A stretch of 29,351 bases of DNA from a virus: positions 1 through 29,351 of the IMG/VR virus record IMGVR_UViG_3300012352_000279; one strand, written 5' to 3'. This document shows positions 1-29,351 of the stretch, piece after piece. The notes beneath the pieces are model-generated. The model made no database searches, was not told where the DNA came from, and saw nothing but the letters and a program-made list of their open reading frames with translations. Both the position numbers and the translations under genes were made by a program. The number at the start of each line of letters is the position of its first letter. Positions within the stretch are counted from its first letter, which is position 1.

Positions 1-55
1 TTTTTTGTAAAATAATTTGACTAATTACAAAGTTGTTCGTCTTTTCCTCGTATTC
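1..55. repeat. 55-bp terminal duplication (identical to 29297-29351); assembly overlap of a circular or circularly permuted genome
   Basis: TTTTTTGTAAAATAATTTGACTAATTACAAAGTTGTTCGTCTTTTCCTCGTATTC occurs at both window ends. It lies inside a coding sequence that reads through the junction. Confidence 0.9.
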
Positions 56-400
56 CCCAGTGTAATACTCTGAATCTTTTGACATTTCCCATATAGCTTT
101 AATATAAGCCATGTCGTGTATCTGAATCATTTTTGACACTGTTTTTACTGAGTGCATGATAGTTACATGGTCACGGTTTAAAAGCCTACCTATCTCGCTA
201 TATCCATAACCTGAAGCGAATAATAAAGCGTGTACTACTTGACGGTAAATCTTTATGTTAGTTATTCTGTTTTGCCCTGTAATTAAGTCAAAATCTAAAG
301 GGCAATAGCGTTGTATTCTAATCATGTCAAAGTTGCCTATCTTATTCCAATTTAATTGGTTCTTTAATCTCATTCGAGTACCGTGTGAATCGTATTTCAT
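1..400 (-). CDS. DnaA domain IV-like HTH DNA-binding protein (141 aa in total); the gene wraps the circular junction and its 3' end is at 29271-29296
   Basis: Not in the ORF track because it runs off the window edge. ATG at 400 forms an ATGA overlap with the stop of the 397.. ORF. My translation: MKYDSHGTRMRLKNQLNWNKIGNFDMIRIQRYCPLDFDLITGQNRITNIKIYRQVVHALLFASGYGYSEIGRLLNRDHVTIMHSVKTVSKMIQIHD... The R-Q..(hydrophobic)..S..EIG..x-RDH-x-T-x-x-H-S pattern is the hallmark of the DnaA C-terminal DNA-binding domain. Confidence 0.7.
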   Translation of the reverse strand, partial: MKYDSHGTRMRLKNQLNWNKIGNFDMIRIQRYCPLDFDLITGQNRITNIKIYRQVVHALLFASGYGYSEIGRLLNRDHVTIMHSVKTVSKMIQIHDMAYIKAIWEMSKDSEYYTGEYEEKTNNFVISQIILQK

Positions 401-807
401 TGTTCCTTGCTATTAAATGTTTTTGTTTCTTGCACCATGTGAAGTGCTAAAGTCATAAATTCTTTTACTTGTTCTTCTTTAGATTTTCCACTATATTTTA
501 TATATTCAAATGTATCACAACCCGAACAACTTCCATAAGAAACATCTGTAAAAATATAATCCCATAAACTTGGTTGATATACATTACTTGCTAAAACAAA
601 TATTTGATGCCCTTGATAATCTCCATCGTCAATTAACCTATATGTTTCCCAATTCCATTCCTTGCTATATCTAAATGTTGGATTGGTAACAACTAATTCA
701 AAAAGTCGTTTATAAATATCTTCATAACTTTCAGGTAAATTATCTTCAAAAGATTTTTGTAATAATCCTTTATTTTCTTCCCATTGTTTTACGTATTCTA
801 AAATCAT
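397..807 (-). CDS. hypothetical protein (136 aa; alternative start at 876 gives 159 aa)
   Basis: ORF track 397..876. I prefer ATG 807 (MILEYVKQWEENKG...), which lies 1 nt after the TAA (809-811) of the upstream gene. ATG 876 would overlap that gene by 68 nt. Contains a YGSCSGCD motif. No family recognised. Confidence 0.6.
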   Translation of the reverse strand: MILEYVKQWEENKGLLQKSFEDNLPESYEDIYKRLFELVVTNPTFRYSKEWNWETYRLIDDGDYQGHQIFVLASNVYQPSLWDYIFTDVSYGSCSGCDTFEYIKYSGKSKEEQVKEFMTLALHMVQETKTFNSKEQ

Positions 808-808
808 A

Positions 809-1069
809 TTAATCGTTTTTAAAGTTTTGTTTGTGCCATTGTCTAAATGCAAGTCCGATGTTGTGTTGTTGCTCAATTATACTTAAGTCAGTTCCTCGCA
901 TTAATAGTTCGTCTTTTTGTCGTATTTCTTTGATTAGCAAGTTGCATTTGTTTTTAAGTGACTGCGTAAACACGGAGCTATTCAAATCGTCCATGAAGTC
1001 AGCTAAAACGGGAAGCACTCCGACAAGTGTTAATAGCTTTTCAATTTCATCTTTGTTTGGTTGTTTCAT
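809..1069 (-). CDS. hypothetical protein (86 aa)
   Basis: ORF track. The start forms an ATGA overlap with the stop of the 1066..1227 ORF. Part of the coupled small-gene chain. Confidence 0.6.
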   Translation of the reverse strand: MKQPNKDEIEKLLTLVGVLPVLADFMDDLNSSVFTQSLKNKCNLLIKEIRQKDELLMRGTDLSIIEQQHNIGLAFRQWHKQNFKND

Positions 1070-1227
1070 TTTACCTGCTGTTTAAGTTTATTAATTACAC
1101 TCAAATACTCTAAATACAGTTGCATATTAAAAGAACCTCCTTTGTCTTTAGCACAACTTATTTTTTTAGGTTCTCGCCACCAGTTAGCCATGCTTTGTAT
1201 GTTTGCTTTTGCTGTTTGTCGTTTCAT
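1066..1227 (-). CDS. hypothetical basic protein (53 aa)
   Basis: Below the track size cut-off. My translation: MKRQTAKANIQSMANWWREPKKISCAKDKGGSFNMQLYLEYLSVINKLKQQVK. ATGA overlaps at both ends (1224-1227, 1066-1069). Confidence 0.45.
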   Translation of the reverse strand: MKRQTAKANIQSMANWWREPKKISCAKDKGGSFNMQLYLEYLSVINKLKQQVK

Positions 1228-1439
1228 TTTATTTCGTAATTAAATGGTTCGTGTTTTCCTTGTTGTATTCCGTTGTTTAACTGAATGTCCTCTTTGCTTA
1301 TTTTAAGCGTTTCTAATGACTTTACTTTTCGTTTTGGTATCATTGTATTAAATAGTACAATAAACACCGTTAAAACGAATAAAAGACGGTTTAAATATTT
1401 GTCGTTAATCTTCATATGTTTCTTCAATTTCAACTTCAT
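1224..1439 (-). CDS. small membrane protein (71 aa; alternative start ATG 1415 gives 63 aa)
   Basis: ORF track. One hydrophobic helix (LLFVLTVFIVLFNTMI) after a basic N-terminus. Confidence 0.5.
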   Translation of the reverse strand: MKLKLKKHMKINDKYLNRLLFVLTVFIVLFNTMIPKRKVKSLETLKISKEDIQLNNGIQQGKHEPFNYEIK

Positions 1440-1632
1440 ATCCTAATTTTTTTAAAACTGCTTTTAGTGATGTGCTTACCTGTAAGCCTATATATGCGTT
1501 TGAGATTGTTTCATCTTCAGGGTGCTCTAATAATTCATCGTTTAAATAAATTTGTACTCCATAATCAGAACAACAACTATCTGCACAATGACTAACCCAT
1601 TCTACTAATTTTATTTTAATCTTCTTCTTCAT
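1405..1632 (-). CDS. hypothetical acidic protein (75 aa) with an HCADSCCSDYG cysteine cluster
   Basis: ORF track. Overlaps its neighbours by 17 and 11-35 nt. Confidence 0.55.
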   Translation of the reverse strand: MKKKIKIKLVEWVSHCADSCCSDYGVQIYLNDELLEHPEDETISNAYIGLQVSTSLKAVLKKLGYEVEIEETYED

Positions 1633-1786
1633 AATCTTCTATTTCTGTAAATCCATAACCTAAACAATCTTCGCAAGTTACTTCTATGTAACAACCGCCA
1701 CAACAATCATTGCTTCCGTTTCTGCAATTCATTCGCTCAAGTGTTCCTGTTCCCTCACACGTTACGCACTCAATCTCTCGTATCAT
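1616..1786 (-). CDS. small DnaJ-type zinc-finger protein (56 aa)
   Basis: Below the track cut-off. My translation: MIREIECVTCEGTGTLERMNCRNGSNDCCGGCYIEVTCEDCLGYGFTEIEDYEEED. It has two CxxCxGxG motifs (CVTCEGTG, CEDCLGYG), as in the DnaJ cysteine-rich domain, and 9 Cys in total. ATGA overlap with the upstream gene at 1783-1786. Confidence 0.5.
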   Translation of the reverse strand: MIREIECVTCEGTGTLERMNCRNGSNDCCGGCYIEVTCEDCLGYGFTEIEDYEEED

Positions 1787-2043
1787 AACTTTTGAATTTC
1801 TTGTTTAACTTCTTGCCAAAAATTCATTTCATCTATAATAGAAATAAACCTATAACTGCAATTGCTTAAATCTTTAATTAATCTTTGTACTTCATCAACT
1901 GATATTAATGCGCATTGTTTAGCTTTATAATGTTTAAATACAACTGAAATATCTCCTAAAAGTATATCGTTAATTACTTCACTTCTTTTAGTTTCAAATT
2001 TAAATTTTTCTACAAGTTCTTCTGCTTTCTCTTTTGGTGTCAT
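1783..2043 (-). CDS. hypothetical protein (86 aa), paralogue of 26358..26636
   Basis: ORF track. Both proteins begin MTPKEKAEEL and end VKQEI(Q/E)KL, with a shared central KQCALI(S/A)V(D/E)E(V/I)Q. Confidence 0.7.
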   Translation of the reverse strand: MTPKEKAEELVEKFKFETKRSEVINDILLGDISVVFKHYKAKQCALISVDEVQRLIKDLSNCSYRFISIIDEMNFWQEVKQEIQKL

Positions 2044-2258
2044 ATCTCAGCTATTTGTTTGATTAATTTATTATAACTTGCTTTCAGTCTTTTGATTGCT
2101 CTGTCGTAAACGTCTATATCGTTTGCACAATCCTGTAAAACTTGGGTAAAGTGTCTATTTTCCCACTTGTTGTAAAACTCACAAGCATTACGTTTCTTGC
2201 TTTCAAAAGCGCTAATCATATCGAGTAACGCAATCGCTCTTTCGTGTAACTGTCTCAT
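2040..2258 (-). CDS. hypothetical helical protein (72 aa)
   Basis: ORF track. ATGA overlaps at both ends. Confidence 0.6.
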   Translation of the reverse strand: MRQLHERAIALLDMISAFESKKRNACEFYNKWENRHFTQVLQDCANDIDVYDRAIKRLKASYNKLIKQIAEI

Positions 2259-2335
2259 CTGTATAAACCGCTTAAGATGAATGCTGATAATGCTATCAAC
2301 GCTACTACTAAATTTTCAATTGTTTCTTTTTTCAT
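2255..2335 (-). CDS. possible 26-aa transmembrane peptide
   Basis: My translation: MKKETIENLVVALIALSAFILSGLYR. Its stop forms an ATGA overlap with the start of the 2040..2258 gene. Very short, so tentative. Confidence 0.3.
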   Translation of the reverse strand: MKKETIENLVVALIALSAFILSGLYR

Positions 2336-2340
2336 CGTTA

Positions 2341-2511
2341 TTAGTTTTTAGTTAATAATTCAATAATTAATAAATTTCTTTCTGCAGTTGTAATTTCATC
2401 AACTATGTTTTTACCGCTCCAATCAATTTGTGATAAAGTTATACCTCTATTTGTGTCTTGATATGAAACTTCTACTCTTTTGTTTCTAAATACTGTTACA
2501 ATTGTTTTCAT
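2341..2511 (-). CDS. hypothetical protein (56 aa), first gene after the 2541 promoter
   Basis: Below the track cut-off. My translation: MKTIVTVFRNKRVEVSYQDTNRGITLSQIDWSGKNIVDEITTAERNLLIIELLTKN. Confidence 0.45.
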   Translation of the reverse strand: MKTIVTVFRNKRVEVSYQDTNRGITLSQIDWSGKNIVDEITTAERNLLIIELLTKN

Positions 2512-2540
2512 AATTTCTGTTTTTATCGTTGTTTGTTTGA

Positions 2541-2571
2541 CAAATATATGTATTAAATTTAATACGACAAT
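2541..2571 (-). promoter_or_regulatory. host-type (Bacteroidota sigma-A-like) promoter: ATTG-N19-TATATTTG
   Basis: Minus strand reads ATTG TC GTATTAAATTTAATAC A TATATTTG. The -7 box is at 2541-2548 and the -33 TTG at 2568-2571. It lies about 30 nt upstream of ATG 2511 and directly downstream of the late-operon terminator. Confidence 0.55.
2550..2565. promoter_or_regulatory. perfect 16-bp palindrome GTATTAAATTTAATAC filling the promoter spacer (candidate operator)
   Basis: GTATTAAA / TTTAATAC are exact reverse complements. The palindrome sits between the -33 and -7 elements. Confidence 0.45.
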
Positions 2572-2573
2572 AG

Positions 2574-2595
2574 TTATTTACAATTTATTTACAAT
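2574..2595. repeat. two perfect tandem 11-bp repeats TTATTTACAAT, followed by two degenerate copies to 2617
   Basis: ttatttacaat ttatttacaat tatttttaatt tatttttgaaa. The helically phased T-tracts lie just upstream of the promoter -33 element. Confidence 0.7.
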
Positions 2596-2656
2596 TATTT
2601 TTAATTTATTTTTGAAAGTGTTGATTTTAAAGGGTTTCAGAACGAAAATTTTTTAA

Positions 2657-2688
2657 TAAAAAAACCGCTATTAATTAAAATAACGGTC
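2657..2688 (-). terminator. rho-independent terminator ending the late operon
   Basis: Minus-strand RNA: ACCGUUAUU-UUAAUU-AAUAGCGGU (9-bp stem including one G-U pair) followed by UUUUUU. It lies 48 nt after the M23 gene stop. Confidence 0.7.
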
Positions 2689-2735
2689 TTTACAAACAAA
2701 CTAACGATGAAATTAGTACTGCAAATTTAATAAAA

Positions 2736-3230
2736 TTATTCTGATAATGTTACAAATGGTAAGGGGTCAAATCTGTTTTTTAATCCAAGTCCACAAAATG
2801 CTTTATCTCGTAACTCAAAATGTAAGTGACCGCCTTTGCTTACGGTGCTCATTCCTTTAGCGTTGCCAGTATCGCCACTTAAACCAACTACATGACCCGC
2901 ATTAATAATTGTTCCTTCAACTACATCAACACGGTCTAAATGTGCGTAAAATGCAAATTTGTTATGTAGTTCTTTTTTGTGTGGGCAATTTAATTGTAAA
3001 GTAACAGTCCAACCGTAACCGCTCAATCCTTTATCAATATCAATAACTTTTGAATCCTCAACTGCGTAAAGCCTATAACTTTCGTCAGTTGCTAAATCAA
3101 TGCCTTGATGTGCTCTTGGTGTTCCGTCATTGTTTTTGCGTACCATTCCAAACGTAGCACCTTTAACGGAGTATAATCCTGCCGTGCGTAGCTTACAAGT
3201 TTTTAAAGGATTGAATGTAAACTTTGTCAT
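2736..3230 (-). CDS. M23/LytM-family metallopeptidase, probable endolysin
   Basis: HxxxD (HQGIDL) and HxH (HLHFE) zinc-ligand motifs, plus a GLSGDTGNA segment. Last gene before the terminator. No signal peptide. Confidence 0.8.
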   Translation of the reverse strand: MTKFTFNPLKTCKLRTAGLYSVKGATFGMVRKNNDGTPRAHQGIDLATDESYRLYAVEDSKVIDIDKGLSGYGWTVTLQLNCPHKKELHNKFAFYAHLDRVDVVEGTIINAGHVVGLSGDTGNAKGMSTVSKGGHLHFELRDKAFCGLGLKNRFDPLPFVTLSE

Positions 3231-4108
3231 AAATTAAATTTTCTTGAATCAATGTATTTATGTACTTTACGGTCTCCGTCTTTCATTCGTGTAACAATAT
3301 CAATTGTTAAAATACGACCCCCAATAGGTTTAATTGGTGCGCCTCTTTCTACGTGCCAACCTTTGTCTCCGTCTCCGTATTCCTCTTTATACGCTCCTGT
3401 TAACATTAAATGTAAATCTTTGTGCTGTATAACCATTTTACTGCCTGATTGTCTTAATGTATCTCTAACATCATTACGTGCGCTATTTTCGTGAATATGT
3501 CCCATTGTAAACACGTCAAATCCTTCGTACAATTCTAAGGCTCTTGTAAGGTTAATTGCTCCCTTTGTTACAACACCACCACCGCCCGAGCCATGAAAGT
3601 ATTTTACTTTAACTGAATTTCCTGCACCAGTTGAACTATCCCCTTTTAATTTGATATTAATCCAACCACCGTAACCTCCTGTATATACGTTTGAGTTACA
3701 TTTATAATTAAGTAAGTCTACAAAACGCTGTAAGATATCCGTTTCTTGCCATTTGATAATAGCAGTTTCATGATTTCCGTAACCGATTACAGTTAATAAA
3801 TGTGCGTAAGGTGTCCACCATTCGACAGCAGTTTCGACTATTGAATCTAAATACTTTGAGTTGTTGTGTTCGGGTCTAATATCCGACTTATTTTTTCGTC
3901 TATCCCCTTGCCCCTGCATTAAACAAAACATATCGCCATTAATCATAATAGGCATATTCTTTTCTAAGCAATAATCTAAGTGTCTTTTAAGAGTGTCCCA
4001 GTCGCATTTTGGATTATCCCAGTGTATATCTGAGAGCATTGCAATTTCAAAATTCTTTGTATCAACGATTATATCGTGAACATTTTTACCGTGTTTAACT
4101 ACTTGCAT
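3227..4108 (-). CDS. calcineurin-like metallophosphoesterase
   Basis: All signature motifs occur in order: SDIHWD (DxH), NGDMF (GD), GNHE (GNH[ED]), FHGSGG, GHIHE (GHxH). ATGA-coupled to the M23 gene. Confidence 0.7.
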   Translation of the reverse strand: MQVVKHGKNVHDIIVDTKNFEIAMLSDIHWDNPKCDWDTLKRHLDYCLEKNMPIMINGDMFCLMQGQGDRRKNKSDIRPEHNNSKYLDSIVETAVEWWTPYAHLLTVIGYGNHETAIIKWQETDILQRFVDLLNYKCNSNVYTGGYGGWINIKLKGDSSTGAGNSVKVKYFHGSGGGGVVTKGAINLTRALELYEGFDVFTMGHIHENSARNDVRDTLRQSGSKMVIQHKDLHLMLTGAYKEEYGDGDKGWHVERGAPIKPIGGRILTIDIVTRMKDGDRKVHKYIDSRKFNL

Positions 4109-4138
4109 ACGTTAATTTTTGCGTGAAAGATACGCTTT

Positions 4139-4657
4139 TTATTTGAATCGAAAAGCTAAAACGATTATAATCAACAAACAAACTATAATAATAGGGAACG
4201 CAAAACGGTTGTTTTTCTTGCGTTCTGTTTTTTGTTCTGACACTTTTACTTTTGAATCCGCTTTAACATTGATTTTATGTGTTCTAAGAGCATAACGTAG
4301 CGAATCGGTATATTTCTTTAACTCAAACTTCAAACTATCCTTAAATCGTCTTATTTCAAGTATTTGATTAAAGCGTGTTTTCGGGTATAAAAATACGTTT
4401 TGTTTTACTATTGTATCTTTTTGGGTATAAAAATATTGGAAAAACGTAGTGTCTTTAGTCCGGATTAAAACCGAATCTTTTTGATAGTATGTAAGCGTGT
4501 CGGTAACGTGTTCTATTTTACCGCCTTTCTTTTCGTATTTACGCAAGTGATATGAAGCTGAGCAACTAAATAGAAACCCCCAAGCTATTGCTGAAGCTAT
4601 AACGAATAAAATAAATTTAGCAACGTCTAAGTGTGGGAAGTTTCCTTTTGTTGTCAT
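4139..4657 (-). CDS. candidate unimolecular spanin-like lysis protein (172 aa)
   Basis: The N-terminal signal-like hydrophobic stretch ends in FLFSC (Cys32, lipobox-like). The C-terminus has a TM helix (FAFPIIIVCLLIIIVLAFRF). ATGA-coupled behind the holin-like gene. Confidence 0.3.
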   Translation of the reverse strand: MTTKGNFPHLDVAKFILFVIASAIAWGFLFSCSASYHLRKYEKKGGKIEHVTDTLTYYQKDSVLIRTKDTTFFQYFYTQKDTIVKQNVFLYPKTRFNQILEIRRFKDSLKFELKKYTDSLRYALRTHKINVKADSKVKVSEQKTERKKNNRFAFPIIIVCLLIIIVLAFRFK

Positions 4658-5085
4658 AGTTCTTTTTTAATGTTCTTAGCTTTAATAATTAAATCAACTG
4701 CTTTGTTGATGAATGAATAGCCTTTTACTTTCTCAAATGATTCGTCCATTGACTTAACCTCAATCGATATTAATACTAAAGCAATTAATTTAGTGAATAA
4801 AAACTCTACACTAACTACCGATTTTGTAAGTTCGTTAATTATAAAATAATCTGAAGCATACACTAACATAGTAGCGGTTACGTAGCTTAGTATCTTAGGT
4901 ATAAAACCATGTCTAAAGTTTTTCGATGTAACACCTTGTCGCAATTGTTTAGCTTTCCAAACACCAAAGCAAGTATCTAAAACAGTAGATAAAGCAACTA
5001 AGATAATAATACCTTTGATAGGTGCAAAAAAGACGAACAACGCTTGTAAAAAATAGGTGTAATAAGAGGCAATAAAAGACTTCAT
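4654..5085 (-). CDS. holin-like membrane protein (143 aa)
   Basis: 3-4 hydrophobic helices. LDTCFGVWKAK and ISIEVKSMDES resemble conserved segments of the phage holin_4 family. Positioned in the lysis block. Confidence 0.45.
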   Translation of the reverse strand: MKSFIASYYTYFLQALFVFFAPIKGIIILVALSTVLDTCFGVWKAKQLRQGVTSKNFRHGFIPKILSYVTATMLVYASDYFIINELTKSVVSVEFLFTKLIALVLISIEVKSMDESFEKVKGYSFINKAVDLIIKAKNIKKEL

Positions 5086-5591
5086 ATAAACAAAATACTA
5101 TCGTTAAATCCGTTCTCCTGTGTCTTTAATGGTTTGATGTCGCTATCTGTATTCAAGTGACTTGTAAACTGTGGGTACAAATCTTTGTAAGTGCGTAAAT
5201 AGTTAATCAAACGAACCTCATAAAATGACGCTTTTTGTGCGTAGTGGTCTTGAGCAAAAGCAACCTCGCTTTGTGTGACTGAATTAGAATAGTCTCCATT
5301 CTGAACTTGCAAACCTTTGTTTTTAAGCTGGTAACTCAATCCGAAAACTGCATCTTCAGCACTTCGCCACGCTACAATTGGCTTAATATATTCGACAAGT
5401 GTTTCCTCGTCTGTTGTTAATGTCTCAGCGTTGTACTTAGCCAATAAATATTTGTAAAAGTAAGTGCCTAAAATTGGTTGCACTCTTAAATCCGACTGAG
5501 TTCTAATGTAAGGCGTAACGTCTTTAACATCGACATTTGCTGTAATCGGTGTTTGATTTTTTAAATACGCTTCAGTTATAAAGTAATTCAT
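5082..5591 (-). CDS. hypothetical protein, possible head-tail adaptor (by position after the portal gene)
   Basis: ORF track. 1-nt overlap (TAATG) with the portal stop. No diagnostic motif. Confidence 0.3.
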   Translation of the reverse strand: MNYFITEAYLKNQTPITANVDVKDVTPYIRTQSDLRVQPILGTYFYKYLLAKYNAETLTTDEETLVEYIKPIVAWRSAEDAVFGLSYQLKNKGLQVQNGDYSNSVTQSEVAFAQDHYAQKASFYEVRLINYLRTYKDLYPQFTSHLNTDSDIKPLKTQENGFNDSILFI

Positions 5592-6928
5592 TATACAGTA
5601 GTTGTAGTTGTTATTGTTTCAGTTGCTATCTGTGATTTCGTTTTGTCGCCACCGTCTACTGGTGGTAAACTTGCTAATGCACGTACCTCATTTTCAGTCA
5701 TTGACTCAAGTACTTTTGTAGCAACCAATGGAGACATTGCGTTTAAAGCATCTGTTGTTTTCTTACCGCTACCCTCTAATTCTACGATTGTTTCATTAAC
5801 AATTTGGTAGTTATTTAGTGTGAATGTAGCTTTAATCTTAGCGATTTTAAACAAGTCGTTTACTATCTTTTCAATCTTATGGCGTTGTGGATAGATTACG
5901 TTCTTTTCAAAAATGATATACGACTGTTTGATGTCAGAACCCGAACCAAGTTTACCACTCACACGAATACCCATTAATATAGGGTCGATTGTATGCGCTT
6001 GGCATATCTTACTGTCAATGCTTTCAGTTGTTACTTGGAAAAGATTGTCGTTGTTGTTGGTTGGTATCGCTTCAATCTTAGGAAGTTGGTCTGCATTATT
6101 AGCAAAGAAACTCAAAACTTTACCGCCATTTCTTGCACCTTTTCCGCTTTCAATTGTTTTTCTTAATCCTGCTTTTTCCTCTTCGCTTTGTGGCTTTTTA
6201 GGGAACATAAAAGCAAATGACGGGAAGATAGCGTTCAAGATATTAGACTTTTGTAAGTATGACATTTCGCCATCTAAGAAAGCCCAATTAAATGCACTTG
6301 TATAACTTGGCAAAGGGTAAACGTCTTGACCTACACAGTTCTTTTCGTACACATATAAGCACTCTCTTTGGTAAATCTTACGGTCATAAGGGTAAATAGT
6401 CTCAATATCAATTTGACTCGTCCAATCGTCACAAATAAAGTATGTACATTTATCTTTTGACGTTCTAACTTTCTCCGCTCCTATGTGCTTAACACGAATT
6501 AAATCATTATTTGAGTTAAATACAAGTCTAAAATAAACACGGTTGTGTAAAATGTCGTCTTTTGTTATCTTATCTAACAACTGTTCTAAGTCTACTTTCT
6601 TTTCAAAAGCGTAAACTTCCATCTTTTCAACTGCTGTAACGCTTGAATCCGTCTTAATTTCATAACCCCCACCAATTGTAGCATTTGTTTTAAAGTCAAC
6701 TATCGCACCATGTAACGGAGACGTGTAGTAAAGTTGGTTAATTAATTGCGGGTAAAGGTTGTCTACTCCAAAACGGATATATCCGCTAACCTGTTGACGT
6801 GCATTAACGTAAGGAAGCGACAAATTTCCCTCGCCTACTTTCATAAATGGACTTGAAAACGATTGATAGTTGTTACTTTCAACGCTCACGCTTTCGCTTT
6901 TTCCAATGTTAAAACCTAAAAATTTCAT
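5591..6928 (-). CDS. portal protein
   Basis: 445 aa. LYYTSPLHGAIVDFKTNATIGGGY, PLPSYTSAFNWAFLDGEMSYLQKSNILN and GKGARNGGKVLSFF resemble PBSX/HK97-type portal motifs. Lies in the head module. Confidence 0.65.
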   Translation of the reverse strand: MKFLGFNIGKSESVSVESNNYQSFSSPFMKVGEGNLSLPYVNARQQVSGYIRFGVDNLYPQLINQLYYTSPLHGAIVDFKTNATIGGGYEIKTDSSVTAVEKMEVYAFEKKVDLEQLLDKITKDDILHNRVYFRLVFNSNNDLIRVKHIGAEKVRTSKDKCTYFICDDWTSQIDIETIYPYDRKIYQRECLYVYEKNCVGQDVYPLPSYTSAFNWAFLDGEMSYLQKSNILNAIFPSFAFMFPKKPQSEEEKAGLRKTIESGKGARNGGKVLSFFANNADQLPKIEAIPTNNNDNLFQVTTESIDSKICQAHTIDPILMGIRVSGKLGSGSDIKQSYIIFEKNVIYPQRHKIEKIVNDLFKIAKIKATFTLNNYQIVNETIVELEGSGKKTTDALNAMSPLVATKVLESMTENEVRALASLPPVDGGDKTKSQIATETITTTTTV

Positions 6929-7275
6929 TCGTAAATTGAGTTAGTTAAGACACCATCGACAACCATTCTACCCTCTTCAATTTCATGCAATCCCTCAACT
7001 GGGTTTGGCAAACTAAGATTTGGAACTGTTGCACTTTCATATACTTTATAACTGTATTGACCTATTACAAAAGTCACATCAACTCCTTCAGCTAATTCAA
7101 ATTTATTGTATCGCGGTTTAGAAGTCGACAAGTCAGGCGCATAGAAGTATATAGGTTCTGTCGCTGTGTTAAAATCGTTTTCAAACTCGAATACATAATA
7201 AGGATTACTAAGCGTTGAGCTTTCTGTAAGCGTCAAAACAATTGTGTTAAGTATATCTTTTTCAATGTATATCAT
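6925..7275 (-). CDS. hypothetical virion-module protein (116 aa)
   Basis: ORF track. Preceded by a late-promoter-like element. ATGA-coupled to the portal gene. Confidence 0.55.
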   Translation of the reverse strand: MIYIEKDILNTIVLTLTESSTLSNPYYVFEFENDFNTATEPIYFYAPDLSTSKPRYNKFELAEGVDVTFVIGQYSYKVYESATVPNLSLPNPVEGLHEIEEGRMVVDGVLTNSIYE

Positions 7276-7306
7276 AACTATAATGTTAATCTTAAAAAAA
7301 AGTTCA
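7276..7306 (-). promoter_or_regulatory. late-type bipartite element TGAAC-N15-ACATTATAGTT abutting ATG 7275
   Basis: Minus strand: TGAAC TTTTTTTTAAGATTA ACATTATAGTT ATG. TGAAC starts 1 nt after the terminator U-tract. Confidence 0.45.
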
Positions 7307-7307
7307 C

Positions 7308-7333
7308 AAAAAAAGGGAAGCTATTAACTCCCC
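7308..7333 (-). terminator. rho-independent terminator after the tail tube gene
   Basis: Minus-strand RNA: GGGGAG-UUAAUAG-CUUCCC (6 bp, one G-U) followed by UUUUUUU. Confidence 0.55.
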
Positions 7334-7354
7334 TCTCTTTATTTACAAGGTATT

Positions 7355-7864
7355 TTATGCAAGTAATCCTGCAATGATTGTTGGGTCAACTTCGTAAGCT
7401 AAGTTCTCGTTTTCTGCGATGAATGTAACAGAATATTTTGAACCGTCTGCTTTTGCTGTTCCTGAACCCTCAGCAGTTGCTGAAAGTTGAGCATAAGGGA
7501 AGTACCAAAATTTACCGTTAGCATCTTTAACGATGATAGCTAAGTCTCTTTGTCCCTCTGAAAGGATTTTTATAGCCTTAGATTTTGAAGCCTCACGTCT
7601 GTGGAACATCAAAGTAATTGTAGCTGTAACAAATGAAGAACCGTTTGCAAAGTCTACTGCTGACTCTTCGGTAAAATTACCTGTGTTACGTCTAAATTCA
7701 AATACTTCGTATGGTTCTGTGACTGTTTGAGCGTCAACCATGTAAGCAGTTTGGTCAATTGTTGGAATTCCTACGTTGTCCATATCATTAATATAGATAG
7801 CAGTAATTCCTCCGATATTGTTATCACAAGATTTTGTGATTGCTGTAATTGTTGTACATGCCAT
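7355..7864 (-). CDS. probable major tail (tube) protein (169 aa)
   Basis: N-terminal C..NIGGI..IYI and central ...IIVKDANGKFWYF... patterns resemble siphovirus tail tube proteins. The gene is bracketed by terminators, as expected for a highly expressed structural gene. Confidence 0.45.
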   Translation of the reverse strand: MACTTITAITKSCDNNIGGITAIYINDMDNVGIPTIDQTAYMVDAQTVTEPYEVFEFRRNTGNFTEESAVDFANGSSFVTATITLMFHRREASKSKAIKILSEGQRDLAIIVKDANGKFWYFPYAQLSATAEGSGTAKADGSKYSVTFIAENENLAYEVDPTIIAGLLA

Positions 7865-7880
7865 GGGTTTAAAATTTTAT

Positions 7881-7912
7881 AAAAAAAGGAGGGAAGAATT
7901 AACCGCCCTCCC
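7881..7912 (-). terminator. rho-independent terminator after the capsid gene (symmetrical A7/T6 flanks, potentially bidirectional)
   Basis: GGAGGG (7888-7893) pairs with CCCTCC (7906-7911) around a 12-nt loop. Flanked by an A7 run on one side and a T6 run on the other. Confidence 0.6.
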
Positions 7913-7935
7913 GTTTTTTAAGTTAATAATTATTA

Positions 7936-8853
7936 TTATGAGTAAAGAACGATTTCAGTTGGGTTAACGTAAGAGAAACCTACTTTCAAGTTTGCACGTG
8001 AACGTAAGTAAGGCTCTGCAACTGTATCAGCTAAGTTAACTGCTTTGATTGCTTTTCCGTCTCCCTCGCCATCGAAAGCGTAAATCATGTTATTTTTAAC
8101 AGTCGCTACCATGTGGTTGCTTGGCATACCCTCAGCTACAACAACTTTAATACCTAAGAAAGTCAAAGCTAATGGAGTTGTAATGTATGTTTGAGTGTTA
8201 CCTGAAGCTGTAGCCAATTCTAAAGCGTTAGCAACATTCGAAGCAACGTATAAACGTAAGTCTGCTTTTTTACGAGAAACTGTTGACGGTAAAGCGTTGA
8301 TTACTTTTACGATTTCAGCGATAACGTTAGAACTTGTAATTGTAGCTTTTGCTACGTCGATGATTGCTGTATCAGCTTTCATTTTTTTAATGTAACCATC
8401 ACACAAAGCCAAAGTATCATCTTCGCTTGCTGTGTCTCCTTGCCAACGTAACAACTCAACGTCTTCGCCAATTTGTTTCGCCATTTCTCCCCAGTAGAAG
8501 TTCATGAAAGAAGCTACTGAAAAATCTCCGTTTGAACCTTGAGCCATTTGCAAAGCTAAGAAAGACTGCTCTAAGTCGAATTGACAAAGTTGAGCCATTG
8601 CTGACAATGCACATACGTCGATGTCTACTGCGTCTAATGAATCAGTTGGTGCTGTAAAGTTACAAGTTGATGCTTGTAAGATGTTACCAAAAGTAACGTT
8701 TGCTAATTTAGTAGCACTTTTAATTCCTGGCAAAGTACGGTAGTTGTCTACTGTATCTTCAGCTAAGTAAGAACGACCGTAAAACTCGTTCGGGTTTGGA
8801 CACAATAATGCGTTTGTTTCGATGTCCAAGTCAAATTTTAAATTTCTTTCCAT
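7936..8853 (-). CDS. major capsid protein (HK97-fold type)
   Basis: 305 aa. Immediately downstream of the protease/scaffold gene and followed by a strong terminator. Its composition and pattern look like phage capsid-family proteins. Confidence 0.65.
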   Translation of the reverse strand: MERNLKFDLDIETNALLCPNPNEFYGRSYLAEDTVDNYRTLPGIKSATKLANVTFGNILQASTCNFTAPTDSLDAVDIDVCALSAMAQLCQFDLEQSFLALQMAQGSNGDFSVASFMNFYWGEMAKQIGEDVELLRWQGDTASEDDTLALCDGYIKKMKADTAIIDVAKATITSSNVIAEIVKVINALPSTVSRKKADLRLYVASNVANALELATASGNTQTYITTPLALTFLGIKVVVAEGMPSNHMVATVKNNMIYAFDGEGDGKAIKAVNLADTVAEPYLRSRANLKVGFSYVNPTEIVLYS

Positions 8854-8857
8854 TTTG

Positions 8858-9835
8858 TTATTTTTTAGAAAATGCGTCTCTGAACGCGTTAAATTTTTCG
8901 TGAGCTGATAATTTAGTTTCTTTTAATTCCTCTTCGATAGGCTCAACTTCTACTTCTAAAGAATTTTTTAATTCTGCAATTACTTGCAACAATTCGTTAA
9001 CTTTTTCGTCTAACAAAGGTGTAACGATAGCTAAAATAGCCTCAGCGTCTGCTGTTGGGTCGACTGCCATTTCAACTTCTTCAGTTGCGACTTCTTCCTC
9101 AACAACTTCCTCAGTTGCCATTTCTTCTTCTACTACTTCTTCTTCGATTACTTCAGTTGCCATTTCTTCCTCTACTACTTCCGTAGCAGGCGCATCTAAT
9201 ACCTCGATAACTTCCCCGCCTTTTACAACGTAGATTTTACCTTCGATTAAGTGCTCTCCATCTGGTAACTTCATACTATATTGATTATTTAATTCCGTCT
9301 TTTGTTCGTTCAATTTCATGCCTAAGAAACCTTCAATCGAAAACCCTACTTGGTTACTCTTTACAAGTTCATTGTAGTAATCTTCGTCAGTTACTTGAGC
9401 GGTCAACATTAAAGTACCTTTTGGTACGTCAATACCGTACGCTTTCGCTTTGTCGTTTTTAGGGTCTTGAACTATCCACGCTTCTAATACATAAGCAGGA
9501 ACTTTGTTTTCCGCATCATGCTCAATGTTAAAAATATCTTTGTTAGATAAATTTGACATAAACTTAGCGTGTATCTTTTCAATCTCTTCGGCTGTAAATG
9601 ATACAAAGTACTCTTCACCCTCGTCGTTTCTATAAATCTCCATAGGAATCATAGCAGGTGCAACGATACGCATTTTAACCTCGTCAGCAAAGTACATTTG
9701 TTCATGTGAATTGAACGCTACTCCTTTAACTTTAACCGCAGGACGTGACGTAAAGGCAATCATTTCGATTCCTAAGTCTTCGCCCTCGCTATATTCAGGG
9801 TCAATAGTAATTTTGTAAGTAGGCAATTTATCCAT
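8858..9835 (-). CDS. XkdF-like prohead protease fused to an acidic scaffold-like C-terminal domain
   Basis: The N-terminal ~180 aa (FTAEEIEKIHAKFM...FNIEHD...VGFSIEG) resembles the XkdF/Peptidase_S78_2 family. The C-terminal third is an E/V-rich repeat plus a helical tail. Confidence 0.5.
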   Translation of the reverse strand: MDKLPTYKITIDPEYSEGEDLGIEMIAFTSRPAVKVKGVAFNSHEQMYFADEVKMRIVAPAMIPMEIYRNDEGEEYFVSFTAEEIEKIHAKFMSNLSNKDIFNIEHDAENKVPAYVLEAWIVQDPKNDKAKAYGIDVPKGTLMLTAQVTDEDYYNELVKSNQVGFSIEGFLGMKLNEQKTELNNQYSMKLPDGEHLIEGKIYVVKGGEVIEVLDAPATEVVEEEMATEVIEEEVVEEEMATEEVVEEEVATEEVEMAVDPTADAEAILAIVTPLLDEKVNELLQVIAELKNSLEVEVEPIEEELKETKLSAHEKFNAFRDAFSKK

Positions 9836-9867
9836 ACTTATTATGTAGATATAAAATTATTTGTTCA
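9836..9867 (-). promoter_or_regulatory. late-type bipartite element TGAAC-N16-ACATAATAAGT abutting ATG 9835
   Basis: Minus strand: TGAAC AAATAATTTTATATCT ACATAATAAGT ATG. Confidence 0.45.
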
Positions 9868-9874
9868 AAAATTG

Positions 9875-9882
9875 TATATTTG
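9875..9882 (+). promoter_or_regulatory. host-type -7 box TATATTTG for the plus-strand gene pair
   Basis: Identical to the -7 box of the three minus-strand early promoters. It ends 15 nt before ATG 9898. No good -33 element at the usual spacing. Confidence 0.4.
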
Positions 9883-9897
9883 TTAAAAAATTAGTAT

Positions 9898-10440
9898 ATG
9901 GTAACAATTGGAAAAAATGAAATCCCTAACAAGTCAACTGAGTTGAGCGTTAAGCAATTTTCAAAAGTGAATGAAATTTTAAGAAGTGAAAACGAACCTA
10001 TTGAAAAATGGTATCAAATTTTTACGTACTTAGGAGCGGACGAAAGCGACATTAACGACCTAGAATTTGACGAGTTCAAAGAGGTTGTTCGTCTTTTTAA
10101 CGATAGCGAAAGTAAGGACTTAGAAATTCAACGCACTATTGAAATTGACGGATACACTTACGAAGCGTACAAAGAAGAGTTTAAGGTGTCAGTAAAAGAC
10201 TTGAAAGCAATTGAGAAATTAATCGCTAAGAATCCAAACTCTTATATTGCTGAAATGGTTGCGGTGTTATATAAGCGTACCGACTTAACAGAAAAAGAAC
10301 ACTACGAACCTGCACACATCAAACACAAAACTACTTTGTTTGCTGACCAAAAGGCTTCGTTTGCTTTACCTATCATTTGGCACGTTGCTAAAAAAATGAC
10401 GAATGAAATAGAAAAAGCTGAAGATGAAAGCGTGGAATAA
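9898..10440 (+). CDS. acidic hypothetical protein A (180 aa); tail-assembly-chaperone-like or accessory protein
   Basis: Long ORF on the otherwise empty strand. By my count it has 37 D/E versus 25 K/R. Shares its motif order with the next ORF. Confidence 0.6.
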   Translation: MVTIGKNEIPNKSTELSVKQFSKVNEILRSENEPIEKWYQIFTYLGADESDINDLEFDEFKEVVRLFNDSESKDLEIQRTIEIDGYTYEAYKEEFKVSVKDLKAIEKLIAKNPNSYIAEMVAVLYKRTDLTEKEHYEPAHIKHKTTLFADQKASFALPIIWHVAKKMTNEIEKAEDESVE

Positions 10441-11143
10441 TGTAACAGTCGAAACATTCATGGAGTTAAGGGGGTTGGAAACAATCCCTTTTGATTCTCC
10501 TTTTGATTTGGAACTTGAGAGGCTGTCAATCTTAACCGATACCGACATAGAAGAGTTGCAAAATTTAGACCTATCCGAGTTTAGTAAGTTAACAAAAGAG
10601 TATGCTTGGGTAAAATCCGCACCCGCAAAGAACTTTAAACAAGAAATAAACGGGTTTCACTTTAAAGAATGGTACACGCTCGGGGAGTTTATCGACTTAA
10701 ACCATCTATTTGAAAACGAAGCGCAAAACTTTGACAAGATTCTAAGCATTTTATACCGAGTTTTTAAGCAAGACGAATGGGGCAACCGTGTTTTTGAACC
10801 TTTACACTTTGACTTAGAACAACGCAAACATGAATTTAAAGACGTTTTAATCAATGATTGCTTTGGTGGTGTGGTTTTCTTTGTTGAGTTTAGGGATAAC
10901 TTCTTAAAAGTTTACGAAAATCTGTTTAATCCTGTTGTTGAAAGTGACGAATTAGAAGATAATGACTTAGACCAAGAAGATATAAAAGCCGAAGAAGAGG
11001 AAAAGAAACTATCTAAGTTTAGCTGGGAACGTTTAATATTTGATTTGAGCGGTGGGGATTTGACAAAGGTAGACCAACTTACTGACCTACCTATTATCTT
11101 AGTGTTTAATATGCTTTCAATGAAGCAAACTTACGGAATTTAA
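10424..11143 (+). CDS. acidic hypothetical protein B (239 aa), distant paralogue of protein A
   Basis: Overlaps A by 17 nt. Shared motif order: (L/V)(S/T)V..F ; L(E/D)(F/L)(D/S)EF ; EI(D/N)G(Y/F)x(Y/F) ; (V/L)(A/S)(V/I)LY(K/R). Has an extra acidic stretch (ESDELEDNDLDQEDIKAEEEE). Confidence 0.6.
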   Translation: MKAWNNVTVETFMELRGLETIPFDSPFDLELERLSILTDTDIEELQNLDLSEFSKLTKEYAWVKSAPAKNFKQEINGFHFKEWYTLGEFIDLNHLFENEAQNFDKILSILYRVFKQDEWGNRVFEPLHFDLEQRKHEFKDVLINDCFGGVVFFVEFRDNFLKVYENLFNPVVESDELEDNDLDQEDIKAEEEEKKLSKFSWERLIFDLSGGDLTKVDQLTDLPIILVFNMLSMKQTYGI

Positions 11144-11580
11144 AAGAACGGTGTTTGTGGTGCTTTCGGTAAATTCGGGTAAGGACTATCTATCCAATTG
11201 AATTGAATACTAACTTTAGGGTTATTAAGTATTCGAGCCATTTCCAAAAGAGGGTATTTCTTAAACTGCCATGCGATATATTCCTGAGTTACTTCAGCAA
11301 GAATAGCCTGTACATCGCTACGTCTTAACCAACTATCTGTTATTGAATAAGGCGGTATCATTTGTTCGCCATCTCTTTCTGTTCCCTCATCTAAAAACAA
11401 ATAGTAAAACATAGCATTAATCGTCATGTTAATCGTGTTTAATTCGTCCCCTGTCATTGCTGAAATTCTAATCGAATCATATAACGCACCATCAGCATAC
11501 AACCCAAGCGATAAAATCTCTTGCTGTAATGCTCTCGCTAACTTGTTTCTTGTAGCGTATTGAACTTTAAAATTTGCCAT
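11140..11580 (-). CDS. HK97 gp10-like neck/tail-completion protein
   Basis: YADGALYDSIRIS ... FYYLFLDEGT resembles the DTGxLxxSI ... Y.xxxE.GT signature of the HK97 gp10 family. Confidence 0.4.
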   Translation of the reverse strand: MANFKVQYATRNKLARALQQEILSLGLYADGALYDSIRISAMTGDELNTINMTINAMFYYLFLDEGTERDGEQMIPPYSITDSWLRRSDVQAILAEVTQEYIAWQFKKYPLLEMARILNNPKVSIQFNWIDSPYPNLPKAPQTPFF

Positions 11581-11582
11581 GT

Positions 11583-12026
11583 TTAATCTCCTATCTCAAA
11601 TGGTATATCCTCAACACAGTATTGGTCAACTTCAAACGTGATGCTCATTTGCCACCCCGCTACGTAATCTAAATCAAAGTTATTGACTGGGATTAACGTA
11701 GGTGCTTGAGCGTCTATGCTTAAATCTGACCCTTGACTGAAGTACAAATATAAGTCATTTAAAATTAAATTCGTATCACTTAAAATAGTGTTTATATTAG
11801 CACGGTCTTTTTGTATAATATCCACACAATAAATATCCATAGCAAAGATATTCGTATTTTCTCCCATCGTTTGACTAATAGGAACGTAAAAAAGCAAAGG
11901 ATACTTTTCGTCTAAGGTGCTAAAGTTTGGCATCTGTTCTCTGAACTCCCCCGCGTTTTTCTTAATCTGTAAATGTTGTTGACAAAACCCGTCAATCGCA
12001 TTTAATAGTTTTATGTAGCTTGTCAT
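11583..12026 (-). CDS. hypothetical structural protein (147 aa)
   Basis: ORF track. ATGA-coupled to the tape measure gene. Confidence 0.5.
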   Translation of the reverse strand: MTSYIKLLNAIDGFCQQHLQIKKNAGEFREQMPNFSTLDEKYPLLFYVPISQTMGENTNIFAMDIYCVDIIQKDRANINTILSDTNLILNDLYLYFSQGSDLSIDAQAPTLIPVNNFDLDYVAGWQMSITFEVDQYCVEDIPFEIGD

Positions 12027-14080
12027 AGTGTAGAACCTAAATCGATTATTTTCATTTTATTTTGTGTCGCTGTAATTTCAGTTTCACTTACAACCGCTTG
12101 TACTGTTACCGTTTGATTTGATTGCATTGATTGACCTGTTAAATTGTTCGCGTTGTTTCCTTGTCCAAACATATTAATTGACGGTGTAGCTACCGAAGCA
12201 CTTGAGGCACTTGCTGAAGTACCGCCACCACCACCCGAAGCCGAAGCACTCGGATTACTTAATAATGCTTTAGCCTTTGCTACGTTCGTTAAGATTTGAA
12301 CGATACCCGAAGCGTATTGTGCTATTCCTGCTGTTCCACCAGTTACCGCATTTAATGGGTTTGCTTGAGACATTGCAACGAGTGAACTAATAGCCTTTGC
12401 TGTATCGATTGCGATTTGAACTAAAGCAGTAGCCTTTTGGAATTTCTCAAGTTTCTTTTGGTCATTTATGAATATTTTACCAAGTTGATTAATACCGTCA
12501 TTAACTTCAGTTGCAAAATTTAATAAAGCATCACGTTTATTTTTTGCTTGTTCAATACTTTGTAAAGCGTATTTCTTTTGAATGTCAGCAGTTTCTTTTG
12601 CTATTTGGTCTTCGATTGCTTTTGTATCTTCCCCGTATTTTTTAGCTTCTTCTAATAGTGTAAAATATTTGTCGCGTACTGCGTTAATCTCCCTATCTTC
12701 TGCTGAAAGTTGAGCGTCTGCTATTGCTGTTTGTTGTGCTTCGTAACGTGCTAAAAACTCGTTATATGTTTCTTGTTCTTTTATTTTAGCTTCTTGAATA
12801 CGTGCGTCTTCTTTCGCCTTTTTGTCGGCTTCTATTTTATCAGTCTCAGCTTGTTGTTGTGTCTCAAGTTGTTTAATGATTATAGCTTTTTCACTTGCTA
12901 AATATTTCTCGTTCTTTTGAGTTTCCTCAATTGCACGTTTGTACTTTAAGTTTATAGTTGCTATTTCTTTTGCTTCGCCATCTGCCATTATAGCGATGTT
13001 CGCATCTTCAATCATTCGAGCAACTTCCTCACGATTCTTTGCGTATTCTTTTTGCGCTTCAATTCGTTTTTTATTAGCCTCTTTTCCAGCATCAACACTT
13101 TTCTTATGCGCTTCGTCCTCAGTTTTTTGAGCATCAACAACGTGTTTCTTTTTAATGTACTGTATTTCATTGTTTGAAGTAGTCATTAAAGTACGTTGTT
13201 CTTTTAGTTTCGCCTTTAAGTCTGCGACCTCTTTAGCGTCATAGTCTCCCGAAGCTACCATATTTTGGATTCGCATTTGGTAAGCCTTTGCATAAGCGTA
13301 AGCCGTCGCTTTAATCAACCGTTGTTTTTCAAGTTCTAACTTGTAAGTGCTTTTACCCTCAAGTTGAGCCATTCTTATTTCTTGGTCGATTGCTCCTATT
13401 CTTTTATCTGAAGCATCTTTGTAAGCATCTGCTTTTTTCTCTTGTGCTTGCATTGACCTTTCTGCGGCTTCCTCTTCAGCAAATGAAGTTAAGCCTAACC
13501 AATCTAAAAAGTCTTTGATATTTTGAATTACAACTTCGATAGCATCGCCAATTGCTCCAAAGAAATCGCCTATCGCTTTTAATACGGGTTTAAGTAGTCC
13601 GAGTTTAGACATTAATGCCACAATGATAGCAACGATACCCGCAATGATAGCACCGATTATAAAGATTGGATTTGTTAAAAGTGTAGCACCAAACGAAACG
13701 AAAGCCTTTGCCATCGTTCCAACAATAGAAATTAAACCTTTTAATTGTGTGCCTATTTCTTGAGGTGTAATTGACTTTAAGTTTTTTGCAAATAATTTAG
13801 CCGAAGTTGACGCACCTTCAAAATCCAAGTCTCTAATCTGTGACCCCATTAAGCCTAAAGCATTGCTTGTACTTTCAAACTTTGAACCGGTTGAAAATAC
13901 TGCTACTTGTTCATTAGCATCTTTTAGTCTATCGTTTAATTCCCCCGCTCTTTGTGCAAGTTGTTGCATTTGTTCGGGGTCTGTAGCACTTGCTAACTCT
14001 CCTTTTATTTCTCGTATTTCCTTTTTAAGTTGCTGAAGCCCGCCTAACTTAATTGGAATTTCTATTGCTTGTTGTGCCAT
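12023..14080 (-). CDS. tail tape measure protein
   Basis: 685 aa with the usual tape-measure layout: N-terminal coiled coil, hydrophobic Gly-zipper segments (IFIIGAIIAGIVAIIVALM, GDFFGAIGDAIE), a long K/E/A-rich coiled coil and a G/S/A-rich C-terminus. Confidence 0.65.
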   Translation of the reverse strand: MAQQAIEIPIKLGGLQQLKKEIREIKGELASATDPEQMQQLAQRAGELNDRLKDANEQVAVFSTGSKFESTSNALGLMGSQIRDLDFEGASTSAKLFAKNLKSITPQEIGTQLKGLISIVGTMAKAFVSFGATLLTNPIFIIGAIIAGIVAIIVALMSKLGLLKPVLKAIGDFFGAIGDAIEVVIQNIKDFLDWLGLTSFAEEEAAERSMQAQEKKADAYKDASDKRIGAIDQEIRMAQLEGKSTYKLELEKQRLIKATAYAYAKAYQMRIQNMVASGDYDAKEVADLKAKLKEQRTLMTTSNNEIQYIKKKHVVDAQKTEDEAHKKSVDAGKEANKKRIEAQKEYAKNREEVARMIEDANIAIMADGEAKEIATINLKYKRAIEETQKNEKYLASEKAIIIKQLETQQQAETDKIEADKKAKEDARIQEAKIKEQETYNEFLARYEAQQTAIADAQLSAEDREINAVRDKYFTLLEEAKKYGEDTKAIEDQIAKETADIQKKYALQSIEQAKNKRDALLNFATEVNDGINQLGKIFINDQKKLEKFQKATALVQIAIDTAKAISSLVAMSQANPLNAVTGGTAGIAQYASGIVQILTNVAKAKALLSNPSASASGGGGGTSASASSASVATPSINMFGQGNNANNLTGQSMQSNQTVTVQAVVSETEITATQNKMKIIDLGSTL

Positions 14081-14112
14081 ACTTATAATGTATAGTAAAA
14101 ATTAAATGTACA
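14081..14112 (-). promoter_or_regulatory. late-type bipartite element TGTAC-N16-ACATTATAAGT abutting ATG 14080
   Basis: Minus strand: TGTAC ATTTAATTTTTACTAT ACATTATAAGT ATG. The -35-like part overlaps the last codons of the 890-aa gene. Confidence 0.4.
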
Positions 14113-16774
14113 ACGTAACTGTAATTATAAAGCTACGCGTGTAATCACTTGGTAAAACGTCGTTTTCAGACGTGCTACTTTTGTAAGTATTAATAAATAG
14201 GTTATCTCCCTCACAGTAATACTCTACAAAGTCTTTATCTAAAATTCCGTTCGTGTTTTCAATGCTATAAACTACATTCTCAAACGAATCAGTAATTCCG
14301 TAATCCTCAAGGCTAAAACCTGATAAAGCATATTCGCCTTTATCAATGTAACTTGGTGTGATATTAAATCCTAAAGTATTAATCAACTCCACAACCTCAG
14401 GCGCATTAGTTCCGCTTTGTGTTAGCTTAGCTACATATACCTCTTTGTTAAGTTGTGGCACACCGTTAATTACATTCGCTGTAATTGATTTTACGACACT
14501 TTCGCCATCGTTTGCAGTTTGTCCTATTTCTCCAGTTACAGAACCGCCACCGCTTACCACATTGTTGTTGTTAAAGAACTTGTCAATAACATCGCCTATT
14601 ACTTGAGTAGTTCCCGTGTAAGGTTGTTTAGGTTTTGTCTTGAATGGTGGTAAGTCTACTTCGTCGTCAATTGTTAAAAGTTCAACTTTCGTTAATTGGT
14701 TCGTGTTTGCGTTGTAGTCATTTATTGAATTAATAGACCACCAACTGTTATTAATACGTATTTTATCATTCAACTTTAGATTAGCTATGTCATTCGCTCT
14801 TAAATCAAAATAAGCGGTTAACATTTTACCTTTGTTAATTTGGTTTACTGTACGTCTCCAATAAATATTATAAAGGTTATTCGCTGTTAGGCTTAACGGA
14901 TTGTAAAAGTAATAGTCACACGTTGCGTAATTAATGTCAAATGTAGGTGTTAACGGATTGTCGAAGTGTGTAGCGTATGAATAGTGGTTATCTTCTACCG
15001 TACTACCTACGTAATTCTCAATGATATAATTAGCAGTAGAAGTAGTCAACTCCCCATCGTACAAAATACGTATGTTAGTGTTAGGACTTGCACCGCTCAA
15101 TGCAGGAACATAAGCACCAAAAGTGGTTTTTAAAATTGGTGTCGGACTAAATGTTAACTCTTTGCGCTCTTCGTCTTTGATGTATTCGTTGTCAAAAGTA
15201 AAAGATACTTGACCGTAAACCTCGTTAATCTGAGCAAAGTAAGTTTTATTAATATCGTCCGAATCCTGCTTATATGAAAGTGTTAATTTCTTTTTTGTTA
15301 ACTCAGGCAAGAATGTAATTGATTGCTCACGGTCTTTTGCGAGTTTCTTAGTCCAATCCTTAACCGCTCCGCTATCGTAGTAATTATCACGTGTGATTAG
15401 TATTAAGTTATTCGGGTTTGTTGGGTCAATGTCAACGTATAAATTGTACATATTGAATATCGACTTAATAAAATCCGATTGACGAATCTTTTTAGGTACG
15501 TAAAAATTGACGTCAACTGTTGAGTTGTATCCTGTAATATTGGAACTTGGTGTTAATGTAGCTTCGAATCCTGTAACATTCCAACCAATAGCAACGTTGT
15601 AAGAAGTACCCGAACGCTCAAACAAACCCGTAACACCACAACCTAAATCCAATTTGAATGTAATATCGTCCGTAGTTACTAAGTTGCTTAAATTGACAGT
15701 CGTTAAGATTGACGCTGTGTGTATTGTAGTTGTACCCGTTGCAAGTGTACCCGAATATGTGTAAGTATCTAAAACGATATTTTGTTGCAACACACCGTTT
15801 TTAAATACTTTTAAGCGTGTTTGGTAAATAGCTTGACCACTTTGCCCACCTTGAGTAACTATGTTTAAAATACCCCCACTTGAATTGGTTAGCTTTATAT
15901 TGTAAGTTATCGGAATAGACACCTCAATACTTTCGCCACTCCCTAAATTGAAAGGACTGTTATATACGCCTGTTGTTGGGTCGAATAAGTTATAGTTATC
16001 CTGTGTTTCAGTTACCCCAGTTAAAGGCTCTGACAATCCCGTAGACGCGTTAAAACTTGAATGAGTACCACTTACTGTAAATGCTTTATTGAATATTACG
16101 TTATAAGGACTAAAATCCGTTTTATTAACGTCTCCATTAAAAGGAATTAACAACCTTTCAAAGCGTTCGTTTGCTATTGTCGCCCATGAATAACTAAACC
16201 CAGCACGCGCGAAAATTCTATCGAAGTATTCCTTTGCAAAGATAGCAGGTTTAAACTCTTTTAGTGGGTAAGTGTTTAACGGTGCATACGGTAAAATGTA
16301 CTTATACTTATCCGTGTTTGAGAAGGTATTGATAACCTCATCGGCTGTGAGTAAGTGGTTAAAGTCGCTGAAGTCTAAATCAGTCAACTCAGAACTTCCC
16401 AACTTTGTAAAGAAATCACTTTGCGAATCCTTAACGATTACGCTGTATTCTACGTCCTGCTCAAAGTTGCTTGTAGATTGTAGTTTGTTTACCGCTATCA
16501 ATTGTAAGTAAGCATCTTCAACGATTGGAATTTCGTCTTGTAATACCGTGCAACGTGTTAATGCATTTATGTTAAACGTACCTGTTTGAATGTTAATGTC
16601 GTATAAATGACCTAACAATTGATTGTTGTTGTCGTCCCCTACTAAAGTAATCGTTTTTGAAAATGTACCTTTTCGCGTACTTACATCACGAATATCGGAA
16701 ACCTTAAACGTAATTGGAAAGTTTGACGTGTCCTTTACATTTAGGTATCCGTTTTCTATTTGTATCTTAACCAT
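14102..16774 (-). CDS. large tail/baseplate structural protein (890 aa)
   Basis: Largest ORF. N/T/S/Y-rich, beta-type composition. Adjacent to the tape measure gene. No catalytic motif recognised. Confidence 0.45.
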   Translation of the reverse strand: MVKIQIENGYLNVKDTSNFPITFKVSDIRDVSTRKGTFSKTITLVGDDNNNQLLGHLYDINIQTGTFNINALTRCTVLQDEIPIVEDAYLQLIAVNKLQSTSNFEQDVEYSVIVKDSQSDFFTKLGSSELTDLDFSDFNHLLTADEVINTFSNTDKYKYILPYAPLNTYPLKEFKPAIFAKEYFDRIFARAGFSYSWATIANERFERLLIPFNGDVNKTDFSPYNVIFNKAFTVSGTHSSFNASTGLSEPLTGVTETQDNYNLFDPTTGVYNSPFNLGSGESIEVSIPITYNIKLTNSSGGILNIVTQGGQSGQAIYQTRLKVFKNGVLQQNIVLDTYTYSGTLATGTTTIHTASILTTVNLSNLVTTDDITFKLDLGCGVTGLFERSGTSYNVAIGWNVTGFEATLTPSSNITGYNSTVDVNFYVPKKIRQSDFIKSIFNMYNLYVDIDPTNPNNLILITRDNYYDSGAVKDWTKKLAKDREQSITFLPELTKKKLTLSYKQDSDDINKTYFAQINEVYGQVSFTFDNEYIKDEERKELTFSPTPILKTTFGAYVPALSGASPNTNIRILYDGELTTSTANYIIENYVGSTVEDNHYSYATHFDNPLTPTFDINYATCDYYFYNPLSLTANNLYNIYWRRTVNQINKGKMLTAYFDLRANDIANLKLNDKIRINNSWWSINSINDYNANTNQLTKVELLTIDDEVDLPPFKTKPKQPYTGTTQVIGDVIDKFFNNNNVVSGGGSVTGEIGQTANDGESVVKSITANVINGVPQLNKEVYVAKLTQSGTNAPEVVELINTLGFNITPSYIDKGEYALSGFSLEDYGITDSFENVVYSIENTNGILDKDFVEYYCEGDNLFINTYKSSTSENDVLPSDYTRSFIITVTLYI

Positions 16775-18257
16775 TGATTGCGTTTTGATTTGCTAATTTA
16801 ACAGTTAGCTTTTGCTTAATAAGGTTCTTATTCTTTTGTTTAAAGACTTCGAATGAATTATCTTGTACTAAACAAGCAAAGTATTGACCGTTTACTTTTA
16901 AGTACGTCTGAGGGCTTGTAATTAGTTCCTCGAAATAGATAGCCATTGCCTCGCTCATGTAGTTAGTATTGAGTTCGATTGTCTTTTCAACTTTCGTGTT
17001 TAAATAGGTCATTCCAAAGTCGCTTGTTTCATATCCCCATTTACCGTCTGTGACTGCTCCTTGAATGTCACGGTTATAACTGTCACGTGTGACGTTGCCT
17101 TTGTCGTATGCTCTCAACTGAAAAGCAAAAGAACTAAACGACCCCATGCGGTCTAAGAACAAAATCTCGTAATCTTCAATCTTACAACGTCTATCGATAC
17201 AAACATTGTAAACCTCGCTGTATTCAGTTACTAAGTCGTTGTTAACAAATTGGAATGTGTACCATTCTGTATCGTCTTTGATTAGTCCTGCCGTTCCTGA
17301 AATTACTGTACTCGGATTTGCTGAAGCTCCTACGTTAACCATGCTTGTAACATCGTCATTTGTTAGGTTGTAAACCAACTCATCTCCGTTGCTATTTACA
17401 AATAGAATCGAACCGTTTGTAATGTAGTTATTTGCCAAAGATAAATACAAGTCCTGAGTTGGCGTGATACAGAAACCGTCTAAAGGTTGGTTTGTTAAGA
17501 ACTTAACCGTACTTGTGAGAACTGAATCCAAACATTGTAACGCTTCAAATGTGCCACCGTCTGCGATTACTCTGTCGTAAAACTCCAAATTAAATTGATT
17601 GCTCAAATAATTGTAACTTGAATACGTTGTAAAGTCTGCGAAACTTTGCGCACCATTAAACACTACCATGTCATCGAGTGTGATAATGTCAGTGTCAACC
17701 GTCTTTTGGTTGTTTGCATATCTTACCGTCCCATCAATTGACGTACTTGTCACATCTGAATAAGCTGAATTAACAATGATATAGCCTGAGCCTTGACCTA
17801 TTACAGTAAAATAGCCTTGTAGGTTTGGATTTGCTACCCCCCCATCTGCTTGGTCAATATAAACTTGGTCGCCTATAACAAACGGATTTGTAAACGTAAT
17901 TTTTACGTTACCGCTGTCAGACGTTAAACTACTCGTGTAAGCGTAGCTCTCGACGTACTCTTCGCCTACCTTTAGAAAGTATTTAAAGTTCGTGTTTAAA
18001 GCAGTCCCGAAGTTAGGAAACAAAGGATTGAAATCGTTTGTAACGTAAGATTGTAAAATACGCGATAGGTCAATGTTACCGTATCCGTTTGGATAGTCAG
18101 GCAACACTTTAAATTCTCCTATTTTTGCGCTTGTCGTTGCATTGTAAAGCGTGAATATATACTTAAATCCGTCTTTGTTTTTGTTAGTCGAATCGTATAT
18201 AAAACGCAATTGGTTAAATGCAGGACTAAAACTGTATGGAACTGCTATGGTATTCAT
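16767..18257 (-). CDS. tail structural protein (496 aa)
   Basis: ORF track. Lies in the fibre/baseplate block. 8-nt overlap with the downstream gene. Confidence 0.4.
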   Translation of the reverse strand: MNTIAVPYSFSPAFNQLRFIYDSTNKNKDGFKYIFTLYNATTSAKIGEFKVLPDYPNGYGNIDLSRILQSYVTNDFNPLFPNFGTALNTNFKYFLKVGEEYVESYAYTSSLTSDSGNVKITFTNPFVIGDQVYIDQADGGVANPNLQGYFTVIGQGSGYIIVNSAYSDVTSTSIDGTVRYANNQKTVDTDIITLDDMVVFNGAQSFADFTTYSSYNYLSNQFNLEFYDRVIADGGTFEALQCLDSVLTSTVKFLTNQPLDGFCITPTQDLYLSLANNYITNGSILFVNSNGDELVYNLTNDDVTSMVNVGASANPSTVISGTAGLIKDDTEWYTFQFVNNDLVTEYSEVYNVCIDRRCKIEDYEILFLDRMGSFSSFAFQLRAYDKGNVTRDSYNRDIQGAVTDGKWGYETSDFGMTYLNTKVEKTIELNTNYMSEAMAIYFEELITSPQTYLKVNGQYFACLVQDNSFEVFKQKNKNLIKQKLTVKLANQNAING

Positions 18258-18550
18258 GCGAATAAGTGTTTCGGATTGTTTGGTGTTATTGCGTTATCGA
18301 ACTCAATCTCTAAGTCAGTCATAACGTCAACGTGGTAGCCTTTCAAGTACGTAGCCTCTTTGATTACTTTCATGTCCTCAACTACTGCGGGAGTGTCTAC
18401 TATTTTACCTATGTAAACTACTGCGTGAGTACTTTGTGCGTACGTGTTAATCTCGTTACCCTCTTTATCAGTTGTGTTAATCAAAACGCCTTTAGATAAT
18501 AAATCAGTAATTGCGCTATCGTGGTCGGTGTATATTAGTTTGTAAATCAT
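18254..18550 (-). CDS. hypothetical protein (98 aa) in the tail-fibre block
   Basis: ORF track. ATGA overlaps at both ends. Confidence 0.55.
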   Translation of the reverse strand: MIYKLIYTDHDSAITDLLSKGVLINTTDKEGNEINTYAQSTHAVVYIGKIVDTPAVVEDMKVIKEATYLKGYHVDVMTDLEIEFDNAITPNNPKHLFA

Positions 18551-19779
18551 ATCGTAGTAAGTTGTGCTAGTTGTGTGTTAGTTAATCGTGTTTTCCAAAG
18601 GGAAGCGGAGTTAATTGGACTGACAATAGTTTGAGCCCCATTTGTAAATACATCAAAACCCAATCTACTTAAAGTTCCGCTTATTGTTGTTGTGCTTGTT
18701 GAACCTGCACTTGTTCCATTTATATACAAAACAACATCATTATTTTTATAAGCCAATGCAATTTTATATCTAGTTCCTGTTGTGTATGTAGTTGAACCAA
18801 TATTAAACTCTGTACTTCCTGCAAAAACACCAATTGCTCTAATAACTCCTGAACTTGCTAATCTTATAAATGCTCTATTGTTTGTTGTTCCGTCACTAAT
18901 ACTAAAATCTTGTTCATCTGCACTATTTAATTGGGCTTTAACATCTAAAAACAAAGTCCCCTCAGTTTGTCCTATCAAAGAACTAATACCCGTCTTACTA
19001 ATTACATCTGCGTTACGTGTTACACTTGCAGAAGTTGTAGGTATGTAAGAGGTAGCGTAAGAACCCGCTTCGAGTTGTGCGCCCCAGAAATATGCGCTTA
19101 ATGCACCCGTGCCATCATAGTTAGCACCATTTGAAGTGCCTTGTATTGCAACCGAAGCATAAACACCAACACTTGAAGCTGTTTTAGTCATTGTTAATTT
19201 ATACCAACCATTACCAGCATTTTCAGCTTTAAAAGAAACAGGGCTTCCGAAAGTGTGTGTTGTTGCCCATGTGTTAGTATTAACTACATATCCGTGAAAA
19301 TCTATATCGTAATAACCAAAAGATATGTAATTAGCTGTATTTTTTTTAACATAAACACTAAAAGCCAAACCAATAAGTCCACTAAACACAACTTTTTCAG
19401 TATAACTATTACTATTTGTAAATGTGCTATCCGCTATTAAATCTGCTGTTGTTGTTCCATCAGGTGCGGTTGTAGCGTTTCCTGTTATTGTTGCTCTTGT
19501 TTTTAACCAACTTGCATTTGTAAAATCTTCACTATATGTAAAAAGATTAGTTCTTTGTGGCTCAACTAATATACTCGGACAACTTCCGTTTGTGTAGTCT
19601 AAACGTGGTACGTTACTTGCTACGCTTTCAATTAATCCCGATGAATTAACTCTTGTTGCTGTGGTTGCTCTTGTTACGTCTAAGTCGCCCGCTCCGTCAC
19701 TTGGAACAACCGAATACAACTTACTAGCTTTCGTTCCGTTTGGTGTTACAACTAAAGACGCTGTATCTAATAAACTCAT
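18547..19779 (-). CDS. tail fibre / receptor-binding-like protein with a LamG-type C-terminal domain
   Basis: The N-terminal LDVTRATTATRVNSSGLIESVASNVPRLDY...CPSILVEPQRTNL resembles phage fibre N-termini. The C-terminal RYKIALAYKNNDVVLYINGTSAGS resembles a concanavalin/LamG jelly roll. Confidence 0.45.
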   Translation of the reverse strand: MSLLDTASLVVTPNGTKASKLYSVVPSDGAGDLDVTRATTATRVNSSGLIESVASNVPRLDYTNGSCPSILVEPQRTNLFTYSEDFTNASWLKTRATITGNATTAPDGTTTADLIADSTFTNSNSYTEKVVFSGLIGLAFSVYVKKNTANYISFGYYDIDFHGYVVNTNTWATTHTFGSPVSFKAENAGNGWYKLTMTKTASSVGVYASVAIQGTSNGANYDGTGALSAYFWGAQLEAGSYATSYIPTTSASVTRNADVISKTGISSLIGQTEGTLFLDVKAQLNSADEQDFSISDGTTNNRAFIRLASSGVIRAIGVFAGSTEFNIGSTTYTTGTRYKIALAYKNNDVVLYINGTSAGSTSTTTISGTLSRLGFDVFTNGAQTIVSPINSASLWKTRLTNTQLAQLTTI

Positions 19780-20144
19780 ATTTCTAAATTATTTAATGTT
19801 TGTACTAAGCAATTTTCAGCTTCAATCGTTCCGCTATCTGTTGCTATTCGTGTTTTAAAAGTGTTAATCAATGTCATCGTTGCGCCAATCTCAGACGCTA
19901 AAGCCTCAATCCAAGAACCGTTTACAGTACCGGTAGCACCAAAGTCCTCAGCTAAAGCCTGTATAAAACTTTCGCCCAAGTCTACGTTGGCATCGAAGTA
20001 AGTACACAACGCTTGTTGATAGTTTCCGTTTTCAGCTACAATGCCAAAGTGACCCGCTATCGTTTGCCACCAATCGCCATTCGTAGTCGTTTCTCCTAAC
20101 ACGTTTGCAATTTCTTGCACCCAATTTTTAAAAGTGTTTTCCAT
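19776..20144 (-). CDS. repeat-containing fibre-associated protein (122 aa)
   Basis: About five tandem ~17-aa repeats of the form (W/F)x(Q/E)x(I/L)Axxx(G)xxxxNG(D/S/N). First gene after a late-type element. Confidence 0.5.
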   Translation of the reverse strand: MENTFKNWVQEIANVLGETTTNGDWWQTIAGHFGIVAENGNYQQALCTYFDANVDLGESFIQALAEDFGATGTVNGSWIEALASEIGATMTLINTFKTRIATDSGTIEAENCLVQTLNNLEI

Positions 20145-20176
20145 ACTTATAATGTGTTCAAATTTTGTTTAGTTCA
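20145..20176 (-). promoter_or_regulatory. late-type bipartite element TGAAC-N16-ACATTATAAGT abutting ATG 20144
   Basis: Minus strand, directly after the TerL TAA: TGAAC TAAACAAAATTTGAAC ACATTATAAGT ATG. Confidence 0.45.
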
Positions 20177-21325
20177 TTAGAAACTGAAATACGAATTATC
20201 CGTGTAGTATTGTTCTTTAACAAAGCGTGTAGCGTACCTAATAGCGTCCATCGCGTCATCGAACATCTTAACAGGCTCATCGATTATATTGTCGCCTACC
20301 TTTTTCCATTTGTAGTTATCGTATTCTCGCTTCATATTCGGGTCGTTCTTACAATAGATTCCGAATGTCTTAACGTCATCGATTCCCTTTTTAACTTCCT
20401 TGTTCGCGTTGTTTACGTTGTATCCTGCTACCTGAAGTTCTGCTATTATTTCGGGACGTGAGTAATCGGCAAGTATATCCGTGTTTTGGTCTATACCTAA
20501 GTCCTGCATTTTCTGAATCAGCAACGAAGTAGTAAGGTAACTCTCGTATATAATCGGTTCGATGTACAAGTCTTTTTCATTGTGCCAAACTTTCACTAAA
20601 GCGGTCGGGTGATTATAACCAAAGTCAAGCCCATACACAAACGATTGAAAGCGCAAAGGTCTTTCGTCTATAAATGTCCAATTGCTATAAATATTCTGTT
20701 TGCTTATCGCTCGTTCACCTAAAGCGTAGATTTGATATAATGCCTCATCTGTTCTTTTTAAGTCCTCTATTTGGCGTTTAATAGATTCGGGTAAAAACGG
20801 ATTGTCTTTGTACGTGGATTTGATTATAGTCGTTTCGTCTTTTGGTAGTTCGTATAACCAACTCGCACTATCTGACGGGTTGTAGTCAAATATCATTTTT
20901 GATTCAGTACGCATATTCAACTGTTGGAAATCTTCAAACCATAACTCATTTGCTTCATTACACCAGCCTAAGTCACGTTTCCGCCCTCTAATCTTTTGCT
21001 CGTCATCAACACTAAAGAACTCTACTATTGAACCATTCGGAAACTTGTATATGTTTTCGCTCATGTTATGACTTGACTTGTCGTAGATTTCTAAGTCTTT
21101 CATGATTTCGAAAAAGTCTCTCATAACCGTAGCACGTAAAGCAGGAAACGTCTTTCTAACGATTGACACTACCTTATTTGGATTCTGCAAACACCATACT
21201 ATAATTAACTGACAAAGGGAATACGTCTTACTTGACCTACTCCCTCCCTGATTAACTACAAACCGATTCTCGCTGTTTAAGGCTTCCCAGTTCTTTTGGA
21301 ATATCTTAGTCGATTTGATTTTCAT
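20177..21325 (-). CDS. terL: terminase large subunit (PBSX/XtmB-like)
   Basis: Walker A-like NQGGSRSSKTYS. The nuclease part carries GLDFGYNHPTA and DDAMDAIRYATRF, typical of Terminase_3-type large subunits. Confidence 0.8.
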   Translation of the reverse strand: MKIKSTKIFQKNWEALNSENRFVVNQGGSRSSKTYSLCQLIIVWCLQNPNKVVSIVRKTFPALRATVMRDFFEIMKDLEIYDKSSHNMSENIYKFPNGSIVEFFSVDDEQKIRGRKRDLGWCNEANELWFEDFQQLNMRTESKMIFDYNPSDSASWLYELPKDETTIIKSTYKDNPFLPESIKRQIEDLKRTDEALYQIYALGERAISKQNIYSNWTFIDERPLRFQSFVYGLDFGYNHPTALVKVWHNEKDLYIEPIIYESYLTTSLLIQKMQDLGIDQNTDILADYSRPEIIAELQVAGYNVNNANKEVKKGIDDVKTFGIYCKNDPNMKREYDNYKWKKVGDNIIDEPVKMFDDAMDAIRYATRFVKEQYYTDNSYFSF

Positions 21326-21725
21326 TCGTTACTATCTGAATTTCGATTTTGCTTATGTCTTTGCCATTCGTTGTTACATCTGTTTTCTCAGTAAGTCCGT
21401 TTAAGCGTTGTGTAATGCTTGGGTTAAACTGTCCTACCATACCACCCTCGATTTGGTCTTGACGTATTTCTTTCTTTATACGTAAGCAGATAGCGCAATA
21501 TTCCTCATAAGCCCCGTTTGTATTTCTGAAATAATGGTCAAGTGTTACACCTTTACTGAAGCCGAAAACTTCAAAACCCTCTAAAGTCAATGGGGGTTTA
21601 TGGAACTCAGACTTAACTCCTGTGGCTGTTGCCTTTTGTATTTCACGTGGTTTTAAGTTCTTCTTATACTCTTCGAATAGTTCGAATAGTTTCTCGGGTG
21701 TTTCTATGTATTTATGCTTTGCCAT
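21306..21725 (-). CDS. terS: terminase small subunit (gp3-type)
   Basis: PPLTLEGFEVFGFSKGVTLDHYF and IEGGMVGQFNPSITQ resemble small terminase/DNA-packaging gp3 proteins. Overlaps terL by 20 nt. Confidence 0.55.
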   Translation of the reverse strand: MAKHKYIETPEKLFELFEEYKKNLKPREIQKATATGVKSEFHKPPLTLEGFEVFGFSKGVTLDHYFRNTNGAYEEYCAICLRIKKEIRQDQIEGGMVGQFNPSITQRLNGLTEKTDVTTNGKDISKIEIQIVTNENQID

Positions 21726-21736
21726 TGTTCGTGTTT

Positions 21737-21913
21737 TTATAGTGCGTAATGTGTTAGAAATTCGTCTTCGCTTATCATGTCAATTGATATGCTATTGTGG
21801 TCGTCAGGAAAGTTATAAATAACGAAATGTGTCTCGCTATCTTTTAGCATAGTCATTATTTCGTATGCTCTTTTCTGCATATTCTTACCGTAGCAAATTA
21901 AAAAGTAAGTCAT
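21737..21913 (-). CDS. hypothetical protein (58 aa)
   Basis: Below the track cut-off. My translation: MTYFLICYGKNMQKRAYEIMTMLKDSETHFVIYNFPDDHNSISIDMISEDEFLTHYAL. ATGA overlap with the upstream stop (21910-21913). Confidence 0.4.
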   Translation of the reverse strand: MTYFLICYGKNMQKRAYEIMTMLKDSETHFVIYNFPDDHNSISIDMISEDEFLTHYAL

Positions 21914-22137
21914 TCCTCTTCTTGTTGTGGTTTTGCTTTTCTTGTTCGTGTTTTTTTAGGCTTTTCCTCTTCAATCCCTACAAATTTTGTAGTTTCAAAG
22001 ATATGACCGAACCCCATTGCACGTAAATAGTTGTGTTGACTTGGCTTTACCTTATCAATTTCGATTCTGACTTCACCTAAAATGCTATCGTATTTAGAAA
22101 TTACTTTTCCGTAGTATTCCGCTTTAATTTTGCTCAT
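21910..22137 (-). CDS. hypothetical protein (75 aa) with a basic C-terminal tail
   Basis: ORF track. C-terminus is KPKKTRTRKAKPQQEEE. Confidence 0.55.
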   Translation of the reverse strand: MSKIKAEYYGKVISKYDSILGEVRIEIDKVKPSQHNYLRAMGFGHIFETTKFVGIEEEKPKKTRTRKAKPQQEEE

Positions 22138-22155
22138 CTCTTTTTCTTTAAAATG

Positions 22156-22704
22156 TTAATTTTTCAACAATTGTTCAAGCTCCCGAAGTTCCTTTTTGAT
22201 TTCTGTTATCATTCCGTGTGCTGTTCCTACGCTAATATCGAAGTGACTTGCTAATTCTCTTATTGTGTATGCTTTTTCTTTCTGTTTTGACAACCTTAGA
22301 AACGTATCGAAGTACACTCGCTTTACTTTATCGGTTAAGCTATCTCTGTATATGTCTAATATAGCTTTGTAACGGTTTATGTTTAGCTCAATTATTATTG
22401 CGTTCGTGTTTTCGTCGTCTACTATTTCAGCTATGTAGTCATTTTCTACGCTTGTTATTATTTCTAACTTGCTTTTTGACTGCCATAGTAACTCACATTT
22501 GATTAAATGACTAAAATAATACTTGACCTCATGGTCTAAAGTTGGTGTTTTTCCTTTGATGTCGTGTTCAATATACGAAAGGTAGGCATTGTTAATGACA
22601 GTATCGCAGTCAAGGTTGGATTTTAGTCTACTCAGAAAGTAATGCGTATATCTGCTTACTTCGTTGTAGTTTTCTGTGAGTAGTTTATCGAGGATAGCTT
22701 TCAT
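22156..22704 (-). CDS. sigma-70-family (ECF-like) factor / late transcription regulator candidate
   Basis: 182 aa. The C-terminal LTDKVKRVYFDTFL...YTIRELASHFDISVGTAHGMITEIKKELRE matches the sigma region 4.2 HTH layout. The size and N-terminal helical part are compatible with region 2. Confidence 0.45.
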   Translation of the reverse strand: MKAILDKLLTENYNEVSRYTHYFLSRLKSNLDCDTVINNAYLSYIEHDIKGKTPTLDHEVKYYFSHLIKCELLWQSKSKLEIITSVENDYIAEIVDDENTNAIIIELNINRYKAILDIYRDSLTDKVKRVYFDTFLRLSKQKEKAYTIRELASHFDISVGTAHGMITEIKKELRELEQLLKN

Positions 22705-22891
22705 ACCAATTGAAAAAATCTTTTAGATATTGCTTTCTCACTACTCCTGAGCAAAAGCATTTAGTAAAGTTCTCGTTTGTAATCCGTTCTTTTATCGTTT
22801 TTAGCTTGTTTAAGACACTTTTACTCTCTTGAACGTGCTGTGTTTCCAAACGGATACTCTCAATGTATTCTATGTCAATTTCTGTAAGCAT
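22685..22891 (-). CDS. hypothetical protein (68 aa from ATG 22891; the track ORF extends to 22978)
   Basis: The internal start MLTEIDIEYIES... avoids a 109-nt overlap with the upstream membrane-protein gene. Confidence 0.45.
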   Translation of the reverse strand: MLTEIDIEYIESIRLETQHVQESKSVLNKLKTIKERITNENFTKCFCSGVVRKQYLKDFFNWYESYPR

Positions 22892-23118
22892 AAATCTAAG
22901 GTGTAAGATATTAATGAAACGAGACAAGCAGTGAAAAAGTTGCCCGTAATAATCCAAGCCGACCAAAACCCAACACATTTATAACATGATAGTGAGTGAT
23001 GTATCCAATTTGTAACAAATGTCGGTCTAAAGAACTCAAAGACGTAGTCAATTGCAAAGTGTAAAGGCTCAAATTTAACAAACCACCATGCAAACGCTAC
23101 AAGTAAAATAATTGTCAT
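22870..23118 (-). CDS. small membrane protein (82 aa from ATG 23118) with a CxxC(V)GFW motif
   Basis: MTIILLVAFAWWFV... and ...CYKCVGFWSAWIITGNFFTACLVSLI give 2-3 TM helices. The track ORF start at 23166 would run into the terminator. Confidence 0.5.
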   Translation of the reverse strand: MTIILLVAFAWWFVKFEPLHFAIDYVFEFFRPTFVTNWIHHSLSCYKCVGFWSAWIITGNFFTACLVSLISYTLDLCLQKLT

Positions 23119-23154
23119 ATATAATTTTTTTGTAAATATACAACTATTTTTAAA

Positions 23155-23182
23155 TAAAAAAAGCACCCCGTTAAGAGTGCTT
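23155..23182 (-). terminator. rho-independent terminator ending the early recombination operon
   Basis: Minus-strand RNA: AAGCAC-UCUUAACGGG-GUGCUU followed by UUUUU. The HTH gene stop codon lies in the loop. Confidence 0.65.
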
Positions 23183-23392
23183 CCATTTTATGTTATTAAG
23201 TGCCTTACCTATTCGTTGTAAAGTTTCCGTGTTTAAACCGCCTTCGTGTCTTAAAAACTTGTTTAGCTGTCCTTGTTGTAACTTACTACGTTGGCAAAAC
23301 GCTCGGGGACTTTCGCACGTATTCTCAAAGTGAATTTGCATCGCTTTACGTGTTATCTCCTCAATGTTTATTATTGCATCTATTGCTTTCAT
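23171..23392 (-). CDS. XRE/Cro-type HTH transcriptional regulator (73 aa)
   Basis: Start at ATG 23392 (MKAIDAIINIEE...), 1 nt after the upstream stop. The HTH is PRAFCQRSKLQQGQLNKFLRHEGGLNTETLQRIGKAL. Confidence 0.6.
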   Translation of the reverse strand: MKAIDAIINIEEITRKAMQIHFENTCESPRAFCQRSKLQQGQLNKFLRHEGGLNTETLQRIGKALNNIKWKHS

Positions 23393-23393
23393 G

Positions 23394-23639
23394 TTAGAAA
23401 GGTAAATCCGTATGTTCGTCTTTTTGTTGTGTAGTGTTAGCTGGGATAGGTGCATCAGCTTTGTATGGCTCTGTAATCTTAACAGAAAAGAAAGGCTTAC
23501 CGTCTTTTGTTTGCTTTACCCACATTGCTATTTGTTTGTCAATACCATCTACATTTATTTTCCCTCTGTAAGTTGGTTGGTTTCCTGTTGCAGTTTCGTT
23601 CTTAAAAATTGCTCCTGCGTTTGTGTTGTCGTACTCCAT
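23394..23639 (-). CDS. small DUF736-like protein with an SSB-type C-terminal tail (…EHTDLPF)
   Basis: 81 aa. GAIFKNE..P.YRGKINVDG..KQIAMWVKQTKDGKPFFSVKI resembles the DUF736 pattern. The flexible Pro/Gln-rich linker and terminal D-L-P-F mirror bacterial SSB C-termini. It sits where an SSB gene lies in exo-annealase-SSB modules. Confidence 0.5.
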   Translation of the reverse strand: MEYDNTNAGAIFKNETATGNQPTYRGKINVDGIDKQIAMWVKQTKDGKPFFSVKITEPYKADAPIPANTTQQKDEHTDLPF

Positions 23640-23650
23640 TGTATTTGTTT

Positions 23651-24322
23651 TTAAATTAAACCTTTTAACATTTTATAGTATTCTCTTGCTATTTCTACTT
23701 TCTCAATTATCTTTTCAATCTTCTTTTCGTCACGTTTAATGATGTAACGCTTTACACGTAGTTTACTTGGTATGTTGTCGTAATTGTGTTTCAATTGCAC
23801 TTCATGTCTTAAATCAATGTCCTCGTCAATTAATCCCGCTTTCCAATGCGCTCGTCTTACTTCGTCCTCAACTATTTGTAGCGGTGTGTTCATTAAGCAG
23901 TAAACTAATTCAGCCTCAGTCTTACCCGTTAGCCACATATAACCTTGTAACTGCCAATAGTAATCCTTGTTTTTTAAATCAGCTTCAAACATAGGATAGG
24001 TATCTAAAGACCAACTGCATTTTATATCAGCTAATAAGTTATTCGTATTTATATCAGGTTCTCCTGTAATGTAATCATTTGTAAAACGCTCCGTATTTTT
24101 AACTACAAAGTCCCAATCGAATTGCTCACTTGCAAACTGTATCGCTTCGTCCTCCATTTCTAAACCTTTGTCGGTATATCGTGAACTAAATTCTTTACGG
24201 TAACCAAACTCTAACTCGTTAAATAAATCCTCAATATAACTCTTTGCTGTCTGACTTAGAACCTCGCTTTTGCTACGAGGCTCTGTCATTAATTTACCTA
24301 AACTTGAACAACGTACTATCAT
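23651..24322 (-). CDS. YqaJ/lambda-Exo-like PD-(D/E)XK exonuclease (223 aa from ATG 24322)
   Basis: CSSLGKLMT, GLEMEDEAI, GEPDI and LADIKCSW match the order of YqaJ-type recombinase exonuclease motifs. ATGA overlap with the upstream stop at 24319-24322. Confidence 0.6.
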   Translation of the reverse strand: MIVRCSSLGKLMTEPRSKSEVLSQTAKSYIEDLFNELEFGYRKEFSSRYTDKGLEMEDEAIQFASEQFDWDFVVKNTERFTNDYITGEPDINTNNLLADIKCSWSLDTYPMFEADLKNKDYYWQLQGYMWLTGKTEAELVYCLMNTPLQIVEDEVRRAHWKAGLIDEDIDLRHEVQLKHNYDNIPSKLRVKRYIIKRDEKKIEKIIEKVEIAREYYKMLKGLI

Positions 24323-24696
24323 AATAAAGGATTTTCTGTTGTTACTATTTCCCAATTCGTATTATCAAATGTTTCAGTTGATTTCTTTGAATAGTCAACA
24401 CAATGATGTTTTCCATCTTCAAAATGTGAATAATATCCAACCATCCAATTTTCATTTTCACTATCCCTAAACCAAACAAGCGTATCTTTTTCGATTAGTT
24501 GTTCTTTGAATGGGTATTCAGTGAATGCTGAGGGGTACTTGTCGTATATGGTAACTTTACCGTCAAGTGTATAACTGTGATTTTCTGTATCAATTGGATA
24601 TAGGTTACCTCCTTTAGTATTAATAACCTTAATCCAACCACTTTCAATAGTCCAGATTTTGTCACCTACTTTTACTTTGCTTAAATCTGATTTCAT
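24319..24696 (-). CDS. hypothetical protein (125 aa) between the annealase and the exonuclease
   Basis: ORF track. ATGA overlaps at both ends. Confidence 0.6.
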   Translation of the reverse strand: MKSDLSKVKVGDKIWTIESGWIKVINTKGGNLYPIDTENHSYTLDGKVTIYDKYPSAFTEYPFKEQLIEKDTLVWFRDSENENWMVGYYSHFEDGKHHCVDYSKKSTETFDNTNWEIVTTENPLL

Positions 24697-25208
24697 AACA
24701 TTGCTTTTTGATCGGGTGTTAACTCGAATTTTAATAAATCGTCTTTCTTAGCTTTGCCCTCTTTGATTGCTTGTAATGCTTTTACAAAACGCTCATCATT
24801 GATAGGTTGCTTTTTTGGTTCGTGTTTTACTTGGCTGTTATCTTTTGAATCAGGGTCGCTTTCTGTTTCATCAATTAAGAATAAACCATTTAGCGCATAC
24901 TTACGAGCGTAACTTGAGGCTGTTCCTGTACATTGCTCCGATGACATTCCTTTGTGTTCTCCTAACTCAGCGAAACCGTTAACCTCAATTACTTTAGTTC
25001 CACTCCTTAAAGCAGCCGTAGCTTTTAAAAATAACTTACTTCCTACCTGAACTATATCATCTGATAAGACTAATTCTAATTCGTATTTTTGTAGTAATGG
25101 TTTTAAAGATTCAAGTATTTGCTCTGCGCTTCTGTACTTGTACTTTCCGAATGAATTAAATGACCCTTTAGGACACTTTAACTCTGCTTGTAATTTTAAT
25201 AGATTCAT
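24693..25208 (-). CDS. erf: ERF-family single-strand annealing protein
   Basis: FGKYKYRSAEQILESLKPLLQKYEL and GTASSYARKYALNGLFLID resemble the ERF superfamily core. Paired with an exonuclease. Confidence 0.6.
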   Translation of the reverse strand: MNLLKLQAELKCPKGSFNSFGKYKYRSAEQILESLKPLLQKYELELVLSDDIVQVGSKLFLKATAALRSGTKVIEVNGFAELGEHKGMSSEQCTGTASSYARKYALNGLFLIDETESDPDSKDNSQVKHEPKKQPINDERFVKALQAIKEGKAKKDDLLKFELTPDQKAML

Positions 25209-25230
25209 CGTTATTTGTTTTTAATTTCTA

Positions 25231-25261
25231 CAAATATAATGTTTTATTTTTAATACACAAT
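25231..25261 (-). promoter_or_regulatory. host-type promoter ATTG-N19-TATATTTG upstream of erf
   Basis: Minus strand: ATTG T GTATTAAAAATAAAAC AT TATATTTG. The -7 box is at 25231-25238, 22 nt upstream of ATG 25208. Confidence 0.55.
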
Positions 25262-25271
25262 ACTTTTTTAT

Positions 25272-25472
25272 TTATTCTAAAATTAAATTGTCATCGCTTA
25301 ACATTTCGTGTAGTTTATCCCTTATTTCTTGTCGTACTGTTTCGTCTTCATCTGAATGTTTAATTCTAAGTCTTAAATACTCATCTAAATCACGAACTAT
25401 CTGTTTCCAATATACAGCATTTAATGCAGTCATTGCTTCGTCTTGGTCATCAAATTCAAGTATTACTTTCAT
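25272..25472 (-). CDS. hypothetical acidic protein (66 aa)
   Basis: ORF track. Confidence 0.55.
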   Translation of the reverse strand: MKVILEFDDQDEAMTALNAVYWKQIVRDLDEYLRLRIKHSDEDETVRQEIRDKLHEMLSDDNLILE

Positions 25473-25992
25473 GTTCTTTTATTTTTAGTTTATATTCAGC
25501 TATTAGCTTTTTTAATTCGTCTTTTGTCCATTTTCGAGTTTCATATGCACGGTTGCGTAATAACTCAAATTCATCTTTTCCGATTCGCTCAATTAGATTA
25601 TTTCCGTACTCAATTAGGTTACCACTTAAAAAGCTGTTACAGTGTTCACATTGTAAGTGTACATTCATTTCATCAAACCTAACATTTGAATGACCGCCTT
25701 GTGAGTAGAAGTGTCCTGCATTTTTTTTACGTGGTGGTTTTTGACAACTTATGCAAGGTAACCCCTCATCTCTTTGACGTATATATTTGTTGAATACTTG
25801 CTGTGCTAACTTTAAATAGTCCTGGAGCGTTAACAAATCCTCCTTTTGTTTCTTTACTTTTTCTTTTTTAATCTTTTCAAGATTCTTTAAAGCAAGTTTT
25901 GTCTTGGTGCAAATAAAACAAAGTCTATCGGTTGTCTTGTAAGGCACGAATGTAGTTCCGCACTTGCATACTTTATCGTATATAGTTTTCAT
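25456..25992 (-). CDS. ninG: NinG/Rap-like recombination endonuclease
   Basis: FNKYIRQRDEGLPCISCQ...NAGHFYSQGGHSNVRFDEMNVHLQCEHCNSFLSGN matches the lambda NinG family signature. The N-terminus has a CxC...CxxC zinc ribbon. Confidence 0.65.
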   Translation of the reverse strand: MKTIYDKVCKCGTTFVPYKTTDRLCFICTKTKLALKNLEKIKKEKVKKQKEDLLTLQDYLKLAQQVFNKYIRQRDEGLPCISCQKPPRKKNAGHFYSQGGHSNVRFDEMNVHLQCEHCNSFLSGNLIEYGNNLIERIGKDEFELLRNRAYETRKWTKDELKKLIAEYKLKIKEHESNT

Positions 25993-26162
25993 CTTTCTGC
26001 AACTTTAGTGTCACCAATCCAAATTTCAATTATACCACCTACTTTATTAACTTCATCATCTTTTATTTTTAGTGGTTTAAATTCTGATTTTACCCATTTA
26101 CCTTGCTCAATATCAAAATGATATTTTAAACTTGTTTCATAAAATATTCCATCTTTACTCAT
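25989..26162 (-). CDS. hypothetical protein (57 aa)
   Basis: Below the track cut-off. My translation: MSKDGIFYETSLKYHFDIEQGKWVKSEFKPLKIKDDEVNKVGGIIEIWIGDTKVAER. ATGA overlap with the ninG start. Confidence 0.45.
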   Translation of the reverse strand: MSKDGIFYETSLKYHFDIEQGKWVKSEFKPLKIKDDEVNKVGGIIEIWIGDTKVAER

Positions 26163-26361
26163 CATTCAATTTATTTAAAATGTTTACAATCGTAAAGTAG
26201 TAAGGTAAATAAGCTCTATTTCCTTTTTGGCTTTTAAGCACGTTTAACAGACTTTCTACTGTGTTCTTAATGTTTGGTATGTAACAACCTTTATGTAGCG
26301 TTAAATCTCGGTTAAGTTCGTGTTTTTGTAGCTGAAACATTACTTCGTTTAGTGGTGTCAT
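26155..26361 (-). CDS. hypothetical protein (68 aa)
   Basis: ORF track. Confidence 0.55.
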   Translation of the reverse strand: MTPLNEVMFQLQKHELNRDLTLHKGCYIPNIKNTVESLLNVLKSQKGNRAYLPYYFTIVNILNKLNDE

Positions 26362-26636
26362 AGCTTTTCAATTTCTTGTTTAACAAAATCAAAGTAAAAT
26401 ATCACTTCATGTCTCAACATTTCATTGTAACGAATATCATGATTAAAATCTTCTGCTGTTCTATATGCGCAAATACTTAAAGTTGTTTTTTGTAATGAAA
26501 TAACGTTTTGAATTTCCTCAACTGCAATTAATGCGCATTGCTTAGCTGTATCAAAACACATTGGATATTTATGTAACTCATCAACTGGATTCATAAATTT
26601 ATAAAATAACTCTTCTGCTTTTTCTTTTGGTGTCAT
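26358..26636 (-). CDS. hypothetical protein (92 aa), paralogue of 1783..2043
   Basis: MTPKEKAEEL... KQCALIAVEEIQ ... VKQEIEKL. Confidence 0.7.
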   Translation of the reverse strand: MTPKEKAEELFYKFMNPVDELHKYPMCFDTAKQCALIAVEEIQNVISLQKTTLSICAYRTAEDFNHDIRYNEMLRHEVIFYFDFVKQEIEKL

Positions 26637-26926
26637 AACAACTGCTTTATTGATTCTACTTCCTCACGCATTTTCTGCATTTCAACTTCATTCAAAATTA
26701 ATGCTTTTTCGAGACTTATGTTTCTAAGTCGGTACGTTTTATTCTCATCTACTAAATGATAAACTAATTCTTGAACATCTAAAAGGTCGTTAACGCTTTC
26801 CTTTTGTGACTTTATTAGTTCGTGTTTATGTGGTGCTTTCTGCTCTAAGTCATCAAGTGCAAATTTAACACGGTGCAAAACTGTTGATAGTTGTGCTTTT
26901 CTGATTAATACGTCTAATTCATTCAT
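26633..26926 (-). CDS. hypothetical coiled-coil protein (97 aa)
   Basis: ORF track. Heptad-like helical sequence. Confidence 0.55.
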   Translation of the reverse strand: MNELDVLIRKAQLSTVLHRVKFALDDLEQKAPHKHELIKSQKESVNDLLDVQELVYHLVDENKTYRLRNISLEKALILNEVEMQKMREEVESIKQLL

Positions 26927-26928
26927 CG

Positions 26929-27897
26929 TTAAAAAGGTAAACTGTTATTAAAATCTTCTATTGCCTTACTCGTTGGCTTCGTGTTTATTACTGTTTCTTT
27001 GTGCTTAGGTTCTGCATATACTTTTATATTCGGATTCATCTCATCTAAATTATAATACGTCAAAGTGTTAATGTCAAACTGTAAAGTTATATTTCCAACC
27101 ACACCACACGCTCTCGGTTTTACTTTATTCACGTATATCTCACACAAATTATTTAAAACGTCTGGGCGGTGTACTGTAATCATGCATTTTCCACTATTAA
27201 ACCACTCAGAACCTCCTTTTAAATCGTATGGAGTTGGCGGGTTTCGTTTTCCGTTTTCCTTTTCAGTTAGTTTCGGGTGTATAATTGTATGTAAATGTAG
27301 TTGATGTTCTTCAGCTATCATGTTTCTGTAAGGTAAAACAGCTTCTAAATAGGTAGCATAACCGCCAAACTCTTTGTAGTCATGGTTTAAATCTTTCCAA
27401 CTGTCAATCGAAGCGGTGTGTAATCCTTCGCTTTTTTTAAGTTCTACTGCATAGTCCCAAAATTGAAACGGTGTCATCTTTGCTCTTACATCTTTTTTTG
27501 TTAAGATACGAAAGTAATTTGTAACCCACATACCAGCTCTTGCTATTTCGTTATCAGTTATTACATTTGGTTTTGTAGGGTCGAAACTCTTTTTCGTCTT
27601 TTTGTGGATTAAATCCGCTATCACTTCGATTGAATTACCAACGTCAGGAAAATAAACTAAATGCTTCCAATGGTAAAATAAAGACGTATTCATTAACATC
27701 TCCATAAGTACCTGAGTTTTTCCACTCATAGGAAAACCAGTCCAATCTGTACACGTTCCAAGCATCATGTTGTAATGTTTGTCTAAGTTAGGAAATCCTA
27801 AATACAAACCTTTCTCATGGTAGTTATCTCTATACTTAACAAGTTCACTTGCTATGCTGTCGTATGTTTCTATTCTATATCCCTCAATCATTGCCAT
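26929..27897 (-). CDS. DnaB-like (RecA-fold) replicative helicase/ATPase
   Basis: Walker A GFPMSGKTQ, a Walker B-like LHTASIDSW and a GFPNLDKHYN lead-in, as in DnaB C-terminal domain proteins. Ends in ...NNSLPF. Confidence 0.6.
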   Translation of the reverse strand: MAMIEGYRIETYDSIASELVKYRDNYHEKGLYLGFPNLDKHYNMMLGTCTDWTGFPMSGKTQVLMEMLMNTSLFYHWKHLVYFPDVGNSIEVIADLIHKKTKKSFDPTKPNVITDNEIARAGMWVTNYFRILTKKDVRAKMTPFQFWDYAVELKKSEGLHTASIDSWKDLNHDYKEFGGYATYLEAVLPYRNMIAEEHQLHLHTIIHPKLTEKENGKRNPPTPYDLKGGSEWFNSGKCMITVHRPDVLNNLCEIYVNKVKPRACGVVGNITLQFDINTLTYYNLDEMNPNIKVYAEPKHKETVINTKPTSKAIEDFNNSLPF

Positions 27898-28610
27898 GCG
27901 AATTTAGGTTTATTTTCTTCAATTTCAGTATTTAAGTATTTTTGGAAGTTATCAGTAACTAAAAAATGCGATGGTTTCGACATATTATTTTGTATAACCC
28001 AAGGGGTGTTAACCATTACTTTAAAAGCGTGTTCAAAATCTTCTTTTGTGAAATTTGCTTTCTTAAGTTTTTTAAGGTTGTTAATATCGTTTTGAGTTAA
28101 TATCTGATTTTTTCCTAATTTACCTTTGTATTTTAAAAGTGAATTATTAAACCATGATAAAAATACGTGAACATTAACTTCTTCTTTCTCTTTTACTTCT
28201 TCTTGTTCTTCTTCTTCTTCTTGTTCTTCTTGTGATAGTGTATCTATACTGTATATATACTCTATTAATACTCTATTTTTTACAAGTTTAAGTTCTGATT
28301 CTATGCACTTTACAACTTTTGGAGATGTTGAATAGTTATACTTTTTCCAATTCTTAATTGCCAACTCATTTGTACTGTCAGAAAATTGTAATTTACCCTT
28401 ACTAATAAAGAAATTTAACAACTTATTAACCTTTTCAAGTGATATATTTAAATCAAAACAAATATGTTTTTTAGAAATTTCATAAATTCCACATTGTTTT
28501 GTCTTTTCATTTGTCAATAAATAAATATAAAACAGTTTTTTTTCAGTATCTAATTCACTAAAGAATGGGTCACTCCATAATTGAGTATGTATTTTTCTAA
28601 ATATAGCCAT
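27888..28610 (-). CDS. replication initiator / replisome organiser-like protein
   Basis: The N-terminal FRKIHTQLWSDPFFSELDTEKKLFYIYLLTN...GIYEIS resembles phage replication-organiser winged-helix N-domains. A poly-Glu linker divides it into two domains. Directly upstream of the helicase gene. Confidence 0.45.
   Translation of the reverse strand: MAIFRKIHTQLWSDPFFSELDTEKKLFYIYLLTNEKTKQCGIYEISKKHICFDLNISLEKVNKLLNFFISKGKLQFSDSTNELAIKNWKKYNYSTSPKVVKCIESELKLVKNRVLIEYIYSIDTLSQEEQEEEEEQEEVKEKEEVNVHVFLSWFNNSLLKYKGKLGKNQILTQNDINNLKKLKKANFTKEDFEHAFKVMVNTPWVIQNNMSKPSHFLVTDNFQKYLNTEIEENKPKFAWQ
28234..28277. repeat. four tandem 11-bp iterons nATA(G/C)A(G/C)TATn inside the initiator gene (candidate origin)
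   Basis: Minus strand: AATAGAGTATT AATAGAGTATA TATACAGTATA GATACACTATC. 8 of 11 columns are invariant. Adjacent to a ~54-nt polypurine tract (28178-28231). Confidence 0.5.
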
Positions 28611-28613
28611 GAC

Positions 28614-29147
28614 TTAAAACCCTTCGTTTGATAAAACATAATTCTTTACCTCTTTAAATTGCAAACCATCTATATGATATGAATATGTATGAATTTCTAA
28701 ATTAAGTATTGGGTCGCAACCTATAATATCAGATTCTTCAATATAAGTTTTGTTAATAATTTCAGGTAAAAAAATCATTGAAGATTCTTTATCAATAGAT
28801 TTACCTATTAAAACTATTTTATAATCAAAATAAGATGAATCAAAAGAATATTTAGTTTGTTTATCTAAATAGCTTTGTATACCTTTTAAGTATTTAATTG
28901 CTTGTAAAAATGTAGATACATTTACTTTATCTTTTTTTAATTCGTAAACAGTAATAGAACCCTTGCGATGATTTTTAAAATGTGTATGATAATAAGGTCT
29001 TTCAAAACCTACAATATCAGCAATTCCATAATTACCAATTCTAAATTGTCTTTTTCTTTGAAGTTCCATTCTTAAACCTCTTTCTTCTAATTCACTAAGA
29101 TTAGCGTTAAAAATGATTTCTTCCAAATCTTTTTCTAAAAAATCCAT
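28614..29147 (-). CDS. PD-(D/E)XK (NucS/DUF91-like) nuclease-fold protein; first gene of the early operon
   Basis: LEKDLEEII...ELEERGL...RQFRIGNYGIADIVGF....ITVYELKKDK...FLQAIKYL matches the order E..L / G.(I)D(I/L) / (V)xE(L)K / Q..xY of this nuclease family. Confidence 0.45.
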   Translation of the reverse strand: MDFLEKDLEEIIFNANLSELEERGLRMELQRKRQFRIGNYGIADIVGFERPYYHTHFKNHRKGSITVYELKKDKVNVSTFLQAIKYLKGIQSYLDKQTKYSFDSSYFDYKIVLIGKSIDKESSMIFLPEIINKTYIEESDIIGCDPILNLEIHTYSYHIDGLQFKEVKNYVLSNEGF

Positions 29148-29165
29148 AACATTCCGTTATTAAAT

Positions 29166-29200
29166 AAAAAAGCCCCGTTAAAGTAGCCACGGTCAAACGG
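29166..29200 (-). promoter_or_regulatory. inverted repeat CCGTT-N16-AACGG followed by a U6 tract in the early 5' leader (attenuator/terminator-like, or a protein-binding site)
   Basis: Minus-strand RNA: CCGUU UGACCGUGGCUACUUU AACGG GGC UUUUUU. It lies between the early promoter and ATG 29147. Confidence 0.3.
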
Positions 29201-29262
29201 CATCCCCTAACAAAGGCTTAAACTAAAATTCTTTCTGTAATTGACCGTTACTTCAGATGTTG

Positions 29263-29294
29263 CAAATATACTAAACAACTTTCATACTTTCAAA
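29263..29294 (-). promoter_or_regulatory. host-type early promoter TTTG-N20-TATATTTG
   Basis: Minus strand: TTTG AAAGTATGAAAGTTGTTTAG TATATTTG. The -7 box (29263-29270) starts immediately after the TAG of the wrap-around gene. This is the best match in the window to the Bacteroidota -33/-7 consensus. Confidence 0.55.
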
Positions 29295-29351
29295 CTTTTT
29301 TTGTAAAATAATTTGACTAATTACAAAGTTGTTCGTCTTTTCCTCGTATTC
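29271..29351 (-). CDS. 3' end of the wrap-around DnaA domain IV-like gene (same gene as 1..400)
   Basis: Reading through the 55-bp overlap gives ...EYEEKTNNFVISQIILQKKFESMKVV, then TAG at 29271-29273. Confidence 0.7.
   Translation of the reverse strand, partial: EYEEKTNNFVISQIILQKKFESMKVV
29297..29351. repeat. second copy of the 55-bp terminal duplication
   Basis: Identical to 1-55. Confidence 0.9.

Follow-up and report, generated by a model that had tools for sequence, protein, structure and literature searches.

Organization of the late region

The window analysed is a 29,351-nt stretch from an uncultured phage (IMG/VR record IMGVR_UViG_3300012352_000279), the host of which probably belongs to the Bacteroidota. 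Junctions between its late genes are predominantly overlaps of 1–20 nt or gaps of 2–4 nt, and only eight late-gene starts follow a gap of at least 10 nt. A bipartite element with −35-like and −10-like halves is present at five of these eight, in agreement with an initial annotation in which such sites filled the few non-overlapping late gaps; it was not found at the other three. No Shine-Dalgarno sequence was found at any gene in the window. The early genes have four intergenic TATATTTG boxes, which bear out the host-type promoters that the same annotation placed elsewhere in the genome. These boxes lie about 15–120 nt upstream of genes, against 0–8 nt from the ATG for the late element. The features are:

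22156..22704, minus strand: gene for a 182-aa ECF-like sigma factor (candidate reader of P1–P5), last gene before the late region
22146..22178, minus strand: candidate late promoter P1 (fifth site), upstream of the 75-aa, 58-aa, terS and terL genes
20145..20177, minus strand: candidate late promoter P2 (site 1), before the 122-aa gene; orthologous junctions carry the element
14081..14113, minus strand: candidate late promoter P3 (site 2), before the tape-measure-like gene; orthologous junctions carry the element
9836..9868, minus strand: candidate late promoter P4 (site 3), before the protease/scaffold gene; orthologous junctions carry the element
7276..7307, minus strand: candidate late promoter P5 (site 4), before the 116-aa gene and then the portal gene
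7308..7337, minus strand: intrinsic terminator (hairpin and T-run), ending 1 nt before the P5 −35 half
7881..7912, minus strand: intrinsic terminator after the capsid gene, closing the P4 unit
9875..9882, plus strand: host-type Bacteroidota −7 box TATATTTG for the divergent gene at 9898, adjoining the P4 −35 half
25231..25238, minus strand: host-type −7 box TATATTTG, 22 nt before the erf gene
29263–29270, minus strand: host-type −7 box TATATTTG, one of three minus-strand early-type boxes
2541–2548, minus strand: host-type −7 box TATATTTG, one of three minus-strand early-type boxes

The four minus-strand sites first proposed (P2–P5) all read exactly as quoted, at correct coordinates, and are real; their number was too low, as a fifth copy exists at 22178–22146. 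The early regions had been described as free of copies, which holds for copies abutting an ATG.

P1 consists of TTGAAC (22178–22173), a 17-nt spacer and CATTTTAAAG (22155–22146), with 8 nt (aaaaagag) between it and the ATG at 22137. Its −35 half is located within the last codons of the 182-aa gene; P1 thus sits at the end of the sigma gene instead of ahead of it, and autoregulation is not obvious. P2 ((A)TGAAC at 20177–20172, with TGAAC at 20176–20172; 17-nt spacer; CATTATAAGT at 20154–20145) abuts the ATG at 20144 of the 122-aa gene, and its −35 half overlaps the terL stop codon. P3 (TTGTAC at 14113–14108, with TGTAC at 14112–14108; 17-nt spacer; CATTATAAGT at 14090–14081) abuts the ATG at 14080 of the 685-aa tape-measure-like gene, its −35 half lying within the end of the 890-aa gene. 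P4 (TTGAAC at 9868–9863, with TGAAC at 9867–9863; 17-nt spacer; CATAATAAGT at 9845–9836) abuts the ATG at 9835 of the protease/scaffold gene within a 62-nt divergent intergenic region; since the genes upstream run in the opposite direction, this gene needs a promoter of its own. P5 (GTGAAC at 7307–7302, with TGAAC at 7306–7302; 16-nt spacer; CATTATAGTT at 7285–7276) abuts the ATG at 7275 of the 116-aa gene. Relatives swap ATG and GTG here, which supports 7275 as the true start. Spacers to the best-conserved C, listed for sites 1 to 4 and then the fifth site, are 17, 17, 17, 16 and 17 nt. The terminator reported ahead of P5 was confirmed, and the arrangement of hairpin, T-run and element is kept at this junction in most relatives.

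Motif statistics

The 14-mer ACATWATARKTATG has four exact matches in the window, whereas 100 dinucleotide-preserving shuffles average 0.00, and TGAAC-N14–17-ACATWATA has three against a shuffle mean of 0.08. TGAAC on its own is not enriched (48 matches, 70 expected), so the signal is the co-occurrence of the two halves at a fixed distance. The 11-mer with one mismatch allowed is likewise not enriched (10 matches, 11.8 expected), and a family-derived weight matrix scores the true sites at 11–16 (P1, 13.98), not separable from shuffles (mean maximum 14.1); it holds too little information to find sites in a 29-kb AT-rich genome. The shuffling suggested in the initial annotation speaks for the element, the exact 14-mer being absent from shuffles. 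The evidence accordingly consists of exact repetition, start-codon position and orthology, and not of motif strength.

Conservation of the element in relatives

Hundreds of IMG/VR relatives keep the element at each of the five orthologous junctions. Its retention, which had been proposed as a check, extends to relatives with 55% (protease) and 34% (tape measure) amino-acid identity. P1 is also kept 3′ of the sigma-like gene, for example as TAAAACACGAAT-N11-CATTATAAAC-t-ATG. When 260 distinct upstream sequences were aligned by EM, the family logo comprised (t)tRAAC, a variable 17-nt spacer of low information content and CAWTATARG; information is highest at C(0) (1.70 bits), followed by T(5)A(6) (1.1–1.3 bits) and A(−19)C(−18) (0.84–1.24 bits). 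AAC is found 16–18 nt upstream of C(0) in 55 of 70 divergent representatives (the end of AAC is 16, 17 and 18 nt from C(0) in 14, 35 and 6 cases, with 0–6 cases at each other offset). The remaining 15 have no clear AAC at 16–18 nt, nor was one found at the terL junction of L176 and L182. ATG is the start codon in 68 of the 70, and in 57 the start codon follows the 10-mer by 0–2 nt. The bipartite geometry noted initially thus holds across the family; the likeness to ECF-type promoters extends to the AAC core and spacer and stops at the −10 half, which is CAWTATARG and has no ECF-type CGT.

Matches to a loose bipartite regular expression that lie no more than 6 nt ahead of an ORF start number 146 on the gene strand and 4 on the opposite one, whereas background matches are equally common on the two (321 and 366). 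In one clade, 13 nt separate the terL-junction copy from its ATG, and the tape-measure copy of these genomes abuts its own; together with P1 at 8 nt, this indicates a function independent of contact with the ATG. At the protease junction of relatives, TGAAC overlaps the reverse complement of the host-type −7 box of the divergent gene, so its conservation there is non-independent evidence. The plus-strand box and the P4 −35 half adjoin in the window and overlap in relatives.

The 182-aa protein and the half-sites

An AlphaFold2 model of the 182-aa protein (95-sequence alignment, pLDDT 89.9) has the fold of a two-domain ECF-like sigma factor, with a complete sigma2–linker–sigma4 architecture that aligns over its whole length to ECF sigmas from holoenzyme structures. 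Nearly all of the 50 Foldseek PDB matches listed are sigma factors, with ECF types in front and the top three at probability 0.99, and the C-terminal domain matches sigmaE region 4 on −35 DNA (2h27_A, TMt 0.68). Structural matches in BFVD are phage sigma factors. By sequence, TIGR02937 (sigma70-ECF) aligns over the full length with E = 0.014, below cut-off; Pfam and NCBIfam cut-offs were not reached, and no similarity to this protein was detectable in GenBank phages. The protein, previously called sigma-like, is thus modelled with confidence as an ECF-like sigma factor, an assignment based on its predicted fold, with sub-threshold sequence matches. No anti-sigma partner was identified.

The −35 and −10 halves both vary according to the clade of the 182-aa protein, a covariation that is inseparable from the shared ancestry of the whole genomes:

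Clade of the window: TTGAAC..CATTATAAGT
44% sigma identity: AAAAAC..CAATATA
43% sigma identity: TAAAAC..CATTATAAGA
37% sigma identity: CTAAAC..CAATATAAGC
About 34% sigma identity: TTAATATAGTT abutting the ATG at three late junctions
25% sigma identity: TTAACC..CTTATTAAG, with the recognition helix changed from SAH..ITE to SAL..IND

Two contrasting half-site types are TTGAAC/CATTATAAG and TTAACC/CTTATTAAG. Copies within one genome are more alike than the family consensus, which fits a phage-specific reader.

Proposed model and alternatives

The elements are probably late promoters for host core RNAP carrying the phage's 182-aa ECF-like sigma. From their anatomy, conservation, spacing and clade covariation and from the sigma fold, we infer promoter activity, its late timing, its dependence on this sigma and the exact 5′ end. 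Host-type TAnnTTTG promoters would probably drive the sigma gene (22156–22704), the last of the early/middle block. In the encoded protein, the sigma4 domain would contact the −35 half (T)TGAAC with its AAC core, and the sigma2 domain the −10 half CAWTATARG 16–17 nt downstream. Five promoters and two terminators would then partition the late region: P1 would serve the 75-aa and 58-aa genes, terS and terL; P2 the 122-aa to the 890-aa gene; P3 the tape measure and two more genes; P4 the protease and capsid genes, up to the terminator; and P5 the 116-aa gene, the portal and on towards lysis. The promoter-based split proposed initially is retained, with five units in place of four, the P1 unit being additional. 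P5 after its conserved terminator and P4 in its divergent region are contexts that require a promoter.

At most sites the −10 half ends 0–2 nt before the start codon, so transcription would start at the first base of the codon or within ~3 nt, and the first cistrons would be leaderless or have leaders of 1–3 nt. Downstream cistrons mostly overlap their neighbours, suggesting translational coupling. Reading CATTAT as a canonical sigma70 −10 hexamer (T(5) as T−7) would put the start within or beyond the ATG wherever the element abuts it; for this reason the model calls for an ECF-like geometry that places C(0) at roughly −10 to −12. Shuffles, orthology, geometry and the sigma model thus support the original idea of phage-specific late promoters, and geometry suggests that their mRNAs may be leaderless. 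Few Bacteroidota mRNAs are leaderless (5.5%, PMC9723704) or have leaders under 10 nt (3.7%, PMC7366714), and this rarity counts against the model, as do the uninformative weight matrix, the non-CGT −10 half, the sub-threshold sequence matches of the sigma and the orthologous sites lacking a clear AAC.

The same promoters might instead be read by another factor, either a host alternative (ECF-type) sigma or the host holoenzyme with the 182-aa protein as a DNA-binding activator of the RinA/ArpU type, late activators encoded upstream of terS. An AAC −35 core with a 16–17-nt spacer is generic to ECF promoters (PMC5758882), flavobacteria have several ECF sigmas (PMC9723704), the 182-aa gene lies just before terS, in the same place as RinA (PMC3152322), and its sigma identity is sub-threshold by sequence. 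We nevertheless consider another reader unlikely, given that the model has the full sigma architecture and aligns to ECF and phage sigmas, that both half-sites vary with the clade of the phage protein, and that the copies in each genome resemble one another more than the family consensus.

An RNA-level element, acting as a translation-initiation context or processing site for the first cistron after a non-overlapping junction on polycistronic late transcripts, would suit a non-Shine-Dalgarno host, an ATG-proximal half so close to the start codon and junctions without overlap-based translational coupling. It would leave unexplained the conserved AAC at a fixed 16–18 nt across a variable spacer; no RNA structure was found at the sites (z-scores −1.1 to +1.0), the motif is kept in copies 8–13 nt from the ATG, and three further late junctions with gaps of at least 10 nt are without it. 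Moreover, few transcripts would carry the element at P5, just past a strong conserved terminator, or at P4, which has no co-directional upstream gene. This reading is thus quite improbable. Cluster K mycobacteriophages also have a short conserved motif repeated a few nt before a subset of start codons, the start-associated sequence (SAS), which is a single unit of 13 bp with a proposed role in translation; the element here differs in being bipartite with promoter-like spacing, in following terminators and in tracking a sigma gene.

Chance, or recombination or module-boundary repeats without a role in expression, is an extremely improbable explanation: although loose motif versions are common in AT-rich DNA and the junctions divide gene modules that differ between relatives, the exact 14-mer recurs beyond expectation, five junctions are conserved in divergent relatives with strong strand and start-codon specificity, and half-sites are kept across a variable spacer, unlike in a recombination scar.

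Comparison with known systems

The closest known system is that of Salmonella phage 7-11, in which the sigma gp47 reads eight bipartite late promoters, GTAAtg-N16-aCTA, also with a 16-bp spacer; leaderless transcripts are not mentioned in that promoter paper (PMC8948821). As gp47 and phiEco32 gp36 do, a small phage sigma would here steer host core RNAP to repeated phage-specific late promoters, and one of the structural matches to the 182-aa protein is the GAP52 sigma, from a 7-11-like phage. Phage 7-11 differs in promoter sequence, phage family and host phylum (Enterobacteria, as opposed to probable Bacteroidota), and transcription in 7-11 and phiEco32 starts 6–9 bp from the element, whereas the element here abuts the start codon. 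Late promoters read by a phage sigma are a familiar strategy; the nearly leaderless layout is unusual.

Leaderless mRNAs of phages and bacteria include lambda cI from PRM and actinobacterial leaderless genes. They share with the present sites a −10-like element ~10 nt before the start codon and the dominance of ATG; here, judging by the predicted 5′ ends, the layout would apply systematically to the opening cistron of every late unit and be conserved in a large phage family.

In bacterial ECF promoters, the −35 element contains AAC, the −10 element is specific to the group and the spacer measures 14–17 bp (PMC5758882), a range that includes the 16–17 nt found here. Group 4 also resembles the phage system in its AAC core, close consensus adherence and two-domain sigma2/sigma4 factor (PMC5758882, PMC6648896). 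It differs in a −10 element of CGT or GTC instead of CAWTATARG, and the phage sigma is set apart by its sequence match below the family cut-offs, by the lack of an identified anti-sigma partner and by a P1 that overlaps the end of its gene.

Bacteroidota primary-sigma promoters (−33 TTTG, −7 TAnnTTTG) are present in the same genome and would share the RNAP core, but TAnnTTTG is absent from the late element. Typical Bacteroidota 5′ UTRs have medians of 24–32 nt (PMC9723704, PMC7366714), and in the cultured Flavobacterium phage filifjonk9-1 a TATATTTG box lies ~35 nt before the portal gene.

Five copies of a bipartite element in the late region

The initial annotation had described four copies of a two-part element on the minus strand, placed directly before late-gene start codons and dividing the late region into four units. 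All four are present exactly as quoted, but the count is five: a further copy (P1), which had been missed, lies at the head of the terS-terL unit. The five copies (P1-P5) all lie in the late region, in keeping with the earlier remark that none occurs in the early regions.

Late elements of the window (all minus strand, read from the sequence) and the units assigned to them
P1 (fifth site), 22178-22146, minus: TTGAAC 22178-22173; 17-nt spacer; CATTTTAAAG 22155-22146; 8 nt; ATG 22137. Unit: 75-aa gene, 58-aa gene, terS, terL
P2 (site 1), 20177-20145, minus: TGAAC 20176-20172; CATTATAAGT 20154-20145; ATG 20144. Unit: 122-aa gene through 890-aa gene
P3 (site 2), 14113-14081, minus: TGTAC 14112-14108; CATTATAAGT 14090-14081; ATG 14080. 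Unit: 685-aa, 147-aa and 146-aa genes
P4 (site 3), 9868-9836, minus: TGAAC 9867-9863; CATAATAAGT 9845-9836; ATG 9835. Unit: protease and capsid, ending at terminator 7912-7881
P5 (site 4), 7307-7276, minus: TGAAC 7306-7302; CATTATAGTT 7285-7276; ATG 7275. Unit: after terminator 7337-7308; 116-aa gene, portal and onwards

The window-type form of the element is TTGAAC-N17-CATTATAAG. Its -35 half reads TGAAC in four copies and TGTAC in one, and the spacers of P1-P5 are 17, 17, 17, 17 and 16 nt (family mode 17). P1, with the sequence gagcTTGAAC-aattgttgaaaaattaa-CATTTTAAAG-aaaaagag-ATG, occupies the gap 3' of the gene for a 182-aa sigma-like protein, its TTGAAC falling within the final codons of that gene; it is kept in relatives, frequently inside the 3' end of the orthologous gene (for example TGAAAACACGAACaaactaaattCATTATAAgtATG).

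In the comparison with shuffled sequence proposed with the initial annotation, the degenerate 14-mer ACATWATARKTATG has four exact matches in the window, namely sites 1-4, against a shuffle mean of 0.00. The bipartite pattern TGAAC-N14-17-ACATWATA is found three times (0.08 expected). TGAAC alone is if anything depleted (48 matches, 70 expected), and relaxing the ATG-proximal half gave no enrichment in the window. The signal thus lies in exact repeats at start codons with a partner at fixed distance, not in motif strength. The weight-matrix scan that had also been proposed was unsuccessful, as a family-derived bipartite matrix did not tell the true sites from shuffles in the window, and it was rejected for calling sites. 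Scanning the window for generic sigma70-type promoters was uninformative (57 matches, 60 in shuffles).

Conservation at orthologous junctions

More than 230 IMG/VR contigs encode relatives of terL and of the protease. Contigs almost the same as the window, their terL 100% identical, occur in the IMG metagenomes 3300042154, 3300020043 and 3300022305. The sequences upstream of the orthologous start codons at the five junctions (260 distinct sequences) were aligned by expectation-maximisation over the ATG-proximal part only. The resulting logo of the -10 half is CAWTATARG, with 1.70 bits at the best-conserved C, designated C(0), and 1.1-1.3 bits at T(5)A(6) counted from it. A second information peak, A(-19)C(-18), arose unprompted in this alignment (0.84-1.24 bits), with a T-rich stretch 5' of it and ~17 low-information positions between the two peaks. 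The element is kept at all five junctions, as would be expected of a functional signal on the earlier interpretation, and both half-sites are recovered from the relatives.

Counts were made on seventy representatives, those of one junction differing from each other at no fewer than 9 of the 42 positions. The distance from the end of AAC to C(0) is 16 nt in 14 of these, 17 nt in 35 and 18 nt in 6 (55/70 in all), with other offsets seen 0-6 times each. In 57 of the 70, only 0-2 nt separate the 10-mer from the start codon, which begins 10-12 nt after C(0); ATG is used in 68 representatives and GTG in 2. At the junction of the 116-aa gene, ATG and GTG alternate in relatives while the next codons are fixed, which supports a real start codon. 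A loose bipartite pattern ending no more than 6 nt before an ORF start occurs 146 times on the gene strand vs 4 times on the opposite strand, the background matches on the two strands being reported as equal (321 vs 366). At the sequence level, conserved half-sites joined by a spacer of variable sequence and fixed length are the signature of sigma-dependent promoters.

The 182-aa protein has a predicted ECF-like sigma fold

The 182-aa protein had been called sigma-like, and its predicted structure agrees with that description. By sequence, it falls short of the curated cut-offs for Sigma70_r2, Sigma70_r4 and sigma70-ECF: it aligns over its full length with TIGR02937 (sigma70-ECF) at 15 bits, below the cut-off of 42.9 (E=0.014), and Pfam gives only weak HTH matches; a weak YlxM match was also obtained. 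Among 95 homologues, one each matches Sigma70_r2, Sigma70_r4 and Sigma70_ECF at ~5e-4. Against PDB sequences, a single-sequence search gave one spurious match only, and a profile search gave marginal sigma matches, RpoE being the best (E=0.07). An exhaustive profile search collected 135 homologue clusters at 50% identity, mostly of 160-200 aa; a more distant sigma, P0030, had no match in a scan of viral contigs.

AlphaFold2 with the 95-sequence alignment returned a model with pLDDT 89.9 (65 with a 6-sequence alignment), in which a disordered linker (residues 81-93) joins two helical domains: the predicted sigma2-linker-sigma4 arrangement of a group 4 factor of the sigma70 family, without regions 1.1 and 3. 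Nearly all of the 50 Foldseek PDB matches listed are sigma factors, with ECF factors in holoenzyme complexes on top: 9n9q_C (RpoE), 9m9e_F and 6dv9_F (SigL) match over the full length at probability 0.99, followed by 5zx2_F (SigH) at 0.97. The C-terminal sigma4 domain superposes on E. coli sigmaE region 4 with -35 DNA (2h27_A, TMt 0.68, rmsd 2.8 A); whole-chain TM-scores are only ~0.3 because of a different domain orientation. Structural matches in BFVD are phage sigma factors, including the ECF sigma of the 7-11-like phage GAP52. On this model the protein is filed as ECF-like by fold, the curated sequence thresholds having missed it.

Half-sites vary with the sigma clade

Relatives were grouped by the identity of their sigma-like protein to that of the window, and both half-sites were found to occur in clade-specific versions.

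Half-sites by sigma clade (identity to the sigma-like protein of the window)
Window clade: -35 TTGAAC or TTGTAC; -10 CATTATAAGT
45% identity: -35 nnAAAC; -10 CATTATAGTT
44% identity: -35 AAAAAC; -10 CAATATA(G/A)
43% identity: -35 TAAAAC; -10 CATTATAAGA
37% identity: -35 CTAAAC; -10 CAATATAAGC
25% identity: -35 TTAACC; -10 CTTATTAAG

In the 25% clade the predicted recognition helix is changed as well, from SAH..ITE to SAL..IND. In a further clade, with a sigma ~34% identical to that of the window, TTAATATAGTT abuts the ATG at three late junctions. Copies inside one genome resemble each other more than they do the family consensus. Clade-specific half-sites of this kind fit a phage-specific reader, an effect that is inseparable here from shared ancestry. 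The phage sigma is a reasonably good candidate for the reader of the late elements.

Promoter or RNA signal

That the element is a signal in the RNA, rather than a promoter, is argued against by its surroundings. P5 begins 1 nt after an intrinsic terminator, as had been stated for the site before the 116-aa gene, and the order of terminator then element is kept in most relatives. The protease gene is preceded by two opposite-strand genes, so its 62-nt upstream region must contain its promoter. In one clade, the copy at the terL junction stands 13 nt from the ATG (CAATATAAAT-aaaaacaaaagaa-ATG), although the tape-measure copy in the same genomes abuts the ATG; together with the 8-nt gap at P1, this indicates that contact with the start codon is not needed by the motif. 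A hairpin or other structured RNA element was rejected, since no significant structure was found at the sites (z-scores -1.1 to +1.0). It is very probable that the elements are promoters.

Among promoter types, that of the host primary sigma, whose -7 consensus in Bacteroidota is TAnnTTTG (PMC7366714, PMC9723704), does not describe the late element. No gene-strand TAnnTTTG box (at -12 to -5) is present at any of the five late sites, whereas eight are found in other intergenic regions of the window, bearing out the earlier view that the late element is unlike the host-type promoters used elsewhere in the genome. Four of the eight read TATATTTG and lie ~15-120 nt upstream of early-type genes and a plus-strand gene. 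One early host-type promoter, ACATTATATTTG at 25231-25242, and the late element ACATTATAAGT have ACATTATA in common; what distinguishes the two classes is thus chiefly the 3' half of the box, TTTG in the former and AGT in the latter. A T4-type late promoter, considered as one clade has TATAAATA, was rejected because the -35 half is conserved and the element is too near the ATG. A T7-like system, in which a phage-encoded RNA polymerase would start at TATAG, was rejected because no RNA polymerase gene was recognised in the window and the genome is ~29 kb; the 890-aa and 496-aa proteins match no family.

In published ECF promoters the -35 element has AAC, the -10 element is specific to the group and the spacer measures 14-17 bp (PMC5758882); the late element shares this anatomy except for the -10 sequence. 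The proposed ECF-like geometry thus holds for the AAC core and the 16-17-nt spacers but not for the -10 half, where CAWTATARG has neither a CGT- nor a GTC-type motif and shares the leading C only. As published -10 elements are group-specific (PMC5758882), this lowers membership among ECF promoters without excluding it. The closest characterised case is Salmonella phage 7-11, in which the sigma gp47 serves eight bipartite late promoters, GTAAtg-N16-aCTA (PMC8948821). As in that system, the window has several copies of the element and an earlier sigma gene, located at the early/late boundary. By this analogy, the proposed mechanism would be the known one of phage-encoded sigma factors; what might set the present system apart, judging from the sequences, is the systematic fusion of promoter and start codon. 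The earlier late-promoter interpretation is supported with amendments, among them a fifth promoter and a -10 half that is not ECF-type: we consider it likely that the elements are late promoters, with the phage sigma as reader and with leaderless or very short leaders.

Predicted transcription start and leader

Since only 0-2 nt lie between the conserved part and the start codon, the 5' end would have to fall on the first base of that codon or no more than ~3 nt before it. Were CATTAT a canonical sigma70 hexamer with T(5) as T-7, transcription would start on or after the G of ATG and the start codon would be destroyed. By analogy with sigmaE, whose flipped base is C-10, an ECF-like geometry would place C(0) at about -10 to -12 and make the A of ATG, at offset 10-12, the natural +1; this A is usually preceded by a pyrimidine. 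In phage 7-11, starts lie 6-9 bp from the -10 element (PMC8948821).

Leaderless mRNAs make up 5.5% in F. psychrophilum (PMC9723704), and in B. thetaiotaomicron 3.7% of 5' UTRs are shorter than 10 nt (PMC7366714). Given how rare leaderless mRNAs are in Bacteroidota, systematically leaderless late expression would be uncommon in the phylum; phage transcripts are reportedly often leaderless (PMC5312081). Strictly leaderless 5' ends, as the sequences might suggest, are judged possible but not quite probable.

Genome layout

Nearly all genes of the window are read from the minus strand. A block of genes for replication and recombination (DnaD-like loader, helicase, NinG, Erf and exonuclease; ~29147 to 22978) is followed by the 182-aa gene (22156-22704), the 75-aa gene, the 58-aa gene (21737-21913), a terS-like gene and terL. 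Beyond terL are large genes without known function, the 685-aa gene (weak tape-measure match) and two plus-strand genes, and then an S78/XkdF-type protease, a capsid-like protein, the portal and a peptidase or endolysin-like protein. This order is unusual (5591-21725), in that protease, capsid and portal come after the large genes and the tape-measure-like gene; the portal is ~13 kb from terL.

Junctions within units are mostly 1-20-nt overlaps or 2-4-nt gaps, an arrangement that fits translational coupling. What looks like a 184-nt gap before terS is taken up by the 58-aa ORF, which is shorter than the 60-aa listing threshold and has a 4-nt overlap with the stop of the 75-aa gene. No Shine-Dalgarno sequence was found at any gene of the window. 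A conserved 169-aa gene (7355-7864; product starting MAC or MSC) lies between two intrinsic terminators and has neither a late element nor a host-type box, so it would be expressed by terminator read-through only.

The two plus-strand genes (180 and 239 aa, function not assigned) interrupt the minus-strand late region at 9836-11143 and in the orthologous region of contigs L099-L160, and their expression is attributed to the host-type TATATTTG box at 9875-9882. The TTGAACAAATATAC that relatives carry ahead of the protease gene reads, in reverse complement, as the host-type TATATTTG box of the divergent gene, so TGAAC conservation is confounded at that one junction. This box and the -35 half of the protease late promoter (GTATATTTGTTCAA), which lie on opposite strands, overlap there, and the two promoters may consequently exclude each other. 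The window itself has a partial duplication at this point, TTTTTAACAAATATAC then TTTTGAACAAATAAT.

Host, relatives and possible significance

No match to GenBank phages was obtained with the DNA of the late region, nor by tblastn with the sigma-like protein even at E=1, and there is thus no cultured relative. The nearest terL matches are Parabacteroides and Flavobacterium phages (33-34% identity), from which we infer a Bacteroidota host. The same system was looked for in the cultured Flavobacterium phage filifjonk9-1, which was found not to use it; a TATATTTG box lies ~35 nt before its portal gene. A literature search returned no account of the late motif or of the 182-aa sigma family.

We tentatively propose a large phage family, probably infecting Bacteroidota, in which all late units would be expressed from one fused signal: the -10 half of a phage-sigma promoter running into the start codon, a leaderless first cistron (5'-AUG), later cistrons coupled by overlap, and sigma and promoter co-evolving by clade. 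This would be a self-contained expression system, independent of both Shine-Dalgarno pairing and the host primary sigma, in a phylum with few other leaderless mRNAs. If confirmed, the late-gene switch would be defined for an abundant uncultured family of ~30-kb freshwater phages (>230 related IMG/VR contigs), and a divergent phage ECF-like sigma family overlooked by sequence models (the 135 clusters) would be added, with natural matched sigma/promoter variants of at least 5 specificity types. Bacteroidota ribosomes make no Shine-Dalgarno pairing, and the system would offer a test bed for leaderless translation in the phylum. The motif would also aid annotation, marking true start codons and operon boundaries in these genomes, and possibly provide orthogonal expression parts for Bacteroidota.

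A terL scan of genome contigs found phage contigs in mutually inconsistent MAGs and one 34% match in Hymenobacter. Contigs L161-L165 (terL 65-75% identical) are binned in MAGs labelled Saccharibacteria, Chitinophagaceae, Ignavibacteria and Phycisphaerales, and look like mis-binned phage contigs.

The minus strand of the window also carries a dispersed, strand-specific word, (A/T)AAACACGAAC with the variant AAAGACGAAC, with copies starting at, for example, 26825, 26323, 24825, 22409, 21951, 21734, 19853, 17995, 14706, 14256 and 1254. AAACACGAAY has 38 matches with up to one mismatch (9.4 expected). The gene strand carries all of the exact copies, and ACACGAA is found there 17 times vs 2 on the other strand. 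The copies lie within early and late genes that are unrelated to each other and fall in every one of the three frames; one directly adjoins the terS ATG. Among relatives the word is specific to certain clades, and in some clades it forms the -35 half of late promoters (TAAAACACGAAY); it may be a Chi-like sequence or represent a set of sigma4 half-sites.

What the first reader, a model, noticed from the sequence alone, without database searches (positions are those of the whole stretch)
9836..11143. The only opposite-strand genes are an overlapping pair of acidic paralogues with an early-type promoter, embedded in the late structural module
Seen:
- Every other gene is on the minus strand. ORFs 9898-10440 and 10424-11143 are on the plus strand, between the neck genes and the scaffold gene.
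- They overlap by 17 nt and are both strongly acidic.
- They share an ordered set of motifs: V..F ; L(E/D)x(D/S)EF ; EI(D/N)G(Y/F)x(Y/F) ; xxLY(K/R). This points to an old tandem duplication.
- Their only upstream signal is TATATTTG (9875-9882), identical to the -7 box of the three early promoters.
- That box lies 7 bp from the -35-like TGAAC (9863-9867) of the divergent late element, so the two promoters overlap physically.

Inference, two readings:
(a) They are the tail assembly chaperones. An overlapping acidic pair beside the tape measure block fits that role, and no other candidate is visible. Their inverted orientation would then be very unusual.
(b) They are an early-expressed accessory cassette, for example a DNA-mimic type anti-restriction or takeover function. 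Late in infection it would be silenced by promoter occlusion and by antisense transcription coming from the tape-measure unit.
Basis: partly seen in the sequence, partly recalled or inferred. Interest (0 to 1): 0.68.

Follow-up and report, generated by a model that had tools for sequence, protein, structure and literature searches.

The report
Inverted split tail chaperone gene pair
The two opposite-strand genes are most likely this phage's tail assembly chaperones, encoded as two duplicated genes (a short and a long form) instead of one gene read in two frames, and flipped onto their own host-type promoter: a new variant of a known theme, not an anti-defence cassette.

Summary
ORFs 9898-10440 (A, 180 aa) and 10424-11143 (B, 239 aa) are the only plus-strand genes, and they overlap by 17 nt. 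They are distant paralogues (hhalign 96.6%, E 7e-10). A Bacteroidetes-type -7 box, TATATTTG, lies 23 nt upstream of A's ATG (box start to ATG) and keeps that position in relatives.

The pair is a core gene pair of a large group of uncultured ~30 kb Bacteroidetes siphophages. It is not an accessory cassette. In a sister clade it is co-oriented and starts at the stop codon of the tape measure gene.

In a third clade, which includes cultured Nonlabens phage P12024S (gp38/gp39), there is a single gene with a conserved T9/T10 run. At that run the reading frame splits into two conserved C-termini. B aligns end to end with the shifted long product (99.6%, E 6e-24).

This short-form/long-form logic is the hallmark of tail assembly chaperones such as lambda gpG/gpGT. 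In the window it is hard-wired by duplication, and the cassette was then inverted.

No sequence or fold match to known chaperones, Ocr or ArdA was found, so the function is inferred and not shown. A two-gene precedent without a frameshift exists in T4-like phages. Confidence in the chaperone reading is about 0.7 and interest is moderate.

The parts
9898..10440 (+). Gene A, 180 aa, pI 4.9. Short-form paralogue made of the core domain only (helices plus two beta-hairpins).
   Evidence: ORF. 20 homologues were found. AF2 model pLDDT 87.7. hhalign against the B family gives 96.6%. Against the clade-3 short forms it aligns 163 columns through the recoding site.
10424..11143 (+). Gene B, 239 aa, pI 4.4. 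Long-form paralogue: core domain (aa 1-168, nt 10424-10927), disordered acidic linker (aa ~169-198, nt 10928-11017) and a small helical C-terminal domain (aa 199-239, nt 11018-11140).
   Evidence: ORF. 193 homologues were found. AF2 model pLDDT 82.7, with pLDDT below 50 in 171-182 and 193-198. It is colinear with the clade-3 frameshift fusion products over 228 columns, E 6e-24.
10874..10891 (+). Site in B (GTT TTC TTT GTT GAG TTT, coding VFFVEF) homologous to the T9/T10 recoding site of relatives. The T-run is interrupted here, so the long form is hard-wired.
   Evidence: Alignment and sequence. None of 75 distinct B genes has a T-run longer than 5 at this site.
10424..10440 (+). 17-nt overlap of A's end with B's start. 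B is in the +1 frame, which suggests translational coupling or occlusion.
   Evidence: Overlaps of 11-65 nt occur in 62 of 67 distinct relatives.
9875..9882 (+). TATATTTG, a Bacteroidetes-type -7 promoter box. Its first base lies 23 nt upstream of A's ATG.
   Evidence: A TAnnTTTG box keeps this position in 62 of 71 relatives.
9836..9897 (.). Divergent intergenic region shared by gene A and the protease/scaffold gene.
9833..9868 (-). Late-type element of the protease/scaffold gene: TTGAAC, 17 nt, CATAAT, 4 nt, ATG. It overlaps the A promoter region.
8858..9835 (-). XkdF-type prohead protease with a C-terminal scaffold-like part. It is the divergent neighbour of A.
   Evidence: Pfam Peptidase_S78_2, E 1e-10. 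PHROG protease hits.
11140..11580 (-). w146, a 146-aa conserved small protein. It converges on B and overlaps it by 4 nt (11140-11143). It is homologous to p118 of clade 2 and weakly resembles the tail-completion-like gp42 of P12024S.
   Evidence: hhalign w146 against p118 gives 94.7%; against gp42 it gives 13%. No terminator is predicted.
12023..14080 (-). Tape measure protein, 685 aa, the presumed client of the chaperones. Its start carries the late element (14078-14091).
   Evidence: 14 of 20 family members hit tape measure PHROGs, best E 4.7e-16. Late element.

Best explanation
A and B are the phage's tail assembly chaperones, the functional counterpart of lambda gpG and gpGT. They belong to a previously unannotated protein family of Bacteroidetes siphophages.

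**What relatives do.** The family is a single gene whose reading frame splits at a T9/T10 run. This gives a short product and a long product, and the long one carries an extra C-terminal domain.

**What happened in the window's lineage.**
- The gene was duplicated and each copy became fixed in one form.
- A is the short form: the core domain only.
- B is the long form: core, acidic linker and C-terminal domain.
- The two-gene cassette was later inverted in place. It is now read from its own host-type (TAnnTTTG) promoter, divergent from the protease/scaffold gene and convergent with the tape-measure transcription unit.

**Inferred mechanism, by analogy with gpG/gpGT.** The core domains coat the tape measure protein. 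The C-terminal domain of B recruits the tail tube protein. The A:B ratio is now set by the overlapping stop/start arrangement instead of by recoding efficiency.

**Shown:** paralogy, homology to the recoded gene, synteny, the inversion and the conserved promoter box.

**Inferred:** chaperone activity, binding partners, stoichiometry and timing.
For: 1. **A and B are paralogues.** hhalign gives 96.6%, E 6.8e-10.
2. **Relatives recode a single gene.**
   - In 36 of 36 analysed loci of the P12024S-like clade (16 representative loci, protein identity 23-58% among the 11 aligned), one gene carries an in-frame T_TTT_TTT run, followed by the near-invariant ATCATTTAGGnAACGACTT.
   - The -1 frame encodes a conserved long tail (SFRxRL...KWGWY...). 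The 0 frame encodes a conserved short tail (YHLGNDL...DLKISLN).
   - Variants with T10 have the long form in frame 0 and keep the short tail in the +1 frame.
3. **B matches the whole fusion product.** It is colinear across the recoding site and the C-terminal domain: 99.6%, E 6.1e-24, 228 columns. P12024S gp39 is the counterpart of B's C-terminal domain.
4. **B is hard-wired.** None of 75 distinct B genes has a T-run longer than 5 at that site.
5. **The phage has a tape measure protein.** 14 of 20 family members hit tape measure PHROGs. In the co-oriented sister clade the pair starts at the tape measure gene's stop codon and precedes the protease gene.
6. **A and B always occur together.** 87 of 87 loci.
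7. **The AF2 models fit.** A is a compact helical core. B is the same core plus a disordered acidic linker and a small helical domain.
8. **No other candidate.** The window holds no other recoded or small acidic candidate next to the tape measure gene.
9. **Precedent.** T4-like phages carry a short gene plus a long fused gene instead of a frameshift (Vladimirov et al. 2022, as described in PMC10274946).
Against: - **No detectable homology to any annotated chaperone family.**
  - Pfam and PHROGs give nothing for A, B or their relatives. The relatives' own PHROGs (32199 and 38404) are 'unknown function'.
  - PDB sequence searches give nothing.
  - Foldseek of both models against the PDB gives no hit below E 0.35.
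- **The position is not canonical.** It is never between a tail tube gene and the tape measure gene. It lies after the tape measure gene in clade 2, two genes away and inverted in the window, right after the large terminase in clade 3, and far from the tape measure gene in L004-type genomes.
- **The tail tube protein was not identified**.
- **The link between A and the short recoded form is weak.** The hhalign score is the same against short and long forms.
- **No expression or binding data exist.**
Confidence: 0.7

Rival explanations
1. A and B are a two-isoform morphogenetic factor with some other role, for example a head-assembly or scaffold helper, a portal- or terminase-associated factor, or a neck assembly factor. 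In that case the short/long logic merely resembles gpG/gpGT.
For: - In clades 1 and 2 the pair lies immediately upstream of the protease/scaffold and capsid genes.
- In clade 3 the single gene directly follows the large terminase gene.
- There is no homology to known tail chaperones.
- B has an acidic helical body plus a small C-terminal domain, which also recalls scaffolding proteins.
Against: - A scaffold function is already provided by the C-terminal half of the XkdF-type protease gene.
- To my knowledge, a conserved recoding that gives a short and a long isoform of a small helical protein in a long-tailed phage's structural module is described only for tail chaperones (Xu et al. 2004, as cited).
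- In clade 3 the gene heads the tail gene block, and in clade 2 it is coupled to the tape measure gene.
Confidence: 0.17
2. A and B are virion structural proteins of the tail or neck, such as a terminator, completion protein or adaptor, and not chaperones.
For: - They lie among small, unassigned structural genes: w146, w116, DUF6712 and w169.
- Several canonical neck and tail functions are still unassigned in this genome.
Against: - The predicted folds are mainly helical with a disordered acidic linker. They match no tail or neck structure in the PDB.
- A short/long isoform design is not a known feature of neck proteins.
Confidence: 0.08
3. A and B are an early-expressed accessory cassette, such as a DNA-mimic anti-restriction or host-takeover function, inserted into the late module.
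For: - Opposite strand.
- Own conserved host-type -7 box, identical to the boxes upstream of the replication/recombination genes.
- Acidic proteins.
Against: - It is a core gene pair, present and syntenic in every relative (87 of 87 loci).
- It is co-oriented and co-transcribed with tail genes in two sister clades.
- It is homologous to a recoded structural-module gene.
- Its G+C content equals the genome's.
- Its acidity is no greater than that of the other structural proteins.
- Foldseek finds no Ocr or ArdA match.
Confidence: 0.03

Closest known systems
Lambda gpG/gpGT and the conserved frameshifted tail assembly chaperone genes of long-tailed phages (Xu, Hendrix and Duda 2004)
   Same: - There are two products that share an N-terminal domain, and the long one has an added C-terminal domain.
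- In relatives the two products arise by recoding at a slippery homopolymer.
- The proteins are small and acidic.
- The gene lies in the tail module of a phage that has a tape measure protein.
   Different: - No sequence or fold similarity was detected.
- The gene is not located between the tail tube and tape measure genes.
- In the window the two forms are separate paralogous genes, on the opposite strand, with their own promoter.
- In relatives the short form also has its own conserved ~55-aa tail, and T9 and T10 alleles both occur. That fits transcriptional slippage as well as ribosomal -1 frameshifting.
Tail assembly chaperones of T4-like phages (Vladimirov, Gautam and Davidson 2022, Virology 566:9; known here only through PMC10274946 and PMC12846349)
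   Same: The short and long forms are provided by one short gene plus one longer fused gene, not by a frameshift. A poly-T motif lies at the end of the short part.
   Different: - That group is myoviruses with a different protein family.
- The genes there are not reported as inverted or as having their own host-type promoter.
- I could not read the original paper.
Nonlabens (Persicivirga) phage P12024S gp38 and gp39 (PHROG 32199 and 38404, 'unknown function')
   Same: - They are true homologues. Foldseek of the B model against gp38 gives E 2.3e-6.
- gp39 corresponds to B's C-terminal domain.
- The overall genome layout is the same, and the host is a Bacteroidetes bacterium.
   Different: - They are one recoded gene (a T9 run at 23579, with gp39 in the -1 frame), annotated as two hypothetical proteins.
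- The gene is placed right after the large terminase gene and is co-oriented with its neighbours.
DNA-mimic anti-restriction proteins Ocr and ArdA
   Same: They are acidic, and the pair may be read from a host-type promoter.
   Different: - There is no fold match.
- The pair is a core structural-module gene pair, not a variable early gene.

Membership tests
Tail assembly chaperones (gpG/gpGT type) | Two products with a common N-terminal part, the longer one extended by a second domain | tested here: met
   A (core only) and B (core plus linker plus C-terminal domain) are paralogues. B is colinear with the long recoded product of relatives.
Tail assembly chaperones (gpG/gpGT type) | The long form is made by programmed recoding at a slippery sequence near the end of the short ORF | tested here: not met
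   In the window the site is GTTTTCTTTGTT, which is not slippery, and the two forms are separate genes. The feature is met in homologues: a conserved T9/T10 run with both alternative tails conserved. This is sequence evidence only.
Tail assembly chaperones (gpG/gpGT type) | Gene lies immediately upstream of the tape measure gene, downstream of the tail tube gene | tested here: not met
   The window order is tape measure, w147, w146, then the inverted pair. In clade 2 the pair lies directly downstream of the tape measure gene. In clade 3 the gene lies after the large terminase gene.
Tail assembly chaperones (gpG/gpGT type) | The phage has a long tail with a tape measure protein and no other chaperone candidate | tested here: met
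   The 12023-14080 family hits tape measure PHROGs in 14 of 20 members. No other recoded or small candidate gene is present. P12024S is listed under Caudoviricetes, but its tail morphology was not checked here.
Tail assembly chaperones (gpG/gpGT type) | Sequence or fold similarity to a described chaperone family (Pfam Phage_TAC families, PHROG chaperone families, solved structures) | tested here: not met
   Pfam and PHROGs give no consistent hit. None of the 260 listed homologues has a precomputed Pfam domain. PDB sequence searches and Foldseek are negative. One BFVD 'tail assembly chaperone' hit has E 0.83 and is not significant.
Tail assembly chaperones (gpG/gpGT type) | Binds the tape measure protein (core) and the tail tube protein (C-terminal domain); absent from virions | not testable with these tools
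   This needs co-expression or pull-down experiments and virion proteomics. No complex prediction was available.
DNA-mimic anti-restriction proteins (Ocr, ArdA) | Fold that mimics B-form DNA | tested here: not met
   Foldseek of both confident models against the PDB gives no hit at E <= 0.001, and no Ocr or ArdA entry appears in the lists.
DNA-mimic anti-restriction proteins (Ocr, ArdA) | Variable, early, accessory gene outside the structural module | tested here: not met
   The pair is core and syntenic inside the structural module in three clades. Only the host-type promoter box fits this feature.

The most novel reading that the evidence does not exclude
The inversion may be a timing device and not a neutral rearrangement. 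The chaperone pair would be read from a host-type promoter from early infection and so pre-load the cell. It would then be throttled late in two ways: by head-on transcription from the tape-measure unit, which runs into B with no terminator, and by occlusion from the overlapping late promoter of the protease gene. Chaperone supply and the A:B ratio would then be set by transcription interference and start/stop overlap instead of by recoding. Together with the T9/T10 alleles of relatives, the family would offer three natural solutions to the same stoichiometry problem.
Probability: 0.2. Interest if true: 0.7.

Novelty: new variant of a known kind. Interest (0 to 1): 0.55.

Why it matters
- **Annotation.** It gives a testable function to a very large unannotated protein family. 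At least 6,191 proteins match the profile. The family includes PHROGs 32199 and 38404 and gp38/gp39 of a cultured marine phage. It would fill the 'missing tail chaperone' gap in Bacteroidetes siphophages.
- **Recoding.** It offers a natural series for that field: a single gene recoded at T9, T10 alleles with the opposite frame as default, and duplicated hard-wired genes. This shows how a recoding-based stoichiometry device can be replaced by gene duplication, in parallel to what is reported for T4-like phages.
- **Gene finding.** In these genomes a chaperone gene can lie away from the tape measure gene and even on the opposite strand.

Tried and rejected
**Searches that gave nothing useful**
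- Megablast and tblastn of the region and of A and B against 50,697 phage records gave no match. With clade-3 queries, only P12024S/L appear.
- Pfam, PHROGs and PDB sequence searches for A, B and their families gave only chance hits. One example is T4 holin 6pxe at E 0.06, rejected after reading the alignment.
- Foldseek against the PDB for both models gave nothing.
- Profile searches of w496, w890, the tape measure family and w169 against the PDB gave nothing. The tail tube protein therefore stays unidentified.

**Ideas considered and dropped**
- A conserved RNA structure downstream of the T-run: none found, only 4 invariant pairs and no covariation.
- A frameshift joining A to B in the window: rejected. 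B is in the +1 frame, and the overlap length varies from 11 to 65 nt or is absent.
- The second, inverted pair in L001/L090: attributed to chimeric contigs, because other clade-2 contigs lack it.
- 'Hard-wired long forms' in low-coverage long-read contigs such as L169 (T11): not trusted. The T10 alleles L173 and L174 were taken as real, but that is less certain than for the T9 loci.
- T9 runs apparently 'in A': these were artefacts of start-codon calling in the promoter region.

**Not used**
- The search of protein representatives, because it returns no annotation or context and its top 150 would all be close family members.
Full report
**The observation**

The window is a ~29 kb phage genome segment with 34.6% G+C. 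Every substantial non-overlapped ORF is on the minus strand except 9898-10440 (A, 180 aa) and 10424-11143 (B, 239 aa).

On the minus strand the gene order, with the evidence for each assignment, is:
- small terminase, 21306-21725 (Pfam GP3_package);
- large terminase, 20177-21325;
- a fibre module, 18254-20144;
- a 496-aa protein and an 890-aa protein;
- a 685-aa tape measure protein, 12023-14080;
- two small genes of 147 and 146 aa;
- the inverted pair;
- an XkdF-type protease/scaffold gene, 8858-9835;
- the capsid gene, 7936-8853;
- two small genes, then the portal gene, 5591-6928;
- DUF6712, a holin-like gene, an exonuclease and an M23 peptidase.

A and B overlap by 17 nt. They are acidic (pI 4.9 and 4.4), but so are nearly all structural proteins here, with pI 4.0-4.9. 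Acidity is therefore not a distinguishing mark.

**Paralogy**

BLASTP between A and B finds nothing. Alignments of their families were built from 193 homologues of B and 20 of A. Compared as profiles, the two families match with probability 96.6%, E 6.8e-10, over 173 columns. The old tandem duplication is real.

**Promoter signals**

- TATATTTG lies at 9875-9882, its first base 23 nt upstream of A's ATG. The window holds six exact copies against 2.55 expected.
- Three minus-strand copies lie in intergenic DNA directly upstream of minus-strand genes of the replication/recombination region and of a small gene near the lysis end.
- A TAnnTTTG box lies 20-25 nt upstream of A's start in 62 of 71 distinct upstream regions of relatives, although the rest of the spacer has diverged. 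This is the Bacteroidetes -7 consensus (my knowledge).
- The -33 TTTG is not at consensus spacing here.
- The divergent protease gene carries TTGAAC-N17-CATAAT-N4-ATG. Its core ACATTATAAGTATG recurs at the starts of four late genes, including the tape measure gene, against 0.58 expected.

**Who carries the pair**

Nothing similar exists among 50,697 deposited phage genomes at the DNA or protein level. The capsid and portal proteins are only 20-25% identical to those of cultured phages.

In metagenomes the pair is common. At least 473 viral contigs encode a B relative. All 87 loci I hold that carry B also carry A immediately upstream. Genome sizes are about 29-30 kb. The only hit in reference genomes is a Bacteroidetes metagenome-assembled genome.

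In this clade ('clade 1') the pair is always inverted. It lies between the 146-aa gene's homologue and the protease gene.

**A sister clade shows the pair is ancestral to the structural module**

A contig held a second, diverged copy of the pair. Using it as a query retrieved 17 loci of a 'clade 2'. Nine were mapped. The longer ones are fully colinear:
- small terminase, large terminase, p118, p496, p974;
- tape measure (p643);
- A' (188 aa), B' (239 aa);
- protease/scaffold, capsid, p185, p116, portal, DUF6712, fibres.

In clade 2 the pair is co-oriented with everything else. A' starts at the tape measure gene's stop codon. The window's arrangement is therefore a simple in-place inversion of the two-gene cassette.

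The 685-aa family is a tape measure family: 14 of 20 members hit tape measure PHROGs, best E 4.7e-16.

**The key link: a recoded single gene in a third clade**

- AF2 models are confident: B has pLDDT 82.7 and A has 87.7. A is a compact core of helices with two beta-hairpins. B is the same core, a disordered acidic linker (about 171-198) and a small helical C-terminal domain.
- Foldseek against the PDB finds nothing for either model.
- Foldseek against predicted viral structures finds 36 uncharacterised proteins. One is gp38 of the cultured Nonlabens (Persicivirga) phage P12024S, at E 2.3e-6.
- In P12024S, gp38 (175 aa) directly follows the large terminase. It is followed by gp39 (55 aa), which carries the KWSW motif of B's C-terminal domain and lies in the -1 frame.
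- 63 viral contigs carry relatives of gp38. In all 36 loci analysed, the gene has an in-frame T_TTT_TTT at codon ~150-185, as part of a T9 run. Sixteen representative loci were examined in detail. The 11 that were aligned are 23-58% identical to P12024S gp38 at the protein level.
- The run is followed by the almost invariant ATCATTTAGGnAACGACTT, while the flanks are highly diverged.
- From that point both frames are conserved as protein. The -1 frame gives ...FFLSFRxRL...KWGWY..., the long form of about 231-269 aa. The 0 frame gives ...FFYHLGNDL...DLKISLN, the short form of 167-248 aa.
- Two contigs carry a T10 run. There the long form is in frame 0, and the short tail, still ending in DLKISLN, is open in the +1 frame.
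- No conserved downstream RNA structure was found.
- This pattern calls for recoding at the homopolymer. The mechanism could be -1 ribosomal frameshifting or transcriptional slippage, and I cannot tell which.

**B is the long form, hard-wired**

- The B family profile aligns end to end with the conceptual fusion products: 99.6%, E 6.1e-24, 228 columns. The alignment runs straight through the recoding site (FFLSFRERL against EYxKFRxNF) and the C-terminal domain.
- At the homologous site the window's B reads GTT TTC TTT GTT GAG TTT. None of 75 distinct B genes of clades 1 and 2 has a T-run longer than 5 there.
- A is the more diverged copy. Against the fusions it scores 90%, E 1.5e-6.
- Against the short forms A aligns over 163 columns, through the site (IIWHVAKKM against FFYHLGNDL). 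The score is no better than against the long forms, so 'A equals the short form' is suggestive only.

**Interpretation**

To my knowledge, a small acidic helical protein made in a short and a C-terminally extended long form, by recoding, in the tail region of a long-tailed phage, is described only for tail assembly chaperones. These are lambda gpG/gpGT and their analogues (Xu et al. 2004, as cited).

The best explanation is that A and B are the chaperone pair of this phage. The single recoded gene has been replaced by two hard-wired paralogues, and the cassette was then inverted under its own host-type promoter.

There is a precedent for the two-gene solution. [quoted passage not shown] 2022). 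Poly-T motifs are known at such sites (PMC12846349). Chaperone genes in atypical positions are an acknowledged annotation problem (PMC12859696).

**Limits**

- The family has no detectable sequence or fold relation to any described chaperone family. None of the 260 listed homologues has a precomputed Pfam domain.
- The position is never the canonical one between the tube and tape measure genes.
- I could not identify the tube protein. The best guess is the highly conserved, terminator-flanked 7355-7864 gene.
- Chaperone activity, partners, stoichiometry and timing are all inferred.
- I put 0.7 on the chaperone reading, 0.17 on another two-isoform morphogenetic role, 0.08 on a virion structural role and 0.03 on the accessory or anti-restriction reading.
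- The anti-restriction reading is contradicted by the core, syntenic status of the pair in three clades, its native G+C content and the lack of any DNA-mimic fold.

**What the inversion may do (inference only)**

The cassette is squeezed between two late units. The tape-measure unit starts at the late element at 14078-14091 and ends in the 146-aa gene. That gene overlaps B's stop by 4 nt, and no terminator is predicted. The protease unit has a late element that overlaps A's promoter region.

Expression from a host-type promoter could supply chaperones ahead of their clients. Late head-on transcription could then damp it.

B's start lies inside A's 3' end in 62 of 67 distinct relatives, with overlaps of 11-65 nt. 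That could keep B below A, the role played by low recoding efficiency elsewhere. None of this was testable here.

**Verdict**

The finding is a new variant of a known kind:
- an unannotated chaperone-like family with at least 6,191 members;
- three natural expression designs, namely T9 recoding, T10 recoding and duplicated genes;
- an unusual inverted cassette with its own promoter in the window's lineage.

Interest is moderate, at 0.55.

Noticed in passing
window 20142-20155, 14078-14091, 9833-9846, 7273-7286 (minus strand): A conserved element, ACATTATAAGTATG, ends in the start codon of four late genes: w122, tape measure, protease/scaffold and w116. That is 4 hits against 0.58 expected. At two of these genes TTGAAC lies 17 nt upstream. 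It looks like a sigma-70-like late promoter that would start transcripts at or next to the ATG, giving leaderless late mRNAs.
   Followed up: partly
window 22156-22704 (minus strand): A 182-aa ORF just upstream of the terminase genes has weak C-terminal helix-turn-helix hits (UPF0122/YlxM E 0.005, HTH_11). P12024S gp33, in a similar position, is annotated with Sigma-70 region 2. This ORF is a candidate phage-encoded late transcription factor for the element above.
   Followed up: partly
L007 (Nonlabens phage P12024S) 23136-23830; also L106-L168, L173, L174: gp38 and gp39, annotated as two hypothetical proteins, appear to be one recoded gene. It has a T9 run at 23579-23587, both alternative C-termini are conserved across relatives, and T10 alleles with the opposite default frame exist. 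The downstream 19 nt are almost invariant, but no RNA structure was detected.
   Followed up: yes
window 7276-7354 and 7865-7935; gene 7355-7864: G+C-rich hairpins followed by T-runs flank the 169-aa gene downstream of the capsid gene. This gene is the best-conserved small structural gene (64-86% identity within clade 1). It matches only PHROG 19091, 'unknown function'. It is a candidate major tail (tube) or decoration protein.
   Followed up: partly
L004-L006 versus window and L002: The tape measure gene and the fibre genes occupy different places in closely related genomes. They lie after the 890-aa gene in the window, and after portal-DUF6712 in L004-L006. So the tail genes are shuffled as modules in this phage group.
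   Followed up: partly
L001 (GCA_043533415.1 contig, 63.8 kb) and L090 (IMG/VR 33.4 kb contig): These contigs contain two complete head modules and both a co-oriented and an inverted A/B pair, joined at a shared fibre module (213-591-99-144 aa). Other contigs of the same clade lack the second set. They are probably chimeric assemblies of two co-occurring phages.
   Followed up: partly
window 11140-11143: Gene B and the convergent 146-aa gene overlap by 4 nt at their stop codons, and no terminator is predicted between them. The same tail-to-tail overlap, of 4-12 nt, is seen in relatives L001 and L004.
   Followed up: no
window 14102-16774 and 16767-18257 (minus strand): Two large, well-conserved proteins of 890 and 496 aa lie between the terminase/fibre genes and the tape measure gene. 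They have no Pfam, PHROG or PDB sequence match. They are presumably tail tip, hub or tube components of an undescribed type.
   Followed up: partly
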